Assembly (NCBI GenBank): GCA_965262745.1
Contig: OZ253558.1
Coordinates: 1,090,567-1,154,566, forward strand
Direction: 5' to 3'
DNA from: Chloroflexota bacterium
Lineage (GTDB): Bacteria; Chloroflexota; UBA11872
Length of the DNA: 64,000 nt
The notes below the pieces were generated by a model. It was not told the origin of the DNA and did no database searches. It saw nothing but the letters and a program-made list of their open reading frames with translations. Shown piece by piece: positions 1 to 64,000 of the stretch (positions within the stretch are counted from its first letter, which is position 1; every line of letters begins with the position of its first letter). The translations under genes were made by a program, and so were the position numbers.

Positions 1-1391
1 CGGCCGGGTTCTCGGCAACCAAGGCCGATGCGCTGCGGCGGGCAATGAGCCGCAAGCGCTCCCTGGCGCATATCCAGGCGCTCCAAGACGATCTGATGCA
101 GGGCATGGTCCGCAACGGCATCCCCGCGCCGACGGCGGAGCAGATCTATGCCCAGATCGAAGGCTACGCGGGCTATGGATTTCCCGAGGCCCATTCCTGC
201 GCCTTCGCTCTGTTGGTGTACGTCTCGGCCTGGCTCAAGGTGCACCACCACACGGAGTTCACCTGCGCCATCCTCAACAGCCAGCCCATGGGCTTCTACA
301 GCCCTCACACACTGATCGGCGACGCCCAGCGGCACGAGGTGACCGTGCATCCCGTGGACATCCAGCACAGCAGCTTCGAGTGCACGGTCGAGCCGGACGG
401 CGCGGTGCGCTTGGGCTATCGCTATGTGGAGGGCTTGGGCGAGGCCCACCGCAAGCGCCTGGATGGGGGTCTCACCCGCGGGCCGTATCGCTCCTTGGAA
501 GACTTCTGCCGCCGGACGCGGTTGCCGATCAACGTCTTGGAAGCGCTGGCCACCGCCGGAGCCTTCCGCAGTCTGGGGCTGAGCCGGCGTGCGGCTCTCT
601 GGCAGGTGCGGGCCTACGCGCCCACGGCCCGTGGCGGGGAGTTTCCCGGCCTTGTGGCCGACCTGGAAGAGCCGGTTGCGCTGCCGTCGGCCGACGCGCT
701 GGTGCAGGTCCGGATGGACTTCGCCGCCACCGGCCTCTCAACCCGCTGGCGCGGCCTGGAATTCCTGCGGCCGGCTCTGGCACAAGCCGGCGTGCTGCGC
801 GCCGCCGACCTGCAAGACCTCGCCGCCACGCGGCGGCGTGCAGGCCCGGACGGTGCATCGCAGCCACACACGCCCAAGAGGCGGCGGCGCGCTCACATCC
901 ACCGGGTCTCAGTCCCGACAACCGTGCCCCGACCGAACCGCCGCAGGCGCCACGGTCAAGGCCGACCGCCACGCCAACCCATGGCAGGACGCTACGGCGA
1001 GCGGGCCCACCGCACGGGAAATAGCTACGACGGGCGGAGCAGCGGCCGGCAGTTCCAGGGCTTGGGCGACAGCGGTGTTCCCGAAACCCTGCGCGAACAG
1101 GCCCGCACCGGAATCATGGTCACCGTGGCCGGCATCGTGATCAACCGTCAGCACCCGCCCACCGCGCGTGGCTACACCTTCCTCTCCCTGGAAGATGAAA
1201 CCGGGCTGGTCAACGTCATCATTCGCCCGCCGGTCTTCACCCGCTACCAGCGCGCGATCCTGGATTCCCCGGTGATGCTGGTCGTCGGCGAGCTCCAGGA
1301 CGAGCACGGCGCCGTGCAGGTCATGGCCCACACCTGCACACCCGTCACGTCCAACAGCCTGGGCGCGCCGCCCGCTCGTGATTGGCAGTGA
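1..1391 (+). CDS. dnaE2: DnaE-family DNA polymerase III alpha subunit, C-terminal part (error-prone DnaE2/ImuC-like), 5'-truncated by the window edge
   Basis: Frame-3 ORF 45..1391 is open back to nt 1. It carries an FPEAHSCAFALLVYVSAWLKVHHHTEF motif typical of DnaE2 and a C-terminal OB-fold-like block (GIMVTVAGIVINRQHPP...FLSLEDETG). An Arg/Pro-rich low-complexity stretch at about nt 820-1080 is atypical for the family. Confidence 0.55.
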   Translation, partial: AGFSATKADALRRAMSRKRSLAHIQALQDDLMQGMVRNGIPAPTAEQIYAQIEGYAGYGFPEAHSCAFALLVYVSAWLKVHHHTEFTCAILNSQPMGFYSPHTLIGDAQRHEVTVHPVDIQHSSFECTVEPDGAVRLGYRYVEGLGEAHRKRLDGGLTRGPYRSLEDFCRRTRLPINVLEALATAGAFRSLGLSRRAALWQVRAYAPTARGGEFPGLVADLEEPVALPSADALVQVRMDFAATGLSTRWRGLEFLRPALAQAGVLRAADLQDLAATRRRAGPDGASQPHTPKRRRRAHIHRVSVPTTVPRPNRRRRHGQGRPPRQPMAGRYGERAHRTGNSYDGRSSGRQFQGLGDSGVPETLREQARTGIMVTVAGIVINRQHPPTARGYTFLSLEDETGLVNVIIRPPVFTRYQRAILDSPVMLVVGELQDEHGAVQVMAHTCTPVTSNSLGAPPARDWQ

Positions 1392-1394
1392 GCC

Positions 1395-2009
1395 GTGGGC
1401 ACGGTTCTGCCGTCGCTTTCTTCGGGAACCCGCAATGTGCTCCCCGTCCCGTTCCGATGTGTATTTACCATGACCCAGCCGAAGCGGTATGCCGTCCTAT
1501 CGTGCGGCAAGCGTAAGCGAGCTTTGGGTATCCAGACGGATGCACGAAGACGAAGACCCATGACTCTCACAGAAAGCACTGCGACCCAACAGCTAAGTTT
1601 GTCCGAAGAACTCGTGCTGATGCTCCTCAACGAGGAGACCGGCTATTTTCACCAAGTCCCCGGCTGGCATTTGAACTGCGCCGTCGTCGACGCCGTCCTC
1701 GCGAAACTTTCACTCATATCTCGCATTGATACGGATATGGAATCTCTGTTCCTTTTGGAAGAGACAGCAACAGGCAATCCCGCTCTGGACCTTATCCTCA
1801 AGGAAATTGCAAGCGAACCAGTGCAACGAAATGCCCAGTTCTGGATCGAACGGCTCGCACCCCGCGCGGAGTCAATCATTGATTTGACGCTGGATCGCTT
1901 GGTTAGGCTGAAGATCCTGGACTCCCACGAGGGCGAATTCTGGACGCTGTCTCGTAGTGTCCTGCAGACGGAACTGTTGAACAGCTCCCCAGAAGGCACT
2001 GCGGTTTAG
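1395..2009 (+). CDS. GOLPH3/GPP34-family protein (phosphoinositide-binding Golgi phosphoprotein 3-like)
   Basis: The ORF has a GPP34-like core (LSEELVLMLLNEETGYF...AVVDAVLAKLSL...LDLILKEI). The true start is probably an internal ATG at 1470 or 1560. GC here is clearly below that of the flanks. Confidence 0.45.
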   Translation: MGTVLPSLSSGTRNVLPVPFRCVFTMTQPKRYAVLSCGKRKRALGIQTDARRRRPMTLTESTATQQLSLSEELVLMLLNEETGYFHQVPGWHLNCAVVDAVLAKLSLISRIDTDMESLFLLEETATGNPALDLILKEIASEPVQRNAQFWIERLAPRAESIIDLTLDRLVRLKILDSHEGEFWTLSRSVLQTELLNSSPEGTAV

Positions 2010-2165
2010 TTCGTAAGAACGCGCATCGGCAAGGCGATCTTCAACAACGAGATTCCTGACCCGAGAGATATCATAATTGTTTGCCTCATCAATACGTGCG
2101 ATGTATTTCGCTTTATATTCCAGCTTGAAGACGAGGATGAAGAACGGATCCAGTTCATCTGCAAG

Positions 2166-3589
2166 ATGGATTTGATCGGCCGATCCATCGCCGATGCGGT
2201 TGCCCAAAGCCTTGCCGGCCCGTTGCTTCGACGTTCCTCCCTGACCAAGAAGATTCCGACGGTCTCGCTGCGTCGATTGCTTCTCAATCCACATGTCCGC
2301 AGCGGAAACATTCCCGCCCTCTTCGCAGATCTCGCAGAAGACTACGGCCCTGTGTTTGCGATCCGGCCGCCGTTGGCGGAACCCTTGATCTTCTTGGCTG
2401 GTCCCGAGACAAACCGCTGGGTGCATCGGAGCGGGCGCATGCACCTGCGCGCCAAGGACTTTTCGCCGATTTCGAGAAGGTCTATGGTGCCTCTGGAGTA
2501 CTACCATCGCTTGATGGCGCCGATCATTTCCGGCTTCGCAAGTCCATGGGGCCGGCGTATTCTCACGGGAGACTAGCTGGGCAGCTGGATCAGCTCTATC
2601 ACCATGTCCATACATATATGGCGCATTGGACGGTTGGAGACTCGGCGTCAGCGACCACCATGTGCCGGCGAATGATTAACGCGCAGATCTCGCCACTTTC
2701 GGTCAGCGTTGATTCGCAGGACATCATCGACGATCTCATGAAGTACAAGGAGCGAGCGCTCAACACACACATCGTGAACGTCTTGCCCAAATTCATGCTG
2801 TATACCCCGGGAATGAGACGCCGGGCGAAAGCCATCGGCACCTTGCTGGAACGGGTTCAGAGCGTCCATACAGCCGCCCAACGGGCTGGATGTCCGCGGA
2901 ACCTTGCGGATGACATCCTAAGCCTACACGCCAGCGATCCGCAGTTCCTCCCTGAGTCGAATCTGCGTTTCGCCCTTTCGGCAGCGCTGACTGCCAGTGT
3001 GTACCTTGGCGATGCGCTGAGCTTCGCGGTCTACGCCATGGCGTCACAACTCGAGCTTTACGAAGAGATTCGGAATGAAGCCGATGTTCTATTTGCAAAC
3101 GGCGACCCGGATCAGGAAGACCTCAACCCATCGGCAGGCGGAATCGACGTCACGCACCGATTCCTCATGGAGTGCCTGCGTATGTACGCGATCGTCCCGA
3201 TGTCGATTCGAAACGTGATGAATACGTGTGTGGTCAAGGACTACGAACTACCAATAGGGTCACGGATCTACATCGCCCAAACAGCCGCGCATTATATGAG
3301 CGATGTCTTCCCCGACCCCTTCTCATTCGATATCGACCGTTACAAGCCTCCGCGCAATGAGCATCGTAGCCCCGGGTACGCCCCGTATGGGCCGGGCCCG
3401 CACACCTGTCTCGGCTCACGGTGGATGGACCTGCAGCGGGCGGTCAACGTGCTGATGATCACGCACTACTTCAACCTTGAAATATCCCCCGCGAACTTCA
3501 AGCTCCGGTTCAGCCCACTTCCATCGATGAAGCCGAGCAAGAAGCTGAAGTTCGTTATCGCTGAGCGGAGGCGCGAGGTAAGCGTCTAA
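2166..3589 (+). pseudogene. Cytochrome P450, split by a frameshift around nt 2546-2576 into ORFs 2166..2576 and 2546..3589
   Basis: The C-terminal ORF has the EXXR motif (ECLRMY) and the heme-binding loop FxxGxHxCxG (YGPGPHTCLGSRW). The N-terminal ORF has a P450-type N-terminus. The two frames overlap by about 30 nt and sum to about 475 aa, a normal P450 length. Confidence 0.65.
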
Positions 3590-3628
3590 TGCACCTGGGA
3601 TCGCCCGAGTGACAGGGGCAGCGAGAGC

Positions 3629-4666
3629 CTAAAGGGGTTTGCGAGCCAGGAAACAGTACAACGGCGTGAAGATCTCGGCCCTGCCGCCTGCGACGCAGGC
3701 ATTGGCGGTCCGATTCAGCAGCCCGACGACGTCCGCGGAGCCCTTCGGGAAAATCCCCAGCGCCTCGACCAGCCTAGATGTCCCGATGAACGCCTTGCGG
3801 CCTAGCGGAGTCCTGTACAGGGTGGTACCCAGCGCCTTACGCCGGGTCACCATGGGCTGATACCACGGCGTGGTCAGGCCATTCTCCGCGACGGCCCGGT
3901 CCCGACCCTCGATGATCTGAAATCCCGCCGTTTCAAGGGCTCGGTTCACCTCGCCCATAGTCGCGATATCCTTGAGCGCGATGCCGTGCATCAGATCCTG
4001 CTTGATGGCCCGGTGCCGGTTGTCGTCGGGATCGAACTTGTCCGTCATGCACATTTCCTGACCCCAGAAGAGGGCTCCGGGTTTCAGCACGCGGTAGATC
4101 TCGGCGAACGCGCCCGCCTTGTCCGGAGCATGGCACGTCGATTCGATCGCGTAGCCCCGGTCGAACGTGTCGTCCGCGATGGCGCCCATGTCCATGAAGT
4201 TGCATGCGAGGTAGTCGGCCATGTGGTCGAGTCCCGCCTCAGCGTTTAGCGATTTCGCGTTGTCCAACTGGATTTCATTGTTATTGACCCCGACGACCCT
4301 GACACCAGCCTCCCGGATGACCCGGCGCATCGGGCCGCCGATCCCGCAACCGACATCGATCACCGTCATGCCCTTGCGCAATTCCAGCTTGGCGATCATC
4401 AGTCGCTGGTGCCGGGTCTTGGAGTCCTCCAGGCTCTCCCGCGGCGACAGCGGCGCGAAGTGGAGGGATTCGCCCCAACCGAACACCATGAACTCGCCGC
4501 AAAGGTCGTAGTATTCCTTGACGGTTTGGGTGTGGTCGTAGGCCGTCGCGCCGGCATTCTCCGCGGTCGTTCTGTGCATCCATCCATCGAAGTGTTTCAC
4601 ACGACGGCGGGTGTCCATCCCACGGTACGCAGCCTTCAGCCCGTTGGATAGTTTGCGGAGTTGCAT
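3629..4666 (-). CDS. Sterol 24-C-methyltransferase (ERG6/SMT1-type SAM-dependent methyltransferase)
   Basis: Recalled from memory of yeast Erg6, blocks align along the whole length. Examples: YYDLCGEFMVFGWGESLHF vs ATDFYEYGWGSSFHF, IDVGCGIGGPMRRV vs LDVGCGVGGPAREI, VVGVNNNEIQLDNAK vs VIGLNNNDYQIAKAK, and YAIESTCHAPDKAGAFAEIYRVLKPG vs [26 protein letters not shown]. The C-terminal sterol-MT domain also matches (AGGRAEIFTPLYCFLARKP vs AGGKSKLFTPMMLFVARKP). Confidence 0.8.
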   Translation of the reverse strand: MQLRKLSNGLKAAYRGMDTRRRVKHFDGWMHRTTAENAGATAYDHTQTVKEYYDLCGEFMVFGWGESLHFAPLSPRESLEDSKTRHQRLMIAKLELRKGMTVIDVGCGIGGPMRRVIREAGVRVVGVNNNEIQLDNAKSLNAEAGLDHMADYLACNFMDMGAIADDTFDRGYAIESTCHAPDKAGAFAEIYRVLKPGALFWGQEMCMTDKFDPDDNRHRAIKQDLMHGIALKDIATMGEVNRALETAGFQIIEGRDRAVAENGLTTPWYQPMVTRRKALGTTLYRTPLGRKAFIGTSRLVEALGIFPKGSADVVGLLNRTANACVAGGRAEIFTPLYCFLARKPL

Positions 4667-4942
4667 AAGCTCCCTGTGAAAATAGGAATTGCATGCCTAG
4701 CTAGAGTATCAATTCAGGGGCTGGGTGCGCAAGAGTGAACCGATTGTCATAGCTCTATGCCGTCAAAGCACGCCCGGTGCGTCAATCACCAAGATCTATG
4801 TACCAGTAGAAGGAGAGATCGCCATAAGCTATAGAACACTTAGCCAGGAGGATTGACCACCCTGGGAACCAGATTGACAACCATTGCTGGAGCCTGGATG
4901 CAAGGAGCAGCGATGGCGGACAGAGAGGGGCCGAGAGTGGAG

Positions 4943-7199
4943 CTAGTGGACGTGGTTCGCCGCTGGGAGTCGGGCAACAGCCAACGGCGAGGCCGCCAGC
5001 ACTCCCAGCCCGAGCGCGGTCGTCAGTGCAGAGCCCAACAGCGCCGACCCAGTGGTCGCGAGCGTGCGGACTGCCGCTTCCTCCGGGTTGCGCAGGCGGG
5101 CGAACTCTTCCCGGTAGCGATGAATCACATGGATGGTGTAGTCCACGCCGATCCCGATCGAGAGCGCCGTGATGATTGACGTGATGAGCGAGTAGGGGAT
5201 ACCCAGCAGCGCCATGGTGCCCAGCACACAGATGAGCACGAGCACGATGGGACCCACCGCGACGATCGCCAGCGCCGGCTGGCAAGCGTCACCCAGAAGA
5301 AGACGGCGAGGACGGTAAGGGCCGCCGCGATCGTCGTGGCGACCGCCGCTGTCTGTCGCGCAGTGACTGAGTCGGTGACAGTGATCGAGATGATGCTCTC
5401 CGATGTCGCGGTAATGGCGTCGTCGTCGCCGGCCCAGAGTTCCTCAAGTTCCCGCTGAAGCTCCTTGGTTTGCGTGGGATCGCTTCGGTAGCTCGGGAAC
5501 TGGAGCAGCATGGCGTCGATGCCCTGCGGATTGTTGACCAGCACGCGCGCGACGGCGGGACCCAGGGCTTCAAGCCTGTCGAGGACTGCCTGCATCAGCG
5601 CTGGATCGAGTTGCACCCCTGCCGAGGCTTCCCGGAAGAGCGCCGCAAGTTCTGGGTCGTACTTGTCGCCGGGCTCCCCGCTGTCGGTGGTCCAGTCGCG
5701 CAGCAGCAACTCATACGATGTCTGAATCGGTCCAGCGGCGGTCGACGGGCGCCGGGTTTCGTCCTGAAAGGCGGTTGTGAGGTCGCGCACGTTGAGAAGC
5801 GTGCGGGTCTCCGTAGCCTCGGCCTTGATGAGCACATTGGTCACCTCGCTCGAGCCACCGACGGCCGCTTCGAGGGTGTCCATATCCGCGAGCACGGTTC
5901 CACCTCTGGGGAGGACGTCGCGGATGCTGAATTCCGACTTCAGCCCGGGGGTTGCAATCCCGAGCCCAACGGTGACCGCGAGCACGACGAGGATGTAGGG
6001 GGCCGGCCAGCGGGTCACGCTCCGGCCCAGCAGCCCAGCCAGACGCTCAATGCCCGGCAACGCATTCACGATTGGGTGGGCTGGCTTCAACGTGCCGCGC
6101 GACTCGCGCCGCCGGTCGATGATCGTCCGGCCGGGACCAGCGTCAGCATGACGACTAGGCTCATCCCGACGCCCAGCCCCGCGACGATGCCGAAGTCGCC
6201 AACGATTCCGATCGGGGAGAACAGGCTGGCCAACATACCTACGATGGTGGTGACGGCGGCCAGTAGCAGCGGGACGGCGACGTTACGCAGTCCCAAGCGA
6301 ATGGCCACGAGCACATCCTCACCCTCCGCACGTTGCTCGCGATAGTGCGAGATGGTCTGAATGGCATAGTCCACCGTGAGGCCGATCACGATGATCGGCA
6401 CCATCGTGGTCAGCGAGTTCGGTGGGCCGATCAGACCCAGGGCATTCGGCCCCAGCCAGCCTTCCGCACCGATAATCCAAATGATGGACGTGAGAAGTCC
6501 GCCCAGCGTCAGCCACATGTCTGACAACGTGCGCATGAAGAGCAGCAGCAGCAACGCGATCAGCAGGAAGGCCGCGCCTATCAGCGGCATCATCCCCGTC
6601 TCGGTGGCTACCTTGTTCTCGTCCTCAATCACGATGAACGACACGCTGCTTGCGCGCAGCGGCCCCTCAGCCGCGGCGGCCAGTTCGTTGATCTTGCGCT
6701 CAGCGTCTGCAACTCGCGCGTCGCCGGTGTCGAGCAGGCGAATGTTGGCGATGGCGATCCGCGTGCCGTCCGTATCGGTTCCGGTCATCGCCGCGAGGGC
6801 CGGCTGGATCTCCGGGAGTACGCGAACGGTGTCGATTTGCGCCTGCGTGACCGACTCGAAGCCGTCCACACCGAGCAGGAACTTGACCAGCGACGAAGGC
6901 GCGATGACCGGATCGGCAGGCGCCAGAAGCTCTTGCACGCCCGGGTCGCTGACAACGTCATTGAGGAGGGCGTCCATCTGGGAGAGGCCGGTGGGCGTGA
7001 GCGCTTCCCCTCGAAATAGAAGCGTAACGGCGCTGATCTCACCGTGGTCTCCGAAGAGCTCGTTGGTCTCATCCATCGCTTCGGCAACGGCGCTGCCGTC
7101 GGGCAGCGTGTCCGCGGTCTCCGGGGGCGGCGCGTGGGATAAGGCCAGCAACCTTGCCGCCCTCTGCGAGCCGTGCCACATCCGCGCCCACGGCAACAA
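4943..7199 (-). pseudogene. MMPL/RND-superfamily lipid transporter (HpnN/BstA-like), 5'-truncated and frameshifted
   Basis: Three minus-strand ORF pieces are collinear with one MMPL protein. ORF 6087..7199 holds periplasmic domain 1 and the first TM bundle (GLTVDYAIQTISHYREQ). ORF 5125..6090 holds periplasmic domain 2. ORF 4943..5257 holds the second TM bundle (GVDYTIHVIHRYREE). The frames differ between pieces, and TM1 and the N-terminus are missing. Confidence 0.6.
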
Positions 7200-7386
7200 G
7201 CCGCGTCAGGTGAGCTACCTGCGGCCAGCGGCCACGCCAGCCGAGCATCCAGAGCAGCCCCCTCAGCGCCCCCACGTGCGCTACGAACGGCGGCGCGGCC
7301 AGTTGGTCCGTCGCTGGACGAAAGCGGAACGGGCGGCGTGGGCGATCGAGCGTGAGGCGCGCAGCCAGCGCGCAGGCGAGCAGTGA
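7130..7386 (+). pseudogene. HNH endonuclease C-terminal remnant
   Basis: The C-terminal tail of plus ORF 6376..7386 reads WDKASNLAALCEPCHIRAHGNK, an HNH-type motif. No upstream nuclease body is present, since the upstream sequence is antisense to the MMPL gene. Confidence 0.3.
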
Positions 7387-7822
7387 CTCGCGCACCAACG
7401 CCAGATGGGATGCGACCCCTGCCCGCCACCGGCGAGAACCCCCACGCGCGGCGAACTCGCCGCTGAGTCGGCCAAAAGTGCCGTGCTCAACGCCCTAATC
7501 TTCGGCGTCGTCATTGCGGCCGGCGGTGCCTTCGTCCAGTTAGTGCTGCTGGGCTAGCCGTCCGGCGCGGCGGGCTACCTCGGCCCTGGGCGAATCAAGT
7601 TGTCCATACCGGCGCCCCGGAGCTTGGCCTCCAGCGCGGCCGTCGTGCGCTAACCGTAGCCTCAACCGCCGGCGTGTCGACGTCCGGTGGCGGAATCTGT
7701 GCCGCACCCCACGAGCAACGCGACCCACCACCGGGTATTGCTGTACGCCCACACCCAAAAGACCGACGCCAGGGGGGCGCGGCCACGGAGCTTGCCGTCG
7801 TCGATTCGTCCCTGGAGTTGCT

Positions 7823-9085
7823 TCAGAGGACCGTCTTGGGGCGCTCCTTGGTCGGATCGAAGAAGGGGACGCGTGCCACCTCGGCGTCGACGATGCCGTC
7901 CTTGGGGAGCAGCACGTTGACACGGGTGCCTCGCCGCCAGTGCGTCCGAGGCATCACCGCCAGGGCGATATTCGATCCGACGCTTGGGGACCAGAAGGCG
8001 CTGGTGACGTAGCCCACGTCATGGCCGGCGTCGAGGTCCTTGACCAGGTAGAAGTCCTCGTTGTACCAGGTGATCGGTTGACCGCCGACCCTCAAACCAA
8101 CCAGGCGCTGCTGCACTCCCTCGTCCTTGATCCTGGCCAGTGCGTCTCTACCTATAAAGTTGCTCTTGTTCAGATCCACCTGCCAGCCGAGCCGGACTTC
8201 ATAGGGATTGTTCTCGATGTCCAAGTCCTGGCCGTAGGACAGGATTCCGGCCTCCAGGCGCCGGATGTGACTGGGAGCGATCACGCGCAGGTTGAACTCC
8301 GCGCCCTGCTCCAGGATGTAAGGCCAGACATCGTCCGCGTGAAGCATGGCGTCGTGCAGGTATATCTCGAAGCCGACCTCAGCCGAGAAGCCTGTGCGCG
8401 AAATCGTTACCGCGTGGCCGTTCAGCGTCTCGTGAATCAGTCCGTAGTAGGGAATGTCTCTCACGTGCGAGCCGAACATCTTCTCCAGCAGCGGGGCCGA
8501 CTTGGGCCCCTGAATCTGGACCGGGGCCACGTCGATCTCGTTGATGTCGACGTTGTATCCGGCGCTGGCGTTGACCCCCTGCGCCCAGAGGAGCACGTCG
8601 GAATCCGAGATGCTGAACCAGAACTCGTCATCGGCGACCCGCAGCAGCACCGGGTCGTTGATGACGCCGCCGTGCTGGTTGCACAGGATCACGTAGCGCG
8701 CCTGCATCGGTGGCAATAGCGCGTGAACGTCACGCGTGATCAGCAGGTTGACGAAGTCGGCGGCGTCCGGGCCTTTGACCTGGATCTGACGCTCCACCGC
8801 AACGTCCCACATGCTCACGTGCTCAGTGAGGTAGCGGTACTCCTCGAGCAGCCCGCCATCCTCGGGTTTGATGTACGCGCGCGGGTGGTACAGGTGGTTG
8901 TAGGTCGTGTAGGCCCAACATCCGGCGGCCTTCGACAGGTGCCACCACGGAGACTTTCTGATGCGCGTCGATATGAGGATCCGTGCGTCGCTGTCCCCGC
9001 TCTGCCGCAGGTTGATCGGCACCCGACGCCGCTTGAGTCCGTCGATCACCAGCGTTTGCGTCACCTGAGGACCTCCAGTCGCCAT
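7823..9085 (-). CDS. Aminomethyltransferase-family protein (GcvT/DmdA-like folate-binding)
   Basis: The 420-aa ORF has GcvT-family architecture. It lies next to a dimethylglycine dehydrogenase-family gene. Confidence 0.65.
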   Translation of the reverse strand: MATGGPQVTQTLVIDGLKRRRVPINLRQSGDSDARILISTRIRKSPWWHLSKAAGCWAYTTYNHLYHPRAYIKPEDGGLLEEYRYLTEHVSMWDVAVERQIQVKGPDAADFVNLLITRDVHALLPPMQARYVILCNQHGGVINDPVLLRVADDEFWFSISDSDVLLWAQGVNASAGYNVDINEIDVAPVQIQGPKSAPLLEKMFGSHVRDIPYYGLIHETLNGHAVTISRTGFSAEVGFEIYLHDAMLHADDVWPYILEQGAEFNLRVIAPSHIRRLEAGILSYGQDLDIENNPYEVRLGWQVDLNKSNFIGRDALARIKDEGVQQRLVGLRVGGQPITWYNEDFYLVKDLDAGHDVGYVTSAFWSPSVGSNIALAVMPRTHWRRGTRVNVLLPKDGIVDAEVARVPFFDPTKERPKTVL

Positions 9086-9204
9086 CGGTCGTTGTACCGC
9101 TTCGGCCTGTCGCCAACCGAGGGCGTCGCGTAACTTCTTGTCATTCCAGCGAAAAGCCTACCCCGTACTCGATACCGGGCCGGAATCCAGGCCCCACCCA
9201 ACCT

Positions 9205-9341
9205 GGAACCGCGCAGGGTTCTCCCAGCACATTCATAGCCAGTCGGGGTTATGCGAACGTACCCAATCCGGAGGGAACCAGTGCAACTCACGCCTTCATC
9301 CGCCTGCCGTCCAGATCGTATAGCGGTTCATTCGCCACCGT
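9205..9341. repeat. Copy A of an approximately 137-bp imperfect direct repeat (about 85% identity to 11105..11240)
   Basis: Direct alignment of the two stretches matches. The last 60 bp (ccttcatccgcctgccgtcc.gatcgtatagcggttcattcgccaccgt) are near identical. Confidence 0.85.
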
Positions 9342-11012
9342 GAACGTATAGCTCGCCGCGCCGAGCGTGGGCGGCGGGCCGCAGCCCGGAGCGGTGGCGA
9401 CGTCGGGGAGCGCGGTGGCGCTGTGATGCAGGCGCAGCATCAGCTGGTCGTCGGCCTGCCAGGGCGCGGCGCAGGCCCGCCAGCGCCACGCCTGCCCGCC
9501 GGAGTCGGTGGCGGCCGTGGTGGCGTCGTCGAGGCGCAGCCGCAGGGTGACCGTGCCGTCCAGCGCGATGACGTCCAGGTAGTGGTTGGCCAGCGGCGCG
9601 GCCACGGAGAGCTCAAGCTGGAGCTGCTGGGCCTCCCAGATCAGCCGCTGGATGGTGGCGGCGGTGTCGCCGACGGTGAACGCCGCTGGCTGGAGCACGC
9701 CGCGGCTGCCGTCCGCACCCACGCCGGCCCCGATGGCCACCGGATCGAAGAACGCCTCATGCACCGTTCGCGCCGGCGCCGTGACCTGGATCGTGAAGGC
9801 AATGTAGGCGTCGTCCGGCATGAAGTTGCACGGAATATCTTTGTAGTGCTGCGTGTGGTAGTGCACGCGATAGGTGCCGGCGGGCAGCGGACGGGCGGTG
9901 GCCAGCGCGTGGTCGTAGCCAGTGCTGGACTGGTCGTCGTCGTCGATGATCCGGGCCTGGAAGCGCTCGTGGTCCGGGCCGCTGAGCCAATACTGGTTGT
10001 ACTGTGGGTCCGATCGTTCGATCGTCTGCGTGTAAACGTTGGTCACCGTCGCCGTCCCCGAGGCCAGCGGAATGTCGAAGGGGATTGGGGTCAGCGGATC
10101 GGCGCGATTGATCCGTTCCAACAGAATCCTGCCGCGGACACAGTCTTCGTAGCCAGGGACGCCTTCCCCAGCCCGCAGCTCGGCAGCCAGCGCCGCGATC
10201 TTGGCCCGCAGGTCCGTCATGGACACCACCGGCGGCGGCGGCGACTCCGCCCCGTCGGTGATGAACACCGTGCCGGCGCCGTCCGCCGCCCGCGTCTGGC
10301 CCGTCGCCCCGCCCGCGTCCCGCGCCGGCAGCCACGCCCGGCTCAGCGTGTCCACGCTGTAGTCCCACTGTTGCTCCCGGTAGAAGTTGGATCGCGTGAA
10401 TTGCAGCGCGGGCGCAGTCGCGCGCCCCGCCGCCCCGCCGCTCGCCGCGGCGGAGGTATAGGGCTCGAGCGGCGTTTGCAGGAAGAGCACCCCTTGCCGG
10501 TCGTCCCAGGCGGTGACGCGCTGCGCCACCGCATAGACCGCGTCCGCGCGCGCCTCGGCCTCGGTCAGGAAGGTATGGGTGCCGCGCACCACCACCACCA
10601 GCGCCGCCGGCCCCGTCCCCTTGAGGTATTCGTGCACCGTGAAGCGCAGCTCCTGCACCGGGCGATAGGTGGGCGCGACGCCGGGAGTGCTGGGCACCGT
10701 CTCAACTGCCGCCGCCGCCGCCTGCAGCGAGGCCCGCACGATCACCGGCGAGGTGAAGACCTGCTCCTCCAGCGACGGCGCGACCTGCCAGGTGATGTCC
10801 GGATAGTCCTGCACGATCGGGGTCGGCGTCGGCCGCAGGAGCGCCGGCGTGGGCGCGGGCATTGCCGGCGCGGGGTCGGGTGCCGCCATATCTGTGGCCG
10901 GGGCGGTCGCGGGAGCGCCCGCCGGTCCGCAGGCGGCGGCCAAGGCGAGCAGCAGACCGAGCGTCAGGCACCGCCAGGCGCGCCGTGGCAGCATGCGGGG
11001 CCAAGGCGGCAT
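9288..11012 (-). CDS. Secreted lipoprotein of unknown function with a Pro/Ala/Thr-rich linker
   Basis: There is a signal peptide and lipobox (MLPRRAWRCLTLGLLLALAAACG). The ORF is callable from 11132 but the likely start is near 11012. Its last 15 aa (ANEPLYDLDGRRMKA) are encoded by repeat copy A and mirror the C-terminus of the downstream DMGDH gene. Confidence 0.5.
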   Translation of the reverse strand: MPPWPRMLPRRAWRCLTLGLLLALAAACGPAGAPATAPATDMAAPDPAPAMPAPTPALLRPTPTPIVQDYPDITWQVAPSLEEQVFTSPVIVRASLQAAAAAVETVPSTPGVAPTYRPVQELRFTVHEYLKGTGPAALVVVVRGTHTFLTEAEARADAVYAVAQRVTAWDDRQGVLFLQTPLEPYTSAAASGGAAGRATAPALQFTRSNFYREQQWDYSVDTLSRAWLPARDAGGATGQTRAADGAGTVFITDGAESPPPPVVSMTDLRAKIAALAAELRAGEGVPGYEDCVRGRILLERINRADPLTPIPFDIPLASGTATVTNVYTQTIERSDPQYNQYWLSGPDHERFQARIIDDDDQSSTGYDHALATARPLPAGTYRVHYHTQHYKDIPCNFMPDDAYIAFTIQVTAPARTVHEAFFDPVAIGAGVGADGSRGVLQPAAFTVGDTAATIQRLIWEAQQLQLELSVAAPLANHYLDVIALDGTVTLRLRLDDATTAATDSGGQAWRWRACAAPWQADDQLMLRLHHSATALPDVATAPGCGPPPTLGAASYTFTVANEPLYDLDGRRMKA

Positions 11013-11104
11013 CGTGGTCCTCCTAAGGCGTGGGCGTGGGGTGGTGCGCCTGGGTCGCCCGCGCGCCTTACGTGTCATTGTCGGAAAGACCGCAGCGGAT
11101 CTCC

Positions 11105-11240
11105 GGAACCGCGAAGGCTTCTCGCAGCACATTCATCGCCTGTGAGGGCTATGCAAACGTCCCCAATTCGGAGGGACCCCTGCGGCTCACACCTTCATCC
11201 GCCTGCCGTCCGGATCGTATAGCGGTTCATTCGCCACCGT
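11105..11240. repeat. Copy B of the approximately 137-bp direct repeat, covering the DMGDH 3' end and downstream spacer
   Basis: See copy A. Confidence 0.85.
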
Positions 11241-13655
11241 CGCTTGCAGGCGCTCGCCAAAGTAAAGGACGTCGACGGTTGTTCCTGCCGCGGCATGGTC
11301 GACGGGCAGATAGCCATACACGATGCCGCGGCTGATGGAGTGGCCGTAGTTGGCGCTGGTCGCGTAGCCCAGCACGCGGTCGCCGTCCAGGATGGGCTCC
11401 TTGCCCACGACCACGCAGCTGGAGTCGTCGAGCGTCATGCAGCACAGACGGCGCGTCAGTCCCTGCGCCCGCAATTTGCCGAGCGCCTCCCTGCCGACAA
11501 ACTCGCCTTTTCTCATCCGCACCGCGAATCCCAGGCCCGCCTCGAATGGGTTGTACTCGGTGTGGATGTCGTTTCCCCAGAGCCGGTAGCCCTTTTCCAA
11601 CCGCAGCGAGTCGAACGCGCCGCCGCCCGCGGCGATCAGGCCGAGCGGCTGGCCCGCCTCCCAGAGTGCGTCCCACAGCCGCAACCCCTGCTCGGCGGGA
11701 GCGTAGATCTCCCACCCAAGCTCGCCCACATATGAGATGCGCAGCGCCAGCGCGGGAACCCCGCCAACGGTGATCGCCTTCGCGGTCATGTAAGGGAATG
11801 CGGCGTCGCTCACGTCGTCCTCGCAGACGCGGCTGAGCACTTCTCGTGCCTTCGGTCCCCACAGACCGAGGCAGCATTGCCCCGACGAGACATCGGCCAC
11901 GCTCACCGAGCGGTCATCCGGCAGATGCGACCGGATCCAGTCCAGATCGTGCGGTCCCGTAGCTCCGGAGGTGACCACCAGGAAGCGCTCGCTGCCGAGC
12001 CGCGTAACCGTCAGGTCGCACTTGATTCCCCCGCTCGGCGTGAGCATCGGCGTGTAGGTGATCGACCCGACGGGCCTGTCCATCTGGTTGGACGCGAGTC
12101 GTTGCAGTGCCTCAAGCGCGCCGCGCCCGGTCACCTCGAACTTTGCGAATGGGCTGAGGTCGAACAGGGCCGCGCGCTCACGGGTGGCCACGTGCTCGGC
12201 CGCCACCGTCGGCGACCATTCACGCGCCGCCCAGCCGGCACGCGATTCGCCGGTGACGGGGAGTGAGTCGAGCAGGTCCCGGTTGGCGTCGTGCCACTGC
12301 GGCCGTTCCCAACCAGCGTTCTCGAAGAACACGGCGCCGAGTTCCCTTTGCCGCGCAAAGAAGGGCGTCAGCCGGATGTTCCGGGGATTGGTCGCCTGCT
12401 GCCGCGGGTGGATGATGTCGTACACCTCGCGGTATTGCTGCGCCGCCCGCGCCCGGACATAGGGACGGCTGAGCGCGTGGGGGTGGAAGCGCCTGATGTC
12501 GCACTCTCGAAGGTCGGTGGTCGGCTCGCCGTTCACGATCCACTCGGCGACCGCCTTGCCGACGCCTCCGGCGTGCGTGATCCACACGGCCTGCGCCGAC
12601 CAGAATCCGCGCACCTCGGGCGACTCGCCAAGCACAGGAAACCCGTCGGTGGTGAACGAGAACAGGCCGTTGAACTTCCGCGTCAAGCCCGCGCCCACGA
12701 GGCTGGGAAGCACCTCCCGCGCCGCCGCCATCCCACTCTCGAAGTGTTCCGGCGTGAACGACATCTCGGCCGGGGCGATGGGCGCCTCCCCGTGGTCGAG
12801 GATGTCATCCGCTTCCACAACCAGGGGTTCGTGGCGGTATGAGCCAATGCCGACGGCCTCACCCACCTGGCGGAAATACATGGACTTGTCCTGGTGGCGC
12901 ACGATCGGCAGGGAGATGTCCTCGGTGCTGCCGGTCAGGTCAGGCAGCGGCGTGGTAACCGCGTAGATGTGCTGCAGTGGCGACAGCGGTATGGGCACCC
13001 CGGCCTCGGCGCCGAGCCTCGGTGCCCAGATGCCGACGGCAGAGACCACCAGGTCTGTCGTGATGTCGCCCTGGGTGGTGTGCACCGCGGCAATGCGGCC
13101 GTCGGCGATTCCGAAGCCGGTGACCTTGACGTTGCCATGGAACGCCGCGCCGTTTCGCTCGGCCTCGCGCGCCATCGCCTCGGCCGGCCTGGTCGCGTTC
13201 GTCTGGATGTCTGAAGGGACATAGATCGCGCCCAGCACGCGCTCGGAAAGCAGCGGGAAGAGACTGCGCGCCTCGGCGGCGCTGAGCAGGTGGGCCTCTA
13301 CGCCCCAGCTCAGGCCGTAGCCGACCTTTCGTTTCAGGTCGGCGAGCCGCTCAGGAGTCCAAGCCACCTCCAGACTGCCGACGGTTTTGGCGCACGGAAC
13401 GCCGTCGAGCTCCAATTGCGACCACAGATCAACGGTGGTGCGCGCGAAGCTCGTCATGGTCTTGGAAGGGTTGACCTGGAAGACCAGTCCCGGCGCGTGA
13501 GACGTGGAACCGCCGGTTTCGAAGAGTGGGCCCTGATCGACGACAACGATGTCCCGCCACCCGAGCGTTGTCAGGTGGTAGGCCACGCTGCAACCGGCGA
13601 TCCCGGCGCCAACGACGACTGCTCTAGCGTGTCTCGGCATCATGCCGTCAGGCAC
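11187..13655 (-). CDS. Dimethylglycine/sarcosine dehydrogenase-family protein (FAD oxidoreductase N-domain plus GcvT-like C-domain)
   Basis: The 822-aa ORF has a Rossmann GxGxxG N-terminus (AVVVGAGIAGCSVAYHL) and a C-terminal aminomethyltransferase-like folate-binding domain. Confidence 0.8.
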   Translation of the reverse strand: MPDGMMPRHARAVVVGAGIAGCSVAYHLTTLGWRDIVVVDQGPLFETGGSTSHAPGLVFQVNPSKTMTSFARTTVDLWSQLELDGVPCAKTVGSLEVAWTPERLADLKRKVGYGLSWGVEAHLLSAAEARSLFPLLSERVLGAIYVPSDIQTNATRPAEAMAREAERNGAAFHGNVKVTGFGIADGRIAAVHTTQGDITTDLVVSAVGIWAPRLGAEAGVPIPLSPLQHIYAVTTPLPDLTGSTEDISLPIVRHQDKSMYFRQVGEAVGIGSYRHEPLVVEADDILDHGEAPIAPAEMSFTPEHFESGMAAAREVLPSLVGAGLTRKFNGLFSFTTDGFPVLGESPEVRGFWSAQAVWITHAGGVGKAVAEWIVNGEPTTDLRECDIRRFHPHALSRPYVRARAAQQYREVYDIIHPRQQATNPRNIRLTPFFARQRELGAVFFENAGWERPQWHDANRDLLDSLPVTGESRAGWAAREWSPTVAAEHVATRERAALFDLSPFAKFEVTGRGALEALQRLASNQMDRPVGSITYTPMLTPSGGIKCDLTVTRLGSERFLVVTSGATGPHDLDWIRSHLPDDRSVSVADVSSGQCCLGLWGPKAREVLSRVCEDDVSDAAFPYMTAKAITVGGVPALALRISYVGELGWEIYAPAEQGLRLWDALWEAGQPLGLIAAGGGAFDSLRLEKGYRLWGNDIHTEYNPFEAGLGFAVRMRKGEFVGREALGKLRAQGLTRRLCCMTLDDSSCVVVGKEPILDGDRVLGYATSANYGHSISRGIVYGYLPVDHAAAGTTVDVLYFGERLQATVANEPLYDPDGRRMKV

Positions 13656-13721
13656 CTCGTATGTCTCCTCGACAGGACGACGCCGCCAAGCGATTTGGAG
13701 CTACCGGCTGCCAGGCCTGCC

Positions 13722-14600
13722 TCAGTATTCATACCGCGCGGCAAACTCCGGCTGATGTTTGCTCAGCCACGCTCGCAGCGGGACGGTCTCGTCGGAGGTC
13801 TCCATGCGCCTACCGGAGCCTTCGATGGTGTCAAGCAGCTGTCGGCGAATCGGGTCCCCTAGGTTGCGCGCCTCGTGCCCGTGCGGTAGCACGTTGTCCG
13901 AGTGCAACCAGCGGTATGCATAAGCGTAGAACAAGACTTTCCGCGTCACTTGCGAGTAGTTTGGACTGCCGCTATGCCACAATCGGGCATCGAAGATCAC
14001 CGCGTCACCGGCACGCGAGAGAATGGGCTCGGCGCCGGGAACAAGACCGCCGGCCCCCGGCTTGACCTCGATGCTTCGTCGTCGGTGGCTTCCCGGAATC
14101 ACCCAGAAATTGCCCATGTCGCGTCTGGTGACATCCGTCAGAAAATAGCCGGCTTTCAGCGACAGTCGCGCTGGAATCTCGATCTCGGCCATGTCAAGAG
14201 ATCTGCGGCCGTTATCTTGATGCCACCCCCCGGGTCCCCGTGGACCGTCGCACGGCTCTGGCGGCGTGAGCATGAGATGCGTGTTTTGCAGGAAGATATT
14301 CCAGCCAAGAATCCCCCAAACCTTAGGAAAGGTCGTCGGGTGATCGATGAGGTTTACGAATGCCGGAGCGAGCCCCACCGCGTTCAAGTGCTGCACCCGG
14401 TTGGTGACGCCGGCATAGGTTTCGCCGGCCGCGAGTCGGCCGTCTCGATGCAGACGGTCGATCACATCGACCAGCCCTGCCGCGTGATCCTGGGTAAGCG
14501 CGCCCTCGACATGCAAATACCCGTTGCGCTCGAAGGCTTTCCCTTCCTCCGCGGTGAGCGCATGCCTCAGGCAGTCGGCGTCCAATGTTTGCCCCCCCAC
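13722..14600 (-). CDS. Phytanoyl-CoA dioxygenase (PhyH)-family Fe(II)/2-oxoglutarate oxygenase
   Basis: A HxD...H facial triad sits in a PhyH-like context (GGWHQDNG ... LWHSGSPN). Confidence 0.7.
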   Translation of the reverse strand: MGGQTLDADCLRHALTAEEGKAFERNGYLHVEGALTQDHAAGLVDVIDRLHRDGRLAAGETYAGVTNRVQHLNAVGLAPAFVNLIDHPTTFPKVWGILGWNIFLQNTHLMLTPPEPCDGPRGPGGWHQDNGRRSLDMAEIEIPARLSLKAGYFLTDVTRRDMGNFWVIPGSHRRRSIEVKPGAGGLVPGAEPILSRAGDAVIFDARLWHSGSPNYSQVTRKVLFYAYAYRWLHSDNVLPHGHEARNLGDPIRRQLLDTIEGSGRRMETSDETVPLRAWLSKHQPEFAARYEY

Positions 14601-14654
14601 GCACGCGCCTGCGACGCGAACCTAGCACACGGCGCAAGTGGCGGCAGCACTTAT

Positions 14655-15218
14655 CTAGACCGCGCTCTCGGGCATCCGCTCCCACTCCTCGCGCAGGACC
14701 CCGTAGTAGACAAAGTCCACATGTTCGTCCCGCATCTTGCGATGGCCCCGCAGCAAGCCCTCACGCGTCATGCCGACTTTTTCCATGACGCGCCACGACT
14801 GACGGTTCCTCACATCCGAGCGCGCGAAGACTTTGTGCAGGGCGTATCTCTCGAACCCCCAGTCGATGACGGCCCGAGCTGCCTCCGGCACAATTCCGCG
14901 ACCCCACGCCTGCCTAGCCAGTGCGTAGCCCATCTCAGCTATCTCGTGCCGCACATTAACATGCAAGCTTATGCTGCCGACAACCTGCCGCTCCCAGACT
15001 ATCGCGAACGTTGGTTCGGTCGACCAATCATCAAGAATCCTTCGTGCGACGTACTCCACCGCATCATCGTGCGTGTACGGATGGGGAATCGGCAGATATC
15101 GTCCGACCTCGGGGCCCGACGCGTAGGCCAGCACGTCGTCGACATCACCGAATTCGAACGGCTGCAGCAAGAGCCGCTCCGTCTTCAACTCGACGCGCTC
15201 GTTCGGATCGTGGCTCAT
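14655..15218 (-). CDS. GNAT-family N-acetyltransferase (RimJ/RimL-like)
   Basis: The GNAT core is present (ERLLLQPFEFGD ... GYALARQAWGRG). The ORF extends to 15491 but the first plausible start is MSHDPNE at 15218, just below the upstream gene stop at 15233. Confidence 0.65.
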   Translation of the reverse strand: MSHDPNERVELKTERLLLQPFEFGDVDDVLAYASGPEVGRYLPIPHPYTHDDAVEYVARRILDDWSTEPTFAIVWERQVVGSISLHVNVRHEIAEMGYALARQAWGRGIVPEAARAVIDWGFERYALHKVFARSDVRNRQSWRVMEKVGMTREGLLRGHRKMRDEHVDFVYYGVLREEWERMPESAV

Positions 15219-15232
15219 CGCTTCATCGCTAG

Positions 15233-16210
15233 TTAGTCCTCCGACAGCCCGGCGAACCTTGCCGCGTTCGCGCCGAGGATCAGCCGCTTTTCCTCGTCCG
15301 AGAGGAAGTTCGCATGCGTCGTGACCATCGTGAGGTTCTGCTTGTACGTGCAGCGGCCCTCGGTCCATGGCCAGTCCGTGCCCCACATCACACGCTCCGC
15401 GCCGGCGCCCTTGACCAGCCCCTCCAGTAGCGCGAGTCCGTTGGCGTACGGGTACTCCCATTCCGGGCCTTTCAGCCGGCCGTTCGTCCACGCGATCTCA
15501 TCCCCAAAGAAGATCGTGATGGCGGCGATGTCGGTGTAGAGGTTCTCGTGCCTGTTGAGCAGCCCCACGAAGGGCTCCAACGACGGAAACGGCGGGCGGC
15601 AGTTCGCCAGCCATTGGTCGCCCCAGGTGAAGCACCCCCAATGGGTCAGCAGGAACCGCACCGACGGGAAGTCGCGCGCGACCGGTTCGAATAGGTTGAG
15701 GAACTCCTGATAGTCCGAAACGCAGGCACGCAAGCGAGGATCGTTCCAGCGTTCCCAGGCCATGACGATCGGCACGTCGCGCTCCGCACACAGCTCGTAG
15801 ACCTTGCGCAGGCCGGGGTCGGACGGCCAGTGGCCGGTATAGGCCGGGAACAGCTTGAGCCCCACCGCCCCCGCGTCGAGATCCGCCCGGATCCGGTCGA
15901 GGTAGCCCGGTCGATCGGGGTTGATGTGATCGGTGAACCAGATGAAGCGATCGTGGTCGGCCGCCTTCAGCGCGTCGAGGAAATACTCCTTGGTGATCCG
16001 GTTGATGGCCGGATCGTCCCAGGTGTCGCCGAGGTCCGGCCAGATGTCCTCGGCCGTGTAGCTGATCAGAAAGCACTTGTCCACGCCGGCATAGTTCATC
16101 TCGTCGAGCAGCAGCTCGGCCGACATCGGGTGCCAGGTGTAGTGCATCCGGATACTGCGCTCAACGCCGTGCGCCTTCTCCAAGATGTGGACTTGGGTGT
16201 CGATGATCAT
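15233..16210 (-). CDS. Amidohydrolase-2 family metal-dependent hydrolase (TIM barrel)
   Basis: The protein starts with the metal-ligand motif IDTQVHI and has an HxH-like pattern. Its 325-aa length fits the PF04909-like family. Confidence 0.65.
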   Translation of the reverse strand: MIIDTQVHILEKAHGVERSIRMHYTWHPMSAELLLDEMNYAGVDKCFLISYTAEDIWPDLGDTWDDPAINRITKEYFLDALKAADHDRFIWFTDHINPDRPGYLDRIRADLDAGAVGLKLFPAYTGHWPSDPGLRKVYELCAERDVPIVMAWERWNDPRLRACVSDYQEFLNLFEPVARDFPSVRFLLTHWGCFTWGDQWLANCRPPFPSLEPFVGLLNRHENLYTDIAAITIFFGDEIAWTNGRLKGPEWEYPYANGLALLEGLVKGAGAERVMWGTDWPWTEGRCTYKQNLTMVTTHANFLSDEEKRLILGANAARFAGLSED

Positions 16211-16437
16211 TCGTGCCTCGTTTCTCGGGCATGCGGCCGACGCGTCTTGGTCGCAAAGTCCGCAGCTGTGACCGCAGCGTACTCAGATCGCCCGTGCCTG
16301 GCCCTCAGAGTGCGGGAAGCGGGTCACCCTGACGCAGGCCGGAGCCTCACCTAGCCACCACGGCCCGCGAGCCGCAGGCGAGGAATCTAAGGGGCAGGCC
16401 ATCAGGCTCAGCGCCTGTCGCCTGCTCACTCCTTTCG

Positions 16438-17547
16438 GTGGTCCAGAGCTATGCTGATCCGCATATGGGCGCCGGCTCGGTGCCCGAGGACCCGGCCTAC
16501 CGAACCTCCGCATTGCCCGACCACCGCATCGTTCTCACCTACGACCCTGACGGGACGCTCGTCGACCGCGTCCGCGCCGCACTGCCGCACCGTTCGCTCG
16601 AGATCGTCCGGGCGCTGTCGGCGGACGCCGTGCCCGGCGCGATGCCCGGCACGACGATCTTCTTTGGCAACTACCTCGCCCCGTCGGCGCTGCGACAGGC
16701 GGGCGCGCTGCGCTGGATTCAGACGGTGGGCGCCGGCGTCGACGTGCTGCTGTCCGTCGATCTCGCGGCCACCGACATCGTCGTCACGAATACCAGCGGC
16801 GCCTTCGGCGCCCAGATAGCCGAGCACGCGCTATCGCTCATGTTCGCCCTGGCCCGTCGCCTGCCTGGCGCGCTGCGGTCGCAGGCGGCCCGGCACTACG
16901 CCCCCGAACCCCGCGATGAACTGTTCGAGCTGGCCGGCAAGACTATTGGCATCGTGGGCTTCGGCGACGTCGGCCAGGCGCTGGCGCGGCGCGCGCGTGG
17001 GATTGGCATGCGGGTAATCGCCATGCGGCGACGGCCACGCGGCTCACCTGTAGCCCACCCGTTGATACCGAATCTGCCGCTCGACCCGCTCGCCGGCTCG
17101 GACCCCGACGATCCGTCGGCACTCGCGGACGAGATCGTTGGACCCGACCGCCTGGACGACTTGCTGCGCGACTCCGACGTGGTGGTGAACGCCGCGCCGT
17201 TGACGCCCGCAACGGTGCGCCTCTTCGTCCGGGAACATTTCGCGCGCATGCGGCCGACCGCGTGCTTCATCAACGTGGGCCGCGGTGAGACGGTGGATCA
17301 GGACGCCCTCATCGACGCGCTCCGCGACGGTGTCATCGCCGGCGCCAGCCTGGATGTCACCACCCCCGAGCCGCTGCCGCCCGATTCACCCCTGTGGGCG
17401 CTGCCCAACGTGATTCTCACCGCCCACTACGCCGGCTGGTCCAACACCATGCTCGACCGCATCTACGCGATCTTCACGGACAACCTAGGCCGCTTCGATC
17501 GCGGCGATCCCCTCCGCAACCAAGTGGATGTGCGCGCCGGCTATTGA
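16438..17547 (+). CDS. D-isomer-specific 2-hydroxyacid dehydrogenase-family NAD-binding oxidoreductase
   Basis: It has the NAD-binding motif GKTIGIVGFGDVGQA and the catalytic region FINVGRGETVD...LDVTTPEPLP...LTAHYAGWS. Confidence 0.8.
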   Translation: MVQSYADPHMGAGSVPEDPAYRTSALPDHRIVLTYDPDGTLVDRVRAALPHRSLEIVRALSADAVPGAMPGTTIFFGNYLAPSALRQAGALRWIQTVGAGVDVLLSVDLAATDIVVTNTSGAFGAQIAEHALSLMFALARRLPGALRSQAARHYAPEPRDELFELAGKTIGIVGFGDVGQALARRARGIGMRVIAMRRRPRGSPVAHPLIPNLPLDPLAGSDPDDPSALADEIVGPDRLDDLLRDSDVVVNAAPLTPATVRLFVREHFARMRPTACFINVGRGETVDQDALIDALRDGVIAGASLDVTTPEPLPPDSPLWALPNVILTAHYAGWSNTMLDRIYAIFTDNLGRFDRGDPLRNQVDVRAGY

Positions 17548-17645
17548 TCAGCTCCGCGCTGGCCAGAACGGATCACCAACCTTTTCTGCGATTTGCGCGT
17601 CGGGTTCGGCAATCCGGATCCGATTCGCGACAAGCCTCAACCTGA

Positions 17646-18068
17646 TCAGTCCTCATCCGCCGTAAGGTCCCTATGTGATATCGGTGGCGTTCCGGGAACG
17701 CAGCTCCACGGTTCCCGGTGAACCTCGCTGCCATCGGCTCGGGTGATATGCCAGCTCGCGCTTTCGGGCTCAATGTCTCTGCAATGCTCAATCTTCGCCG
17801 TCCGAATGCACTTGCCGTCGAGGACATAGCTGGTCGCAGACGCGACCCTATGCATAGTTCCATCTCCCGAAATGCGATCTATGGCGAACATCCCCATCTG
17901 GATGTGTCTGTCCAGTTCGTCATCGAACGGCCGGCCATGTACTGCCTCCGCCTCGGCTACGTCGAACAACAAAACCTGTTCCACAGTGTGACCCTCGACG
18001 ATGACATCGATCCATCGCACAGTTACGCCCCGAATCTGCCCGGTTCGCTCAGTGACCTCGGCGGTCAT
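17646..18068 (-). CDS. Hypothetical protein (140 aa), last gene of the 3-gene cassette
   Basis: The ORF overlaps the upstream ADP-ribosylglycohydrolase gene by 4 nt, which suggests translational coupling. I recognise no family for it. Confidence 0.4.
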
Positions 18069-19132
18069 GACGAGTGGCGCTGGTGCAGCACAGCGGGCAA
18101 GGACTGCCGCGCGTGGTCATAGAGGCTGTCGGCCATTGACGTGATCTCCGTCGCCATCGTGAGCAAGTTTCGCCATTGCACCGGAATTGCTTCGGCTCCA
18201 TAAGTGGCGCCGGCGATCTGCCCGTAGATTGCAGCGGTGGTGTCGGCGTCGTCTCCGAGGTTTGCAGCCAGAAGAGCCCCCTCACGAAAGTCCTCGGACT
18301 TGTGAAAGGCCCAGAGAGCCGCCTCCATCGATTCCACAACGTAGCCCGTTCCTCTGATTGCTGGCGGTTCTCGATGCTTGAACGACCCGTCGGCGACGTC
18401 GGCAATCTTTTCCGCCAAGGGGCTTCTTTCCCAATGACCTTCCGCCGGGCAATAGCGTGCGGACAGGAGCGTCTTTTTGTCGACGCCACGCAACGCCCCG
18501 ACTAGCAGGCCGGAGAAGTAGCGGCAACCGTCAACTGCTTCTTCGGCCCCATGGGTGGTTCGCGAGCTATCAGCGCTTCTTCTGATTGCTTGGGAAACAT
18601 CGCCTGCAAAGTACATCGGCACCGGAGCCAGCCGCATGAGTGACCCATTACCGGCGGAATAAGGGTCGGAAGAGCCCGCAAAGGGTTCGTCGGACTCCAT
18701 GAAGCGTGACAACGCACGTGCGACGGTGTTCCCGATGTCGAAGCATGTGCCAGTGGACGAGAGATAGCCCTCATCACGCCAACGCACATAGCGTCGCATC
18801 TGGTCCATCGGGTCAAACTCGCCCCGCTCGATCAAGCTCGCGGCGAGGCACAGGGCCATGGATGTGTCGTCAGTCCACTGGCCGGGTTCTAAGTTAAACG
18901 GTCCGCCACCGATCATGTCGTCGATTGCCTGGAAAGTTCCGGGCCGATTGAACTCCAGCGTGGTGCCGAGCGCGTCACCCGCCGCTAGACCTAGCAGGCT
19001 TCCGCGAAAACGGTCCCGTGTCGCTGGCTCAGTCAAGGTCAATGATGAGGCGGCAATGGTCGCTCGGGCCCCAGTCGTCAGGACTGTTGAGGGCGTGCAC
19101 CGACACGCGGTCGGCGATGTTCTCCGTGGCAA
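18065..19132 (-). CDS. ADP-ribosylglycohydrolase (ARH/DraG-family)
   Basis: The ARH N-terminal motif is [22 protein letters not shown], and the family sequence continues in the rest of the ORF. The real start is probably downstream of 19132. Confidence 0.75.
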
Positions 19133-19826
19133 AGACGTAGTCGGCTTGCGCCCAGGCCTGCGCGGGCGTCGCGCCGATGGATTGGAAAGTCACCACATCG
19201 CCGCGGTCGCTGCGGCGCCCCTCAGGCATGACCTCGCGAAAGCCCAGCGCCTGCATCCGGTCGAAGGCTGTCTGGAAATGCAGGGCCTCGCGTTCGTTCC
19301 AGATCGTTGTCGGATGGGCACTCCAGCCTGGGTAGATGACCCAATCGCCAGCGGCAATGACGCGGCTCTGGCGGCCGACCAAGCGCGCCAGATCAGAGAT
19401 CAGCCGGTGAACCGAGCCAATGCACTCTCGGCGACTCGGCGAGCCCGACTCGCGCGTAAAGGCGTTGTACGCGGGGGCCATGGAGACGACGATAAGCGAC
19501 TCGTCTCCGTCGATCGGGTTCACTATCGCGGCTCCGAGCGTGCCCCACTCGCTCGTGTAGAAGTCGTGGCTGAAGTGATCGCCCATCGGCAGAGTCGCGA
19601 TGAAGCTGACGGAGACCCGGTTGGAAAGCCTGGCCACGACTGAGGGATACCCCAGGGAGGCGTTGTGGTGGTCGGGCCAAAGCCTGTGGTCGACTTCGAC
19701 GTCGTGACGGAGCTCGTCGGGCAGGGGTGACGCCTCCTGCAGCAGCGCAATATCGACACCGGCCATCCGGAGCAGCTCGTTCCATGATTTGCGCGAGTGC
19801 GCCATGTTCCAGCAAACGATCTTCAT
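19029..19826 (-). CDS. Endonuclease/exonuclease/phosphatase (EEP)-family protein
   Basis: The EEP start block is [15 protein letters not shown]...DIALLQEA, and the C-terminus has DH motifs ([12 protein letters not shown]). Confidence 0.7.
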
Positions 19827-20179
19827 GGGGTTCTCCCGGCAGGCAGTTCAGCATTCGTTCGACCATGGGTCCGGCCCGAGAATCCATCGTTTCCGGGCGG
19901 CCCAAGAGCCAGGCGATTGGCGTCTCGCACCTGACCCACGACGAACTCGCTGTGTGGATTGATGATGCCTACATCGTGTCATTCCTGGTTCGGACGGTTT
20001 CTCTCGCGGTACTGGAGTTCGTAGTCGAAATGCTCGATCCGAGCCATCCTGGGTTGCCCTCCCGGCAGGCGACTTGGGAGGATCACCCCGCTCCGTCGTC
20101 GCCCACGAGCCTCAATATTCGTTCGAGCGGGATCTCTGCCTGGATCTGTTCCGGGAGCTACTCACAAGTCCGATAGATC

Positions 20180-20385
20180 GCACTCACCAGGCTGTCGCCA
20201 CGCCCGAACCGCTGCCGCCGGATTCCCCCCTGTGGGCGCTGCCAAACGTGATGCTCACCGCCCACTACGCCGACTGGTCCGACACCATGCTCGACCGCAT
20301 CTACGCAATCTTCACCGACAACCTCCGCCGCTTTGATCGCGGCGAGCCCCTCCGCAACCAGCTCGACGTGCGGGCTGGATATTAG
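20180..20385 (+). pseudogene. Duplicated 3' fragment (about 65 codons) of the 2-hydroxyacid dehydrogenase gene
   Basis: Nt 20180..20385 are about 88% identical to 17345..17547. The remnant encodes PEPLPPDSPLWALPNVMLTAHYADWSDTMLDRIYAIFTDNLRRFDRGEPLRNQLDVRAGY, against the same tail in the intact gene, and ends at the equivalent stop. Confidence 0.85.
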
Positions 20386-20676
20386 GTGGCTCCCGCCAGT
20401 ACGGTTCCAACGAGCCTCGCTTTCAACGGTCGACCGGATTCGAATACCACGGCGTGCTCTGGCCATGTTGTGCATCGGGAGCCGAACAAAGCCGCTCCAA
20501 CAAGGCACTCCACAGTCTGTCGCCGTTTAGTTCCGACAGCACCCGGCACACACCCAGCAGGCCGTCGCCAACGGTCAAGGGCGTCCGCACGTCTACATCG
20601 TCGCATCACCGAAGCGGCAAGCGTACTCTTTGCCCCGGCAGACCTACCAACCCATGCTCGCCGTCACATAAAGCAT

Positions 20677-21330
20677 TTAGTAGATACGCGCGAGGTTCCG
20701 CACCGCGTCCCGAAACACTTGACAGCTTTTCGATCGGTTCCTATCCACGTCCAGGAAAGGCGCTATTTGCTCAGCCCACTCAGCCTTGGCCCGCCCCATC
20801 TCGGGGTACCCCGCTCTAAGGAGCCGCGCCGATCCACCTTGGTATATGGCGTCCGCCAAAACCTCCCACGTTCCGCATATACTGTCCTGAGAGTATCTGT
20901 TCAGAACTGAATTCTTTGCGTTGGGATAGGCAGCCTTTATAGCGTCGCGATCGCCCAGTAGCCACGCCTCAATTTCCTCGATGGCGATCCTAAATACCGT
21001 TTGTGGACGCGGGTAGCATGCCTGGAGCACATTGAGCAGTTGTTGCTTGAATGACAGGCAATCTCTATCGTCCAAGTCCACAATCACCAGTACTGCCTGG
21101 CAAGATCCGAGACTCCTACCATATCCGCGCAAGAGGCGAGGCAGGTGATCCAGTAGCAGTCGCTTCGTTGGATCCGGCACACCGTACAGATTCCTCGGTA
21201 TACGACCAATACCTCGGTAGGAATGAATCCTCCACGAATGCATGGTATTATTTTGACCTAGAATCTTTTCCAGAATAGCCTTGACCGTGATACTTCCAGA
21301 TCTATCCTCAACCAATATTTCGAAATGCAC
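20677..21330 (-). CDS. DUF4276-like protein (predicted TOPRIM/OLD-like nuclease partner)
   Basis: The N-terminus reads HFEILVEDRSGSITVKAILEKILG, followed by an acidic VIVDLDD block typical of DUF4276. The likely GTG start at 21330 lies 4 nt after the ATPase stop. GC is lower than the flanks. Confidence 0.6.
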   Translation of the reverse strand: MHFEILVEDRSGSITVKAILEKILGQNNTMHSWRIHSYRGIGRIPRNLYGVPDPTKRLLLDHLPRLLRGYGRSLGSCQAVLVIVDLDDRDCLSFKQQLLNVLQACYPRPQTVFRIAIEEIEAWLLGDRDAIKAAYPNAKNSVLNRYSQDSICGTWEVLADAIYQGGSARLLRAGYPEMGRAKAEWAEQIAPFLDVDRNRSKSCQVFRDAVRNLARIY

Positions 21331-21334
21331 TTGT

Positions 21335-22618
21335 CTACTGCTGATCGAAGTAGTCGCTGTACCAGAGACCGCCAAGCGGCAGACCTTCTTCGACCAGAGC
21401 TCGGACAATATGATCGTTGCTCGCCCTAGTAATGGTCGCGAAGCCGTCCGCCGATTTCTCCAAGATCCACGTTTCCTCGGGTGTCAGAGCATCGACGAAG
21501 TAGGGTTGGTGGGTCGTGACAAATATCTGGGGCGCGTTCCGGCGCCCCGAGGCGTGGCGGCGAAACTCATCGGCCAGCAATTCCAATAGTTTGTGATAGA
21601 GACCGTTTTCCGGCTCCTCGATGCATATGAACGGCGGCGGCTGCTGATCCTCCAGCATCAGCAGATACGCAAAGACTTTGAGTGTGCCGTCGGACACTTG
21701 CTGCGCGTAGAACGGGTCAGCGAAGCCCTTATCGTTGAAGCGCAGCAGCAAGCGACCGTCAGGACTGCGTTCCGTATCGATGCGGTCGATGCCGGGAACT
21801 CTCCTGGCAATCCGTCCAAGGATGCGTTCAAACCTATCGCGGTGCTCCCGCTCCATGAATTGCACGACGTTGCCCAGATTGTCTCCGTGGATATTCAGAT
21901 GCCGCTGGGGTCCAGCCATTGGCAACCCGCGCGCGGCGTCCGGCGTAAAGTAGCTCAGATACCAGCCTTCGATAAACTGACGAAAAGCCGCGATTCTCGG
22001 ATGTTGCTTCAGTGCCCCCAGGGTTGCAATACCCAGCTTGCGCTTGTCCTGAAGTTCAATAATCTCCCGTCCCGCGCCCTCCTCGTTTTCTAACCCTCTC
22101 AGTAGCGCTGAAAGGTCCACTTCCAGTCGGCCATCTTCATCGACCTGCAAACCCTGCACCTCGCCTGCCCAGGCCATTCCCTTGCCCTCGTTCAGCATCA
22201 AGAACGAAAATGGCCAGCCGCGTCTCTGTCCTCGACGACGCTGGCGCAGGCGTTCGCGTGAAACATAGGGGCGGCCCGAATCGTCCTTGTCGATCGCAAA
22301 TTCGTATGTGATCGGTCGAGCCTTCGAATCCTGCCGGTAATAGACCTCGAACTCGATGGGGGTGTCGCTACCCTGTGATCGTATGCGGTCGAACCCGCCG
22401 CGCCCACGCACGTCGCAGGCCTCTTCGACACCGAGCTTCAGGCAATCCGCCAGGAATCCGAAAGCATCGAATAGGGAGCTCTTGCCAACCCCGTTCTTTC
22501 CAATCACCGCCGTCAGCGGCTCTAACGGCTGGGCGGCAGGCGTGTTCCACAGCTTGCCTAGGGTGATGTCGTGCAACACCCGGTAGTTCCTGATGCCGAT
22601 GCCTTCGATACGGGCCAT
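21335..22618 (-). CDS. AAA_21/ABC-type ATPase (OLD/AbiL/PARIS-AriA-like ATPase component)
   Basis: There is a Walker A (GKNGVGKSSLFDAF) near the N-terminus, and a distal signature/Walker B region (FICIEEPENGLYHKLL...VTTHQP). Confidence 0.75.
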   Translation of the reverse strand: MARIEGIGIRNYRVLHDITLGKLWNTPAAQPLEPLTAVIGKNGVGKSSLFDAFGFLADCLKLGVEEACDVRGRGGFDRIRSQGSDTPIEFEVYYRQDSKARPITYEFAIDKDDSGRPYVSRERLRQRRRGQRRGWPFSFLMLNEGKGMAWAGEVQGLQVDEDGRLEVDLSALLRGLENEEGAGREIIELQDKRKLGIATLGALKQHPRIAAFRQFIEGWYLSYFTPDAARGLPMAGPQRHLNIHGDNLGNVVQFMEREHRDRFERILGRIARRVPGIDRIDTERSPDGRLLLRFNDKGFADPFYAQQVSDGTLKVFAYLLMLEDQQPPPFICIEEPENGLYHKLLELLADEFRRHASGRRNAPQIFVTTHQPYFVDALTPEETWILEKSADGFATITRASNDHIVRALVEEGLPLGGLWYSDYFDQQ

Positions 22619-22788
22619 GCGGTCAGTTTCTCTCGTTTAGCGCAGCACCGCTAGCAGCATAGCGTCGAGCAGGCTTGTTTCCACTGCCGCGAGGACAGAG
22701 AGCGGATAGGGCGTTGGCCAAGCGCCCGCGGTCGACGTCGCGGACCTTCTCGGGCCTCCAACAGATTGCGCACTGTCGCCACTTCGAA

Positions 22789-22835
22789 TGGTGCCCAGGA
22801 CGGGACTGGAACCCGCACAGCCCGGAGGCCACCAG
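22789..22835 (-). other. tRNA 3'-end remnant (variable arm, T-arm, acceptor 3' strand and CCA), a probable island att-site duplicate
   Basis: The reverse complement (tggcctccgggctgtgcgggttccagtcccgtcctgggcacca) matches the 3' 45 nt of the intact tRNA-Leu at 35720..35803 with 3 mismatches. The 5' part does not fold as a tRNA. Confidence 0.6.
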
Positions 22836-23031
22836 ACCCTAAACCGAGGTCAACCCACCGCCAGGCACTGCCGCAGCGCCTTGACCATGGCCGGTCGCTG
22901 CTCACGGCTCCTCGTGCCGACCGGATTGGCGATCGCCCGCATCACGACCTGTTGATCGGACGCTGAGAAGCGTAATCCCCGGCGCTGCTCCGCGGATGCC
23001 TGATACCCGCCACAGCCTCTGTCGCCCTGCA

Positions 23032-26000
23032 CTACGCGGGTGTGAGCGGGCTCTCAGCCTCGTCGTGGGCCATTTCAAACAGCCGCGCCAGGGCGTTGGC
23101 CAGGTGCATTTGGCGGGGCGTGCGGCAGCGCACGGCGAGCAAGCCCGGACTGGCCACGACTACCGCCAGGCACTTGGCGCGGCTGGTGGCGACGTTCAAG
23201 CGGTTGAGGCTGTAGAGAAACTCCATGCCACGCGGCGCCTCGTCGGCAGAGCTTGTGGCCATCGAGTAGATGGAAATCGGGGCTTCCTGGCCTTGGAACT
23301 TATCGACAGTGCCGATTCGCAACTCCCGGAGCTCAGGTCGGGATGCAAGCTCCCCGATCTGGCGGTTGTAGGGCGTGATGATGAGCACGTCTTGAGCGGT
23401 CAGCGCGTGGGTCGCGCCTTCGGCGTCAGTCCATGAGGCGCGCGACCGGAGCAACCGGTCGACGCTCTCGGCAATCGCCGCCGCCTCTTCCTCGGAGTCG
23501 CTGATGCGGCGCTCGTGCGACACGGCCACGAAGCGCAGTCCTGTCCCGAGGAACGGGGACGAGCCGGCCAGGTCCAAGTTCTCGCGGCCGGGATGCGCGC
23601 GCAGGTTGTCCTCGTAGAAGACTTCCGAGGTGAACTCACAGATGCTGGGATGCAGGCGCCACGTGCCGTCGAGAAACAGTCCGAAGTCCTTGGGCATCAC
23701 TCGTGCGTCATCGAGTACGTGCGCCAGCACCGAACGATCCGCGCCTGGCGGATGCACGCCCTGCAGCGGCTGATCCAGCTGCTGCGGGTCGCCCAGCAGC
23801 AACAGGCTCTTGGCGCAACGTGCCGAGGCCAAGGCGTCGGCCAGCGACATCTGCCCGGCCTCGTCGATGCAGAGCACGTCCACCAAGCCCTCCGCGTCGT
23901 CACGCGCCCAGAGCCAGGAAGTTCCGCCCACCACGTCAAGCGTTCCTCTGGCCAGGGCCATGCACGCATCCTCGGTTTTCGCGAGGGGTACCGCGTCCGC
24001 GAATTCGGGCTCGGCTGACCGGTAGCGGGTCCGCTGGCCGATCCTGACCGGGACGCCGCGCTCGCGGGCCACCCGCGCCGTCTTCTCCAGCAACTCACCG
24101 ATCACCTTGTGGCTGTTGGCCGTCACGCCCACGCGCTTACCCGCCTCCACGAGGTCCACGATCATCTCGGCACCAACCGTGCTCTTGCCCGAGCCGGGCG
24201 GTCCCTGGATCGCCAGGTAGCTCTCGTCCAGCATCTGCACCAGCCGCCGGGCCGCATCCTGCGCATCCTCGCCGTCCGCCGTCAGCGGTGATCCGTCGGT
24301 CTGTCCAACCCGTGGCGGACAGCGCATCAACAGGTCTCGGGCCGCCTGGTACGGCCCGGGCGCGTCGATCCCGTGCTCAATCACCCACGTCGCCAGATTC
24401 CGAAGGCTCGACGGTTTTGGCCCTGGATTGACATATTCGTAGGCGATCAGTGATGTCGGCGCCGGTGCTGCCCGGTTGGACCCAACCTTCAGGTCGATCA
24501 CGCCGTCTCGATCGTTTACCGCGACCACTTCGCCGATCGAATTTCCGTGCTGATCGCGTGGCCGGTCGCCGACTTCGATCTTGTGGTCCTGTGGCGGGAA
24601 CCGAAAGCTGTAGATCTTGGAACGCGACTTGGGCCTGGGATCGGCCCGACTGCGCACGTAGCTGAGCTGGCCCAGCGCGTCCGTCTCGCCGACTCGCTCT
24701 TCGTCGGTGAGTTCGTCCTTCAGGTGGAAATAGCGCCACCAGAACGCCTTATCCTCGCGCCGGTGCCAGTCGAGCAGCTGCGCCAGGAGCCACCGCCCGC
24801 GTTGGCTCGGATCTTCGAGCGACCTGCCGTCCGTCAAGTCCTCGGGCAGGCCCGCTGTCAGCTGGGCCACGAGTTCCTGCACCTCCCGCTGGGCCTCCGT
24901 GTCCTCGGTCTCTTCGGGAGGCTTGACCGTAGGACGCGGCGGGGCTTCGGCGCCGACTTCGTTCACCAGCGCGGCGCGCTGGACTTCCAGCCACTCGCGC
25001 AGATAGCAGGTGGAAAGACAGTCGTCGCGGTTATAGGCCCTGATCTTCTCCAGCAGGCCGTCCCGGTCGGTCCCGTCCTCGGGTTCGAGCCAGTTCTCGA
25101 ACTCCACGATGCTCTCGCCCGCATCGCGTAGATCGATTTCCCGCTTGAATCCGTAGAGCGGCTCCAGCCGCTTGATGGAGTAGCTCTCCACCGAAGCGCG
25201 AACGCCCTGCCGCACGACGCGGTAGAGGTCCACGAACACACTGCCCCGCAGCAGCTGGTCCACCTCTGACTCACGCGTGGCGTAGCGCCCCGCCAGCCGC
25301 TTCATTGCCCCTGTCTCGTAGGGCGCGTAGTGATAGACGTGCATGTCCGGGTGGCCAGTCCGGCGCTCCATGATGAGGTCGATACAGTCCTCGAACGCCT
25401 TACGCTCGGCCGCCGGCGACACGGTGCCGTCCGCGATCGACCAGAACGCGTGAAACCTGGGGTCGCCCGCGGCGTCCGTCTGTCCCGGCTCGATCACGCC
25501 GAAGAGGTAGTCGATGCCGTCGATCTCGTCCGAGCCATAGAACGGATCGCCCTCCAGGTCCAGGAACAGGTCACCGGGCGACGGCTCCGGCAACAGCCAG
25601 AGACCGCGGTCCGGAACAACCACGTCCTCGCGGTCGCGTTCGGGCGGGATGCGCTCCGAGATCACCTGGCCTTCGCCGCGCACCTGGATCGCCGCCTGGG
25701 CCTGCACCCGGGCCAGCGAAACCGGGCTGACGCCGTCCAGCTGTTCCGGCAGCGGCCGCGACGGATCGGCCAGCCCACCCCGTGTGGTCACGTCAATGGC
25801 GTGCAGGGCGCGTCGCTGGCGGGACGTCAGGTTGGCCACCAACGCCAGATCGTCTTCCCGACGCCACTGGGCTCGGCATTCCTGGTTCCACCTGCAGAAG
25901 TCGCAGTGCTGCATGGGTTCCGGCTTGGTCGAGATTGGAAACGCCGATTCGGAGTCGTCGAGCAGCGTCTCGAACTGCCGCGCGACCAGGCGGTAGTAGG

Positions 26001-26577
26001 CCCCGTAGTCGGCGACCCGAAGGCTCGCGGTCCTGCGCGCGACGCCGCCCAGCACCAGATGCATCCGTTCCGGCGGCCGCCCCTGCATTCTCCCGAGCAG
26101 GTCTGAATACATGCTGATCTGCAAGACGGCGGGGGCCGTGGGTTGCCGCGCCAGCTTGGTGTCCCAGACTTCATAGCTCCATGCCCCGAGGTCGCTGGGT
26201 TTCTCGACGCGGCGCAGGAAGTCCGCGTACCCCAGCCGCCGGTCGCCGAGCAGCACGGCCTGGTAGATCACGTCAACGCCATCTCGCATCGCCTGCAGCG
26301 TGGCGGCGTGCTCGGATTCAACCACTCGGGACGGAGACACGGTGTCGGGCGGCCGGATTTCCCTGATTCCCAGGTTCTCGGCGTCCAGCGATTCCAGGAA
26401 GCGCGCCTCATACTCCCGACCGCGCCGCGCCAAACGGTCGAGCACTGGGTCGTCACGAAACGGCCGTTTGAGGTCATGCAGAACCGCGGCGCGCTCCAGG
26501 TTGGCCAGGTGCCGGCACTCCAGGAACGCGACCAGATCGGTGGCGGAGTAGACCAGACGCCTATCAATCAGTTGCAT
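23032..26577 (-). CDS. RecB-like nuclease + RNaseH-like domain + SF1 (Upf1/Dna2-like) helicase fusion protein (TM0106-family N-terminal region)
   Basis: The 1181-aa ORF has an N-terminal RecB/Cas4-like region with a Cys cluster (HCDFCRWNQEC). It has a C-terminal Walker A (GPPGSGKST), a Walker B (CIDEAGQ) and SF1 motifs (GDPQQL, VATSRAK). Confidence 0.7.
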   Translation of the reverse strand: MQLIDRRLVYSATDLVAFLECRHLANLERAAVLHDLKRPFRDDPVLDRLARRGREYEARFLESLDAENLGIREIRPPDTVSPSRVVESEHAATLQAMRDGVDVIYQAVLLGDRRLGYADFLRRVEKPSDLGAWSYEVWDTKLARQPTAPAVLQISMYSDLLGRMQGRPPERMHLVLGGVARRTASLRVADYGAYYRLVARQFETLLDDSESAFPISTKPEPMQHCDFCRWNQECRAQWRREDDLALVANLTSRQRRALHAIDVTTRGGLADPSRPLPEQLDGVSPVSLARVQAQAAIQVRGEGQVISERIPPERDREDVVVPDRGLWLLPEPSPGDLFLDLEGDPFYGSDEIDGIDYLFGVIEPGQTDAAGDPRFHAFWSIADGTVSPAAERKAFEDCIDLIMERRTGHPDMHVYHYAPYETGAMKRLAGRYATRESEVDQLLRGSVFVDLYRVVRQGVRASVESYSIKRLEPLYGFKREIDLRDAGESIVEFENWLEPEDGTDRDGLLEKIRAYNRDDCLSTCYLREWLEVQRAALVNEVGAEAPPRPTVKPPEETEDTEAQREVQELVAQLTAGLPEDLTDGRSLEDPSQRGRWLLAQLLDWHRREDKAFWWRYFHLKDELTDEERVGETDALGQLSYVRSRADPRPKSRSKIYSFRFPPQDHKIEVGDRPRDQHGNSIGEVVAVNDRDGVIDLKVGSNRAAPAPTSLIAYEYVNPGPKPSSLRNLATWVIEHGIDAPGPYQAARDLLMRCPPRVGQTDGSPLTADGEDAQDAARRLVQMLDESYLAIQGPPGSGKSTVGAEMIVDLVEAGKRVGVTANSHKVIGELLEKTARVARERGVPVRIGQRTRYRSAEPEFADAVPLAKTEDACMALARGTLDVVGGTSWLWARDDAEGLVDVLCIDEAGQMSLADALASARCAKSLLLLGDPQQLDQPLQGVHPPGADRSVLAHVLDDARVMPKDFGLFLDGTWRLHPSICEFTSEVFYEDNLRAHPGRENLDLAGSSPFLGTGLRFVAVSHERRISDSEEEAAAIAESVDRLLRSRASWTDAEGATHALTAQDVLIITPYNRQIGELASRPELRELRIGTVDKFQGQEAPISIYSMATSSADEAPRGMEFLYSLNRLNVATSRAKCLAVVVASPGLLAVRCRTPRQMHLANALARLFEMAHDEAESPLTPA

Positions 26578-26723
26578 CGCCGATTCACCAGCCCGTCCCC
26601 ATGGCCGACGGCTTCACCCCGGCCACGCGTGCGATCAGCGCGAGCGCGTTGCCAACATACTCCGCGAGGCGACACCGGGCCAGATTGTGGGCCGCCTGCC
26701 GCGGCATGAAGCTGGGGCGACGC

Positions 26724-27452
26724 TCACAGCGGCAGCAGGTGCCCCGCTTCGCGCAGCCGCTGACGCCGCTGTTGCGCGTCCGGCATCGCTCTAACCACCA
26801 GCCCCCAGAAGTCCGGCCCGTGGTTCTTTATTGACAGGTGCGCCAGCTCGTGCACCACGATGTACTCGACAAGGGCAGGCTCCAACATCATCGCCCGCCA
26901 GTTGAAGCGCAGCGTGCCGTCCGGCGCGCAGCTCCCCCAGCGCCGGCGTTGATCGCGGATCAGCACGCGCGGCCAGTCGCCGTGACCCAGGCGCGGCCAC
27001 CAGCGCTCCACGCTAGTTGGCAGGCGGTCTGCCGCCCGCCTCCGATACCAGGCCACGAGGGCGCGCTGGGCACTGCGGGTTCGCTCACTATCGGACGCCC
27101 CCGTTGGCACCGTGACGCGGAACCGCCAGTGATCGAAGCGCACGCTCACCGACCTGACGTCGGCGTGCTCGACCAGCAAACGCACGTTGCGGCCCAGGTA
27201 AGGCAACGTCTCACCGCTCACAAAGCGCTTCGGCGCGGCGGCCAGCGTCTCCGCGGTGCTGCGGCGCATGATCCAGGCCGCCCGCTTGCGCACGATCCCC
27301 CGCAACTCCTCGGCGGGCGTCGAAACAGGCGCGGCGACCTGGACCCCGCCCCCGTCCACGGTGATCTGCACCGTCTTCCTGCGCCGCTGACTGCGCTGCA
27401 CCTCGAACTCGATCGTGCTCTCGCCGAAACGGACGGATCCCCGCTCACTCAC
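26724..27452 (-). CDS. DUF45/YgjP-like M48-type zinc metallohydrolase
   Basis: The HExxH motif (VVHELAHL) sits in a YgjP-like context. The ORF overlaps the hsdR stop by 4 nt. Confidence 0.65.
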   Translation of the reverse strand: MSERGSVRFGESTIEFEVQRSQRRRKTVQITVDGGGVQVAAPVSTPAEELRGIVRKRAAWIMRRSTAETLAAAPKRFVSGETLPYLGRNVRLLVEHADVRSVSVRFDHWRFRVTVPTGASDSERTRSAQRALVAWYRRRAADRLPTSVERWWPRLGHGDWPRVLIRDQRRRWGSCAPDGTLRFNWRAMMLEPALVEYIVVHELAHLSIKNHGPDFWGLVVRAMPDAQQRRQRLREAGHLLPL

Positions 27453-30400
27453 GATCCCGACCTCTGACGCGCCACGTCCACGATCTGGTGCGCCAGCTCG
27501 TCCAAGCGCTCTTCCGTGAAGTCCCCCGTGCCTCGCAGCTCCCGCTTGATATCCCGGCGCATCTCGCGCTGCACTTCAAGGTTCGACTGCCAATCGATCA
27601 CGTCGCTGTGACGCTGGATGGCGCGTTCGATCGCGCGCGCCACGGCCGTCGTCTGCTCGTCCAGGGCAGTGCGATAGGAGCCTGAAGCTTCGCCCGCGTC
27701 CACGCTCGGAGAGGCCAGCAACTCGTAGACCGCAAACGACACTGGCGAGAGCCCGTGCTGCGCGGCGATGTCCGCTTCGCTTTGGACCTGCTTGCGCAAT
27801 TCGGCCAGTCGCCGGCAGGCCTCGGCAGCGTCGATCAGCCGCTGACGCAGTTCCTGGATGATGCGGTCCAATTGCTCCGAGAGCTTCTCATAGAACGCCG
27901 GGTTTTCCGCCAGTCGCTCGTTGATCTGGGCGCGGACCGCGTGCTCCATCAGCGACGCCCGCGCTTCGTCGTGCGGCAGGTCGGCAATCTTCGCCTCGAA
28001 GTCCTGATCCAGGATCGAGAGCGGCTGCATCAGGCTGCGCACCTTGGCGTCGATGCGCTCGTCGATCAGGCCCTTCACCTTCGCGCCAATATCGGTCCAA
28101 TCCAACTCCGCGTCCTCGCGCAGGAACTGCGCCCGCACATAGGCGCGAATCGCCGTCAGCCGCGCCAACCGCTGTACGTAGGGCTCGGCGCCCGGGTCCG
28201 GCAGGTAGCGGTCCATCAGGCGGGCGAACTGACGGTAGTCCGCGCTGAATCGCTCGAACAGGTCGGCCTTGAACGCGTCCTCCGAGGCGGCATCCGGCGC
28301 AAACAGCGCCGCGCAGTCCCACACGTTGCTCAGGTCGCGGCCCTTGAAGTGCGACTCCGCCTGCACCGCCGCGGCCTCGATCGCCGGCCCGGGATCCTCC
28401 TCCAGCTCGCGCATGGAGTCCTGCACGTCTGGCCAGTCGAACGTCGCCAGCGCCGCCTCCAGGTCCCGCGAGACCCCGTGATAGTCGATCACCAGGCCGT
28501 GCCGCTTCTCCGTGTCCACGTTGTCCGGCCGGTGCGCGAAGCGCCGGTTCACGCGGGCAATCGCCTGCAGCAGGCCGTGTTCCCGCAGCCCACGGTCCAG
28601 GTAGAGCACCTGCTCCACCGGCGCGTCAAACCCGGTCAGCAGCATGTCCACCACCACCAGGATCTGCGGCTCGCCCTCGGGGTCCACGAACGCGCCGGTG
28701 ATCTGCTCCTGGTTGAGATCGCGCGCCGCGGCGAACTCCGGGCCGTCGTTGTTATCGGTGGTGATGATCGGATAGGCGCTCAGCCCAAAGGTCTTCAGGC
28801 GCTCCGCGTAGCGCAGCGCCGCCGCCCGGCTGGGCGCCACCACCTGCGCCTTGAACCCGTTCGGCTGCACCTTGGCCTTGAAGTGCTGGGCAATATCCAG
28901 CGCGATCATCTCGATGCGACGCTCCGCCTCCGCCACCGTCTCCTTGTTCGCGTAGCGCCGCCGGATGCGCGCCTGCGTCTCCTCGGACTCCTGGCCGAAC
29001 ATCTCCTCGAACAGCGTGTCCAGCGTCTCCGGCCCCTCGATGTGCAGTTCCGGCAGCCGCGCCTCGTAGAGGATCGGCACGGTGGCGCCGTCGGCGACCG
29101 ACTGCGGAATCGTGTAGGAGTCGATCAGCGAACCGAATCGCCGCATCGTGCTGTGACCGAAGTCCTTGTCGATGGGCGTGCCCGTAAAGCCGATCAGCGC
29201 TGCGTTGGGAAGGGCCTTGGACATGCGCGCGCCCAGCAATCCGTATTGCGTGCGGTGCGCCTCGTCCACCATCACCACCACCTGCTCCGATGGGTTCAGC
29301 ACATCCAGCCGGCCCTTGGGAGTCGTCAGCGCGTCCTCGAACTTCTGGATTGTCGTCATCACCGTGCGGCCGCCGCCGCTTCTCAGCAGCCGGCGCAGGT
29401 TGCGGGCGTTGGTCGCCTGCTCAGGCGCCGGAAAGCCGCAGCGTTGGAAGGTGCCGCTGATCTGCCGGTCCAACTGCGTGCGGTCGGTCACCACCACGAT
29501 CGTCGGGTTGTGCAGCCGCGGCTCGCGCCGCAGCTTGGTGGCCAGCCACAGCATCGTCAGCGACTTGCCCGAGCCCTGCGTGTGCCACACCACCCCGCCG
29601 CGCTCCTCGGGACGGCGGCCCGTCAACAATCGCTCCAGCGCCGCTCGCACCGCGCGGTACTGCTGATAGCGCGGCAGCTTCTTCACCAGCTTGCCGGCCT
29701 GCGGCTCGTAGACCACGTAGTCGCGCAGGATGTCCAGTAGCGTGGCCGGCGCCAGCAGCCCCACGATCAGCCGCGCCTGGCCCTCTGGTTCCACCCCGAA
29801 GCGCTGCCGCGCCTCGGCTTCCGAATAGGGCAGCACCGACTTCCATTCCACGTAGGCGTTCTCGGGCGCGCCCAGCGTCGCGTACGCCGCCGCGGCTCCG
29901 CAGTGCGCCACGCACAGCAGGTTGGTGTGGAACAGCTCCGGCGCGCCCGTCCCGTGCCACTCGGGCCCCGCTTCTTGGTAGCGACGCAGCTGGCGCACCG
30001 CCTGCGTCCGCCACACGTCCAGCAGCGACGGCGATTTCGCCTCCATCACCACCAGCGGCACGCCGTTCACGAACAACACCAGGTCCGGCTTCACCACCCG
30101 CTGGTCGTCTTCCTGGTTGCGCCGCTCGTTACCCCGACGCACCCGGAACTGCGTCGTCACCACGAACTCGTTCAGCCCGCCCTCCGGATGATCGAAGTCG
30201 AAGAAGCGCGCAATCCGGCTCTGGCGACCACTGGGCGTGTCCACCCCCAGCGGCATGCCGTAGATCAGGTGCTCGTGCACGCGCTGATTGCGGGCCATGC
30301 CGCTGAAGTCGCTGCGCTCCAGATCAGCCACCACCCAGTCCGCCTGCGACTCGGTCATCCAGGCGTTCAACCGCAGCAACGCCCGCCGCAACCGCCCCTT

Positions 30401-30538
30401 TAGCAACACCTCCCGCTCGTCCCCGCGCTCCGCCGCCAGCGTTTCGCGTGGGACGTACGTCCAGCCCAGTCTTTCAAGCAGCTCCCGCGCCGGGTTCTCG
30501 GCGTGATGGAGCTCATTGAGCCTGGCGGGAGTGGTCAT
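27449..30538 (-). CDS. hsdR: Type I restriction enzyme R subunit (HsdR)
   Basis: The 1029-aa ORF has helicase motifs (DEAHRTQ, FTGTP) in HsdR-type architecture. It lies in an operon with hsdS and hsdM. Confidence 0.9.
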   Translation of the reverse strand: MTTPARLNELHHAENPARELLERLGWTYVPRETLAAERGDEREVLLKGRLRRALLRLNAWMTESQADWVVADLERSDFSGMARNQRVHEHLIYGMPLGVDTPSGRQSRIARFFDFDHPEGGLNEFVVTTQFRVRRGNERRNQEDDQRVVKPDLVLFVNGVPLVVMEAKSPSLLDVWRTQAVRQLRRYQEAGPEWHGTGAPELFHTNLLCVAHCGAAAAYATLGAPENAYVEWKSVLPYSEAEARQRFGVEPEGQARLIVGLLAPATLLDILRDYVVYEPQAGKLVKKLPRYQQYRAVRAALERLLTGRRPEERGGVVWHTQGSGKSLTMLWLATKLRREPRLHNPTIVVVTDRTQLDRQISGTFQRCGFPAPEQATNARNLRRLLRSGGGRTVMTTIQKFEDALTTPKGRLDVLNPSEQVVVMVDEAHRTQYGLLGARMSKALPNAALIGFTGTPIDKDFGHSTMRRFGSLIDSYTIPQSVADGATVPILYEARLPELHIEGPETLDTLFEEMFGQESEETQARIRRRYANKETVAEAERRIEMIALDIAQHFKAKVQPNGFKAQVVAPSRAAALRYAERLKTFGLSAYPIITTDNNDGPEFAAARDLNQEQITGAFVDPEGEPQILVVVDMLLTGFDAPVEQVLYLDRGLREHGLLQAIARVNRRFAHRPDNVDTEKRHGLVIDYHGVSRDLEAALATFDWPDVQDSMRELEEDPGPAIEAAAVQAESHFKGRDLSNVWDCAALFAPDAASEDAFKADLFERFSADYRQFARLMDRYLPDPGAEPYVQRLARLTAIRAYVRAQFLREDAELDWTDIGAKVKGLIDERIDAKVRSLMQPLSILDQDFEAKIADLPHDEARASLMEHAVRAQINERLAENPAFYEKLSEQLDRIIQELRQRLIDAAEACRRLAELRKQVQSEADIAAQHGLSPVSFAVYELLASPSVDAGEASGSYRTALDEQTTAVARAIERAIQRHSDVIDWQSNLEVQREMRRDIKRELRGTGDFTEERLDELAHQIVDVARQRSGS

Positions 30539-30906
30539 GGGCTCTCCCCGCGGGAGTCCTCCAACATCTTTCGCAGCTGCGGCAGCATGCTTGGGATCGC
30601 ATCTTGAATTATCGACCAGATGATGACGTCACTGATGTGCAAATAGGAGTGCGCCAAGCGATTGCGGACCCCGATGATTGCGCGCCAGGGAATCATGGGA
30701 TATGCCTCACGCGCGTCGGATGGGATATGCGTTGCCGCCTCACCGATCAGTTGGATGTTGCGCAACGTGGCGTCGTGGATGAGACCGTCGGCTGCGAAGG
30801 CGTCCTGATCCAGTCCATCCGTATATGACAGGACTTTCTCGGCGAACTCGATCATGTCCTGAACGTAAAGATTCCAGCGTCGACCTTCTTCATGGGTCTC
30901 ACACAT
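30535..30906 (-). CDS. HepT-like (DUF86) toxin of a HepT/MNT toxin-antitoxin pair
   Basis: The RX4HXY-like motif is present (RNRLAHSY). The start at 30906 overlaps the MNT stop by 8 nt. Confidence 0.65.
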   Translation of the reverse strand: MCETHEEGRRWNLYVQDMIEFAEKVLSYTDGLDQDAFAADGLIHDATLRNIQLIGEAATHIPSDAREAYPMIPWRAIIGVRNRLAHSYLHISDVIIWSIIQDAIPSMLPQLRKMLEDSRGESP

Positions 30907-31216
30907 CCACGGCCTCCCGTTCCACGTGCGGACGCATTTCGGCCCGAACGTCCTCCCGGGTCGCCAGTTCCACCGGTCGTTGCAGCAGGTCTTCCAGGTA
31001 GAACTGGGCTCCGAAGTAGGTCCGCCAGTTCGGAGGAGCGTCGAACCGCACCAGGATGTCAACGTCGCTCCCGTCGGTACCTTCGTCCCGGGCATAGGAG
31101 CCGAACAGGGCGAGATCCGCGACGCCGAATCGCTCCGCCAGCACCGGCCGGTGGGCTCGGAGCATCTCCAGCACTTCCGCTCTGGTCATGGCGTCACTCC
31201 GTCGAGGCGGGCGCAT
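30899..31216 (-). CDS. MNT-type nucleotidyltransferase antitoxin (PF01909-like)
   Basis: The 105-aa ORF has the GS...D.D nucleotidyltransferase motif (LFGSYARDEGTDGSDVDILV). Confidence 0.75.
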   Translation of the reverse strand: MRPPRRSDAMTRAEVLEMLRAHRPVLAERFGVADLALFGSYARDEGTDGSDVDILVRFDAPPNWRTYFGAQFYLEDLLQRPVELATREDVRAEMRPHVEREAVDV

Positions 31217-31370
31217 GCATTACGACTGGCAGCCTGGCATCCTCGTGTTCGCCCCCGCGCTCCGCCGCCAGTGTTTCCCGTGGCACGAAGGTCGAACCCA
31301 GCTTCTCAAGCAGCTCTCGGGCCGGGTTCTCGGCGTGATGGAGCGCGTTGAGCTTCGCGGGCTGGCTCAC
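31194..31370 (-). pseudogene. Duplicated 5' end of hsdR (about 40 codons), open as a 58-codon GTG-initiated ORF ending just before the MNT start
   Basis: The reverse complement translates to VSQPAKLNALHHAENPARELLEKLGSTFVPRETLAAERGG. The authentic HsdR N-terminus is MTTPARLNELHHAENPARELLERLGWTYVPRETLAAERGD. DNA identity to 30400..30538 is about 85%. Confidence 0.7.
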
Positions 31371-31924
31371 GACCTATTCGACCCTGTGGCCTTGCTGATG
31401 GCTCGACTTGCACCGTCCAGCCGACGCATTAGGTGATTCGCCAGCGTCAGAAGCTCAAGTGCAACGTCAGAATCATCCTCGAGCCCGTGCTCATGCGCAC
31501 GCGGATTCCTAATGCCCGTCATCGCCCCGGCATAGATATCCATGTAGCCAAGCTGTTCGTCACGGTCAGAGTTCGACTGAAAATCATTCATACAAAGAGT
31601 GGGTGAATTAACACTAAATGCTTTTCGCATAAGACTCGCACCATCCTGACCCAATATACCCGACTTTTGCTTGACTTCATTGTTCATGCATTTCAAAGCT
31701 TCTTCAACAGCCCGCGCATAGTGACCATCAGCAAACAATTGGCGGCTCACTGAACGAAGCGCCTCGCTTGTCACCACATCGTCGAATCGGTCAAGGACGG
31801 TTCGCTCGTCGGAGTGAGCACGATCCCGCCTTGATAACGTTCTCCCCAAGCCTGCCTCGTCTGCATCCATTTGAACATCGTTGGCTGCCTTGAGCCAGCC
31901 ACGATAACCTCCACGGTTAGCCAA
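31367..31924 (-). CDS. Hypothetical protein embedded in the type I R-M operon (possibly TIGR02391/PF09509-like)
   Basis: This is a 185-aa, lower-GC ORF. Recognisable blocks include ALKCMNNEVKQK and IRNPRAHE...LELLTLANHLMRRL. The family call is from memory only. Confidence 0.35.
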   Translation of the reverse strand: MANRGGYRGWLKAANDVQMDADEAGLGRTLSRRDRAHSDERTVLDRFDDVVTSEALRSVSRQLFADGHYARAVEEALKCMNNEVKQKSGILGQDGASLMRKAFSVNSPTLCMNDFQSNSDRDEQLGYMDIYAGAMTGIRNPRAHEHGLEDDSDVALELLTLANHLMRRLDGASRAISKATGSNRS

Positions 31925-31927
31925 GCG

Positions 31928-32716
31928 TCATTCATCCTTCCGACCGTACAGGTGTCGTGCCATGCTTCGAAAGATTTGGTCAATTTGATCGGCTGTAGCG
32001 CTAGAATCAATATGAATCTGACTGTCAATGTGTACAGATGGGTCAGCAGTCGCTACAGATACCGTAGTAGCCGAATTCAGTAAATCGTTGCCTTGAGGCG
32101 ATGGGTCCGCGCTTGGCTGAACATCATCCGGGATTTGTGATTTCGCACCGTCTGGCATGTTTTCTAGGGCATGGCCGATCGTTATCAGCCGCTCACTTCC
32201 ACTTACCTGTTGGATGATCCCAAGGTAGCGTGCATTTGCCATAACGATATTCCCAGCTTCCGCACGGTATCCATCGGGAACCCCTACCAGACCCAGTTCA
32301 TCTTTCAGCACATCGTCGGCAGGGACTCGCTGGTTCTTTAGCCGGCCGTACAGCTGGTTGAACGGATCGATCCGACCAATCGCATGCTCGAATTCCATCC
32401 GTAGCTTCGCCTGCCGTTCAACCGATTCATCGACGATAGATCTACCCTCTGGTGTGAGTTCCAGGAAATCCGCTTGATAGCCTCCTGATGTAAGGCCATA
32501 GCGTCCTGAACTCGTAACAAGCTCGCGGCTCGGACCGCTTTCCGGGGCACGGCCCAGCCTGTCAAACAGGGTTAGTCGCCGCATCCGGTCTCCCGCGCCT
32601 TCCATGGCGATGGTGCGTGCAATCGATAGCGCGTCCTCAAAGGTGACAGTCGGATAGGTCTTGGATGGACCGCGGCTTCGACGCGGGCTCGATGCGGTGT
32701 CCTTGGAATCTGTCAT
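31928..32716 (-). CDS. Hypothetical protein (262 aa), lower GC, between hsdS and the preceding unknown gene
   Basis: The ORF is clean and packed 4 nt from its neighbours. I recognise no family. Confidence 0.4.
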   Translation of the reverse strand: MTDSKDTASSPRRSRGPSKTYPTVTFEDALSIARTIAMEGAGDRMRRLTLFDRLGRAPESGPSRELVTSSGRYGLTSGGYQADFLELTPEGRSIVDESVERQAKLRMEFEHAIGRIDPFNQLYGRLKNQRVPADDVLKDELGLVGVPDGYRAEAGNIVMANARYLGIIQQVSGSERLITIGHALENMPDGAKSQIPDDVQPSADPSPQGNDLLNSATTVSVATADPSVHIDSQIHIDSSATADQIDQIFRSMARHLYGRKDE

Positions 32717-34011
32717 CGTTCCCCCTCTGTCGCTATCGGAACCCTCAAGGATCCCGTCAACAGTGTGTCCGTCATTGACGCTTTTAGCGATTGTACAGAG
32801 AATCGCTCCTGGAACGTCATTTCAATCGCACCCCTCGCACCGGCTATGATCTCGGCGATAGCCCGCTGCTCGCAAAGCGATGGGAGGGCAACGGTGAGTG
32901 ATCCTACTTGCTCAAGGTTGATATTCGCCTGCGCCAACTCTGAGCGAAGATCATCGACCTGCTTCTGTACCATCTTTCCGCTTAGCATGAGCGCCGTGAA
33001 CTCGGGCGTAGCCCGCTGATTCTTGGCCAATCGAACAATTGCGAGAGCCTGATTAACATTCGCGGGAAGGTGTTCACTCGTAATCAGAGCTGATCGACCG
33101 AGTGCACCAGCAATGCTCAAGAGGATGTCACCGGCTTGTAATATCGATCGCGAAAGCATCTGGTGGGTTTCACCGGTGATAAAGCGCAGTTCTCCACCTG
33201 TCACCAACCCGTCAGCGATGTTCTCGACGCGCAGGAATCGCACACCTGCTGGCACGTACTCGTGGCCCAAGGTGGTTGGCGTCGTTCCCTTGGTGATTCG
33301 CTCACATATCGCCTTCAGCCGCACGACTTGCCAGTCTGCCGGGATGATTCCCAGGCCGGGCACGCTGCGCCATTCGGTATGCCAGCCGGGAACGCCGCGG
33401 GTGAGGAGGTCGTGGAGCAGGGCGTCGCGCAGGCGCTCGGTGGCGCTGATGACCGCCTCGGTGTGTTCGATGGCCTCGTCAATGGCATCCAGCACGGCGG
33501 CGATAGCACACTGTTCCGACAGCGGTGGTAGAAGAATCGGTAGGGAACGCGTTGCATCCAGCGTCAGACCGAATCGCGTGATCCCGTTCGCCACACGAGC
33601 AAACTCTCGGCGTGATGCCTGAGAGCCCAATGCTTCTGCAAGGAATTGACCTTCTACGACCGTCGGCCGCGGTCGCGCCATTCCAAGGTGATAGCCGCAC
33701 AAGACATTAGGCATCGTGTCTGTGACATAAGCGGCGATACCTATTTCGTCAGGGGTTTCGGAGTCTTTTGTGAAGAGCACGTCACCACGCTTCAGGCTCC
33801 AGCGCTTGTGCTCTTTCGCAGTCGCCGTAGCTTCCATGAACGGCATTCCAGGTCCGATGAGTCGATTGTAAAACACGTCCGTATAGTTGCAGAGTTGAAC
33901 TGGTATTTCACTGTCCATTTTCTTCTTGTCTACTCCACTAAAGGCAATAGCTGCCACGTCCCCCAGCTGCACCACTCGCCACCCGTCCGGCAACTCACTC
34001 AGATCGCGCAT
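32713..34011 (-). CDS. hsdS: Type I restriction-modification specificity subunit (HsdS)
   Basis: The ORF has two target-recognition domains separated by conserved helical spacers, and sits between hsdM and hsdR. Confidence 0.8.
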   Translation of the reverse strand: MRDLSELPDGWRVVQLGDVAAIAFSGVDKKKMDSEIPVQLCNYTDVFYNRLIGPGMPFMEATATAKEHKRWSLKRGDVLFTKDSETPDEIGIAAYVTDTMPNVLCGYHLGMARPRPTVVEGQFLAEALGSQASRREFARVANGITRFGLTLDATRSLPILLPPLSEQCAIAAVLDAIDEAIEHTEAVISATERLRDALLHDLLTRGVPGWHTEWRSVPGLGIIPADWQVVRLKAICERITKGTTPTTLGHEYVPAGVRFLRVENIADGLVTGGELRFITGETHQMLSRSILQAGDILLSIAGALGRSALITSEHLPANVNQALAIVRLAKNQRATPEFTALMLSGKMVQKQVDDLRSELAQANINLEQVGSLTVALPSLCEQRAIAEIIAGARGAIEMTFQERFSVQSLKASMTDTLLTGSLRVPIATEGER

Positions 34012-34093
34012 GAGTTCCCGCCAGTGTTCATGGCCAAGCCGCTCACGCCATCGCGCCCATTCGGCTCATCAGGCACGGTCATGACCGGCTGCA

Positions 34094-35623
34094 TTAGCGC
34101 TCATAACCCAGCTCCGCCAGCAGCTTGTCCATCTTCGCCACCGCCTCATCGCGCCGCCGTTCGGCCTCTCGCAGCTGCGCCAGCGCCTCCTCCACGCTGA
34201 GCACCTCTATGGGCTCGCTGGTATCCACGTAGCGGCTGATGTTGAGGTTGAAGTCGTTGGCCTCGATCTCCGCCAGGTCGGCCACGTGGGCGAAGCGCTC
34301 GACATCCTCGAAGCCGCGGTAGGCGGCGACGATCTTTTGGATGTGCTCCCGGTCCAGGAAGTTCTGCGCCTTGCCCTGGCGGAAATAGCCCTCCTGCGCC
34401 GCGTCCACGAACAGCACCTTGCCGCGCCGCTCGCTGGGCTTGGCCTTGTTGAGCACGCAGATGGCCACCGGGATGCTGGCTCCGTAGAAGAGGTTGGGCG
34501 CCAGGCCGATCACGGCCTCGAAAAGGTCGCTTTCGACGATGCCGCGGCGGATCTTGCCCTCGGCGCCACCACGGAACAGCACCCCGTGCGGCATCACCAC
34601 GCCCACCATGCCCGTCATGGTGGTGACGGCCAGCATGTGCAGCAGGAACGCCAGGTCGCCCCTGGTGCGCGGCGGAATCGCGCCATAGCGGTCGAAGCGG
34701 TGATGCGGGTCGTCGGGCGCGAAATCGTGGCCCCAGTTCTTGAGGCTGAACGGGGGATTCGCGATCACCCGGTCGAAGGCCAGCAGGCGGCCGGCGTTGT
34801 CCAGCAGGCGCGGCTCGGCGATCACGTCGCCTTCCTCCAGCCGCGCGGCGGACAGCCCATGCAGCAGCAGGTTGAGCTTGCCGGCGGCCAGCGTGCCTCG
34901 GTTGCGCTCCTGCCCGTGCAGCACCAGGTTGCGCCGGTCGCCCCCCTGCTCCTGCACGAACTGCGCGGTGTAGATGAGCATGCCGCCCGAGCCGGCCGTC
35001 GGGTCGCAGATGCGCATGCCCTCACGCGGCTGCAGCAGCTCGACGATCAGCCGCACCACCGGGCGCGGGGTGTAGAACTCGCCGCCCTTCTTGCCGGCGT
35101 CGTCGGCGAACTGATTGATCAAGTATTCGTAGGCGTCGCCCAGCACGTTGTCCGAGCCGCCGTCCGCGCCGCGCAGGTTCGCGTCGCGCAGGTCAAGCTC
35201 GCTGAAGTGGTTGAGCAGTTGGCGGATGATGCGCTCGCGGTTGGCCGGGCTGCCCAGCCGGGATTCGTCGTTCCAGTTGACGCTGGTCAGCACGCCGTCC
35301 AGCCGCTGCACGTTCTCAATTTCGATGTTGTGCCCGGCCACGTTGAGGGTCTCGCCCAGGTTCATGGACGCCCTCACCAGGGCGGGCCAGCGAGCGGATT
35401 CCGGCACGAAGAACTCGTGCTCGTCGTGGTCCGTCAGTGCCGTCTGGCGCGGCACGCCCGAGGCCACGGCGGCCTCGACCTCTTCGTCGAACCGGTCCGA
35501 CAACCGCTTCAGGAACAGCACCGCAAAGATGTAGTTCTTGTAATCCGCCGCGTCGATCTGCCCGCGCAGGATGTCCGCGGCCTGCCAGAGCTTGGATTGC
35601 AGTTCCTGCTGACTGAGCGGCAT
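34094..35623 (-). CDS. hsdM: Type I restriction-modification N6-adenine DNA methyltransferase (HsdM)
   Basis: There is a SAM-binding motif, the catalytic NPPF motif (ANPPFSLKNW) and an HsdM N-terminal domain. The real start is MPLSQQELQSKLW at 35623, and the longer ORF would run into the tRNA. Confidence 0.9.
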   Translation of the reverse strand: MPLSQQELQSKLWQAADILRGQIDAADYKNYIFAVLFLKRLSDRFDEEVEAAVASGVPRQTALTDHDEHEFFVPESARWPALVRASMNLGETLNVAGHNIEIENVQRLDGVLTSVNWNDESRLGSPANRERIIRQLLNHFSELDLRDANLRGADGGSDNVLGDAYEYLINQFADDAGKKGGEFYTPRPVVRLIVELLQPREGMRICDPTAGSGGMLIYTAQFVQEQGGDRRNLVLHGQERNRGTLAAGKLNLLLHGLSAARLEEGDVIAEPRLLDNAGRLLAFDRVIANPPFSLKNWGHDFAPDDPHHRFDRYGAIPPRTRGDLAFLLHMLAVTTMTGMVGVVMPHGVLFRGGAEGKIRRGIVESDLFEAVIGLAPNLFYGASIPVAICVLNKAKPSERRGKVLFVDAAQEGYFRQGKAQNFLDREHIQKIVAAYRGFEDVERFAHVADLAEIEANDFNLNISRYVDTSEPIEVLSVEEALAQLREAERRRDEAVAKMDKLLAELGYER

Positions 35624-35719
35624 CGGTTCTCCCTGTGGCGCTGTGGGGGCGTAGGTACTGATGGCGCCGACAAGCGAGTCTCGCAGATGCTCACGGCGCG
35701 GCCGCGCGGTGTGAACGGG

Positions 35720-35803
35720 TGCCGAGGGCGGGACTCGAACCCGCACAGCCCGGAGGCCACTAGCCCCTCAAGCTAGCGCGTCTACCAATTCCGCCACCTC
35801 GGC
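35720..35803 (-). tRNA. tRNA-Leu (anticodon GAG), type II with a long variable arm
   Basis: The reverse complement gccgaggtggcggaattggtagacgcgctagcttgaggggctagtggcctccgggctgtgcgggttcgagtcccgccctcggca folds as a cloverleaf by hand. It has a 7-bp acceptor stem, a D-arm, an anticodon loop ttGAGgg, a 15-nt variable arm and a T-arm gcggg/ttcgagt/cccgc. Confidence 0.8.
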
Positions 35804-35902
35804 CGGGCGGTTGATTATAGGCGCGGCCGCGAAGGGTCGTTTGGCCGGGCGCCCCGCGCAGGCGGATGGCGTACGCTGAATGAAACTGAACGCCTGTCGG
35901 TA

Positions 35903-36349
35903 GTGTTTATGTCAAGCACCGCTCACGTTGCATGGCTCCGATTGTCCCCACGCTCCGGCCAGAACCTTGACGTCAGCAGCCTCAGCTTCGTCGCCGACGT
36001 CGGCATCGAGGGCGACCGCCACGCCAAGCCCGACACCCGCAATCAAGTGCTGCTCATGGACACCGAAACCCTCGACGCGCTGGAGCTCGCGCCCGGTGAC
36101 ATTCGCGAGAACGTCGCCACGCGCGGCATCGACCTCGCGTCGCTGCGTGAGGGCGACCGCTTGGGCATCGGCGCGGAGGCCGAGGTGGTGATCTCCCATC
36201 CCTGCGACCCCTGCTCCAAGATGGACGCGTTGCGGCCCGGACTTCAGGAAGAGATACGCGGACGCCGGGGCATGCTCGCCAACGTCAGCGCCAGTGGCGT
36301 GGTCGTTGCTGGAGACCCCATCACCTCCACGTCCGCCGCGGAGGCCTGA
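35903..36349 (+). CDS. MOSC-domain protein
   Basis: The 148-aa ORF contains GDRH and a conserved C-terminal Cys (HPCDPC). Confidence 0.6.
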   Translation: MFMSSTAHVAWLRLSPRSGQNLDVSSLSFVADVGIEGDRHAKPDTRNQVLLMDTETLDALELAPGDIRENVATRGIDLASLREGDRLGIGAEAEVVISHPCDPCSKMDALRPGLQEEIRGRRGMLANVSASGVVVAGDPITSTSAAEA

Positions 36350-36398
36350 CCGCCGCCGCGCATCCCGGCGCCGGAACCCCGCGCCCTCAGGAGGTCGC

Positions 36399-36929
36399 AT
36401 GAATCTCTACATCCTGCGGCACGGCAAGGCTGAACCCCTGGGACCGGCGTATCCCCGCGACGACGAGCGCCCGCTCAGCCCTGGAGGATGGCGGCGAACC
36501 GAACGGTCGGCAAAGGGCATGGCGTCCGCGAACGTCGCCGTCGGCGCGATCATCTCCAGCCCGTTGCTGCGCGCCCGCCAAACCGCCGAGATCGTTCACC
36601 TGGGACTCGGCGTCGCCGCGGAGATCGAATATTCCGACGCCCTTGCCACCGGTGATCTCATGGGCATCCTCTCGGCGGTCCGGTCCCATGAGCGCAGTAA
36701 GGGCGTCATGCTGGTTGGGCACGAGCCAACGCTGAGCCAGCTGATCTCGATCTTGGCGTTCGGCGCGCCGGGCGGGGCGCTCGATCTCAAGCCCGGCGGG
36801 CTGTGCAAGCTCCAGACGTATGCCATCGGGCTGCGGCAATGCGCCATGGTTCGGTGGTTCCTGACGCCCAAACAGCTGGCAGCGCTGGGCCGGCGCTCGC
36901 CTGCGGGCAATCGGGGCGCGGCGGCGTAG
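36399..36929 (+). CDS. sixA: Phosphohistidine phosphatase SixA-like (histidine phosphatase superfamily)
   Basis: It has the RHG motif ([10 protein letters not shown]) and a downstream catalytic His (LVGHEPT). The start is taken at MNLYIL. Confidence 0.65.
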
Positions 36930-37077
36930 AGCGGCCGAAAAGGTCCCCACGTATGGAGACCTTTGCAAAACCGTCATTTCCGCGAAACCGGGAAGCCAGC
37001 AACAGTGCGTACACATTGGCGGACACTGGTTCATCGACACAGACGCCTCCACCTGGGAGTCAGGCAAAGGTCTCCGT

Positions 37078-38316
37078 ATGAAACGCTGCGCGAGCTCGAC
37101 CCTGGCGTGTGCGCTAGCACGGACCGGACCGCGGGCCTTCGCAGCGGCGGCGGTTGGATCAGCATTGGCCGTCTCCATCGCCTGCGACGGCGGCTCGCCG
37201 TCCGTGATCCGCGTGCCGCTCGAGCGCATCACGATAGCTGCATCGTCGCCGGCGCCGAGCCCTGTAGCTGATCTTCCTGCCGGCCGACCCCGCCCCACTC
37301 CCACGTCTCCGGTGAGCGTGCCCACCCCCACGCCCAGCCCTTCCCCGACGCCGAGCCCAACACCCGCACCCACGGCCACGCCAGCCGCGGCGCCAACGGC
37401 CACGCCATCGCCCACGCCGACACCCAAACCCACGCCGACCCCGACGCCCGCGGCGACGCCAACGCCCACTCCAACGCCGTCCTTTCCCGAGACCCCGCCC
37501 CCGCTCCGCTGGATCGCCTACCAAGCGGACACCGGCCGCAACCTCGAAATCTTCGTCATCGCCAGCGACGGCACCGCCCGCAGGCAGCTCACCTTCAACC
37601 CCGCCGACGACGCGCAGCCCGCGTGGTCGCCCGACGGGACAACCATCGCCTTCGCCAGCAACCGGGACGGGGAATTCCGCATCTGGTTGATGGACGACCT
37701 CGGCCGCAGTATTCGTCCGCTCACCCAGGGTCCGGGCGACTCCCGCCCCGCGTGGTCGGCCGATGGCCGCCAGATCGCCTTCCAGTCTCAGCGCCGAGGC
37801 AGCCCCGACATTTGGATCGTGGATGTCGAGACGGCAACCGAAACGCTGGTGGTTGGCAGCGGCCGCGCCGAGACCTCGCCATCGTTCGCGCCCGACGGCA
37901 GCCGGGTGGCGTATAGCGCCGATCGATTTGGGCAGTACGACGTATTCACGGTGGCCGTTGATGGCACCGACGAACAGCGGTTGACCGACGCCGCCGCCCA
38001 CGACCTCGAGCCGAGCTGGTCGCCGGACGGCGAGCGCGTGGCCTACACCACATTCCGCGACCGCATCCCGTACGTCGCCATCGTCAACGCCGACGGCACG
38101 GGCAAGGCCGTGCTCGCGCTTTCCGAATTCAGATCCACCGTGGGGGATCGGGACCCCGTCTGGACGGCGGACGGCCGCGCGTTGATCTATGTGACGGCTG
38201 ATCCCGACTCGTCTAATCTGGCGCTGATGTGGGCCGATGGTTCGGGCCGGAGCCTCTTCGTGTATCGCTTTGGTGATGACTCAGCACCCTCACCCGGTCC
38301 CGCGGTAGCCCCATGA
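37078..38316 (+). CDS. Secreted TolB-like PD40 beta-propeller protein with a Pro/Thr/Ala-rich linker
   Basis: A signal peptide and a PT linker (nt about 37260-37500) precede repeated PD40 units ([65 protein letters not shown]). Confidence 0.65.
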
Positions 38317-39605
38317 GCCGCGGCGCAGAGATCGCGCGCCGCTCCGCGTTCTTCCTCGTCCGCATCAGCCTCTTCTGGTTCGGCCTGTCGTTCCTGTGGG
38401 GCGGCATGAACATCCAGCTCCTGCCGACCCGCGTGCCGGAGCTGGTCGGCGACGAGGTCAAGGGCACCGCCATCGGCGTGATCGTCGTCGTGGGCCTCAT
38501 CGTGGCCATCATCGTCCAGCCGCTGGCCGGCGCCGTCAGCGACCGCGCGCGCCTGCGCTGGGGACGGCGGCGGCCCCTCATGGCGGCGGGCATCGCCGCG
38601 ACCATCCCGTGCCTGCTGTTCGTCGCCTACGCGCCCAACTACGGCCTGCTCTTCGTGGCGATGGTGCTGCTCCAAATCGCCGCCAACATCGCCCACGGCC
38701 CCTATCAAGGCGTGATCCCGGACCAGGTGCCGCGCGAGGCGCGTGGCCGCGCGTCTGGATTCTTCGGGCTCGCCAACCTCACCGGCACGCTGGCGGGCGC
38801 CGGCATCGCCGGCATGTGGCTCAGCATGGCCGAGCAGGGCCAAGAACCCAACCCGTTCTTCGCCCCCGCGCTCTTCACCATCATGGTCGTCCTGGCCGTG
38901 TTCTCAGTAGCAGCCTGGCTGGCCGCGCGGGAGAAGCCGCCGCCCGAGACGGTTCCTTTCGAAGGAGTCCTGCACGAGGTTCGCCTGCGACTGCGCGAGC
39001 TCACCCAGAACTCGGCCTTCGTGTGGCTCATGCTCTCGCGGCTGCTGTACTTCATGGGCCTGCAGGCCATGGACAACTTCATCCAGCTTTTCCTGAAAGG
39101 GGACCGCGCGGACGGCGGCCTGGCCGAGACCGACCCCGAGTTGAAGACCACCATCGTCCTGGCCGCGGTCCTCTTGACGGCGCTCATCACCACCGTTCCC
39201 GCCGGATGGCTGGCCGACCGCTACGGCAAGCTGCGGCTGGTGGCGGCAGCCGCCGGGCTGGGGCTCCTCGCCGCCGCCGTGCTCATGACGTCGGATTCGT
39301 ACTGGCAAGTCGTGCTGTTCGCCGCCGTGCTCGGCGTCGGCGTCGGCCTCTTCACCGCCGCGGACTGGGCCGTGGCCATCGACCTCATTCCCGACCAGCG
39401 CGCGCCCGGTCTCTACATGGGCCTCTCAAACGTCGCCACCGCCGGCGGCGACGGCCTGGCTACGCTCTCCGCCGGCATCGCCCTCGACCTATTCGGCTAC
39501 CGCGCCGTCTTCGCCATGATGGCCGTCTTCTTCGGCCTGAGCATCGTCGTCCTCCCCATCGTCCGCGCCCGCCTCGCCGCCGCGCACGCGCCACCGCCTA
39601 CGTGA
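38313..39605 (+). CDS. MFS transporter
   Basis: The 430-aa ORF is hydrophobic throughout with about 12 predicted TM segments. A GRRRPLM motif follows the first TM helices. Confidence 0.7.
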
Positions 39606-39957
39606 TGTAGGGGCGCCCCTTGTGCGCGCCCGCCTCGTATCGCACCGTCCAGTCTCCCCCCTTGACGGACGATCTGGCCCGTACTTGATGGAATCCCCGC
39701 GCGACCCCTCGTCATACGCCCGTGAGCCGGTGGCCCACGCCGTCCGACTCCCTCTCCCCATGGGAGTGTCCAGACTGGGGAGATGGGTTACAGGTGTTCG
39801 GAGACATGGTTTACACATTTAGGCCAGATCCCGCCTAACCGGCTCAACCGCTTGGCGCTCATCGCCGCCCCGCCCATGGAACGAATCTACCGATCCACGC
39901 GTACTATCCATTGAAGCACCCAGCACCCAACGCCACCAACGCACGGGAGGCGGATCC

Positions 39958-42102
39958 GTGAGAGGCCATCGCCTGGCTTGGCGGCCGATCGTCGCTTTAC
40001 TGGCCGCGGTCGGGCTGGTGGCGAGCCTGTCAAGCTGCGGGCCGGAGACACCGGATGCGCCGAGCCCGGTTGCGCCTGGGGCGTCGTCGGCGGAAGTCGA
40101 TGGATCTGCCCATGCAGTCCGATCGCCGCTGCCCGCGGGAGCGGCCGAATCCCCCTTATCCACCACGCCGTCCGTGTCGCCGACGAACCAACAGGCGTCC
40201 GCGGCAGATCCCGCAGATACACCGGCCCAAGCACCGTTGACAACGAGGGAAGTGGTCCGAGAGGTTTCGGTGGAGCGCTCAATAGCAACGACGCCATGCT
40301 GGGGCAATCCGCCGACGGGCGTGGTGCAGTGGATTCCCGACGGTGGTGAAATCATCTTTATCTTCAATGCTCGAGTCTATGCTGCGGCGGCTGATGGGAG
40401 CAGCTTGCGGCATTTCGCGGACGCGCGGACGCAGTCGTCTTCTCATGAATCTTGGGGGACGGCGACCGAATTCCATGTCGCTCCCGACGGCGCAAGCCTG
40501 GCGTACGCCACGTGCGAGTTTCCGAGACTTGGTGCGGGGTCGCAGCCACACTCTTCGGACTACCAGCAGGATCTGGTAGTCGCGAGTCTCGATGGCGGGG
40601 AGCGCCGGCGGCTCACGGACTCCGCGGCCCTTGAGGGGCTCCCGACCTATTTGCGGTACGAGTCATGGGAGAGTCACCCGGCCTGGTCCCCCGATGGCAC
40701 ACAGATTGCCTATGTTTCCACCCAGCGACCATCGCTAGAACGCTTTACGCACCTGTACATCATGCAGGCCGACGGTGACAAACAACGAATGCTACCGGGG
40801 GGATTCGATTTCGTGGCCGGCCGAGCGCCGGCGTGGTCGCCGGATGGTCGCTGGCTGGCCGTCACGGGGGTCGGCGACGTCGAGAAGTGGATATTGGCCA
40901 GCCGGGAGGGGCGCAAGCTTGAGGGAGCCGCAGCTTGGGCCCTCCACCTCGTCGATGTCGCGACCGGAAAGGAGTTCGTGCGGCTTTCGGATGCCGTCAG
41001 CAGCGCATCCTGGTCTCCGGACGGTCAGCGGCTGGCATTTGCGAAGCCTGATGGCGCCGAGGTGGCGCTCTACACCATCGCCTCTGACGCGACGGACGCC
41101 CAGCGGGTGACGACGATCACGGGTTGGCATCCCCGCTACGGAGAGCCGGACCCGACTCGCGCCTGGATCGAGACGGTGGCCTGGTCGCCGGATGGCTCGA
41201 AGATTCTGTACTCGTGCGGTGGAATCTGTGTGGTGGACGTCAACGACGCACCGGCGAGTGAAGCGCCTCCGTCCAAGGAAGCGTCGTCGGCCAATGACGA
41301 TGTTAGCGCGGTGCCGAGCCGAGAGGCGGAGAAACGCCCGACAGTACTGCCCGGGGACGTGGCCGCGTGGTCGCCGGACGGCTCGCGGATCGTGACTGTC
41401 GACAAATACTCGAATGTGCGCACGATGGCCCCCGACGGCTCTGACCTGCGAACTCTGGTGGCGCCGGACACGGAGGGAGATCTCCAGAGCGCGTACGACT
41501 TACGACAAGCGGAGATCGCCGCGTGTAGCGCGGGGACGGCCGTCCCCAAGCCGGAGGCCAATCCCGACTTGGTGCGCGACTGCGAGACGCTGCTTCGGGT
41601 GCGGGATGCGCTACGCGGAACCGCCGAGTTGAATTGGGCCTCCAACCGCTCCATCGGCGAGTGGGACGGCCTGCAGGTCAGCGGGTGGCCACGGCGAATC
41701 TTCGAGATCTCTCTCAATGGGCGCGGCCTGACCGGGGAGATTCCCCCGGTGTTGGGCGAGCTGACGCACCTGCGGCGGCTGAATCTCAGTGGGAACAAAC
41801 TGAGCGGCGCAATCCCGCCCGAGTTGGGCCAGTTGACACAGCTTGCGCGGCTGGACTTGTCCGACAACTCGTTGACGGGAAGCATTCCCCCCGAGCTAGG
41901 CGCGCTAATCCGTCTGGTCGAATTGCGGCTCAACAACAACCAGTTGACGGGTCCAATCCCGCTGGAGGTTGGCCAATTGGCCAACCTAGAATTTGTCTTC
42001 CTGCGAGTCAATGGCCTGACTGGCTGCATCCCGCCCGCACTACTGACGGGTCCCCGAACTGATTTGCATGGCCAATGGCTGCCGGCGTGCGAGGCGGGAT
42101 GA
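39958..42102 (+). CDS. Secreted PD40 beta-propeller protein with C-terminal plant-type leucine-rich repeats
   Basis: There is a signal peptide and lipobox-like SSCGP, then multiple PD40 units (AWSPDGTQIAYVS, AWSPDGRWLAV, SWSPDGQRLAFA, AWSPDGSKILYS, AWSPDGSRIV). The C-terminus has five LRRs of the LxxLxxLxLSxNxLSGxIPxxLG type. Confidence 0.7.
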   Translation: MRGHRLAWRPIVALLAAVGLVASLSSCGPETPDAPSPVAPGASSAEVDGSAHAVRSPLPAGAAESPLSTTPSVSPTNQQASAADPADTPAQAPLTTREVVREVSVERSIATTPCWGNPPTGVVQWIPDGGEIIFIFNARVYAAAADGSSLRHFADARTQSSSHESWGTATEFHVAPDGASLAYATCEFPRLGAGSQPHSSDYQQDLVVASLDGGERRRLTDSAALEGLPTYLRYESWESHPAWSPDGTQIAYVSTQRPSLERFTHLYIMQADGDKQRMLPGGFDFVAGRAPAWSPDGRWLAVTGVGDVEKWILASREGRKLEGAAAWALHLVDVATGKEFVRLSDAVSSASWSPDGQRLAFAKPDGAEVALYTIASDATDAQRVTTITGWHPRYGEPDPTRAWIETVAWSPDGSKILYSCGGICVVDVNDAPASEAPPSKEASSANDDVSAVPSREAEKRPTVLPGDVAAWSPDGSRIVTVDKYSNVRTMAPDGSDLRTLVAPDTEGDLQSAYDLRQAEIAACSAGTAVPKPEANPDLVRDCETLLRVRDALRGTAELNWASNRSIGEWDGLQVSGWPRRIFEISLNGRGLTGEIPPVLGELTHLRRLNLSGNKLSGAIPPELGQLTQLARLDLSDNSLTGSIPPELGALIRLVELRLNNNQLTGPIPLEVGQLANLEFVFLRVNGLTGCIPPALLTGPRTDLHGQWLPACEAG

Positions 42103-42299
42103 TGCGTCGCCTGGGCCGGCTGACACGGCATGCCCACGAGGGCGCAACTCGCCGTTTCCCCCGACGGGCAGCCGTCGCCGGTTGGCTTGTGCTATTTGGG
42201 ATGGCCGTGCTGCTGGCGCTGGCGAGTTGCGCCGCGGGCCAGCAAGCTCACACCTAAGAAACTAGTCACTACCGCACGCACGACTGACAAGGCAGAGCC

Positions 42300-43316
42300 A
42301 TGACCGCCACACCGTCCGTCTACAAGCTCAACCTGCCGCCGGCGACCTACGTCTCGGTCCCGGCCGACCGTCTGCAACGCTTCGTGCGCGACGCCGCCCT
42401 GGCCTTGGGCCTCCCCGACGCCCACGCCGCCCAACTGGCCGAGATGCTCACCGCCAACGATCTGCGCGGCGTCCACTCCCACGGCACGCGGATGATCGCC
42501 CACTATGCCGACGAGCTTCGCGGCGGCCGGCTCAACCCGGCCCCCAATCCGCGCGTCACCCGTGAGACTCCGGTGAGTCTGACCGTGGACGGCGACGGCG
42601 GTCTCGGGTATTTCGCCTCCCACCTGGCCACGGAACGGGCCATCGCCAAGTCACTCGACATCGGCGTCGCCGTGGCCGTCACGCGGAATCACGGTCACAT
42701 CGGCGCCGCCGGCATCTACGCCCGCATGACCCTTCCGCACGACCTGCTGTGTTTCGTCACCAGCGGCTCGCGTCCCAACCTCGAGCCGGGCATGCCGGTC
42801 TACAGCTCGGCGATTGGCTCGCCGCTGTGCATCAGCGCCCCCGCCGGCGAAGCGGACCCATTGGTGGTCGACTTCTCGCCGGTGTACGACCTGCGCTCGT
42901 CGCCGCACCGCGAGCAGCTCGAAGACTGGATCCCCGGCACGATCTTTCGCTGCATCGGGCTGGGCAACATCGCCCAAGCGTGGGGCGGGATTCTGGCCGG
43001 CGTGCCTCAAGAGGCTGACGCCCCGCCGCCCCGCTTCGCATCGGCGCACCAGGCCGCGGCATTCATGATGTTCCGCATCGACCTGTTCCTCGACCCAGCG
43101 GAGTTCCGGCGTCAGATGGACGTGCTGGCAGAGCGCATCGCCGAGTTGGCGCCGCTCCCGGGCTTCCCCAAAGCGCAATTCGCCGGCGGACCGGAAGCCG
43201 AGCGCGCGCGCCGCTACGCGGTTGAGGGCATCCCCGTTGGAGACGAGCACCGCCGCGACCTGGAGACCCTCGCCGACGCGCTGGGCCTCGCCACGCCCTG
43301 GAAACGCACCGGCTAA
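42300..43316 (+). CDS. Ldh_2-family (malate/L-lactate/sulfolactate dehydrogenase type 2) oxidoreductase
   Basis: The family core is present (HGTRMIAHYADEL...VTRNHGHIGAAGIYA). Confidence 0.65.
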   Translation: MTATPSVYKLNLPPATYVSVPADRLQRFVRDAALALGLPDAHAAQLAEMLTANDLRGVHSHGTRMIAHYADELRGGRLNPAPNPRVTRETPVSLTVDGDGGLGYFASHLATERAIAKSLDIGVAVAVTRNHGHIGAAGIYARMTLPHDLLCFVTSGSRPNLEPGMPVYSSAIGSPLCISAPAGEADPLVVDFSPVYDLRSSPHREQLEDWIPGTIFRCIGLGNIAQAWGGILAGVPQEADAPPPRFASAHQAAAFMMFRIDLFLDPAEFRRQMDVLAERIAELAPLPGFPKAQFAGGPEAERARRYAVEGIPVGDEHRRDLETLADALGLATPWKRTG

Positions 43317-43352
43317 GTTCCATCGCCCACGCGGCACCGCAACGGCTCAGCC

Positions 43353-43643
43353 CTAGGGGCGGGTTTCAATCCCGCCCCTCGTATGTTGCAAGCCCCTCGG
43401 TTCGTCCGGGGGAAGCACCGAGCCGGAACCGACCGTACGCCCCCGCCCGCGGCGCCCCAAACCCGTTCGTGGTGAGCCTGTCGAACCACGTCCCGGCGTG
43501 CCTGGACCGGAGGGTAGGGGCGGTTCGCGAACCGCCCTCCGGGTCCACGCGCGCGGCGCTAAACGACCGGGTAGGGACAACCCTCGTGGTTGCCCTTGGA
43601 TTCTGTTTCGCCCGTTCGCGGGCGCAAGCCCGCTCCGACCCAA
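43353..43643. repeat. Cluster of REP-like palindromic elements (GTAGGG + GC-rich hairpin)
   Basis: Units sit at 43353-43379, 43512-43537 (gggtaggggcggttcgcgaaccgccc), 43569-43595 and about 43607-43635 in a 350-bp intergenic spacer. Confidence 0.6.
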
Positions 43644-43673
43644 GGGGTCGCGCCTACTCGCGCGGAGGACCGC

Positions 43674-44480
43674 CTAGTCGGTACACCCCAGCAGCACCCG
43701 CCGCATCGGATCGGTCTGTCGCGCGACGAACTCCGGCGAGTGGTGCCATTCCGGGCGCACGTCGTAGACCTGCGTGGACCACTTGTAGACCACCCACACC
43801 AGCCGGCGCGGGCGCGACGTCCGGTTGGGCATCGCCGTATGCCAGATATTCGTGTCGTTGATCAAGCACGTCCCCGCCGGCGCCGGCAGCGGCACCATGC
43901 CGGGCAGCGCCCGCGGCTGCCCGTCGTGGTTAGCCCAGGGCGGCGGCCGGTTTGGATCCTTGTGGCTACCGGGGACCACCGCCGTCGGTCCAACGTCCTC
44001 GGTCACGTCGTCCAGATAGATCGTCAGCCGCATATACGGGCCGCCGTCACGGTGCCAGAGCGTCGCGGCCGGCGAGTTCGGCGCCCGATAGTTGCCCATC
44101 CCGCTCGACAAGAGGACCACGTCGTGGTTCCGCGCCGCCTGGACGATTGGCAACACCGTCGGCAGGTCCATCAGTTCCTCGAACAACGGATCGAGCTCGA
44201 AGAACCGGTGCAGGTCGATCGACCCGACGCCCTTGACCGACGTGGACGCGCCGTCGACTACCGCTGACGGCACGTTCTCGTAGTCGGCGATCAGCGCGTC
44301 GAAGCGCTCGCGAATCGGCGCCAGGCGCTCGGCGCTGATCGCGTTTGGCACGACCGTATAGCCGACGTGGTCGAGCCGTCGCACGTGCATGAACAGCTCG
44401 TGCACATTTGGGATCGCTTCCATCAGGTCACCACTCACATGCGCCCGGGCGGCGCGCACTAGCCATCGAACGCGGCGCAA
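43674..44480 (-). CDS. Phytanoyl-CoA dioxygenase (PhyH)-family protein
   Basis: The Fe(II)/2OG oxygenase core is present (LWHRDGG ... IWHTAMPN). Confidence 0.6.
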   Translation of the reverse strand: MRRVRWLVRAARAHVSGDLMEAIPNVHELFMHVRRLDHVGYTVVPNAISAERLAPIRERFDALIADYENVPSAVVDGASTSVKGVGSIDLHRFFELDPLFEELMDLPTVLPIVQAARNHDVVLLSSGMGNYRAPNSPAATLWHRDGGPYMRLTIYLDDVTEDVGPTAVVPGSHKDPNRPPPWANHDGQPRALPGMVPLPAPAGTCLINDTNIWHTAMPNRTSRPRRLVWVVYKWSTQVYDVRPEWHHSPEFVARQTDPMRRVLLGCTD

Positions 44481-44497
44481 GCATACGCCGCCGCGCG

Positions 44498-45505
44498 CTA
44501 CGCCACCGGCTCCAGATCGACCGCCCGCCCCAGACGCATTGCCTCATAGAGCCCATCGGCCAACTGGACCGCGCGCACGCCGTCGGCGCTGTCGGCCAGC
44601 GGCCGTTCGCCCGTCCGCACAGCCGTGACGAACGAACCCAGCATGTCGGCAGGGCCCCAAGACTCACTCACCCGCTCCGGCGTCTCCACCACCACGCCTC
44701 CGCCGCCGTCGACGACCCGCGCGTGGTTCATATCGTCCCAGAGTTCGGCGCGGCGCACGGCATCGTTCACGCCGCCCCAGTAGGTTCCGCCACTCTCAGA
44801 CTTGCCAAATTCGCCCACGACGACCTGTGCCAGCCCACCGCCGGCAAACTTGATCGTCGCCGTGAGGGTGTCGGGGAGTTGGGCGCGGCGCACATAGCGG
44901 CCGCCGGTCCCGTAAACCCGTAGCGGGCGCGAGCCAAGCAAATGACCGGCCAGGTCCAGCGCGTGGCTGCCAATCGTCCCGAGCACTCCGCCGTGCTCGG
45001 CCTCGCCCTCCCACATGCCGCCCAAGGAGTCGACGGTGGCCTGTAGCACAGTCGTCTGCGGCTGCGTCACCGTTGAGCGAACCAATTGGACGCCGGGCGC
45101 CGCGCGCAACGAAAAGTCGACGCAGGCCACCACGCCAGCCTCGCGCACCGCCGCATGCGCCCGCAGCGCCTCGGGAAGCTTCGTCGCCAGGGGCGCCTCC
45201 ACAAATACATGCTTGCCCGCGCGAGCCGCGGCGGCTACCAGCCGCGCATGCGAGTCCGGCCGGGTGGCGATGAGCACCGCCTTGACCTGGCTTCGGTGCA
45301 GCACCGCCTCGACGTCGTCGTCCGCCCGAGGCCCCTCGAATTCAGCCGCAAGGCGCTCCGCAGCCTCGATGTCTTGATCGACGCACCACACCAGGCGGCT
45401 GTCCGATCGCTGCGCCACCGCTCGGGCCAGGCGGCCGCCCATCTTGCCGCACCCGATGAGCGCAATCGGCAGTGGGGACCCGGCGTCGCCGTTCATATTC
45501 GACAC
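44498..45505 (-). CDS. Gfo/Idh/MocA-family NAD(P)-dependent oxidoreductase
   Basis: The N-terminal Rossmann motif is IALIGCGKMGGRLARA, and the family's C-terminal alpha/beta domain follows. Confidence 0.75.
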   Translation of the reverse strand: MSNMNGDAGSPLPIALIGCGKMGGRLARAVAQRSDSRLVWCVDQDIEAAERLAAEFEGPRADDDVEAVLHRSQVKAVLIATRPDSHARLVAAAARAGKHVFVEAPLATKLPEALRAHAAVREAGVVACVDFSLRAAPGVQLVRSTVTQPQTTVLQATVDSLGGMWEGEAEHGGVLGTIGSHALDLAGHLLGSRPLRVYGTGGRYVRRAQLPDTLTATIKFAGGGLAQVVVGEFGKSESGGTYWGGVNDAVRRAELWDDMNHARVVDGGGGVVVETPERVSESWGPADMLGSFVTAVRTGERPLADSADGVRAVQLADGLYEAMRLGRAVDLEPVA

Positions 45506-45623
45506 CGACTTGCGCGCACGGTGCGTAACATCACGCCGACGCGCGGCGATCTAGCGCCAGAGACAGTGTTTCCCCGCACATCTGACGTCACATGTACGCC
45601 ACACGGCTCATGCCTGTCGTATA

Positions 45624-46823
45624 GTGACGAAACAATTCGACATAATGCCTGAACAGCCCATGCCCGACGGTTCGGAACGGCTTGCCTCGCGACTGCACCG
45701 TGGCGAGATCATAAGTCTCAGTGCCGCGTTGGCCGTCTTCGTGATCGTTGGAGCCATTGGGCTGTTCGTCTGGCGCAGCAACAGCACGGAGCTTGCGGCG
45801 CCGGTGTCGGTATCGACCCCTACCGTCAAGGCGCGTCCGCCCGCTCCCCCGCCACAACCCACGGCCGACGCGACATCGGTCGCCAGCGCAACCCCAGCGG
45901 TTAGCCCAGACGTCGATCCGATCACGATCACCAAGGAAGAGATCCCCGATCCTCTTGACCTGATCGCGACCTGGCCCAGCGACCGGCCGTTCTCCCTGCT
46001 CCTGCTGGGATTGGACCAGCGACCGGGCGAGGCCACGGGGCGCACGGATGCCATGGTGCTCACCCGAGTCGAGCCGGCAAACAAATCCGCGGCCCTCATC
46101 TCGATCCCGCGCGACCTGTGCGTGGCCAATTGCCGCACGGAACCCTATCGCATCAACTCGATCTACCAGAATGAAGGACCCGACGTGCTCCGGCAGCGCG
46201 TCGGCGAAATCATGGGCATCAATGTGGACTACCTGATCGTGCTTGACTTCTACGGCTTTCGGCAGCTCATTGACTTCTTCGGCGGCGTCGAGATCGATGT
46301 GACCAAGACGATCTACGACGAGAGCTTTCCGAACGCCACCGACACCGGCTTCGAGCCCTTCTACGTCGAGGCCGGCATCAACCTCTTCGACGGTGACAAG
46401 GCGCTGCGCTACGCGCGCTCCCGGCATCAGGACGGGGCCTTTGCTCGCGATCAACGGCAGCAGCAGATTCTGCTCGCGCTCCGCGAGCAGATCCTGACCC
46501 CTCGCACGCTCCTGCAGTCGCCGGCGTTCCTCGAGCGGCTCCGCGATACATTCAAGACCAACGTGCCGCTTGAGTTCGTGCCCTCGATGTTGAAGCTCGC
46601 GCTTGCCATCGACTCCACGCGCGTCGTCCAGGGAGCGGTGGGGTTGGATCGCGGCCTTTCGGCCACGGTTATCGCCGAAAACGGCGCCTACGTGCTCGAA
46701 CCCAACGTGCCGCTCATCCAGGCCTACGCCGCCGAGCTCGTCCGCCAGGGCGAGGCCCTGCCGGCGTCGGAAAGCACGGCGGACGGACCCCAATTCGCCG
46801 ACCGCCAGCACCTCGAACCCTAG
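45624..46823 (+). CDS. LytR-CpsA-Psr (LCP)-family cell-envelope phosphotransferase
   Basis: An N-terminal TM anchor precedes the LCP core (LGLDQRPGEATGRTDAMVLTRV...ISIPRD...LRYARSRH). Confidence 0.75.
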   Translation: MTKQFDIMPEQPMPDGSERLASRLHRGEIISLSAALAVFVIVGAIGLFVWRSNSTELAAPVSVSTPTVKARPPAPPPQPTADATSVASATPAVSPDVDPITITKEEIPDPLDLIATWPSDRPFSLLLLGLDQRPGEATGRTDAMVLTRVEPANKSAALISIPRDLCVANCRTEPYRINSIYQNEGPDVLRQRVGEIMGINVDYLIVLDFYGFRQLIDFFGGVEIDVTKTIYDESFPNATDTGFEPFYVEAGINLFDGDKALRYARSRHQDGAFARDQRQQQILLALREQILTPRTLLQSPAFLERLRDTFKTNVPLEFVPSMLKLALAIDSTRVVQGAVGLDRGLSATVIAENGAYVLEPNVPLIQAYAAELVRQGEALPASESTADGPQFADRQHLEP

Positions 46824-46827
46824 CGCG

Positions 46828-47634
46828 TCACTCCTCGGGCCTCCGGGCCACGACGTAGATCTCGGAAGGTTCGTAGGCAACCTCCAGCGCCCGGCGCACG
46901 ATACCGGCCACCCGCGTCAACTCGTCGCGCGTGTGGCGCAACTCCGCGCTCACCTCATGCAGCGCCGCCTCGAGATCCGCCGCGTAGCGCGTCCGCGCAA
47001 CGCGGCCGCCCAACCAGCGCGTCACGGTGTCTTCATCCGGCACGGTTGTGCTATCCGGCGATGGCCCCGCCGTTATGTCAAGATCGTCGAGGCGCACCGG
47101 CAACCCGCGCGCGGAGGTCGGATTGACACCAGAGGCCTGCACCTCAAGCCCCGCGCGCCGACATAGAAACTCGAGCAGATCGACGTCATAGGGCCGCACG
47201 TGCGTCGGGTCCTTCCAGAACTCGTGGGAGATTGTCGGCAGGCTGCCCGGATTCGGCGTGGCAAGGATCAATGTCCCACCAGCGACCAGGCGGCTTCCGC
47301 TGAGCCGCACCAGCGCGGCGCCCTCCTCAACCGGAAAGTGCTCAATCACATGCAGGGCGCTCACCACATCAAAGGTCTCGGGCGTCGACTGCAAGTAGTC
47401 GAGCGCCTCGGCCTCGATGACCTGGTGCGCCCCAGCATGCGCCAGCATGGCTCCATCCAGGTCGACGCCGTGCGTCTCCAGTCCCGCCGCCGCCGCGACA
47501 TCCAGGAACTCGCCGCGGCCGCAGCCCACGTCAAGCATCCGTCCGGCCGCGGGCAGGAACCGCGCGTACCAGGCGCGCGCGTCGCGGACCATTTCGGGAC
47601 CGAATTCGCGGAACGCGTACCAGTCGGCCGCCAT
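46828..47634 (-). CDS. Class I SAM-dependent methyltransferase
   Basis: It has motif I (LDVGCGRGEF) and motif post-I (ETHGVDLD). Confidence 0.65.
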   Translation of the reverse strand: MAADWYAFREFGPEMVRDARAWYARFLPAAGRMLDVGCGRGEFLDVAAAAGLETHGVDLDGAMLAHAGAHQVIEAEALDYLQSTPETFDVVSALHVIEHFPVEEGAALVRLSGSRLVAGGTLILATPNPGSLPTISHEFWKDPTHVRPYDVDLLEFLCRRAGLEVQASGVNPTSARGLPVRLDDLDITAGPSPDSTTVPDEDTVTRWLGGRVARTRYAADLEAALHEVSAELRHTRDELTRVAGIVRRALEVAYEPSEIYVVARRPEE

Positions 47635-47752
47635 CAGCGCGCGGCCCGGCGGACGTGTGCAGCGAAAGGTGTGGTCATGTGGATATCAGAAACGGCAGCT
47701 CGCGGCCCGCGCTCGACCGTACAATACCGAGCCGTCTTTGAGACCATGATGC

Positions 47753-48556
47753 GTGCGCAACGACGACGTCGAGATCTTCGCCATCGGCACTGAGCTTGTG
47801 ACGGGGCTGATCCTCGACACCAATTCGCACTGGCTGGCCGGCGAGGTTGCCGTGGCCGGCGGCGAGGTGCGACGCATCACGGTGCTGGCCGACGACCTCG
47901 AGGTGCTCACTGCAGAGTTGCGCGCCGCGGTCGCCCGCCGTGCCCGCGTCATCATTACTACCGGCGGCTTGGGACCGACGCCCGACGACCTGACCGTCGA
48001 CGCCGTAGCCAAGCTGGCGGGCTGTGGCGTCGCGACGCCGCCCGAGGTGCTCGCGGACTATGCGCGCCGGCGCGGCATCAGTCTCGAAGAAGCCTCGACC
48101 CCGCCGCGAATCAAGATGGGAACCGTGCCGGCGGCGGCGCGCGTTCATCTCAATCCGGTGGGATGGGCGCCCTGCTTCACAGTGCAGGTCGACGAGTCGA
48201 GCATCTGGTGCACGCCGGGGCCGCCGCGCGAGGTTGAGGGCTGTTTCCGCACCCACATCCAGCCCGTCATCGAACAATTGTTCGCGGGCCAATCGGCGCG
48301 GATGCGCGTCTTCATCGACGCTCACGAGTCCGAGACCTCGCCGCTCATGCAGTCGGTCATGCGCCGCATCCCGTCCGCCTACCTCAAAGCCTACGTCGGC
48401 CTCTCGAACCCCCACGGGCTGCCCGTCGACATCGTCGTGCGCAGCATGGACGGCGTGGCGCCCAACGCGCTGCTCCAGCAGACCTACGACGAGTTTTGCG
48501 CCGTGGCCGCCGAGTCGGGCAAGACCGTAACCCTGGAGGCGCCGGCCGGGTCGTAG
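47753..48556 (+). CDS. CinA-like molybdopterin-binding (MoCF-biosynthesis) domain protein
   Basis: The CinA N-domain signature is present (VEIFAIGTELVTG...ITTGGLGPTPDD). Confidence 0.6.
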   Translation: MRNDDVEIFAIGTELVTGLILDTNSHWLAGEVAVAGGEVRRITVLADDLEVLTAELRAAVARRARVIITTGGLGPTPDDLTVDAVAKLAGCGVATPPEVLADYARRRGISLEEASTPPRIKMGTVPAAARVHLNPVGWAPCFTVQVDESSIWCTPGPPREVEGCFRTHIQPVIEQLFAGQSARMRVFIDAHESETSPLMQSVMRRIPSAYLKAYVGLSNPHGLPVDIVVRSMDGVAPNALLQQTYDEFCAVAAESGKTVTLEAPAGS

Positions 48557-48599
48557 CCCACCGCCGCAGTAGACTGCGCCCGCCTGATCGGTTTCCGCC

Positions 48600-50615
48600 A
48601 TGGCGATTCCCATGCAGTCCCGCTGGTCGGACGAAGACGCGCGCGGCCTCGACGCCCTCGGACTTCGGGTGTACACCTCCAGGCTCATCGGCGCCGAACC
48701 GGCGTTGGTGCTGCACGGCGGCGGCAACACGTCGGTCAAGCTCGACGACCGCGACCACCGCGGACGTCCCTGCCGCGCGCTGGCGATCAAGGGCAGCGGG
48801 TCCGACCTGCGCACCATCGAAGCCGCGGACTTCGCGCGCCTGCGTCTGGATGACCTCCAGGCATTGCGCCCTCGGACCGAGATGCCGGACGACGACATGG
48901 TGGCCTATCTCGCGCGCAGCGTGCTGGACCCGAATGCCCCGCGCCCGTCGATCGAGACGCTGCTTCACGCCTTCCTGCCCGATGCCTGGGTCGACCACTC
49001 GCACGCCGACGCCGTGCTGGCCCTCACCAACCAGGCCGACGGCCACCGACTCCTGCGCGAGGTCTATGGCGATCGGGTAGCCATCGTGCCCTACGTGCTG
49101 CCCGGCTTCAGCTTGGCGCAGCTCGCCGCCGACGTCTACGCCGCCCACCCCGGCGCCGAGGGTCTGGTGCTCGACATGCACGGCCTCGTCACGTTCGGCG
49201 CGACGGCGCGCGAGTCGTACGAGCGGCACATCGAGTTTGTGACCTTGGCGGAGAAGCGTGTCCAGCCGCACCTGCCGACAAGGGGGAGCGAGCCTGGCGA
49301 TCACGCGGCGGCGGCCAAGCTGGCGCCGGTCCTGCGAGGCGCGCTCTCTACTGCATCGCGGGTCATCGTGCGCTACGACGGGTCGCCTCGGGTGCGCGCG
49401 TTCATCGACCGGCCCGACCTAGAGCAGATCTCGCAGCAAGGCCCGGTCACGCCCGACCACGTGCTGCGCACGAAGCGGCTGCCGCTGGTCCTGCGAACCA
49501 CAGACCCCGACGGCGTCCACGGCGCCGTTGCCGCCTACCGTTCGGCCTACGAGCATTACTTGGATGAGTACGGCGACGCCGCTACACCCCGGCACGATTC
49601 CGCACCACGCGTCATCCTGGTTCCCGGCATCGGCATGCTCACCACCGGCGCCTCGTGGGATGAGGCCGGCATGGTGGCCGACATGTATCGCCACACAATG
49701 GACGTCATCGAGGCCGCCAGCGCCATCGGGTCCTACCGTGCCCTCCCGCCGCACGACCTATATGCCATGGAGTACTGGCCGCTCGAGCTCTACAAGCTCA
49801 CCCGGGCGCCGCCGGAACGAGCCTTGGCGCGCCGGGTCGCGCTGGTCACGGGCGCTGGGCGAGGTATCGGCCGCGCCATCGCCGAGGCGCTTGCCGCGCG
49901 CGGCGCCTACGTGTTCGTCACCGATGTCGACTTCGAGGCCGCATCAGATGTCGCCCAGACCATTGCCGCCCACGGCGATCACGCGCAGGCGCTGCCGCTG
50001 GACGTCACGAGCGAGCACGACACGACGCGAGCCTTCGCCACTGCCGCCGCGCAGACGGGCGGCGTGGACATCGTGGTCTCCAACGCCGGCATCGCGGCCG
50101 CCGCGCCGATTGACGAACTGGCGCTCGACACCTGGCAACGAAGCCTCGACGTCAACGCCACCGGGCACTTTCTCGTGTGCCGCGCCGCGCTGCGCCAGCT
50201 GCGGGCGCAGGGTATTGGCGGAAGCATCGTGCTCGTCTGCACCAAAAACGCGCTCGATCCGGGAGCCGGATTTGGCGCCTACAGCGCCGCGAAGGCGGCG
50301 CAGCTTCAGCTCGGCCGCGTGCTCGCCATAGAAGCGGGACCCGACCGCATTCGCGTCAACATGGTCAACCCTGACGCCGTGTTCGAAAACTCCGGCCTAT
50401 GGGACGCCGACCTGCGCGCCGGGCGCGCGTCAGCGCACGGCGTGGCCGTTGAGGACCTCGAAGCGTTCTACGCGCAGCGGAACCTGCTGCGCCAGCGCGT
50501 CACCGGCCAGGATGTCGCCGAGGCCGTGGCCTTCCTCGCATCGGACCTGGCCGCCAAGACGACCGGCGCCGTGATCCCCGTTGATGGCGGCCTGCGCGGA
50601 GCGTTTCCCCGTTAG
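48600..50615 (+). CDS. Bifunctional class II aldolase/short-chain dehydrogenase (rhamnulose-1-phosphate aldolase/alcohol dehydrogenase-like)
   Basis: The 671-aa ORF has an N-terminal class II aldolase/adducin domain. Its C-terminal SDR domain has TGAGRGIGRA, NAG and a YxxxK-type motif (YSAAKAA). Confidence 0.8.
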   Translation: MAIPMQSRWSDEDARGLDALGLRVYTSRLIGAEPALVLHGGGNTSVKLDDRDHRGRPCRALAIKGSGSDLRTIEAADFARLRLDDLQALRPRTEMPDDDMVAYLARSVLDPNAPRPSIETLLHAFLPDAWVDHSHADAVLALTNQADGHRLLREVYGDRVAIVPYVLPGFSLAQLAADVYAAHPGAEGLVLDMHGLVTFGATARESYERHIEFVTLAEKRVQPHLPTRGSEPGDHAAAAKLAPVLRGALSTASRVIVRYDGSPRVRAFIDRPDLEQISQQGPVTPDHVLRTKRLPLVLRTTDPDGVHGAVAAYRSAYEHYLDEYGDAATPRHDSAPRVILVPGIGMLTTGASWDEAGMVADMYRHTMDVIEAASAIGSYRALPPHDLYAMEYWPLELYKLTRAPPERALARRVALVTGAGRGIGRAIAEALAARGAYVFVTDVDFEAASDVAQTIAAHGDHAQALPLDVTSEHDTTRAFATAAAQTGGVDIVVSNAGIAAAAPIDELALDTWQRSLDVNATGHFLVCRAALRQLRAQGIGGSIVLVCTKNALDPGAGFGAYSAAKAAQLQLGRVLAIEAGPDRIRVNMVNPDAVFENSGLWDADLRAGRASAHGVAVEDLEAFYAQRNLLRQRVTGQDVAEAVAFLASDLAAKTTGAVIPVDGGLRGAFPR

Positions 50616-50818
50616 GTGGTCCTGTAACCGGCGAGGCGCGAAACCTGGCGTCGGCCTGGAGCGACAGCAGTCTGGACCCGTTTCACCAGACAGTCCGGTC
50701 CGCTCTCCCTTGGTGAAAGAAGACTCCGGTCCCCTCTCCATTGATGGCAGAGGAATAGGGTGAGGCTGCCGGATCGCTCAACCCGCCAGCCACTCCCACG
50801 ACCTACGCGGGCCGAACG

Positions 50819-51277
50819 CTAGTGGCCGCAGGCCCCCGCCGTAACTCCGGCCCCGTCGGTGTTGAACGAGCTGCCGCAGCCGCAGGTCGTCTCCGCGTTG
50901 GGATTTCGCACCGAGAATCCGCGGCCCATCATGCTGTCGATGAAGTCGATCTCAGCGCCGGCAATCAAATGCGCCGTATGCCCGTCGATGTAAACGTCAA
51001 TGCCGTTCGACTGCGCCGTGATATCGGTCGGCTCCGGCTCGTGGGCCAGTGCCATCGCGTATTCGTAGCCCGCGCAGCCACCGCCCGTAACTGCGACCTT
51101 GAGCGCGCCCTGTGCGTGCCCGCGCTCCGTCAGGATCTCGCCGAACGCGCGCGCCGCTCGATTGGTGACCGTCACCGGCGAGGGCGGCGGCGGAGCGGCC
51201 ATGGGCAGCCCGAGTCGTTGTTCAGCCGGTCCATCCATCGGCAGAGCGATGCGCTCGTCGGTCTCCACTGCGCTCAT
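50819..51277 (-). CDS. HesB/IscA/ErpA-family iron-sulfur cluster insertion protein
   Basis: It has the three conserved Cys, including the C-terminal CGCGSSF signature. It also carries N- and C-terminal extensions. Confidence 0.7.
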   Translation of the reverse strand: MSAVETDERIALPMDGPAEQRLGLPMAAPPPPSPVTVTNRAARAFGEILTERGHAQGALKVAVTGGGCAGYEYAMALAHEPEPTDITAQSNGIDVYIDGHTAHLIAGAEIDFIDSMMGRGFSVRNPNAETTCGCGSSFNTDGAGVTAGACGH

Positions 51278-51456
51278 CGTGCGTCGTTCCTTACTGGACA
51301 GGTCGTTCGCAGCCTCATTCCGAAGCTAGCACGAGCGCGGCCCCACGGCGAGCCGGGTAGCGAGCCACGCTAGTCCCGTCATTCCCGCGGAAGCAGAAAT
51401 CCAGGCTCAGCTCACCGGCGGATCAAGCGAGCGTCCTGCGCGATCGCCCTCGGTTC

Positions 51457-52593
51457 ATGGGCCGCCCTGCCGCATCCTCAAGTCCAAGTGCCTCACCACC
51501 ACAAACCGCGGCGCCCGTGCACCACTCCAGCGCGGCCGCTGCCTGTGAAATAATCCGCCGCCGCAGTTCCTGCCAAAGGTCGCCCCCCATACTCGCCAGA
51601 TCAGCGCTCCCCTCCGCGCGGCGCCGCGTGCTCGACGCCATCCACCGCGCCCGGCGCCCCCTCGTGCTCTCACACCGAGATCCGGATGCGGACAGCCTCG
51701 GGTCCGCCCTCGCGCTCGGCGGTGCATTCGCCCAGCTGGGCGTCGAGGCCGTGCTCGCGATCCACGCCTCGGAGCGCATCGGGGCGCCGTTGAACGAGCT
51801 GCCCGGGGTCGCCGGCGTGGTTCCCCTGAGCACCGCGCTGGCTACCGCCAACCACGACATCGTGTTTGTCGTCGACACTGCCAGTCCCGCCCTCTTGGGC
51901 GGCGAGCCGGCCACGCGCCTAGCGCTGCTCACCGACCGGCCCGTCGTCAACATCGACCATCACGACTCGAATCAAGGCTACGGCACCATCAACTACGTTG
52001 AGTCCATGGCCGCGGCCACGGCCGAGGTGCTGTGGGGAATCTTGGCGGTCGCCGGCATACCGCTGACCCCAGACATGGCGACCAATCTCCAAGCGGGTCT
52101 CGTCGGCGACACCCTGGGATTTCAGATCGCCGACACCTCGCCCCGGACCCTCCGGGCGGCCGCCAGCCTGCTGGAAGCCGGCGGCGAGACGCATGGCATC
52201 CCACGCCGGGTCCTCAGCGCGCGAACCATGGTGGGCACCCGCCTCTACGGGGCGGCTTTGGCGGCCGCGACGACGTCCGCGGACGGTCGCATCGTGTGGA
52301 CCAGCGTCACCCAAGCCATGGCAGCGTCGGTGGGGGCCAGCGTTCAAAACTCACACGGGCTGCCCAATGCCCTGCAAGAAGTCGTGGGCGCGGAGATCGC
52401 GGCTGTCTTCTATGAAATCGGTGCAGCGACCACCCGCGGAAGTCTGCGCTCCACCGGCCGCCCGATCCAGGAAGTCGCGGAGCATTTCGGTGGCGGCGGC
52501 CATCAGCTCGCGGCCGGCCTCACGATCCAGCAGCCGATCGCGGTCGCGCAGCGGCTGGTGCTCGATCGGCTCAAGCTGCTGCTCGACGCCTGA
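51457..52593 (+). CDS. DHH-family phosphoesterase (NrnA-like oligoribonuclease/pAp phosphatase)
   Basis: The DHH motif reads NIDHHDSNQ, and the C-terminal DHHA1 region has GGGH (FGGGGHQLAAG). The real start is probably downstream of 51457. Confidence 0.7.
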   Translation: MGRPAASSSPSASPPQTAAPVHHSSAAAACEIIRRRSSCQRSPPILARSALPSARRRVLDAIHRARRPLVLSHRDPDADSLGSALALGGAFAQLGVEAVLAIHASERIGAPLNELPGVAGVVPLSTALATANHDIVFVVDTASPALLGGEPATRLALLTDRPVVNIDHHDSNQGYGTINYVESMAAATAEVLWGILAVAGIPLTPDMATNLQAGLVGDTLGFQIADTSPRTLRAAASLLEAGGETHGIPRRVLSARTMVGTRLYGAALAAATTSADGRIVWTSVTQAMAASVGASVQNSHGLPNALQEVVGAEIAAVFYEIGAATTRGSLRSTGRPIQEVAEHFGGGGHQLAAGLTIQQPIAVAQRLVLDRLKLLLDA

Positions 52594-52725
52594 GCGCCGC
52601 CGCGTGAGTGCCGGTGGCGATTGCTAGACTCCTCCGGCGCGCGGCGAAGCTGCCGGCGTTGAATCCGGTCCTGGTATCCGCCCGCAAAACCCTGTGGGTG
52701 GTGGCACGACCCCGAGGCGAGGTCG

Positions 52726-53442
52726 ATGGGCGAACGGCTCTCCCGGCTGGCGCCGACGATCATCGTGGGCGTGGCGGCATTGCTGCTAGCTGCGTGCGGT
52801 GACGCCGACACCGGCAATGTGCCGTCCGTGTCGCCATCCCCATCGCCGCGGACCACCGTGGCGACGACCGTGACCACACCGGCCCCAGTTCTCACGCCAA
52901 CGGCGGCGCCCTCCCCGGTACTGACCCGCCAGGCAATCCCCCAGACGCTGCAAACCCGCAGCGCCACGCCGCTGGCCACCGCAGCTGCCTCGCCTGCCAT
53001 CGCGCCGCCGCTGACGGCTTCGCCCGTCGCCACGCCGGCGCTGACCGCGCCGCCCCCACCCATCACGACGACGCCGACTGCGATCGTCCCCCCGCCCGGC
53101 GCGCGGGCCTCCGTCGGTCGCGTGGCCACCGCGGAGAATGTCGATGGTCTACAGCGGCCGGTGGGTGAGACCAGCACCTTCGAGCCCACGCAGCGGGTCT
53201 ACATCGCGGTCGAATTCATCGACGTGCAGACCGGTGCCGAGCTCGGCTTTTCCTGGCAGGCCGATGGTGGCTGCGCCGGCAGCTACACCCTGCCGCCTCG
53301 GTCGGCGCTGCGGCGTGGCTTCTTTGGCTTCTTCATCGACGAGACCGAATGCATCGGTCGTTACGTGGTGGAAATCCTGGTGGATGGCGTGGCCCATGCC
53401 GAGACCACCTTCGCCGTGGGAGCCGCCCAGCCCATCGGTTGA
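52726..53442 (+). CDS. Secreted lipoprotein of unknown function with a Pro/Thr/Ala-rich linker
   Basis: There is a signal peptide plus lipobox (LLLAACG) followed by a PT-rich linker. The C-terminal domain is of unknown function. Confidence 0.4.
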   Translation: MGERLSRLAPTIIVGVAALLLAACGDADTGNVPSVSPSPSPRTTVATTVTTPAPVLTPTAAPSPVLTRQAIPQTLQTRSATPLATAAASPAIAPPLTASPVATPALTAPPPPITTTPTAIVPPPGARASVGRVATAENVDGLQRPVGETSTFEPTQRVYIAVEFIDVQTGAELGFSWQADGGCAGSYTLPPRSALRRGFFGFFIDETECIGRYVVEILVDGVAHAETTFAVGAAQPIG

Positions 53443-53504
53443 CCCCTGAGGCCGCCGGTGGTTTGCTGCGTACATCCCCGCTCCACGATTGCCCGAGGTG
53501 CCCC

Positions 53505-54611
53505 GTGAAGGTGACCCGCGTTTCCGCCGAGGTCTACGCCAAGCCGCATGACCCGCCGATCACCAACGGCAAGTACACCTACACCCATTCCAAGAACGTC
53601 GTCGTCCGCATTCAGACCGACGAAGGCATCGAAGGTGTCGGCATTTGCGGCGGACTCGGCCTGCCCTCAGGGCGCGACGTGCTGGTCTCCCTGATCGAGA
53701 ACATGTCCGAGGCAGTCATCGGCGAGGACCCCTTCAACGTCGAGCGCATCTGGGACCGCCTCTACCAGCCCAAGATCTTTGGCCGCAAGGGCTTGACCAC
53801 GCGGGCGCTCTCGGCCATCGACATCGCCTTGTGGGATGTCATAGCCCGCGCCGTGGGACAGCCGCTCTACCGGCTTCTCGGCGGCTACACGGACGAAGTG
53901 CGCGCCTACATCGCCGGCGGCTACTACGAGGCCGGCAAGGGCATTCCCGAGCTGCAAGACGAGATGCTCGGCTACGTCGAGCAAGGCGCCAATGCCGTCA
54001 AGATGAAGATCGGCGCGGTGTCGCTGCGCGAGGATGAGCGCCGCGTGGCCGCCGTGCGCGACGCCATCGGCGACGACGTGGACCTGCTCGTCGACGCCAA
54101 CAACGCGTATGTCGCGGCCGACGCCGTGCGCATGGCGCGCATCCTCGAGACCTACAACGCCTTCTGGTTCGAAGAACCCGTCTCGCCCGACAACATGCGG
54201 GGCAGCGCCGCCGTCGCCAACGCCTCCAGCGTGCCCGTCGCCGCCGGCGAGAACGAGTACACCCGCTGGGGCTTTCGCGAGCTGTTTGAGACCGACGCCG
54301 TGCGCATCGCCAATCCCGACGCCATGGTGCTGGGCGGCGTGACCGAGTACCGCCGCGTGGCCGCGCTGGCCGCGGCCTACGAGATCCCCATCGCGCCGCA
54401 CGGCCTGCAGGAGATTCACATCCACCTGCTCGCCGCGTTCCCCCTCCCGCTCATCCTCGAGTTCTACAACCCGAACGTCGCCGGCCTCAACGAGGTCATG
54501 TTCCACGAGAAGCTCGAGTTGACCGACCGGGGCACCGTGATGCTGCCGCAGGGACCTGGCCTGGGCGTCGAGTTCAACTGGGAAGCCCTCCAGCAGTACC
54601 GCGAGGAATAG
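53505..54611 (+). CDS. Mandelate racemase/muconate lactonizing enzyme-family (enolase superfamily) protein
   Basis: The metal-ligand and catalytic blocks are KMKIG, LLVDANNAY and FEEP. The start is called at GTG 53505, which fits the family N-terminus better than the long ATG ORF from 53349. Confidence 0.75.
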   Translation: MKVTRVSAEVYAKPHDPPITNGKYTYTHSKNVVVRIQTDEGIEGVGICGGLGLPSGRDVLVSLIENMSEAVIGEDPFNVERIWDRLYQPKIFGRKGLTTRALSAIDIALWDVIARAVGQPLYRLLGGYTDEVRAYIAGGYYEAGKGIPELQDEMLGYVEQGANAVKMKIGAVSLREDERRVAAVRDAIGDDVDLLVDANNAYVAADAVRMARILETYNAFWFEEPVSPDNMRGSAAVANASSVPVAAGENEYTRWGFRELFETDAVRIANPDAMVLGGVTEYRRVAALAAAYEIPIAPHGLQEIHIHLLAAFPLPLILEFYNPNVAGLNEVMFHEKLELTDRGTVMLPQGPGLGVEFNWEALQQYREE

Positions 54612-54649
54612 CGCTGGGAGGGCTCGCATCCGCGTCCTGCGACCGCGCT

Positions 54650-54678
54650 TTCGTAGGGACGGTTCGCGAAGCGCCCTG
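54650..54678. repeat. REP-like palindromic element
   Basis: The unit reads gtagggacggttcgcgaagcgccc in an intergenic spacer. Confidence 0.6.
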
Positions 54679-54778
54679 CCCCAATCGCTCGTAGCCGGGC
54701 GTATCGAGCGCGATCTCCCGTTCGACCACGCGCCAGCCGTGTGGAACTATCGCGCAGTTCGATTCCGCTGCGAGTGCA

Positions 54779-55579
54779 ATGCGACCAAACAAACTGCGAG
54801 AACTGCTCAACACCGGCCAGCCCTCGGTCGGCACCCACATCTTGACCTCCTGGCCGGGCGTCGTGGAGCTCGCCGGACAGACCGGCGTCCTCGACTACGT
54901 GGAATTCGTCGGCGAGTACGCGCCCTACGACCTCTACGCGCTCGAGAACCTCGGACGCGCGGTCGAGCTGTTCGATCACCTCAGCGCCATGATGAAGATC
55001 GAGCAAGAACCCCGCACCTTCCTCGCCATTCGTGCCATCGGCTCGGGCATTCAGAATGTCCTCTTTGCCGATGTGCACTCACCGGCCGAGGCTGCGGACT
55101 GCGTGGCCGCGGTGCGCGCCGAGACTCCCTCCACCGGCGGACGCCACGGGGCCGGCGCCCGCCGCGACGTGGGCTATGGCTGGGAAAATGCCGGCGGCGG
55201 CAAGGCTTTTGTGCAGGCCCTTGAAGATTCCGTGGTGGCGCTGATGATCGAGAAAGACGGCGCCGTCAGGGACATCGAGAACATTCTTGCGGTCAAGGGC
55301 GTCGACATGCTGCAGTTCGGACCCGCGGACTACGCCATGAGCATCGATTTGCCCGGTGACTACTGGCATCCGCGCTGCCGCGCGGCGGAGGAGCACGTGA
55401 TCAAGACCGCGCTCGCCATGGGCAAGCATCCGCGCGCCGAGATCACCACGCCGGATGAAGCCAAGTACTACCTCGACCAGGGCGTGCGCCATTTCTCGAT
55501 CGGCACCGACGTCCAGATTCTGCGCGACTGGTGGCAGCAGAGCGCCGAGGGCGTACGGGACGCCATCGCCGGGCACTAG
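54779..55579 (+). CDS. HpcH/HpaI-family aldolase (2-keto-3-deoxy acid aldolase)
   Basis: The 266-aa ORF has a TIM-barrel aldolase core, with LAIRAIGSG and VALMIEK blocks. Confidence 0.7.
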   Translation: MRPNKLRELLNTGQPSVGTHILTSWPGVVELAGQTGVLDYVEFVGEYAPYDLYALENLGRAVELFDHLSAMMKIEQEPRTFLAIRAIGSGIQNVLFADVHSPAEAADCVAAVRAETPSTGGRHGAGARRDVGYGWENAGGGKAFVQALEDSVVALMIEKDGAVRDIENILAVKGVDMLQFGPADYAMSIDLPGDYWHPRCRAAEEHVIKTALAMGKHPRAEITTPDEAKYYLDQGVRHFSIGTDVQILRDWWQQSAEGVRDAIAGH

Positions 55580-55594
55580 CTCCCGGCAGGCTCC

Positions 55595-56236
55595 ATGCAC
55601 GCCGTCGTCGCGCTCGGCGGTGACGCCGATCCAACCCACGTTCGCCGGGCGCTCGCGCGCGCAAAACTGGTCATCGCCGCGGATGGCGGCGCAGCGCACG
55701 TCGAGGCCGCCGGCGGCGTGTGCGACGTGATCGTCGGCGATATGGATTCGGTGTGTCCGGAGACGCTGGACCAAGCGCGCAACGCCGGCGCGGACATCCG
55801 CGACTTTCCCACCGCCAAGGACGCAACCGACGGCGAGCTGGCGCTCCAAGAAGCCGTGAGCCGCGGAGCGACGTCCATCACCATCGTGGGCGCGCTCGGA
55901 GGCCCGCGCGTGGATCACCTGCTGGCCAACGTCGCGCTGCTAGCGCACCCCAGCCTCCGCCGCCTGGACACCGTGATCGAGGACGCCTCGCAACGGCTCT
56001 GGCTGGTGACCAAATCTTCAACCTGGCGCGGCGAGGTCGCCGACCGCGTCACGCTGCTGGCCGTCGCCGGCGACGCGCACGGCGTGACCACCCAGGGTCT
56101 GCGCTATGCCCTGCGCGACGGCACGCTCCGGCACGGCTCCAGCCTCGGCGTCAGCAACGAGATGACCGCCCCGCGGGCCGAGCTCTCCGTCGCCCGCGGC
56201 TCGGTCCTCGTCATCCACCAACGGCAATCCGGGTAG
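55595..56236 (+). CDS. Thiamine pyrophosphokinase
   Basis: The family signatures are VIAADGGA and VIVGDMDS, and the 213-aa length fits. Confidence 0.7.
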   Translation: MHAVVALGGDADPTHVRRALARAKLVIAADGGAAHVEAAGGVCDVIVGDMDSVCPETLDQARNAGADIRDFPTAKDATDGELALQEAVSRGATSITIVGALGGPRVDHLLANVALLAHPSLRRLDTVIEDASQRLWLVTKSSTWRGEVADRVTLLAVAGDAHGVTTQGLRYALRDGTLRHGSSLGVSNEMTAPRAELSVARGSVLVIHQRQSG

Positions 56237-56288
56237 GGACGGTTCGCGCAGCGCAATCCGGGTAGGGGCGATTCGCGAATCGCCCTCT
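56228..56288. repeat. Two tandem REP-like palindromic elements
   Basis: The units are gggtagggacggttcgcgcagcgc and gggtaggggcgattcgcgaatcgccc. The core gggcgattcgcgaatcgccc is a perfect 20-nt palindrome. Confidence 0.65.
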
Positions 56289-56653
56289 CCACGGCGCCCG
56301 CCGCCTACGAGATGCCCCGCCGCCCACGCTCTACCCGGTGTCCCACGCTGCGTGCAGCGTGGGACCGGCCACGGTCCAACATCCCAGTCGACGTGCCGCC
56401 CAGGAATACCACCAAAAAGCCATTCCCAACCTCACCTGCCCTTCCAGATCCTTATGTCAAGCCAAACGCAGTGAGGAATCTAAGACCTTCGTCTCCAGAC
56501 GCAAGCAGTGAACCTCCGGCGGCCCCAACCTGGCCCACCGCGGACCACGCAAGCATGAATGCGCCGAAAGAAAAGTCTGAGGCCGCAAAGTGCGGTGTAG
56601 AATCTGGTGCCGGCGGGCAATGGCGCCCGGCCAGGTGAATCTGGAGGCCGCAT

Positions 56654-56983
56654 ATGGGATCCAGGAAACAGGTCCTCATTGGGACCGCAGTGCTCTTCGC
56701 CGCCGTTGTCGCGACGCTCCTCGGGATATGGCTTTGGCTGCTGGTGTCGCCCATACCAGCGTCTACCGAGGCCGTGGCGATCCCCAACGGCACCACGACG
56801 ACCTTTCGTCCAGAGATCGCCGCGGAAAACTTCGCCGCTGGGATTGCAACCACGCTTGTCGCCGTGGTCTACATCAGCGCTGTCGCGGCCGTCCTATGGT
56901 TCATGCTCACCGTAGCTTGGCGGGCCTTTGCATATCTAGGGCATCGGAACCGGGAGTACGAACAGCGGCGTACGGGCGCCTGA
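56654..56983 (+). CDS. Small hypothetical membrane protein
   Basis: The 109-aa ORF has three predicted hydrophobic helices. I recognise no family. Confidence 0.3.
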   Translation: MGSRKQVLIGTAVLFAAVVATLLGIWLWLLVSPIPASTEAVAIPNGTTTTFRPEIAAENFAAGIATTLVAVVYISAVAAVLWFMLTVAWRAFAYLGHRNREYEQRRTGA

Positions 56984-57038
56984 CGAGGGTCTAAGGCAGT
57001 CGAGACTCGGCACCGGTCAGTCCAGGGCCGCCCGCCCC

Positions 57039-57404
57039 TCAGTTCGCCGACGGCTCCCCCGCCAGCATGCTCTCGCGGACCGTCGACGCATCCGCAGGCA
57101 GATCGGGGTCACCGTGGTAGCTCTGTTCCCGATAGCTCATCGACGTCCGCGACAGCCAGGCCAGCCGCGCGCGCCACTGCCCGCCGCCACCGCCGTTCTT
57201 GAGCTGCCGCAGCACCTCCAGGCGGGCCTCGGCCCGAGCTCGCAGAAAGGCGCATGCAAACTCGTCGTCGACGCGAATCCAGTTCCGCAGCGTATGACGC
57301 GTGACGCCTGCCAGCGCCGCGCAATCCTGCAGCGTCAAGCCGTCGCCGGCCGCCGCCACCAAGCGGCGGCGCACCGTCGGAGTGAGTTTCGTTGGTCGAG
57401 CCAT
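57039..57404 (-). CDS. Helix-turn-helix DNA-binding protein (terminase-small-subunit/transposase-OrfA-like HTH)
   Basis: The HTH reads LTLQDCAALAGVTRHTLRNWIR. The upstream region is lower in GC. Confidence 0.4.
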   Translation of the reverse strand: MARPTKLTPTVRRRLVAAAGDGLTLQDCAALAGVTRHTLRNWIRVDDEFACAFLRARAEARLEVLRQLKNGGGGGQWRARLAWLSRTSMSYREQSYHGDPDLPADASTVRESMLAGEPSAN

Positions 57405-57666
57405 GCGTTACTATTGTAACTACAGATTCCCTCTTGTTCCAAACCCACTTTCCCGGCCCGGCAGGTATTTCGACGACGAAGTTAAACCCCGAACAGGCAA
57501 AAAAACTGCCACCACGCACGAACAACCCTCACCGGAAATGCCTATCACCCGCCACGTCTGGACTGTCCGGGGACTAGCGCTCGCCCCACGCCCCGCGGGA
57601 TTCGGCCCTAGCAGCCCATAGACTTGAGCGGGGGAGGCACGGGGTCCCGCCCGGCCAGGAGCACGC

Positions 57667-59421
57667 GTGGCGGAACTGGACCTGTTCGGCGAGCTGGCGG
57701 TTATCGGCGGCCTGGCCGTGGCCGCCGCAATCGGCCTGCACCGCTTCGGACTTCCCTCAACGGTCGGGTTCCTGATCACCGGCGCCATCGCTGGACCGCA
57801 TGGCCTCGGGCTGGTTGGCGACTCGGAGCACATTGAGCAAATCGCCGAAATCGGCGTGATTTTGCTCCTGTTCGCGGTCGGGCTCGAGTTCTCGCTCTCG
57901 CGTCTGCGCTTCATCTGGAAGGCGGTCGCGTTTGGAGGCTCCTTGCAGGTCGGCGTCACCACCCTTGCGACGCTCGCCATTCTCCTGATCGCGGGAGACA
58001 CGGTCCCGCGCGGCATCGTCTTCGGGCTTGTCGTGGCGCTGTCGAGCACGGTTGTCGTGCTGCGCGTGCTCACGGTCCGCGGCGAGTTGGATGCGCCGCA
58101 CGGACGCTTCATCGTGGGCGCGCTGATCTTCCAGGACCTACTGGTGATCCCGCTCACGCTGCTCGTGCCGGCGCTGGCTGGCGGCAACAACAGTGGCGTC
58201 GCTTTGGAGGTCGCGTGGGAGTTGGCGCGCGCGGTCTTGGCCGTGGTCGCCCTGCTCGTCGTGGCTCGATTCCTGATCCCGCGAATCTTCCGCGCCGTGG
58301 ACGCCACCCGCACGCGCGAGGTGTTTCTGCTGACCGTGATTTCGATCGCCCTCGGTTCCGCGTGGCTGATGAACCAACTGGGGCTATCGGTCGCCCTCGG
58401 AGCGTTCCTCGCGGGCATGCTCCTCGCCGACACCGACTACGGTCACCGCGCGACAAGCGACATCATCCCGCTCCGCGACGCCTTCACCAGCTTTTTCTTC
58501 ATCTCGCTGGGAATGATTGTCGACTGGCAAGTCTTCGTGGACCATCCGGTCCTCGCGGTGCTCATCGTGCTCGGCCTCGTATTTGGCAAGGCCCTCGTGG
58601 CATCGGTGGCGGCGCTGGCGATGCGAAATCCGGCGAGCGTGGCCTGGCGGTCGGGCATCTACCTAGCGCAGTTCGGCGAGTTCGGCTACGTGGTGCTCCT
58701 CCTTGGCGCCAGCGTGGGCCTGGTCTCCGCCCCGGAGCTACGCCTCGTCGTCACCACCGGGGTCGTGAGCATGGTGTTGTCGCGGGTGCTGATGCATTGG
58801 ACCGGCGGCCTGCATGCGGGGGAGAAACTGCTGCGCCCGTTGGAACGGCTGCTGCGCGCGCGCGGCATCGACGAGCCGACCGTGCAGGACGCGCACCTCA
58901 CTGACCACGCGGTGATCGCGGGCTACGGGGTCGCGGGGCGGCTGCTCGCGCGCACGCTGGCACAGGCCGAGGTTCCCTACGTCGTCCTGGAAGTCGACGC
59001 CGACCGCGTACGCGAGGGCCGGCGCGAGCATGCCCACGTCTACTACGGCGACGTCACCAGCCCGGAGGCACTGGCGCATGCACGCCTCAACCACGCACGC
59101 GTGTTGGTTCTCGTCATCAACGACCCGCTCGCCGTGCGCCGCGCGATCGCTGCCGTGCGGACAGATTCGCCGGACGTGCCAATCCTCGCCCGGACTCGCT
59201 ACCTATCCGAGCGTGACGGCCTGGTCGCCTTGGGAGCCAGCCACGTCGTCTGCGAGGAAGTGGAAGGCGGAACGGAAATGACGGCGCGCGTGCTCAAGGC
59301 CCTTGGCCTCGACGCTCCCGCGATTCACGCCCAGATCGACACGGCGCTCGGCTCTTCGACCGACGAATACCTCGCCGGCGCGATGGACGACTGGACCGAA
59401 CCCGCCGACCAGAAGCCATGA
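57667..59421 (+). CDS. Kef-type monovalent cation:proton antiporter (CPA2) with a C-terminal TrkA-N/RCK domain
   Basis: The 584-aa ORF has about 12 TM helices. The C-terminal Rossmann motif reads VIAGYGVAGRLLAR. Confidence 0.8.
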   Translation: MAELDLFGELAVIGGLAVAAAIGLHRFGLPSTVGFLITGAIAGPHGLGLVGDSEHIEQIAEIGVILLLFAVGLEFSLSRLRFIWKAVAFGGSLQVGVTTLATLAILLIAGDTVPRGIVFGLVVALSSTVVVLRVLTVRGELDAPHGRFIVGALIFQDLLVIPLTLLVPALAGGNNSGVALEVAWELARAVLAVVALLVVARFLIPRIFRAVDATRTREVFLLTVISIALGSAWLMNQLGLSVALGAFLAGMLLADTDYGHRATSDIIPLRDAFTSFFFISLGMIVDWQVFVDHPVLAVLIVLGLVFGKALVASVAALAMRNPASVAWRSGIYLAQFGEFGYVVLLLGASVGLVSAPELRLVVTTGVVSMVLSRVLMHWTGGLHAGEKLLRPLERLLRARGIDEPTVQDAHLTDHAVIAGYGVAGRLLARTLAQAEVPYVVLEVDADRVREGRREHAHVYYGDVTSPEALAHARLNHARVLVLVINDPLAVRRAIAAVRTDSPDVPILARTRYLSERDGLVALGASHVVCEEVEGGTEMTARVLKALGLDAPAIHAQIDTALGSSTDEYLAGAMDDWTEPADQKP

Positions 59422-59685
59422 CAGCCGGCCTGGAGCTTCCGGCGATGCGCTGACCCGGTCGTTAGGCTAGCGGCGCTCATCGGATCCAGACCACATTTCG
59501 GGCTCCGGCCCCAGGTTGAATCCCTTTCCGCGCGACCGCTCACCGCACCCGCGCGCCTCGGCGGCCCTGCAAAACGTCGAGCCCCTCAGCACGTCCCGTG
59601 CGGCGTGGGATGCGGACGCATAGAATTGGGCAAGTCGTCGAAGTGCGATCACCGTGATCGCCACGCGCAACAAGAAGCGCCGCAT

Positions 59686-60567
59686 ATGGAAAAGAACACT
59701 CTCACCGTCAAGCGAGGCCTGGCCCAGATGCTCAAGGGCGGCGTGATCATGGACGTCGTCAACGCCGAGCAGGCGAAGATCGCCGAGGACGCCGGCGCGG
59801 CGGCCGTGATGGCCCTCGAGCGCGTGCCGGCTGACATCCGCGCGGATGGCGGCGTGGCGCGCATGGCCGATCCCGAGAAGATCATCGAGATCCAAACGGC
59901 GGTGACCATTCCGGTCATGGCCAAGTGCCGCATCGGCCACTTCGTCGAGGCCGAGCTGCTCCAGGCCCTCGGCGTCGACTACATCGACGAATCGGAGGTC
60001 CTTACGCCCGCCGACGAGGCGCACCACGTGGACAAGCAGGGATTTGACGTGCCGTTCGTCTGCGGCTGCCGCAACCTTGGCGAGGCGCTGCGCCGCATCG
60101 GCGAAGGCGCGGCCATGATCCGCACCAAGGGCGAGGCCGGCACCGGGGACATCGTCGAGGCCGTGCGCCACATGCGCGCGGTGATGGGCGACCTGCGCCG
60201 CCTCACGACCATGCGCGAGGACGAATGGCCAACCTTTGCGAAGGACATTCAGGCGCCGATCGACCTGGTCGCGGCGGTGGCGCGCGAAGGCCGGCTGCCG
60301 GTGGTGAACTTCGCCGCGGGCGGCGTGGCGACTCCGGCCGACGCCGCGCTGATGATGCGCCTCGGCGCCGACGGCGTCTTCGTCGGCAGCGGCATCTTCA
60401 AGTCAAGCGATCCAGCGGCGCGAGCCAAGGCGGTCGTCGAGGCCACCACGCACTTTCAAGACGCCAGCATCATCGCGACCGCCTCGCGCGGCCTTGGCGA
60501 GCCGATGGCGGGCATTGCCCGCGACACCCTCGAGCCGGAGGAGCTACTCGCTAGTCGTGGGTGGTAG
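59686..60567 (+). CDS. pdxS: Pyridoxal 5'-phosphate synthase lyase subunit PdxS
   Basis: PdxS blocks are present ([37 protein letters not shown]). The start is taken at MEKNTL. Confidence 0.9.
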
Positions 60568-60579
60568 GCCTCCGCGAGC

Positions 60580-61158
60580 GTGACCGCCGTCATCGGCGTG
60601 CTGGCCCTGCAGGGCGACTTTGCCGAGCATGTCGCCATGCTCCGGAGCCTGGGGGTCGAAACGCGCGAGGTGCGCGTGCCCCGCGATCTCACCGGGTTGG
60701 ACGGGCTCGTGATCCCGGGCGGCGAGAGCACGACCATTGGGCAGCTGCTGGAGACCTACGCGCTGCTCGAGCCGGTCCGCGCTCGCGGCGCGTCCGGGTT
60801 TCCCATCTGGGGAACTTGCGCGGGGCTGATCCTGCTCGCCAGGGACGTCGGAACCCCCCAGCCCGTGCTCGGCTTGATGGACATCGCGGTTGAACGCAAC
60901 GCCTTCGGACGCCAGACCGATAGCTTCGAAACCGATCTCGAGTTTTGCGGCTTGTCAGGCGGCGCGCTGCATGCGGTGTTCATCCGTGCACCCATCGTGA
61001 GTCGCGTGGGCGACAGCGTGGAGGTGCTCGCGCGGCTCGACGACGGCCGCATCGTGGCCGTGCGGCAAGAAAACCTGCTGGGAACGGCATTCCACCCCGA
61101 GTTGACACCCGACACGCGCCTGCACAGTCTGTTCGTGGAAATGGCGCAGGCCTCGTGA
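60580..61158 (+). CDS. pdxT: Pyridoxal 5'-phosphate synthase glutaminase subunit PdxT
   Basis: It has the GATase triad context (GTCAG, GTAFHPE). It follows pdxS by 12 nt. Confidence 0.85.
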   Translation: MTAVIGVLALQGDFAEHVAMLRSLGVETREVRVPRDLTGLDGLVIPGGESTTIGQLLETYALLEPVRARGASGFPIWGTCAGLILLARDVGTPQPVLGLMDIAVERNAFGRQTDSFETDLEFCGLSGGALHAVFIRAPIVSRVGDSVEVLARLDDGRIVAVRQENLLGTAFHPELTPDTRLHSLFVEMAQAS

Positions 61159-61172
61159 ACGTCTCCAGCTCC

Positions 61173-62150
61173 ATGCTCGGGCCCTGGCACGTGCCCACGC
61201 TCGTCGGCACGTTCGTCCTGGCCAACCTGCCGCGCGTGGACGTGGTGACCTACCACGGTCGCCATGTCCCCGCGCTCATGGCTGCCGGCGCCGCGCTGCC
61301 CGGAGTGGCGCCCGACCTGCAAGCGGTCGGGGCGTGGACCGGACCCCGTCTCCGGGGATTCGGCCTGTTGCGCTGTGCACCGGCGGCGCGCCGCGCCAGC
61401 GTGCAGGCCCTTACGCTGCTGGCCCCGCGCACCCCTCGCGACTCAGCGCGCCCACTGCAGTTGGAAATCGCCGAGGCCATGCTGCAACGCCTTGCCGTAT
61501 GCGCAGCGGCACAGGGGCGTCCAATCCTCGTGGCGCGTCTGTGGGAGGACAGCCCATACGCCCCGGCCTTCACGGCCAACGGTTTCTCGACCGCGGCAAT
61601 CGAAAACGAATATGAGCGATCGCCCGGGCCGGTTGGCGACCCGCCCGCGATCGAGGGGCTGCGCGCTCAGGAAGCTCCCGACGCCTGGGACGTGATGCAA
61701 CTCTATCGTGCGATTACACCGGCCGCCGTGCTGCGGGCCGAGGCACGGACCATGGAGGAGATGGAGCAACCGCCGCCGCGCACGTCGGGACTCAGACCCT
61801 GGCTAAGCGCGATGGACATTGAACGCAACGTGGTCGCCGACGAGCACGGACTCGTCGCCTGGCTGGAGCTGCGCCTGGATGCCGGGGAGAGTCATCGGCT
61901 CACGCTGATGCTCCACCCGCGCGGCAATCACCTGGCACCCGCGATGGTGCGCTGGGCCCTGTGGCGCTTGGCCGCCGCGGCGCCGCGCCCCGTGCGCATC
62001 GGGGTCCGCGAGGCCCACTCGCCAATCGGCGCCGCCCTGGAGGCGTTGGGATTCACGCTTGCCAGCACCCGTGCGCTCATGGTCAAGGACGTGGCCGAGC
62101 GCGTGGCCGCCCGGGTGCCCGGCGTGGTGCTGGATGGAGCGCCTGGGTAA
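61173..62150 (+). CDS. Hypothetical protein, possibly a tandem GNAT-like acyltransferase
   Basis: This is the in-frame continuation of ORF 60945..62150 past the pdxT stop. I see weak GNAT-like blocks only. Confidence 0.35.
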   Translation: MLGPWHVPTLVGTFVLANLPRVDVVTYHGRHVPALMAAGAALPGVAPDLQAVGAWTGPRLRGFGLLRCAPAARRASVQALTLLAPRTPRDSARPLQLEIAEAMLQRLAVCAAAQGRPILVARLWEDSPYAPAFTANGFSTAAIENEYERSPGPVGDPPAIEGLRAQEAPDAWDVMQLYRAITPAAVLRAEARTMEEMEQPPPRTSGLRPWLSAMDIERNVVADEHGLVAWLELRLDAGESHRLTLMLHPRGNHLAPAMVRWALWRLAAAAPRPVRIGVREAHSPIGAALEALGFTLASTRALMVKDVAERVAARVPGVVLDGAPG

Positions 62151-63642
62151 TCCCATGGAAGATCCAGCCGGACCGCTCACGGCCGCCGCCGGGCCGATAC
62201 CGCATCCGGCGGCCTCGGATCGCGAGGAGCTTGACCGGCTCGTGGCCGCGCTGCCGTCCGCGATGCGGGACGCGCTGCAGGCCTTGCCTGAATGGGAGAC
62301 GCTCGTCGAACTCGTGCTCGACATCGGCCGCTGTCCTGAAGCGCGGCTCGACAGCCGGTCGGTGGCGCTCATGGACCGCGAGGTCACGGGAGACGATCTG
62401 CATCAGGTCGTGGCGGCCATTGGCGCCTTCACCGCCGACAATCGCGCGGGTATCGCCCGCACCCTGCACCGCTTCTCGGCGCTGCGCAATCGCTCGGGCA
62501 GCATCGTCGGGCTCACCATCCGACGGGGGCGGGCGCTGCACGGCACCACGCACGTGGTGGCCGACATCGTCACCTCACGGTGCAATCTGCTGCTGCTCGG
62601 GCCGCCGGGCGTGGGCAAGACCACGATGCTGCGGGAGATTGCCCGCGTCTTGGCCAGCGACGAGGACCGCCGGGTCGTCGTGGTGGACACGTCGAACGAG
62701 ATCGCGGGCGACGGCGACATTCCGCACGCGGGCATCGGGCGCGCGCGCCGCATGCAGGTAGCGCAGCCGGACCTGCAGCACCGCGTCATGATCGAAGCGG
62801 TCGAGAACCACATGCCCGAAGTCGTGGTCGTCGATGAGATCGGCACCGAAGCCGAGGCCCGCGCCGCCCGCACGATCGCCGAGCGCGGCGTGCAACTCGT
62901 GGCCACGGCCCACGGCCAGACACTCGAAAACGTGCTGCTCAACCCGTTGCTGGCCGACCTCGTCGGCGGCGTCGAGGCGGTGACCCTCGGCGATGACGAG
63001 GCGCGCCGCCGCGGCACGCAGAAAACCGTGTTGGAGCGCCGCGCGCCGCCTAGCTTCCACATCCTCATCGAGCTGCACAGCCGCGACACGTTCGTGATCT
63101 ACACCGACGTCGCCGAGACGGTTGACGCGCTGCTGCGCGGGCTGCCGGCTCCCGGCGAGCGCCGCGTGCGCTTGGCCGATGGACGCGCCGAGCGCGAGCA
63201 GATCAACCAGCCGCCGCGTGATCCCGCCCGCCCTCCGCTCGCGTTGCGCGGGCCCAGCGCCGCGAATCCGAACCGCGCGGCGACCGGCAGTCTCCAAATC
63301 CTCCCGTTCGGCGTCGGGCGCAATCGCCTGGAGCAGGCCATCGTGAACACGGGCGTCGACGCTCGGCTTGTGCGGGACCTCGGCGGCGCAGAGGTCGTGA
63401 TGACGCTGCGCAGCTTCTTCCGCCGCCGTCCCCGCCTGCTGCGCGATGCTGAAGCCCGGGGAACGCCGGTCTACGTGCTGCGCAGCAACACCGTCTTGCA
63501 AATGGAGTCGTGCCTGACCGAGATGGTCGAGGCCGGCGCGGCAGCCAACGGTGACGCGTCGGCCCAGCCCCGCCCAGACGCGTCTGGGCCCAGTGGTCCC
63601 GCACAGCGGCTGCGGCTGGCCCTCACACAACCACGCACGTGA
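62134..63642 (+). CDS. P-loop ATPase of the SpoIIIAA/Ycf45-like (R3H-associated) family
   Basis: It has a Walker A (LLGPPGVGKTT) and a Walker B (VVVVDEIG). The start choice is uncertain. Confidence 0.5.
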   Translation: MERLGNPMEDPAGPLTAAAGPIPHPAASDREELDRLVAALPSAMRDALQALPEWETLVELVLDIGRCPEARLDSRSVALMDREVTGDDLHQVVAAIGAFTADNRAGIARTLHRFSALRNRSGSIVGLTIRRGRALHGTTHVVADIVTSRCNLLLLGPPGVGKTTMLREIARVLASDEDRRVVVVDTSNEIAGDGDIPHAGIGRARRMQVAQPDLQHRVMIEAVENHMPEVVVVDEIGTEAEARAARTIAERGVQLVATAHGQTLENVLLNPLLADLVGGVEAVTLGDDEARRRGTQKTVLERRAPPSFHILIELHSRDTFVIYTDVAETVDALLRGLPAPGERRVRLADGRAEREQINQPPRDPARPPLALRGPSAANPNRAATGSLQILPFGVGRNRLEQAIVNTGVDARLVRDLGGAEVVMTLRSFFRRRPRLLRDAEARGTPVYVLRSNTVLQMESCLTEMVEAGAAANGDASAQPRPDASGPSGPAQRLRLALTQPRT

Positions 63643-64000
63643 GCGTCGACGGCAAGCGGCGCGGGCTGTTCATTGCCTTCGAAGGGCCCGAGGGCTGCGG
63701 AAAATCCACCCAGGCGCGGCTGCTGGCCGATCGCCTGCAGCGCGCCGGCTTGGACGTGCTGCTGTCGCGCGAGCCCGGCGGCACCGATTTTGGCGAACGG
63801 TTGCGGACGCTCATGCTCCGGGAGCGATCCTTGCCGGACTTGGAGCCGCGCGTGCAGGCGCTGCTCATGCTCGCGGCGCGCGCCCAGCACGTCGCTGAGC
63901 GCCTCCGCCCCTGGCTCAGCGGCGGCGGCGTCGTGGTGTGCGACCGGTTCGCCGCGTCGACGCTGGCGTACCAGGGCGCCGGCTTTGGTCTCGACGCCGA
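63639..64000 (+). CDS. tmk: Thymidylate kinase, 3'-truncated by the window edge
   Basis: From GTG at 63639 the frame reads VSVDGKRRGLFIAFEGPEGCGKSTQARLLADRL...LSREPGGT...CDRF and stays open to the window end. This ORF is absent from the supplied track because it has no stop codon. Confidence 0.8.
   Translation, partial: MSVDGKRRGLFIAFEGPEGCGKSTQARLLADRLQRAGLDVLLSREPGGTDFGERLRTLMLRERSLPDLEPRVQALLMLAARAQHVAERLRPWLSGGGVVVCDRFAASTLAYQGAGFGLDA

Follow-up and report, generated by a model that had tools for sequence, protein, structure and literature searches.

The 3′ end of a D-2-hydroxyacid dehydrogenase gene (dh) occurs twice in the window, i.e. the whole stretch of 64,000 nucleotides analysed here, and three genes on the opposite strand lie between its copies. 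The locus thus raises the question of how a partial copy of a metabolic-type gene came to lie ahead of exchangeable, mostly defence-type cargo, and whether it marks the insertion of a mobile element or a scar of recombination by the cell itself. The features of the locus are listed in Table 1; related loci are denoted by numbers preceded by L.

Table 1 Features between the dh and hel border genes, in window coordinates
Feature	Position	Strand	Support or remark
D-2-hydroxyacid dehydrogenase (dh), intact, left border of the variable interval	16438..17547	+	Pfam 2-Hacid_dh_C 1.3e-52
Copy A: final 65 codons and TGA stop of intact dh	17349..17547	+	alignment, repeat search
98-nt spacer, dh stop to stop of the 140-aa gene	17548..17645	.	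flanked by TGATCAG copies at 17545-17551 and 17643-17649
140-aa gene, no family assignment	17646..18068	-	ORF
ADP-ribosylglycohydrolase gene (Tri1/DraG-like)	18065..19036	-	Pfam ADP_ribosyl_GH 4e-81
265-aa gene, weak match to the Endonuclease/Exonuclease/phosphatase (EEP) fold	19029..19826	-	Pfam Exo_endo_phos 6e-4, under cut-off
360-nt non-coding stretch upstream of the EEP-like gene; right end is the putative illegitimate joint to dh codon ~305	19827..20186	.	
Copy B: 65 codons and TAG stop, 5′-truncated dh fragment	20187..20385	+	
Native downstream flank of dh	20386..20500	.	95-98% identical to the flank behind intact dh in L036 and L032
HEC-01 candidate defence pair (DUF4276 protein and AAA_21 ATPase), second cargo set	20677..22618	-	PADLOC HEC-01B 1e-88, HEC-01A 2e-190
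tRNA-Leu 3′ fragment, right boundary of the HEC-01 tract	22790..22848	-	86-89% identical to the 3′ part of the full tRNA-Leu at 35718-35803
hel: 1181-aa RecB-like nuclease and superfamily-1 helicase, conserved right border	23032..26577	-	Pfam RNase_H_2, AAA_11, AAA_12; NCBIfam TM0106-family nuclease 2e-74

The gene-end repeat and the genes between its copies

A repeat search of the window aligned 17349-17545 with 20187-20383, both on the plus strand, at 88% identity, and in the pairwise alignment of copies A and B 173 of 199 positions are identical, stop codons counted. The direct repeats are 197-199 nt long, are spaced by 2838 nt and share a longest exact block of 25 nt. A chance origin of the match is excluded, as the second-best ungapped match of copy A in the window reaches only 88/199 (mean 55, sd 7.4) and the comparison of both copies gives a BLAST E value of 9e-68. 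An assembly artefact was ruled out, since the arrangement recurs, with its non-homologous joint on the left side of copy B, in the independent assemblies L003, L038 and L048 (89-96% identical) and also in L028, a near-identical second assembly.

The duplication of the dh end in frame, as put forward in the original prediction, is therefore real, and so are the three opposite-strand genes between the copies. The stop, which had been described as the same in both copies, lies at the homologous position but differs in codon (TGA at 17545-17547, TAG at 20383-20385). Likewise, the similarity was said to end exactly at the stop codons; this holds at the level of BLAST, but a motif of 17-19 nt (GCCAGnACGGnTCCAAC), the sole piece in common beyond, is shared about 20 nt further on. 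Pairwise and BLAST comparison found no dehydrogenase homology upstream of 20187, so that copy B does not belong to a complete second gene, in agreement with the earlier assignment as a gene-end fragment rather than a paralogue. Pfam recognises the last 26 residues of the domain in copy B and no more. Copy B is a 5′-truncated, decaying piece of pseudogene without a coding role. Copy A is 92-95% identical to the intact alleles of close relatives (94.9% for L033, 92.4% for L036), copy B 88-90% to every intact allele compared.

Orthologues of dh with 79-96% identity are present in 20+ related Chloroflexota contigs. The 98-nt spacer behind dh is limited to the genomes that carry the cassette (the window, L003, L038 and L048), and L005, L007 and L014 contain a single TGATCAG within which the stops of dh and of the 140-aa gene overlap. 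The 140-aa protein has no match in Pfam, NCBIfam, PADLOC, PHROGs or PDB; it has 240 close homologues, the best 120 of which are 69-98% identical. Its gene adjoins dh in L004, L005, L007 and L014 and comes after an ADP-ribosylglycohydrolase gene in L044. The ADP-ribosylglycohydrolase also matches the NCBIfam Tri1 family (4e-97), under the curated cut-off, and probably starts with the TTG at 19036, as judged from the 323-aa orthologues of L004 and L048 and the alignment; this would give an 8-nt overlap with the stop of the EEP-like gene. For the latter, homology among five copies in relatives is confined to the span from start to stop codon, and its position varies: it lies upstream of the helicase in L001 and L007, in L007 between a 3′ fragment of the helicase and the full gene.

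The non-coding stretch that follows contains no coding remnant detectable by tblastx. Its joint to copy B at 20186/20187 is also present in L038 and L048, and L003 has no equivalent of 20028-20253. What originally followed the DNA upstream of the EEP-like gene turned up in none of the related loci compared. Behind copy B, 20433-20498 also matches the flank downstream of the L002 dh. The tRNA-Leu fragment is shared with L036 and L037, tRNA-Leu-like fragments lie beside the helicase in L048 and L029, and hel borders the interval in every related locus whose sequence covers this part, L002 excepted. Searches with Pfam, PADLOC and NCBIfam found no integrase or transposase among the sizeable ORFs from 13.7 to 36.9 kb (none, that is, from 17.5 to 35.8 kb), and the three-gene cassette has no terminal inverted repeats and apparently no fixed att core.

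Empty sites and cargo turnover in related loci

The closely related L036 and L037 (92-96% identical) correspond to the window minus 17546-20186 and minus 26648-35717, and their intact dh runs colinearly into window 20187-26647, i.e. copy B, its flank and everything after. In L032, the intact dh is likewise followed by the flank of copy B and ends with TAG, as does copy B. The repeated sequence is therefore single in these three genomes, which contain one dh end and the flank of copy B. In the deeper lineages L005, L007 and L014, the 140-aa and ADP-ribosylglycohydrolase genes abut dh without a duplication, and in L004 they lie behind another insert. This adjacency, together with a divergence in step with that of dh, indicates that both genes are old residents and not newcomers. 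The founding event could thus have been an insertion of the three genes, a gain of copy B with the second cargo set, or a later pop-out in the empty genomes. The copies B of the window and of L038 have derived changes in common, one of them a Gly-to-Asp replacement, and hence a single origin; the event that produced copy B is old and happened once.

The uninterrupted junction of dh with downstream sequence that the original prediction expected in relatives is thus present, and the empty sites fit its proposal that a three-gene cassette was inserted. The marks of an autonomous element are missing, and two of the three genes are old neighbours of dh; the segment is not a self-contained mobile element, and the duplicate is best read as a recombination scar. 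The two other events in the window, described as having the same footprint, do have gene-end duplicates bracketing other segments, but their geometry differs: one duplicate comprises the 5′ end of hsdR, the other the 3′ end and intergenic sequence of a dimethylglycine-dehydrogenase-like gene. What the duplicates of the window have in common is a recombination scar and not one type of element. Similar remnants occur in the relatives. About 40 nt of the dh end lie behind a Dsr1-like gene in L004, hel-end remnants are found beside the EEP-like gene in L007 (~180-210 nt) and in L038 (28 nt), L007 also contains a 1-kb amidohydrolase duplicate, and 5′-truncated dh copies begin at codon ~96 in L006 and at codon ~232 in L029 and L030.

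The four genomes with the cassette differ in what lies behind copy B, where the window has HEC-01, L038 three other genes, L048 a reverse-transcriptase gene and L003 nothing. The codon at which copy B stops varies with this cargo, being TAG with HEC-01 (as in L036 and L032), TAA in L038 and TGA in L048 and L003. The window and L036 share the flank, HEC-01 and the tRNA fragment at 97-100% identity, against 88-91% for copy B, 92% for dh and 95-96% for hel. The identity of the HEC-01 tract thus falls at copy B and shifts again at the tRNA fragment, marking a recent exchange tract with its left end at the stop of copy B. Within the repeat, a tract of 49 nt contains five sites that group copy A of the window with copy B of L003 and copy B of the window with copy A of L003, and none that groups the orthologous copies. 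This crosswise pattern, based on few sites within ~200 nt, suggests an exchange of alleles between the copies, with crossovers at differing positions inside the repeat. Across the relatives, the interval from dh to hel has at least eight alternative contents, and cargo-specific sequence of at least six types starts ~0-40 nt from the dh stop. Random illegitimate joints should scatter more widely than this, and the clustering may be a sign of a preferred site. The interval between dh and the convergent hel is an integrase-free hypervariable slot of an uncultivated Chloroflexota group, occupied mostly by defence-type genes.

Origin of the duplicate

From these observations we infer that the duplicate is a scar of the cell's own recombination, by which cargo sets were stacked through one illegitimate joint and after which copy B served as a homology anchor, a reading considered moderately likely. 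In the ancestor of the window, L038, L048 and L003, two versions of the locus would have been joined, one consisting of dh, the 98-nt spacer and the 140-aa, ADP-ribosylglycohydrolase and EEP-like genes, and the other of dh, its native flank, other cargo and hel. Such a joining would require two exchanges: a homologous crossover within a border gene common to both versions, and an illegitimate joint, without homology, by which the DNA upstream of the EEP-like gene became linked to codon ~305 of the second dh. Recombination would then be anchored by homology on one side alone, and the single-crossover integration of a circle would give an identical product. Microhomology of 3-10 nt at the illegitimate joint is the usual mark of anchor-plus-illegitimate-join recombination. 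In the window, non-coding DNA meets the interior of dh at 20186/20187, and the other side is homologous through dh or hel. The product would carry two cargo sets in tandem, with the intact dh retaining its own end as copy A and a 197-nt piece of the other dh remaining ahead of the second cargo set as copy B. Copy B would provide homology for any incoming dh 3′ end; later swaps of the cargo to its right could use copy B as the left anchor and hel or the tRNA-Leu fragment as the right one, and the three genes could be lost again if copies A and B recombined.

It is also conceivable, though on the whole unlikely, that the gene-end copies are working parts of an integrase-free cassette platform, in which host homologous recombination stacks, swaps and pops out defence cassettes. 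The 3′ ends of dh, hel and tRNA-Leu and the 5′ end of hsdR would then travel with the cassettes as docking sites, and breaks made by the island's own nucleases would perhaps provoke recombination. If true, the locus would be integron-like in function, with gene ends in the place of attC sites.

Other explanations can be weighed against the stacking of cargo sets by host recombination. Copies A and B would be attL and attR if the segment were what is left of an integrative island, or an element without an integrase that is mobilised in trans, with an att site in the dh 3′ end and a replacement gene end on board. The classical geometry of intact gene end, cargo and displaced partial gene end agrees with this, as do the identical 25-nt block inside the repeat, the clustering of cargo junctions near the dh stop and the tRNA-Leu 3′ fragment, an apparently integrase-made duplicate in the island. 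Moreover, tyrosine integrases lie beside tRNA genes and truncated dh copies in L006 and L029/L030, and given these, recombinase-driven steps may have occurred somewhere in the history of the locus. However, these integrases are located at tRNA-Leu and tRNA-Gly and not at an intact dh end, and none of the four cassette carriers has a recombinase gene in or near the cassette. Furthermore, independent dh remnants start at codons ~96, ~232, ~305 and ~357 and thus do not share an outer boundary, the allele pattern of the window and L003 indicates varied crossover positions, and similar duplicates take in a gene 5′ end and a whole 1-kb gene. Site-specific integration is therefore regarded as improbable. 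No more probable is a duplicate made in place, perhaps at breaks introduced by an island-encoded nuclease, with copies A and B identical at birth and diverging later. This would place the locus in a published class (PMC2853133), in which long direct repeats extend over a stop codon, a relative has the empty site and mobility genes are lacking, and nuclease-like proteins are indeed among the cargo; in L004, both copies of the dh end share lineage-specific states, as expected when a resident allele is duplicated. On the other hand, the sequences behind the stop codons are almost unrelated compared to 88% identity in the coding part, and so sharp an end is unexpected unless the break occurred exactly there. 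In addition, 17 of the 22 differences between A and B fall at third codon positions, above the expectation for free drift of copy B since its birth, and two allele types with derived states of their own lie crosswise in the window and L003.

If the segment from dh codon ~305 to past the EEP-like gene had been duplicated in tandem and every duplicated gene then reduced to a single copy, the gene order would have changed and copy B would be a remainder. The EEP-like gene is indeed found upstream of hel in L001 and L007 and here between the ADP-ribosylglycohydrolase gene and hel, and L007, with two EEP-like copies, the hel 3′ fragment and the amidohydrolase duplicate, looks like the outcome of incomplete resolution. 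The EEP-like copies of L007 are just ~75% identical over the 300 nt compared, though, and at least three precise deletions are required. The 317 nt between the EEP-like and ADP-ribosylglycohydrolase genes of L003 and L048 contain no helicase remnant, and the flank of copy B is the native flank of uninterrupted relatives and not a copy of the 98-nt spacer. This explanation, already disfavoured, is very unlikely. Finally, a repeat of ~200 nt at a gene 3′ end, reaching to the stop and with a second copy a few kb away, recalls a diversity-generating retroelement whose template and variable repeats would serve to alter the dh C-terminus. This was refuted by the substitution spectrum, since the mismatches between A and B involve all four bases in both directions without adenine specificity; no reverse transcriptase was found in the island of the window, and copy B is a truncated gene end with its native downstream flank. 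Its probability is negligible.

Significance and comparison with known systems

The locus bears on how defence systems enter and leave integrase-free hotspots such as those of E. coli and P. aeruginosa. It offers a natural series from an uncultivated phylum in which empty, single-cargo and stacked states of one slot occur together with a dated border-gene remnant at the stacking joint and a near-identical cassette in two genomes whose flanks have diverged by 4-8%. Taken together, these point to host recombination anchored in the ends of border genes as the mechanism of turnover. A truncated border-gene copy within a defence island would then mark the boundary of independently acquired cassettes, which helps to delimit systems, and should not by itself be counted as the att site of a mobile element.

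Tyrosine-recombinase islands insert in the 3′ ends of tRNA and protein genes, and their integrase-less derivatives are known as cis-mobilisable elements. The dh locus resembles them in the pairing of an intact gene end with a displaced partial end across the cargo, and in the accretion of several units in tandem, but a cognate recombinase is absent, independent dh remnants have no common boundary and the positions of crossovers appear to vary. In the minimal mobile elements of Neisseria, alternative gene sets lie between conserved border genes. Integrase-free core defence hotspots have been described in P. aeruginosa (cDHS; PMC10250203) and in E. coli (PMC10121019). Both types share with the dh-hel interval two constant border genes, many gene sets, a lack of mobility genes and an exchange ascribed to homologous recombination in the flanks. 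Unlike their clean replacement, the dh locus has two stacked sets, and the way in which this came about is recorded by a leftover piece of the border gene.

Two known patterns come closest to the locus, insertion with long target duplication, and displacement arrays formed by a homologous anchor and an illegitimate join. The former concerns units of a few kb between direct repeats of 30 to ~420 bp that are single at the empty site (Nobusato et al. 2000, Gene 259:99; Furuta, Abe & Kobayashi 2010, PMC2853133), and the repeats often lie over a start or stop codon, so that the target gene stays intact (PMC2853133). Furuta et al. (2010) selected cases by direct repeats >30 bp, an insert <20 kb, an empty site, no other mobile-element genes, and restriction and modification genes; the window agrees in repeat length, insert size, empty site and lack of mobile genes, and departs from this definition in the restriction and modification genes. 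The few-kb unit between long repeats, the absence of an integrase or transposase, the intact gene and the defence-type cargo are all alike. However, restriction-modification units make up the published cases, and their repeats are near-identical, mostly 92-100% (PMC2853133), whereas the cargo here (the 140-aa, ADP-ribosylglycohydrolase and EEP-like genes) is of another kind, the repeats are 88% identical, the event is old and common to lineages of 89-96% identity, and one repeat copy precedes further exchangeable cargo.

Displacement arrays are known from the orphan immunity genes of Vibrio cholerae T6SS clusters and from orphan Rhs/CDI toxin modules, and are ascribed to homology-facilitated illegitimate recombination (Kirchberger et al. 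2017, PMC5361080). As proposed for the dh locus, a conserved upstream gene acts there as the homologous anchor, cargo is added by one illegitimate joint, older cargo is moved downstream and fragments of the conserved gene end are left between modules, with ordinary homologous replacement as the commoner process at the same locus (PMC5361080). The anchor gene of those arrays encodes the variable toxin end, whereas here it is a metabolic-type dehydrogenase with no functional link to the cargo, and the fragment retained between the two cargo sets has the true stop codon.

The duplicated gene end and its uninterrupted counterpart

The window is GC-rich DNA of an uncultivated Chloroflexota bacterium, in which the end of a D-2-hydroxyacid dehydrogenase gene (dh) is present twice, once in place (copy A) and once as a partial duplicate downstream (copy B; see table). 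A repeat search of the window places the two copies at 88% identity; with the stops included, 173 of 199 positions are identical and the longest exact block is 25 nt, and the next best ungapped match to copy A within the window reaches 88 of 199. Beyond both stops the sequences are unrelated, apart from one 17–19-nt motif. The original observation of an in-frame duplicate of the dh 3' end, with three minus-strand genes between the copies, thus holds in every particular except the claim of the same stop, which is correct for the position but not for the codon (TAG in copy B, TGA in copy A). Upstream of 20187 there is no dehydrogenase homology, which rules out that copy B belongs to a complete second, paralogous dehydrogenase gene. 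Chance or an assembly artefact is ruled out by the match statistics and by the occurrence of the same joint in four independent, diverged assemblies, and a diversity-generating retroelement is refuted by the substitution spectrum of the differences between the copies. Just 3' of the dh stop, the predicted folding is no better than that of shuffled sequence, giving no sign of a terminator or structured element.

Features of the window referred to in the text
Feature	Position	Strand	Remarks
Lower-GC stretch	2546–7199		56–60% GC
137-nt unit, two copies	9205–9341; 11105–11240		about 87% identity
614-aa gene	9288–11132		no family match
dh	16438–17547	+	D-2-hydroxyacid dehydrogenase
Copy A	17349–17547	+	last 65 dh codons and stop
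TGATCAG, two copies	17545–17551; 17643–17649		enclose 98-nt spacer
140-aa gene		−	between copies A and B; no family assignment
ADP-ribosylglycohydrolase gene		−	between copies; likely TTG start at 19036, overlapping the next gene's stop
EEP-like gene (265 aa)		−	between copies; weak endonuclease/exonuclease/phosphatase match
Copy B	20187–20385	+	recurrence of copy A, in frame, stop at homologous codon
Flank of copy B			290 nt, directly right of copy B
HEC-01			after the flank; candidate defence pair (DUF4276 protein, AAA_21 ATPase)
tRNA-Leu 3' fragment	22790–22848		59 nt; after HEC-01
hel	23032–26577	−	1181-aa RecB-like nuclease/helicase
Restriction-modification block	26648–35717		after hel; type I cluster with MNT/HepT toxin-antitoxin pair
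hsdR start, two copies	30409–30529; 31241–31361		first ~40 codons
MNT/HepT pair	30899–31216; 30535–31095		bracketed by hsdR duplicates
Complete tRNA-Leu	35718–35803

Relatives of the locus were gathered by searching with the dehydrogenase protein and looking up the contigs of the matches; the close ones are all Chloroflexota metagenome-assembled genomes, many at 92–96% nucleotide identity, and a scan of metagenome contigs added only one short close relative (L014). Among them, the predicted uninterrupted junction between dh and its downstream sequence was found in L036 and L037, contigs of 2.7 and 3.7 Mb. Their amidohydrolase gene and dh align to window positions 15194–17545, and from the dh end on they are colinear with 20187–26647 and then with 35718–39267, so that both correspond to the window minus 17546–20186 and minus the restriction-modification cluster. 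A further relative, L032, ends 81 nt past its dh stop, and those 81 nt are the flank of copy B. In addition, the TAG stop of copy B is found in L032 and L036 and in no other allele. Given this colinearity, the L032 flank and the common stop, copy B with its flank is the native end of the locus, in the form found in uninterrupted relatives.

Each carrier of copy B has a different continuation: the window has HEC-01, L048 has a reverse-transcriptase gene, L038 has a 28-nt remnant of the hel end and then three unrelated genes, and in L003 hel comes directly after copy B. The stop of copy B tracks this cargo, being TAG with HEC-01 (also in L036 and L032), TAA in L038 and TGA in L048 and L003. From the flank of copy B through HEC-01 to the tRNA fragment (20386–22800 vs L036 11084–13500), window and L036 are 97–100% identical, with one local divergent patch at 21487–21687; outside this tract, identity is 88–91% for copy B, 92% for dh and 95–96% for hel. 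The HEC-01 tract has been recently exchanged, and its left end lies at the end of dh homology. As the neighbouring genes are 4–8% diverged, the alignment indicates a recent horizontal exchange of the HEC-01 cassette. No integrase or transposase domain was detected in the sizeable open reading frames at 13.7–36.9 kb or within the first 7.8 kb.

A second assembly of essentially the same genome (L028) is identical over 8835–28067 except for one base at 21725, which is missing in the window and splits the AAA_21 gene in L028. The two assemblies diverge sharply, by about 4%, in an aminomethyltransferase-like gene at 7814–8834, which marks a recombination boundary or else a switch of the assembly from one strain to another. 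The lower-GC stretch near the left end of the window encodes a cytochrome P450, a sterol-methyltransferase-like enzyme (Sterol_MT_C) and an MMPL/sterol-sensing-domain protein, a sterol-related set that is unusual for a bacterium.

The three cassette genes

The 140-aa and EEP-like proteins gave no informative match in Pfam, NCBIfam, PADLOC, PHROGs or PDB sequences, and the 140-aa family comprises 240 close homologues. In three deeper lineages of 80–87% identity (L005, L007 and L014), the 140-aa gene abuts dh, their convergent stops overlapping in a single TGATCAG, and is followed by the ADP-ribosylglycohydrolase gene and hel, without a duplicate. The window, L003, L038 and L048 have two copies of this heptamer with a 98-nt spacer between them. 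A miniature transposon with a 7-bp target duplication is an unlikely source of the spacer, which lacks inverted ends and starts with ~35 nt similar to the native flank of dh in other genomes; the likeliest explanation is that the three deeper lineages lost it by deletion between the 7-nt repeats.

The divergence of the 140-aa, ADP-ribosylglycohydrolase, EEP-like and helicase genes between genomes is about that of dh. The more distant genome L044 has an operon, adjoining a homologous helicase, of genes for a phosphatase, an ADP-ribosylglycohydrolase and a 155-aa homologue of the 140-aa protein, and on this evidence the three cassette genes have the appearance of a functional module that belongs with the helicase. 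The L044 arrangement suggests a conserved module, possibly defence-related. There (2558–8468), the phosphatase is of the dual-specificity type, the operon is divergent from the nuclease-helicase gene, and HEPN and NYN genes then follow. In L039–L043 (~8001–11800), a 79%-identical 140-aa homologue lies between transporter and short-chain dehydrogenase genes, with a variable slot right after it, the content of which is GmrSD in one genome and in others a methyltransferase-Mrr fusion.

The EEP-like gene is present in five copies among the relatives, the homology of which is confined to the open reading frame. Since their flanks vary, as do their places and orientations relative to the remnants, the gene has no element ends, and a self-mobile unit or homing nuclease is ruled out. 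The empty site in relatives bears out part of the proposed cassette insertion. The cassette does not form an autonomous element, nor are its genes recent arrivals: in deeper lineages the 140-aa gene adjoins dh and is followed by the ADP-ribosylglycohydrolase gene, without a duplicate. The phylogenetic distribution favours the three genes, rather than the block of copy B plus cargo, as the resident partner.

Related scars in the variable slot

The interval between dh and hel is a hypervariable slot, the content of which in relatives is HEC-01, the three-gene module, a reverse transcriptase, a Dsr1-like sirtuin, a Gabija-like ATPase and UvrD pair, cadherin and fibronectin-domain proteins, or a protein of 781 or 1505 aa. 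Remnants of border genes are common and vary in length, in target gene and in the gene end that is kept. L004 has an intact dh, a Dsr1-like sirtuin defence gene (1170 aa, 11170–14682) and a ~40-nt dh-end remnant (14952–14996) abutting the 140-aa gene, and is an independent event at the dh end with other cargo. In L007, an extra EEP-like gene has the full hel on one side and, on the other, a ~200-nt hel-end fragment (12568–12779) that is still joined to the ADP-ribosylglycohydrolase gene as in the native arrangement; L003 has no helicase remnant between its EEP-like and ADP-ribosylglycohydrolase genes. Furthermore, a 1-kb duplicate of the whole amidohydrolase gene brackets the dh-to-hel block of L007 (8617–9621 and 19532–20533; 88% identity, 10.9 kb apart). 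Truncated dh copies starting from codon ~96 (L006) or ~232 (L029/L030) adjoin tyrosine integrases located directly after tRNA-Leu (L006, 7688–10822) or tRNA-Gly (L029/L030, 8056–10663), in the order tRNA, integrase, 5'-truncated dh, variable defence cargo and helicase. An integrase fragment is fused in frame to dh codon ~232 in L029/L030, and the block from dh end to helicase seems to have been captured by integrative islands in these genomes.

Within the window, the start of hsdR, the type I restriction subunit gene, is duplicated at 83% identity and a distance of 832 nt around the toxin-antitoxin pair, a scar of the same kind, here at a 5' end. The 137-nt unit consists of the last 54 nt of an 822-aa dimethylglycine-dehydrogenase-like gene and ~83 nt downstream, and the 614-aa reading frame it brackets terminates inside the duplicated 54 nt; this gene is absent from L001, L004, L033 and L036, occurs as 566–576-aa variants in L032, L034 and L038, and forms a tandem pair in L046/L047. 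The tRNA-Leu fragment and the full tRNA-Leu bracket the helicase and the restriction-modification cluster without an integrase. As the same pair encloses the helicase alone in L036/L037, the restriction-modification block is a further insertion adjoining the tRNA; L003 lacks the fragment. In L001, a 95-nt ARAGORN call of 'tRNA-Phe(gaa)' (18809–18903) lies just upstream of the EEP-like gene, with its 3' part 83% like the tRNA-Leu 3' end; it may be an unusual tRNA or a further boundary fragment derived from a tRNA.

Origin of copy B and comparison with known systems

The joint left of copy B is common to the window, L038 and L048, and is spanned by a 226-nt deletion in L003. Copy B of the window and L038 has common derived states that are absent from every intact allele, including a Gly-to-Asp change, and it is 88–90% identical to every intact allele, the intact alleles being 91–96% identical among themselves. 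On account of the shared joint, the shared derived states and this lower identity, copy B is a decaying fragment of single origin. In the clearly aligned coding part, 17 of the 22 differences between the copies fall at third codon positions, and a codon-position test for constraint on copy B, with few sites, had an intermediate outcome. In a 49-nt tract, five sites group copy A of the window with copy B of L003 and vice versa, and none group the orthologous copies. The intact dh of L032 has an A-type dinucleotide at 17487–17488, and further on B-type states, the TAG stop and the B-type flank. Such patterns would be expected from recombination at varying positions, either between A and B or between alleles linked to different cargo; given the few informative sites, they are supporting evidence only.

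The simplest account that fits all observations is host recombination, which we consider somewhat better than an even bet. In the founding event, two versions of the locus would have been joined by a single homologous crossover within a border gene together with an illegitimate joint from the region upstream of the EEP-like gene to dh codon ~305, stacking two cargo sets with copy B left between them. The outcome would be identical for a linear fragment anchored at one end and for a circle that integrates through a single crossover. From then on, copy B would have served as the left homology anchor for cassette replacement, in the same way as the intact dh end in other genomes, and recombination between A and B could delete the three cassette genes. 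Selection would explain why only dh-intact products are seen, and the divergence of the repeats, with a longest exact block of 25 nt, why they persist.

A site-specific recombinase acting in trans would agree with the clustering of cargo junctions within ~40 nt of the dh stop and with the integrases near truncated dh copies in other genomes, but no recombinase gene was found in any of the four carriers, and the model conflicts with remnant boundaries and crossover positions that vary, which makes it rather unlikely. In-place duplication of a long target by staggered breaks fits a published pattern, yet is improbable in that it leaves both the abrupt loss of similarity at the stop and the two allele types unexplained. 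Tandem duplication followed by random loss would require several precise deletions and should have left remnants that are absent, and is the explanation to which we give very little credence.

[quoted passage not shown] New aspects are the phylum, a cargo other than restriction genes, a remnant that is old and of single origin, and a clear series of empty, single and stacked loci with turnover continuing behind the remnant. The dh-to-hel slot resembles integrase-free defence hotspots, and the mechanism proposed for the dh locus matches the model of an anchor plus an illegitimate joint that was put forward for Rhs/CDI orphan modules and for the arrays of orphan immunity genes in type VI secretion clusters of Vibrio cholerae (PMC5361080).

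Follow-up and report, generated by a model that had tools for sequence, protein, structure and literature searches.

A predicted ADP-ribosyl hydrolase linked to a conserved small domain in a defence-rich region of a Chloroflexota genome

Organization of the locus

The window analysed here, a 64,000-nucleotide stretch of a Chloroflexota contig, contains three co-oriented minus-strand genes that encode, in the order of transcription, an EEP-fold protein (EEP), a predicted ADP-ribosyl hydrolase (ARH), and a small protein (Table 1). They lie in a variable, defence-rich region, together with HEC-01, a nuclease-helicase gene (hel), a type I R-M system, and HepT. The tight packing of the trio and the 4-nt overlap of its last two genes, described in the initial annotation, were confirmed, the ATG of the small gene overlapping the ARH stop codon in TCATGACC (ATGA). 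The TTG codon at 19132, which opens the longest ARH reading frame, was considered as the ARH start and rejected, as the TTG at 19036 agrees with the homologues. The protein translated from the latter begins 9 residues ahead of the conserved DRFRG motif, and its length and N-terminus equal those of homologues beginning with MSEPTTRDRFRG; therefore, ARH overlaps the EEP stop codon (19029-19031) by 8 nt.

All three genes are real, as each of them has hundreds of conserved homologues and the dN/dS of ARH and the small gene is low (0.16 for ARH, 0.20 for small genes linked to ARH, and 0.10 for orphan small genes, with dS above 1 for both genes). About 200 nt of the spacer upstream of EEP, on the side adjoining this gene, are conserved in the related loci L002 and L069. 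No sigma-70 consensus was found in this spacer, and a promoter and terminator scan and an Rfam search over 17-24 kb of the window were uninformative.

Table 1. Features of the three-gene locus and its surroundings (positions in the window)
Feature	Coordinates	Strand	Basis
EEP-fold gene, 265 aa	19029..19826	-	ORF; below-threshold Pfam Exo_endo_phos; fold match
ARH gene, 323 aa from TTG 19036	18065..19036	-	Pfam PF03747; PDB 2cwc, 6dre; NCBIfam NF041672
Small gene, 140 aa, new ~135-residue domain	17646..18068	-	Homologue family; no database family matched
EEP stop/ARH start junction, deletion scar	19026..19042	-	Comparison with L069 and L002
Direct-repeat copy A	17349..17545	+	3' end of intact 2-hydroxyacid dehydrogenase gene (16438-17547)
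Direct-repeat copy B	20187..20383	+	Displaced dehydrogenase 3' fragment, last 66 codons, no 5' part
Non-coding spacer upstream of EEP, presumed promoter region	19827..20186	-	No convincing ORF
TM0106-type RecB-like nuclease fused to SF1 helicase (hel), 1181 aa	23032..26577	-	Pfam, NCBIfam

Products of the three genes

The similarity of EEP to the Pfam Exo_endo_phos profile is below the threshold (E 6e-4; 20 bits vs. 24.5), and its more distant homologues carry PF03372. The EEP-fold identity proposed in the initial annotation is upheld by an AF2 model of pLDDT 91.3, for which a Foldseek search of PDB returned TRAS1 EN, Mth0212, APE1, and ExoIII as top matches (E down to 5e-11, TM 0.61-0.66, probability 1.0), at only 14-20% sequence identity to these ExoIII/APE1-type folds. 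Most of the catalytic set is kept (N7, E31, D161, and D256-H257); in the clade of the window, however, GDLN is changed to GDWV, and hence the Asn of the GDxN motif is replaced by Val. EEP thus resembles the ExoIII/APE1-type and non-LTR retrotransposon endonucleases in its fold, a four-layer alpha/beta sandwich, and in most catalytic residues, but differs from them in the GDxN substitution, in forming a separate, mostly unannotated family, and in being encoded without a reverse transcriptase. By its predicted fold, it may be regarded as an ExoIII/APE/TRAS1-endonuclease-like, facultative (sporadic) partner of the remaining genes.

ARH matches Pfam ADP_ribosyl_GH (PF03747) at E 4e-81 and, among PDB sequences, 2cwc (3e-73) and Tri1 (6dre, 3e-68), in agreement with its initial description as Tri1/DraG-like. 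The NCBIfam profile of Tri1 (NF041672) gives 321.6 bits, under the cutoff of 490, with positions 66-360 of its 361 matched, and that of DraG (TIGR02662) gives 154.7 bits vs. a cutoff of 337. Judging from its sequence, ARH is a Tri1/DraG-like ADP-ribosyl(arginine) hydrolase devoid of the N-terminal plug of Tri1. As it is close to Tri1 and DraG, and as the metal motifs TDDT and GDDADTT are visible and intact in it, ARH is expected to cleave the ADP-ribosyl-arginine bond. Tri1 is the ARH immunity protein of Tre1, a T6SS ADP-ribosyltransferase effector, which it plugs with an N-terminal extension of ~65 residues. The expected chemistry of ARH, reversal of arginine mono-ADP-ribosylation, is that of Tri1; however, ARH scores below the equivalog cutoff, lacks the occluding extension, is accompanied by no Tre1-like ART gene or T6SS in the window flanks or related loci, and has the small domain as its partner. 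Similarly, it has the DraG-family fold with dimetal motifs, but neither DraT nor a nif context accompanies it.

The small protein proved, as the initial annotation had it, to belong to no recognisable family. No match to it was found in Pfam even at E 10, DarT and other ART families included, nor in NCBIfam, PADLOC, PHROG, or PDB sequences, and the viral contigs of IMG/VR contained no relative. Its homologues (n = 240, none with a Pfam domain) are at least 69% identical among the best 120 of the 240 and almost entirely confined to Dehalococcoidia; relatives found by tblastn in other loci show identity down to 61%. A scan of JGI metagenomes added just 7 further loci, and a profile search of 1.84 billion representative proteins recovered only 79 representatives of the small family itself, and therefore no remote relatives that could deepen the alignment. 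In this alignment, 30 positions of the domain are invariant, including H27, D49, D53, D64, R65, C87, R89, K92, C96, C123, and H132.

Structure prediction for the small protein, proposed in the initial annotation, yielded a model without a significant fold match. The AF2 model, based on 30 homologues, has a pLDDT of 63.6 and the topology b-b-b-a-a-b-b with an unmodelled Cys/His tail. Foldseek searches of PDB and BFVD gave no match with an E value of 0.001 or lower. The highest-ranking matches (kinase N-lobes, small heat-shock proteins, and DUF98) were all of low probability, and the T3SS chaperone InvB was 29th in the list, with an insignificant probability of 0.20. The modelled topology, at this pLDDT, appears compatible with a TY-chaperone-like sheet.

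Linkage of ARH, the small domain, and a phosphatase

In a survey of 49 species-level genome loci of the small gene, ARH was found beside this gene or fused to it in 23: adjacent in 14, adjacent with a partial ARH in 3, and fused in a single ORF in 6. ORF clustering of the loci used a GC3 filter to separate antisense ORFs. The same linkage occurs outside the 49, in L057-L061, L068-L070, and L073-L074. The small domain is in frame with ARH in L030, L041 (727 aa), L043, L044, L045 (517 aa), L048, and P0246, the last of which is a permuted small-PTP-ARH fusion, and at least seven architectures fuse this domain covalently to an enzyme. The pairwise distances of ARH are correlated with those of the small protein (r = 0.76). 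Their adjacency, their fusions, and this correlation show that the linkage of ARH to the small gene is genuine and that the two work together.

Of the 23 linked loci, 12 have a DSP-PTPase (PF22784/PF22785), N-terminal to or encoded upstream of the linked pair; none of the 26 unlinked ones has it. It is also found in L057-L062, and L068 and L069 retain decayed remnants of it ahead of ARH. The module orders are PTP-ARH-small, of which L059 and L013 have intact representatives, and small-PTP-ARH, the natural series comprising ARH-small alone as well. The conserved unit is (DSP-PTPase)-ARH-small rather than EEP-ARH-small. The interpretation of the trio as a functional operon thus holds for ARH and the small gene, which are linked and fused, but not for EEP, which has the small gene nearby in just 3 of the 49 loci and was brought against ARH by a recent 315-nt deletion.

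In 26 of the 49 loci, the small gene is intact and has no ARH, and therefore its product must have a role for which an adjacent ARH is dispensable. In L004 and L067, ARH is cleanly absent from the very same locus, in which the small gene is intact. Orphan small genes often lie amid metabolic genes, such as those of an MFS transporter (9 loci), a TPP enzyme (7 loci), and an SDR. Unlike typical components of arms races, the small protein evolves slowly.

Recurrent neighbours of the linked pair belong to helicase/nuclease and XRE-HTH families (XRE-type HTH in 5 proteins). Neither ART nor SIR2 is among the 25 top recurrent Pfam families of the 118 neighbours in the 23 linked loci, a count in which a singleton could be missed, and neither is present in the trio of the window or its flanks. 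In L005, L020, and L070, hel directly precedes ARH-small in the order hel-ARH-small-DH, with gaps of roughly 35-50 nt, and it is nearby in all close relatives. Genes of REase-ARP (PF22558, E 6.5e-22) and a DEAD/ResIII helicase adjoin ARH-small in L068, UvrD/PD-(D/E)XK genes are near other members, and in L057-L061 the pair lies among IS elements.

History of the locus in the window

The tight packing of EEP and ARH in the window is the result of a recent deletion. At the junction of these genes, 315 nt were lost between two TGAGCC microhomologies, a deletion that is absent from L069, a locus with 97% identical flanks. The EEP-ARH gap in L069 and L002 is about 315-330 nt, and the 315-nt spacer retains a decayed remnant of the C-terminal part of DSP-PTPase. 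The deletion cost ARH its ATG and left only TTG codons, inside the 3' end of EEP; having lost its ATG, ARH of the window may be poorly expressed. Since the PTPase is gone in the window and EEP has only recently been joined to ARH, this operon of three genes represents a recent, local rearrangement of a system that is itself older.

The trio is bracketed by a 197-nt direct repeat (88% identity, 2838 nt start to start), which is a duplication of the 3'-terminal part of the 2-hydroxyacid dehydrogenase gene. Over 199 nt, the two copies show 26 differences, and third codon positions account for 18 of these. The homology of copy B to the dehydrogenase starts abruptly at codon ~304, and a shorter, 130-nt copy B is at the same place in L002 and L069. 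A longer similarity to the dehydrogenase within ORF 20074-20385 was considered and dismissed, as DNA identity upstream of codon ~304 is just 39%. The repeats enclose no gene other than these three, none of which encodes an integrase or transposase. A site-specific integrative element was rejected because of the missing recombinase, despite the flanking repeats that include the 3' end of a target gene. The location of the trio between repeats formed by a displaced dehydrogenase 3' end points to recombinational insertion without an integrase, of which this locus is a clear example. Possibly, recombination with a diverged relative brought the 2.8-kb segment to the dehydrogenase 3' end or rearranged it there, which would have left the native 3' end behind as a displaced fragment. 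The earlier notion of a mobile segment is supported inasmuch as a repeat-bounded segment lies in a variable, defence-rich region.

That the three genes arrived together as cargo may be true, at best, of the lineage of the window, L002, and L069. Elsewhere, ARH-small has the same genes on both sides but neither EEP nor the repeat (L005, L020, and L070) or, with a DNA identity of 93%, occurs in unrelated surroundings (L068), and the GC3 of EEP is host-like (0.82) vs. 0.68 for ARH and 0.66 for the small gene. EEP was also considered as a self-mobilising endonuclease, as it adjoins displaced 3' fragments in the window and in L038; nothing beyond these two cases speaks for it.

Discussion

The ARG-centric conflict systems, in which an ARG is associated with a rhodanese-phosphatase ('ARP'), are a computational prediction of Iyer, Burroughs, Anantharaman & Aravind 2022 (PMC9503650, section 3.8). 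In those systems, a phosphatase is fused or adjacent in ~55% and a Nudix-HTH or WYL-HTH repressor is present in ~42%, and phosphoesterase folds are described as replacing one another (PMC9503650). The ARH-small(-PTPase) module matches them: it has an ARH/ARG hydrolase with catalytic motifs and no coupled ART or sirtuin; roughly every second linked locus also encodes a DSP-PTPase (R-P superfamily; Pfam PTP-SAK, Tc-R-P), either as a fusion or as a neighbour; and the accessory nucleases and helicases, among them the REase-ARP of L068, vary between loci. Its parts have likewise been gained and lost between close relatives, with phosphoesterase folds apparently displacing one another. The differences concern the host, as the Chloroflexota/Dehalococcoidia phylum is not named in PMC9503650, and the regulators, as XRE-type HTH and not Nudix-HTH or WYL-HTH proteins are among the recurrent neighbour families. 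The copy in the window has no phosphatase itself, and EEP, a kind of phosphoesterase partner absent from PMC9503650, is in that slot in a predicted role. The third partner, which is constant, consists of a new domain, by sequence distinct from vWA, SseB, TY-Chap1-3, and ARPP, and it evolves slowly, whereas theirs evolve rapidly.

We tentatively favour the explanation that ARH-small is a stand-alone eraser module of ARG type, which removes foreign ADP-ribosylation and descends from a module of DSP-PTPase, ARH, and the small domain. Thus, of the alternatives named in the initial annotation, ADP-ribose processing by an eraser fits best. The core of the system would be ARH and the small domain, derived from a three-part module widespread in Dehalococcoidia. 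As the system has no ADP-ribosyltransferase of its own, foreign ADP-ribose, put on host macromolecules by phage ARTs or competitor toxins, is its most likely target. In such a pathway, ARH would cut the ADP-ribosyl-arginine bond, and a phosphoesterase partner, which would be DSP-PTPase in most lineages and possibly EEP in the window and L063, would handle a phosphate-bearing product or an adduct variant. The small domain would be tethered to the enzymes by translational coupling or fusion. Its strong constraint and many invariant polar and Cys/His residues suggest that it is most likely a metal-stabilised module of substrate or target recognition, or a co-catalytic one, and not a toxin. The module of the window would be partly eroded, with the PTPase gone, the EEP end fused to the ARH start by the 315-nt deletion, and ARH translatable only from TTG, via coupling to EEP. 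Several observations weigh against this explanation: Nudix and WYL regulators are missing from the recurrent neighbour families, the small domain, whose model is of low confidence, resembles by sequence neither the chaperones nor the ARPP of the ARG-centric systems, it evolves slowly, 26 of 49 small genes have no ARH and often adjoin metabolic genes, and ARH of the window may be poorly expressed. To our knowledge, host systems undoing ADP-ribosylation by phages or competitors have been predicted but never tested.

Three other roles of the genes have to be weighed against foreign ADP-ribose removal. The small protein might be a housekeeping-like client of an endogenous cycle of reversible modification, with ARH, PTPase, and EEP as erasers encoded beside their target, much as draTG adjoins nifH in some diazotrophs. 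The orphan small genes, often in semi-syntenic metabolic contexts and with the lowest dN/dS (0.10), the attachment of three different eraser hydrolases to the same small-protein hub, and dS above 1, a sign of old constrained genes rather than recent sweeps, are in line with this. However, at least seven architectures would then have an enzyme fused covalently to the substrate on which it acts, which would be unusual; no recurring writer enzyme (ART or kinase) is nearby; and the defence-type context of L068 (93% DNA identity) and the IS elements of L057-L061 give the module a mobile accessory look; we therefore consider such a cycle rather unlikely. We see still less probability in a nucleic-acid clean-up, in which, taken all together, ARH would strip ADP-ribose from DNA or RNA, put there by DarT-like or phage DNA ARTs, for instance, or from phosphate ends, EEP and DSP-PTPase would trim the ends, the small Cys/His domain would bind nucleic acid, and the neighbouring nuclease-helicase would participate. 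All fold matches of EEP are DNA AP-endonucleases, 3'-phosphodiesterases, or a retrotransposon endonuclease; hel directly precedes or is near ARH-small in the relatives; UvrD/PD-(D/E)XK and REase-ARP genes are near other members; and DarHTG, a validated anti-phage system of a helicase, DarT, and the ARH-fold DarG3 (PMC13069673), provides a precedent for an ARH-fold antitoxin working with a helicase. On the other hand, the closest relatives of ARH, Tri1 and DraG, are specific for protein arginine, and most loci have no EEP. The DarHTG precedent, the Tri1-like character of ARH, the defence-island context, and the antidote-first order with a 4-nt overlap, typical of TA operons, could also suit a toxin-antitoxin or effector-immunity pair, DarHTG-like in its hel-ARH-small order, with the small protein as a toxin, possibly a minimal ART. 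A toxin role, raised in the initial annotation, is nevertheless unlikely, because the small protein occurs in fusions with ARH (in at least 6 genomes, with seven in-frame cases listed above) and as intact orphans under strong purifying selection (26 of 49 loci), among them L004 and L067, which lack ARH at the very same locus. Moreover, Pfam gives no match, ART families included, at E 10; 135 residues are short for an ART fold; the predicted topology, in a weak model, is not ART-like; and no ART recurs among the neighbours. In DarHTG, too, a helicase gene adjoins the gene of an ARH-fold protein and another small gene within a defence island. Here, however, the third gene is, by its sequence, not DarT (no DUF4433/ART match, a very divergent ART retaining a small probability) and is often fused to ARH or alone, and the helicase of the window is SF1 Upf1-like with a RecB-like nuclease, while that of DarHTG is UvrD-like without the 2B domain. 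A toxin-antitoxin pair thus seems to us highly improbable.

A separate question, compatible with ARH-small as an eraser of foreign ADP-ribose, is whether EEP is a bystander, i.e., an independent island gene pushed against ARH by a chance deletion. EEP occurs without ARH or the small gene beside DUF1156/DUF499 genes (L052-L055), upstream of hel without the small gene (L056), and among housekeeping genes (L064-L066). Its rarity near the small gene, its host-like GC3, and the origin of the 8-nt overlap in a deletion absent from L069 and L002 point the same way. Yet two EEP clades, 40% identical to each other, are both associated with the small gene, in three arrangements: that of the window, L002, L038, and L069; that of L063, where EEP and the small gene share a 1-nt stop/start overlap (TAATG) and there is no ARH; and a remnant in L050. 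Furthermore, EEP, hel, and the small gene co-localise in 5 of 7 distinct contexts sampled for the EEP clade of the window, and phosphoesterase displacement is an ARG-centric feature (PMC9503650). We regard the bystander status of EEP as a serious possibility, if somewhat short of probable.

A bolder and, in our opinion, unlikely generalization would make the 135-residue Cys/His domain a hub, probably metal-binding, for ARH, DSP-PTPase, and EEP in a Chloroflexota-specific de-modification pathway. If true, it would mean either a new immunity against ADP-ribosylating toxins and phage ARTs, with a recognition domain directing the erasers, or an endogenous switch of reversible ADP-ribosylation or phosphorylation centred on the small protein. 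Should the small domain be the target-recognition or co-catalytic part of the module, this would account for the way in which an orphan ARH reaches its substrates, and the biology of ADP-ribosylation would gain a new fold or function. The copy of the window, being partly eroded, is not the best representative for experiments. The fusion series (PTPase-ARH-small, ARH-small, and small-PTPase-ARH) defines a minimal conserved three-domain machine and a directly testable domain.

Organization of the locus and identity of its products

The genes encoding the EEP-family protein, the ADP-ribosylglycohydrolase (ARH), and the 140-aa small protein lie on a metagenome-assembled, high-GC Chloroflexota/Dehalococcoidia contig. 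As stated in the initial annotation, they are co-oriented; all are on the minus strand of the window, and the reported overlap of the last two is confirmed: the ATG of the small gene overlaps the ARH stop codon (TCATGACC). The most likely start of ARH is a TTG codon, with a predicted product of 323 aa that agrees with the N-terminus of ARH homologues (315-323 aa, MSEPTTRDRFRG); this start implies an 8-nt overlap with the EEP stop codon. Identical EEP, ARH, and small proteins are encoded by ENA contig ERZ25068833 ctg57609 (locus L001). The AAA_21 gene of L001 is split by a frameshift (5450-6734; 300 + 120 aa), whereas that of the window is a single intact ORF of 427 aa (21335-22618), and thus the window is not byte-identical to the L001 assembly.

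Features of the window discussed in the text
Feature	Position	Strand	Remarks
2-Hydroxyacid dehydrogenase (DH) gene	16438-17547
197-nt direct repeat, two copies	17349-17545 and 20187-20383		88% identical; bracket the three genes
Small gene	17646-18068	-	ORF; 140 aa
ARH gene	18065-19036	-	ORF and homologue N-termini; start TTG 19036; 323 aa
EEP gene	19029-19826	-	ORF
AAA_21 ATPase and DUF4276 protein	20677-22618	-	PADLOC candidate defence system HEC-01 (E 1.6e-190 and 1.1e-88)
tRNA-Leu-like 3' fragment	22789-22850	-	Anticodon stem to CCA; direct repeat
hel	23032-26577	-	1181-aa fusion: TM0106-type RecB-like nuclease and Upf1/IGHMBP2-like SF1 helicase
Type I R-M and YgjP	26724-35746	-	YgjP 26724-27452, HsdR 27449-30538, HsdS 32713-34011, HsdM 34094-35746
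Low-GC insert interrupting type I R-M			HepT-like RNase 30535-31095, Hypoth_Ymh 31367-31924, family-less 262-aa protein 31928-32716
tRNA-Leu(GAG), intact	35718-35803	-	Direct repeat

The ARH protein matches PF03747 of Pfam (E 4e-81), and its metal motifs (vicinal-Asp TDDT and GDDADTT) are intact in sequence. Among solved structures, it is most similar to Thermus TTHA1358 (2cwc, 3e-73) and to Tri1, an immunity protein of T6SS (6dre, 3e-68), with DraG next. With the NCBIfam Tri1 model it scores 321 bits vs. the equivalog cutoff of 490, and the alignment covers only profile positions 66-360, which indicates the lack of the N-terminal toxin-plugging extension of Tri1. The assignment of ARH as Tri1 was rejected because of the sub-cutoff score, the missing plug, and the absence of Tre1, and its assignment as DraG because of a sub-cutoff score and the absence of DraT.

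The EEP protein is under the Pfam threshold (20 vs. 24.5 bits); its more distant homologues contain PF03372. The confident AF2 model (pLDDT 91.3) matches the folds of TRAS1 endonuclease, Mth0212, APE1, and ExoIII (E to 5e-11, TM 0.61-0.66). Residues N7, E31, D161, and D256-H257 are conserved, and GDLN, as found in the wider family, is replaced by GDWV in the clade of the window.

The small protein had been described as having no recognisable family, and at the level of databases this holds: no match was found in Pfam (to E 10), NCBIfam, PADLOC, PHROGs, or PDB sequences. Of its 240 homologues, the 120 listed are all at least 69% identical to it and contain no Pfam domain, while identity of tblastn relatives in other loci extends down to 61%. 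Searching 1.84 billion representative proteins with a profile gave just 79 entries, most of them fragmentary members of this family, and no remote relatives beyond it. Thirty alignment positions are invariant, including H27, D49, D53, D64, R65, C87, R89, K92, C96, C123, and H132. The mean pLDDT of the AF2 model is 63.6, only the N-terminal ~95 residues (b-b-b-a-a-b-b) are predicted with some confidence, and fold searches with this model gave nothing significant. Two kinds of sequence, neither with a Pfam match, follow the small domain in some relatives: a domain of ~160 residues (X), single or tandem, with the motif YRxYNLWYS..PW..W.MSYR (P0241-P0245, L003, L008, L014, L046, L058-L061), and a ~90-residue extension with the motif RYVTKPNGQ.V.IDD.GW (P0085, P0109, P0118, L028-L045).

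Linkage of ARH to the small domain

Neighbourhoods were compared in 49 species-representative genomes encoding the small domain and in 26 further loci, with ORFs called by us and with tblastn; a number of the assemblies are MAGs built from long reads at low coverage and contain frameshifts. The sources are Dehalococcoidia MAGs almost throughout, and two MAGs labelled Actinomycetota may owe that label to errors in binning. The ARH gene is directly upstream of the small gene in 17 of the 49 genomes (in three of them as a partial gene) and fused to it in frame in six, while in 26 no ARH is within reach. The fusion proteins (517-766 aa) have the architecture (DSP-PTPase)-ARH-small-(C-terminal extension), permuted in P0246 to small-PTPase-ARH. 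Pairwise distances of ARH and small proteins correlate (r = 0.76), and the interspersion of linked and orphan states in the clustering of small proteins indicates repeated gain and loss. ARH and the small domain are thus a real unit. Both genes are under purifying selection, with dN/dS of 0.20 for linked small genes, 0.10 for orphan ones, and 0.16 for ARH; since synonymous sites are near saturation (dS > 1), the high amino acid identity reflects constraint and not recency.

In four loci (L040, L041, L043, and L048; about 5100-6480), a gene with an XRE-type HTH and a gene of a conserved 322-aa protein, which has no match in Pfam, NCBIfam, or PDB, are directly upstream of ARH-small, which is mostly part of a PTPase-ARH-small fusion here. 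Stop and start codons are separated by 1-2 nt in L041 and L043. This may be a further component of the system.

The usual third partner is normally a phosphatase, DSP-PTPase (Pfam PTP-SAK, Tc-R-P), and not EEP. It is fused to ARH or encoded directly upstream of it in 12 of 23 linked loci; the 26 unlinked loci all lack it. In metagenomic loci L057-L061, surrounded by IS elements, PTPase, ARH, and small(+X) are separate genes with 4-nt overlaps. Between EEP and ARH, a decayed PTPase remnant persists in loci closely related to the window: in L068 it reads HSWIGVGQTGT and has an in-frame stop, and a C-terminal remnant is left in L069. The latter, whose flanks are 97% identical to the window, retains this remnant in a 315-nt gap between EEP and ARH. 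Relative to L069, the window junction is a deletion between two TGAGCC microhomologies that removed the PTPase remnant together with the ARH ATG, so that ARH now depends on a TTG within the 3' end of EEP. Of the tight packing of three genes noted initially, the EEP/ARH part is therefore very recent.

Only 3 of the 49 genome loci have EEP close to the small gene. Elsewhere, without the small gene, EEP is located beside DUF1156/DUF499 genes, upstream of the nuclease-helicase, or amid housekeeping genes. In L063, which has no ARH, the small gene is followed, with a TAATG overlap, by an EEP gene of a second clade (only 40% identical); in L050, a remnant of this EEP clade comes behind those of ARH and the small gene. 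EEP, nuclease-helicase, and small gene are co-localised in L038, L067, and L069. The association of EEP with the small gene is not negligible, and the odds that EEP is a member of the ARH-small system are about even.

Locus L062 (5001-11482) encodes a 493-aa PTPase-ARH fusion without the small domain, its ARH part being 83% identical; the adjoining QueC-like, TGT-like, UvrD, and PD-(D/E)XK genes make the setting reminiscent of 7-deazaguanine (Dpd-type) DNA modification clusters.

Possible function

No ART was found among the 25 most frequent Pfam families of 118 neighbouring proteins. This, the Tri1/DraG-like ARH, the frequent phosphatase partner, and the nuclease/helicase accessories nearby match the "ARG-centric" systems, which Iyer et al. 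2022 predicted to undo the ADP-ribosylation that viral enzymes impose (PMC9503650, section 3.8). By this analogy, we tentatively propose, at a little less than an even chance, that the core works as an eraser system of this kind: ARH would remove ADP-ribose from arginine, the phosphoesterase would process a phosphate-bearing product or variant, and the small domain could serve as a tethered recognition or co-catalytic module. While the locus would work like an ARG-centric/ARP system, and its relatives largely qualify as such, it differs in its phylum (Chloroflexota), the lack of Nudix/WYL regulators among recurring neighbours, the slowly evolving small partner domain, the sporadic EEP partner, and the loss of the phosphatase from the window copy. 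The kind of system is already known by computational prediction, and by sequence comparison the small partner domain is new; this domain with its natural fusion series is a concrete lead. The window copy itself is a partly eroded, recently rearranged example with a predicted function.

Other readings are conceivable. It is unlikely, though worth considering, that the small protein is a regulated client of the erasers, and somewhat less probable still that the system clears nucleic-acid ADP-ribose adducts or ends, with EEP and the nuclease-helicase taking part. The initial suggestion that the small protein is a toxin has a precedent in DarHTG, a validated helicase-DarT-ARH system (PMC13069673), yet we consider a toxin-antitoxin arrangement improbable: the small domain is fused in frame to ARH, its orphan copies are constrained (among them those of L004 and L067, where the small gene occupies the same locus and ARH is absent), and it has no ART signature.

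Defence neighbourhood and mobility

The HEC-01 pair is placed exactly between the region downstream of the nuclease-helicase gene (hel) and a displaced dehydrogenase fragment. It is missing from L002, and in L069, which is 97% identical, its place is taken by an unrelated gene for a 443-aa product without a Pfam match; this indicates a cassette-exchange site. The hel product shows weak PADLOC similarity to Mokosh MkoA/MkoC; in L005, L020, and L070, hel is the gene directly upstream of ARH-small, and the two may share a transcript. The tRNA-Leu-like fragment is a direct repeat of the 3' half of tRNA-Leu(GAG), whose intact gene is located 12.9 kb away, with an identical 23-nt core; the nuclease-helicase, YgjP, type I R-M, HepT, and Hypoth_Ymh genes lie between them. 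Copies of the fragment occur near the homologous loci of L002, L056, L068, and L069. The repeat looks like an att remnant of a tRNA-targeting island, for which no integrase was seen.

The 197-nt repeat corresponds to the 3' end of the DH gene, and no integrase or transposase is encoded between its copies. The interval between hel and the convergent DH gene is empty in L056, and contains the small gene only in L004 and L067, ARH-small in L005, L020, and L070, and DH fragment-EEP-ARH-small in the window, L002, and L069. The displaced fragment starts abruptly at codon ~304. Of its 26 differences from the intact copy, 18 are at third codon positions (15 synonymous vs. 9 non-synonymous codons), which indicates that the two copies evolved apart within functional genes of separate lineages. 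Their terminal ~70 nt occur as two alleles, the assignment of which is swapped between the window and L002, indicating conversion between the repeats. The downstream flank of the fragment resembles the native hel-DH junction of L056. In the simplest reading, DNA of a diverged relative (DH-3'/small/ARH/EEP) recombined into a hel-DH chromosome with one end anchored by DH homology, leaving the resident DH 3' end as a fragment; one-sided homology-facilitated recombination and Campbell-type integration of a circle are candidate routes.

In L038 (1059-7008), where the EEP gene is duplicated, this interval reads EEP-hel-EEP-hel 3' fragment (180 nt)-ARH-small. The hel fragment beside EEP bears the same displaced-3'-end signature as the DH fragment of the window, and one may ask whether insertions of DNA with an EEP gene tend to follow this pattern.

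Independent evidence indicates that ARH-small moves: it is present at 93% DNA identity in the wholly different defence-type context of L068, beside REase-ARP, helicase, and GmrSD, and the GC3 of both genes (0.66-0.68) is well under that of flanking genes (0.82-0.89).

Follow-up and report, generated by a model that had tools for sequence, protein, structure and literature searches.

Results

Two adjacent genes were found on the minus strand of the 64,000-nt Chloroflexota stretch analysed here (hereafter the window). The upstream gene, HEC-01A (21335..22618), starts with ATG and encodes a 427-aa ABC-type ATPase (AAA_21/AAA_15, SMC/RecF-like), while the downstream gene, HEC-01B (20677..21330), starts with GTG and encodes a 217-aa DUF4276 protein, a predicted metal-dependent nuclease effector of the Toprim superfamily; both were assigned using Pfam and PADLOC. 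Directly after the HEC-01A stop codon TAG (21337..21335) come ACAA and the HEC-01B GTG at 21330, and from this 4-nt spacer we infer translational coupling of the two genes. An earlier note, made from the sequence alone, had described an ABC-type ATPase with the Walker A motif GKNGVGKSS, a partner with a DUF4276 N-terminal signature, and a GTG start 4 nt past the ATPase stop, and each of these held.

The AAA_21 domain covered the whole HEC-01A protein and scored above its threshold (Pfam, 1.6e-42, profile positions 1-304 of 304). The PADLOC search proposed in the earlier note returned full-length matches for both proteins, PDLC04182 (HEC-01A) for the ATPase (1.6e-190, 631 bits, residues 1-426 of 427, profile 1-402 of 406) and PDLC04205 (HEC-01B) for the small protein (1.1e-89, 298 bits, residues 1-212, profile 1-211 of 213). 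The ATPase motifs lie in canonical order, with Walker A at residues 40-48 (G40-K-N-G-V-G-K46-S47), the ABC signature S309-D-G-T, the Walker B/catalytic segment I331-C-I-E334-E335-P-E337 and the H-loop T368-T-H370, and all motif residues were invariant or nearly so in a 50-sequence alignment. The AF2 model of HEC-01A had a pLDDT of 41, which was too poor to confirm the ABC ATPase fold. Sequence and profile searches of the PDB with HEC-01A gave P-loop-level matches only, the profile matches being to SMC1 and Rad50 and confined to the P-loop region; the Pfam SMC_N and NCBIfam RecF/SbcC P-loop models were also matched weakly. No sigma-70-like promoter was matched upstream of HEC-01A in a scan with the E. 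coli-type consensus only, and the counts from a promoter and terminator scan were not above those of shuffled sequence.

The small protein begins with (M)HFEILVED and carries VIVDLDD at residues 81-87. A 243-aa form, given by the longest mechanical ORF, would start with TTG at 21408 and overlap the ATPase gene; this start was rejected because homologues begin at MHFE, most of them being 216-222 aa long. Pfam DUF4276 (PF14103) matched the 217-aa protein at 42.7 bits (9.4e-11, profile positions 1-186 of 192) against a gathering cut-off of 30.2 bits, and it also matched all 50 HEC-01B homologues. Residues E8, D85, D87, E121, W123 and K182 were invariant across 68 sequences of 33-63% identity, and E8, D85-x-D87 and E119/E121 are the candidate catalytic residues.

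DUF4276 has been described as a member of the Toprim superfamily, whose pattern is a conserved Glu after strand 1 and a DxD after strand 3 (PMC12065111), and a TOPRIM-like structure with a conserved metal site was reported for HEC-01B by Payne et al. (bioRxiv 10.1101/2024.01.29.577857). The AF2 secondary structure of HEC-01B places E8 directly after strand 1 (residues 2-7) and D85-L-D87 directly after strand 3 (residues 78-84), which agrees with the Toprim pattern, in a model whose confidence is low from residue 40 to 120. The best Foldseek match in the PDB had E = 0.13 and GajA had E = 0.59, neither of which was significant, and a fold search of BFVD gave an RloB-like protein (E = 0.23, not significant). 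Using hhalign, the DUF4276 alignment matched the P2 Old Toprim marginally (E = 0.0068, first 43 columns only) and gave no match to the E. coli YbjD Toprim, while sequence and profile searches of the PDB with HEC-01B gave no real match. The search for OLD-Toprim sequences for a wider template alignment yielded 5 homologue fragments; tblastn of plasmids returned nothing, and no OLD-like Toprim was found in the related loci. The Toprim fold of HEC-01B is predicted from the published work (PMC12065111 and Payne et al.) together with the motif and secondary-structure agreement found here.

Genomic surroundings and composition

Upstream of the ATPase gene lies a frameshifted pseudogene remnant of about 145 nt (22627..22772, minus strand), which corresponds to the 3' end of hmaB, a gene for a DUF1156 DNA-adenine methylase. 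In 13 loci, the gene that immediately precedes HEC-01A has a 3' end 70-80% identical to the remnant in nucleotide sequence. The remnant translates as '..RLANALSAL..', changes frame and continues as 'LLDAMLLAVLR' to a stop, and the matching intact proteins end with '..LRLANALSALYPS.SEEKRLLDAMLLAVPR' followed by the stop; those intact upstream proteins were identified as HmaB by PADLOC (about 1e-112). In roughly 12-15 of the 80 related loci the HmaB methylase lay next to the pair on its upstream side, and HmaA was present further upstream in locus L025, while most related loci carry the pair without Hma. Within the window no intact hma gene was found, only this hmaB 3' remnant.

The 1181-aa nuclease-helicase gene and a type I R-M block, within which MntA/HepT and a HEPN-like Hypoth_Ymh gene are embedded, are located immediately upstream of the pair, in agreement with the earlier claim that the pair lies on the flank of a defence island. 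A 59-nt att-like direct repeat (22790..22848, minus strand) is a copy of the 3' part of tRNA-Leu, aligning from the anticodon stem to the acceptor end; it is 86% identical to 35718..35776, which belongs to the intact tRNA-Leu(gag) (35718..35803). This repeat delimits the HEC-01 segment from the tRNA-anchored helicase/R-M island. The other side of the segment is bounded by a duplicated 3' end of a 2-hydroxyacid dehydrogenase gene (20187..20383, plus strand, 88% identical to 17349..17545), which is context outside the system. In a sister genome (L081), the pair is present with the helicase adjoining, the whole R-M block is absent, and a single dehydrogenase copy directly follows HEC-01B. Cassette-like terminal repeats were sought around the pair and none was convincing. 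The hot spot that houses the cassette is linked to tRNA-Leu and borders a type I R-M island.

The GC content was 58.5% for HEC-01A and 52.4% for HEC-01B against 65.9% for the window, so that the lower GC pointed out in the earlier note was borne out, and GC3 was 69% and 57%, respectively, against 83-90% for backbone genes. Compared with the sister genome, dN/dS was 0.09 for HEC-01A and 0.25 for HEC-01B. The pair is horizontally acquired, compositionally foreign and under purifying selection.

Co-conservation of the two genes

Co-conservation, which had likewise been proposed as a check, was examined in 80 related loci with a HEC-01B homologue, spanning at least eight phyla (bacterial phyla plus one archaeal MAG). 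An ATPase homologue was located directly upstream on the same strand in all 80, and the gap between the two genes was no more than 19 nt in 78 of them. Identity to the window pair across the loci was 61-87% for the ATPase and 58-75% for the small protein. Since both ORFs have thousands of homologues and the pairing was found in 80/80 loci, the association is far beyond chance.

The same pairing was found on a conjugative Pseudomonas plasmid (70% and 50% identity), on Synechocystis pSYSM (36% and 26-28%), where it lies among TA genes, and on one phage-labelled contig whose label is unconfirmed; these three mobile-element records share the arrangement of the pair, which occurs on plasmids as well as islands. 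Immediate neighbours across loci were heterogeneous and included housekeeping genes, and decayed copies of the pair exist elsewhere (e.g. L030). The two HEC-01 genes, for the ATPase and for the DUF4276 protein, are passed on together as a unit across phyla and on plasmids.

Comparison with known defence systems

On the profile matches, the pair belongs to the HEC-01 family, a candidate anti-phage system already catalogued in PADLOC-DB v2, and is not new. HEC-01 was found by Payne et al. in 2024 as an ABC ATPase plus TOPRIM candidate embedded in Hma systems (bioRxiv 10.1101/2024.01.29.577857), and the Hma neighbourhood of related loci and the remnant in the window agree with this discovery context, which the PADLOC model does not demand. 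The window pair shares with HEC-01 the full-length HMM matches, the gene order (ABC ATPase, then DUF4276/TOPRIM) and a link to Hma through the hmaB neighbour of related loci and the hmaB remnant, and it represents one particular, highly conserved subtype (PDLC04182/PDLC04205). It differs in nothing essential; all that remains of the Hma host is a 3' pseudogene fragment, and the cassette adjoins a type I R-M system in a tRNA-Leu-linked island.

The earlier note had taken the pair for a split ATPase plus TOPRIM-like defence candidate of the OLD, Gabija, PARIS and AbiL kind. The HEC-01A and HEC-01B matches, the co-conservation and the DUF4276 score support this proposal; the pair is not, however, a member of those four systems themselves, because the models specific to them do not fit. 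PARIS (AriA ABC ATPase plus AriB DUF4435 Toprim nuclease) has the same split two-gene design, an ATPase with a small effector of Toprim type; its ATPase serves as both sensor and scaffold, and its nuclease, once released, cuts tRNA. PARIS is the best mechanistic analogue of the HEC-01 pair. The window effector, however, is DUF4276 rather than DUF4435, no DUF4435/AriB match was found in the small protein with Pfam or PADLOC, and the AriA matches of the ATPase covered the generic AAA_21/AAA_15 core only (PDLC02980, 1.5e-38, vs 1.6e-190 for HEC-01A), so that the locus is not classed as PARIS. AbiL (AbiLi ATPase plus AbiLii RloB-like Toprim) and RloA/RloB likewise combine an AAA_21-type ATPase with a small Toprim-superfamily protein, and RloB and DUF4276 have been presented as sibling new Toprim families (PMC12065111). 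The AbiLi match, however, was partial (4.1e-22), Pfam and PADLOC detected no RloB/AbiLii in the small protein, and the pair does not qualify as AbiL.

MADS MAD3-MAD4 also joins an AAA_15/21 ABC ATPase to a DUF4276-type Toprim protein. Mad4 has been called a DUF4276 homologue (PMC12065111), and MADS3-4 and AbiL have been grouped with the ABC ATPase plus TOPRIM systems (PMC11464382). The window ATPase, however, scored 79 bits against the NCBIfam MAD3 model, whose cut-off is 420 bits, and 5e-20 against PADLOC mad3. The mad4 model was absent among the PADLOC matches of the small protein, and no MADS model was among those of the ten neighbouring proteins scanned. The neighbours of the pair are type I R-M genes, a helicase and a dehydrogenase, and the locus does not count as a MADS system. 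OLD nucleases and Gabija GajA combine an ABC ATPase with a Toprim nuclease that carries a conserved Glu and DxD metal site, and they serve in defence against phages. Their domains are fused in one polypeptide, to which Gabija adds the GajB helicase, whereas the window has two separate ORFs. Pfam OLD-like_TOPRIM had no match in the window protein, and only 1 of 50 homologues reached E = 0.16. Further matches of the ATPase, to ATPase-Toprim_I-B (4.9e-11) and AriAB (1.7e-08) in PADLOC and to the retron Eco8 effector in NCBIfam (6.8e-07), were short ATPase-motif matches. As judged from these profiles, the pair is not a member of OLD, Gabija, PARIS, AbiL or MADS, and is most likely related to PARIS, MADS3-4, AbiL and OLD.

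Discussion

The pair is probably (about 0.8) a self-contained defence module of the HEC-01 family, in which a DUF4276 nuclease is regulated by ATP and which is directed against phages or other mobile elements. On the model of PARIS AriA/AriB, OLD and Gabija, HEC-01A, the ABC ATPase, would act as sensor and regulator and would keep HEC-01B, the small nuclease of Toprim type, switched off. Once a signal of phage or plasmid invasion is recognised, ATP binding or hydrolysis would free or activate HEC-01B, whose acidic cluster may bind Mg2+/Mn2+ and cut nucleic acid; the target would be tRNA, following PARIS, or DNA, following OLD/Gabija. Such cleavage would halt infection, probably at the expense of the cell. 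The trigger, the substrate and the outcome we infer here from the related systems. A sequester-and-release module resembling PARIS is a tentative version of this scheme, and a DNA-nicking complex resembling OLD/Gabija is a somewhat doubtful one.

The association with other genes bears on whether the pair acts alone. It might be an accessory of a neighbouring system, either the 1181-aa nuclease-helicase or the type I R-M system, without autonomous function. Such arrangements have models in MAD3-MAD4 inside MADS and RloA/RloB inside type I R-M loci, HEC-01 is often found within Hma, the ATPase is weakly MAD3-like, and the helicase gene adjoins the pair both in the window and in the sister genome. 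In the window, however, the tRNA fragment and the hmaB pseudogene lie between the pair and the helicase, the sister genome keeps the pair without the whole R-M block, and the MAD3 score is far under its cut-off. The helicase was beside the pair in 0/80 other loci, by which a three-gene system including it was also ruled out. None of the other island genes of the window recurred next to the pair, except HsdM in only 2/80 loci, and the module is therefore autonomous. With neighbours that vary across loci and include housekeeping genes, an accessory role is quite improbable. That the pair is instead an inactive relic heading for decay after the loss of Hma is highly improbable: both ORFs are intact, every conserved motif is present, and the dN/dS values are those given above. 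The frameshifted hmaB remnant as all that remains upstream, the lack of an E. coli-type sigma-70-like promoter match and the decayed copies elsewhere would fit a relic, but the pair mostly occurs without Hma across loci, as Payne et al. (bioRxiv 10.1101/2024.01.29.577857) expected of cassettes that function independently.

Other readings concern what an active pair does. A toxin-antitoxin or addiction module that stabilises the island or plasmid, with the DUF4276 nuclease as toxin, the ATPase as antidote or regulator and no dedicated anti-phage role, would suit the tight 4-nt juxtaposition, the carriage on plasmids and islands among TA genes such as those of pSYSM, and the Pfam label of AAA_21 as a 'putative AbiEii toxin, Type IV TA system' domain. 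The published data on anti-phage activity of HEC-01 conflict, and this counts against the preferred defence reading as well. In the original test, by Payne et al. (bioRxiv 10.1101/2024.01.29.577857), a HEC-01 representative in E. coli protected against none of the phages tried, while a cold-seep preprint reported that a different representative protects against at least one of T4, T5 and T7, the only positive report and a single result at the level of a spot assay. The better conserved of the two proteins is the 427-aa ATPase, which would be unusual if it were the antitoxin, and the related two-gene ATPase plus Toprim systems PARIS and AbiL are abortive-infection defences (AbiL: PMC11464382). 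We regard a pure addiction role as improbable, and addiction and defence overlap and are not mutually exclusive. The combination of an SMC-like ABC ATPase with a Toprim protein also follows the domain logic of RecF plus RecR, and the weak SMC_N and RecF/SbcC matches and the SMC1/Rad50 profile matches would suit a non-immune housekeeping or DNA-repair pair. These matches, however, are restricted to the P-loop, and the patchy, phylum-crossing distribution at 60-87% identity, the foreign GC and GC3, the plasmid carriage, the variable contexts and the occasional decayed copies make a repair role extremely improbable.

Within the preferred reading of a self-contained HEC-01 defence module, the pair could be a PARIS-like guard of methylation-based immunity, in which the ATPase would sense phage anti-restriction or anti-methylase proteins and unleash the DUF4276 nuclease on tRNA or DNA. 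The recurrent position directly after hmaB and the survival beside a type I R-M island after Hma loss would fit this proposal, which we nevertheless consider unlikely. If it were true, DUF4276 would be a second, independently recruited Toprim effector for defence triggered by anti-restriction, spreading across phyla almost unchanged.

Conclusion

The locus is one more instance of a catalogued candidate system, and the gain is therefore modest. The 80/80 co-inheritance is an independent, quantitative confirmation of the HEC-01 two-gene unit, and a highly conserved subtype with few invariant residues (K46 and E335 in the ATPase; E8, D85, D87, E121 and K182 in the small protein) is a reasonable starting point for biochemistry. 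The hmaB remnant is a fossil of the Hma-embedded arrangement and the cassette is the survivor of a decayed Hma system. The fragment directly shows that a cassette can persist after the loss of the system in which it was embedded, and it supports the 'guilt-by-embedding' idea.

Identification of the pair as HEC-01

The pair is most probably an ATP-regulated DUF4276 nuclease defence module of the HEC-01 family (probability about 0.8). On the minus strand at 20677..22618, ORF calling gave two consecutive ORFs, of which the upstream one encodes an ABC-type ATPase (HEC-01A, 21335..22618, ATG start, 427 aa) and the second a small protein (HEC-01B, 20677..21330, GTG start, 217 aa, N-terminus (M)HFEILVED). 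The Walker A motif GKNGVGKSS occupies residues 40-48 of the ATPase, VIVDLDD occupies residues 81-87 of the small protein, and ACAA lies between the ATPase stop TAG and the GTG at 21330. The longest mechanical ORF of the second gene would begin inside the ATPase gene, at a TTG (21408); this start was rejected, and the GTG start is supported because most homologues are 216-222 aa long and begin with MHFE. Both genes are foreign in composition, with a GC content of 58.5% (ATPase gene) and 52.4% (small-protein gene) against 65.9% for the window, and a GC3 of 69% and 57% against 83-90% for backbone genes. The ORFs, Walker A motif, GTG spacing, HFEILVED and VIVDLDD motifs and lower GC described in the earlier note were thus all borne out by ORF calling, sequence and composition.

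The ATPase matched Pfam AAA_21 over the whole model (1.6e-42), with a secondary match to AAA_15, and the small protein was confirmed as DUF4276, as had been claimed (42.7 bits, threshold 30.2 bits). Checking with PADLOC HMMs, also proposed earlier, identified the pair as HEC-01A plus HEC-01B, both end to end (PADLOC-DB models PDLC04182, 1.6e-190, and PDLC04205, 1.1e-89, respectively). The remaining PADLOC defence models (AriA, AbiLi, mad3, PtuA and an ATPase-Toprim model) scored much lower and matched the generic ATPase core only. Against NCBIfam, the ATPase reached MAD3 at a sub-threshold 79 bits (cut-off 420 bits) and the small protein gave no match. PADLOC PDLC04144, labelled 'HEC-01B', matched the ATPase (3.3e-95), and PDLC04143, labelled 'HEC-01A', matched the small protein (7.2e-12); the A/B labels of one HEC-01 subtype appear to be swapped in PADLOC-DB.

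On every sequence-defined criterion tested, the pair classifies as a HEC-01 member. HEC-01, 'Hma-embedded candidate 01', was described as an ABC ATPase with an associated TOPRIM protein (Payne et al., bioRxiv 10.1101/2024.01.29.577857). Since it is catalogued and a standard PADLOC run detects the pair, the system is already known and not new. The representative tested by Payne et al. in E. coli gave no protection against the phage panel used. According to a later preprint on microbes from cold seeps, E. coli B carrying one HEC-01 representative was protected against T4, T5 or T7 (at least one of the three).

Co-conservation and distribution

Homologue searches returned at least 8,000 matches for the ATPase and, for the small protein, 4,837 matches among 90%-identity clusters and 1,021 clusters at 50% identity (E <= 1e-3). 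A scan of species-representative genomes gave 80 loci with a HEC-01B homologue at 58-75% identity, in MAGs labelled Chloroflexota, Acidobacteriota, Alpha-, Gamma- and Deltaproteobacteria, Nitrospirales, Bacillota, Verrucomicrobia, Bacteroidales, Binatia and one Promethearchaeota archaeon. The co-conservation looked for by the earlier note was found in 80/80 loci, where the HEC-01B homologue is directly preceded by a co-oriented gene for an ATPase homologue (61-87% identity), with a gap between the alignments of at most 19 nt in 78. The two exceptions are a decayed copy (L030, 8997..9990), whose ATPase is broken into two pieces (residues 4-242 and 338-426) that lie in different frames, and L043 (9348..10000), in which 654 nt separate the ATPase and DUF4276 genes.

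The ATPase-then-DUF4276 order was also found on the conjugative Pseudomonas plasmid pGLE121P3 (70% and 50% identity), on Synechocystis pSYSM (36% and 26-28%) and on one unverified phage-labelled contig (48% and 42%). The genes next to the pair vary between loci; among them are housekeeping genes and genes for PIN proteins, STAND proteins and further AAA_15/21 ATPases. The window's other island genes did not recur beside the pair in the 80 loci (HsdM 2/80), and the nuclease-helicase encoded next to it was ruled out as a co-conserved partner (0/80). Together, these observations make the pair an autonomous, horizontally mobile two-gene cassette. The window's HEC-01 subtype shows 58-87% identity over MAGs whose labels span at least eight bacterial phyla, plus the Promethearchaeota archaeon (L062), which points to wide and recent horizontal transfer. 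Our impression is that many of the MAG names among the 80 loci resemble those of marine sponge-symbiont or sediment assemblies.

Genomic context and selection

The locus layout was derived from comparison with a sister genome (ENA contigs of 2.69 and 3.69 Mb; 92-96% DNA identity over common backbone blocks) and from repeats within the window. The sister genome carries the same pair, with the ATPase 98% and the DUF4276 protein 97.7% identical. Between the two genomes the ATPase has a dN/dS of 0.09 and the small protein one of 0.25, so purifying selection maintains both genes. The sister genome's intact DUF4276 gene (L081/L082, 11289..11939, GTG start) is absent from the public called-gene list, so HEC-01B genes starting at GTG may be under-annotated.

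The order along the locus is tRNA-Leu, type I R-M block, nuclease-helicase, tRNA copy, hmaB remnant, HEC-01A, HEC-01B, dehydrogenase copy, insertion and dehydrogenase. The intact tRNA-Leu(gag) (35718..35803) adjoins the 9.07-kb R-M block (26648..35717), which is present in the window only and contains hsdM, hsdS, hsdR and a YgjP-like peptidase gene. Embedded in this block are an unknown 262-aa ORF, a Hypoth_Ymh/HEPN protein resembling PD-Lambda-3_B (6e-18) and a MntA/HepT pair (30899..31216 and 30535..~30900), the latter standing between two copies of a 121-nt segment from the 5' end of hsdR (30409..30529 and 31241..31361, 83% identical). In both genomes the nuclease-helicase gene (23032..26577, 1181 aa), whose product combines an RNase_H_2 (RecB-like) domain with an SF1 helicase (AAA_11/AAA_12), lies between tRNA-Leu and a 59-nt copy of the tRNA-Leu 3' part (22790..22848, 86% identical); its PADLOC matches are partial, helicase-domain ones to Mokosh MkoA and MkoC only. 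On the other side of the pair, a 2.64-kb insertion found in the window only (17546..20186) is followed by the intact 2-hydroxyacid dehydrogenase gene and bounded by direct repeats, 197 nt long, that derive from the 3' end of this gene (17349..17545 and 20187..20383, 88% identical). It encodes an unknown 140-aa ORF, an ADP-ribosylglycohydrolase and an EEP-family protein, and no integrase or PADLOC match was found in it. By this layout, the pair lies at the edge of a tRNA-anchored, fast-changing defence hot spot, in agreement with the island-flank position noted earlier.

Active sites and fold

In an alignment of 50 homologues, the ATPase motifs are invariant or nearly so and in canonical ABC order: Walker A (G40..G45-K46-S47), ABC signature (S309-D-G-T), Walker B with the catalytic Glu (I331-C-I-E334-E335-P-E337) and H-loop (T368-T-H370). 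Sequence and profile searches of the PDB gave P-loop-level matches only (SMC1, an OLD-family protein, Rad50), and the AF2 model of the ATPase had a pLDDT of 41, probably because the alignment was too shallow.

Among 68 diverse DUF4276 sequences (33-63% identical to the window protein), E8, D85, D87, E121, W123 and K182 are the only invariant residues, and E119 and D127 are nearly invariant. In the AF2 model of HEC-01B (pLDDT 74, pTM 0.76), strands at residues 2-7, 31-37, 78-84 and 115-117 follow one another with a helix between each two, and E8 comes right after strand 1 and D85-x-D87 right after strand 3. This placement is the pattern of the Toprim signature as defined in PMC12065111, where DUF4276 and RloB were added to the Toprim superfamily and Mad4 was identified as a DUF4276 homologue; Payne et al. 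reported structural likeness of HEC-01B to TOPRIM domains and a metal-binding site in common with B. pseudomallei OLD.

Foldseek of the model against the PDB gave no significant match (best E 0.13; GajA 8wy4 ranked 26th, E = 0.59), and against BFVD a RloB-like protein ranked 11th (E = 0.23). With hhalign, the diverse DUF4276 alignment matched the P2 Old Toprim region at E = 0.0068 and a probability of 5.6%, over the first beta-alpha-beta only and with the catalytic Glu in correct register (LVED on LVEG); E. coli YbjD gave no match, nor did sequence and profile searches of the PDB with the small protein. Since these direct tests gave only such scores, the predicted Toprim assignment is based on the agreement of motif and topology together with two independent published analyses.

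Mode of action and alternatives

In the PARIS paper (PMC11464382), MADS3-4 and AbiL join the list of systems that combine an AAA15/21 ABC ATPase with a TOPRIM nuclease. The pair would work like PARIS, MADS3-4, AbiL and OLD, yet it falls outside each of them: its small protein matches neither DUF4435/AriB of PARIS nor RloB/AbiLii of AbiL, its ATPase is far below the MAD3 cut-off and no other mad genes were found among the ten neighbouring proteins scanned with PADLOC, and, unlike in OLD and Gabija, the ATPase and Toprim are unfused, with no OLD-type Toprim match. The split OLD/PARIS/AbiL-like pair proposed in the earlier note is thus supported, with the pair placed in HEC-01 and not in PARIS, AbiL, OLD or Gabija themselves.

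The conserved, tightly juxtaposed, mobile cassette combines an ABC ATPase with a small protein bearing a conserved acidic cluster, and occurs within or beside defence systems and on plasmids. By analogy with PARIS, OLD and Gabija, the ATPase would sense a cue from the invader and, using ATP, release or activate the DUF4276 nuclease, which would cut tRNA or DNA in a metal-dependent manner and so abort the infection. A PARIS-like version and an OLD/Gabija-like version are both held tentatively; the two carry roughly equal weight, the first slightly more, both well below the general statement. The pair could instead serve the neighbouring helicase or R-M system as an accessory, act purely as an addiction module, take part in RecF/RecR-like repair or be a dead relic, but the distribution, autonomy and selection data speak against each of these, and all four are disfavoured relative to the nuclease defence module.

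Relationship to Hma

The biggest neighbour cluster is found in 15 loci, mostly as the co-oriented gene just upstream, and consists of HmaB (PADLOC ~1e-112), which in Hma systems is the DNA-adenine methylase (DUF1156); in one locus (L025) HmaA is also present further upstream. For most loci, DNA similarity to the window ends at the limits of the two coding sequences, and in 13 HmaB loci it extends 100-155 nt upstream of the ATPase start. Directly upstream of HEC-01A, 22627..22772 translates to '...RLANALSAL...' in one frame and 'LLDAMLLAVLR*' in another, matching the C-terminal end of intact HmaB proteins ('...LRLANALSALYPS.SEEKRLLDAMLLAVPR*'), so the window keeps about the last 45 codons of hmaB as a frameshifted remnant. 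Judged from the sequence, the cassette was once embedded in, or acquired with part of, an Hma system lost since.

In a Nitrospirales MAG (L058, 5465..14285), several ATPase modules are stacked downstream of hmaB: first comes HEC-01 of the subtype seen in the window, then an NsnB-like (Menshen) ATPase, next a 155-aa ORF and last another HEC-01 pair, which belongs to a different subtype (PDLC04175/PDLC04188). A pAgo/SIR2-like fragment is located upstream. The position of HEC-01 behind hmaB, frequent across loci, might reflect a guard function, a reading of low probability.
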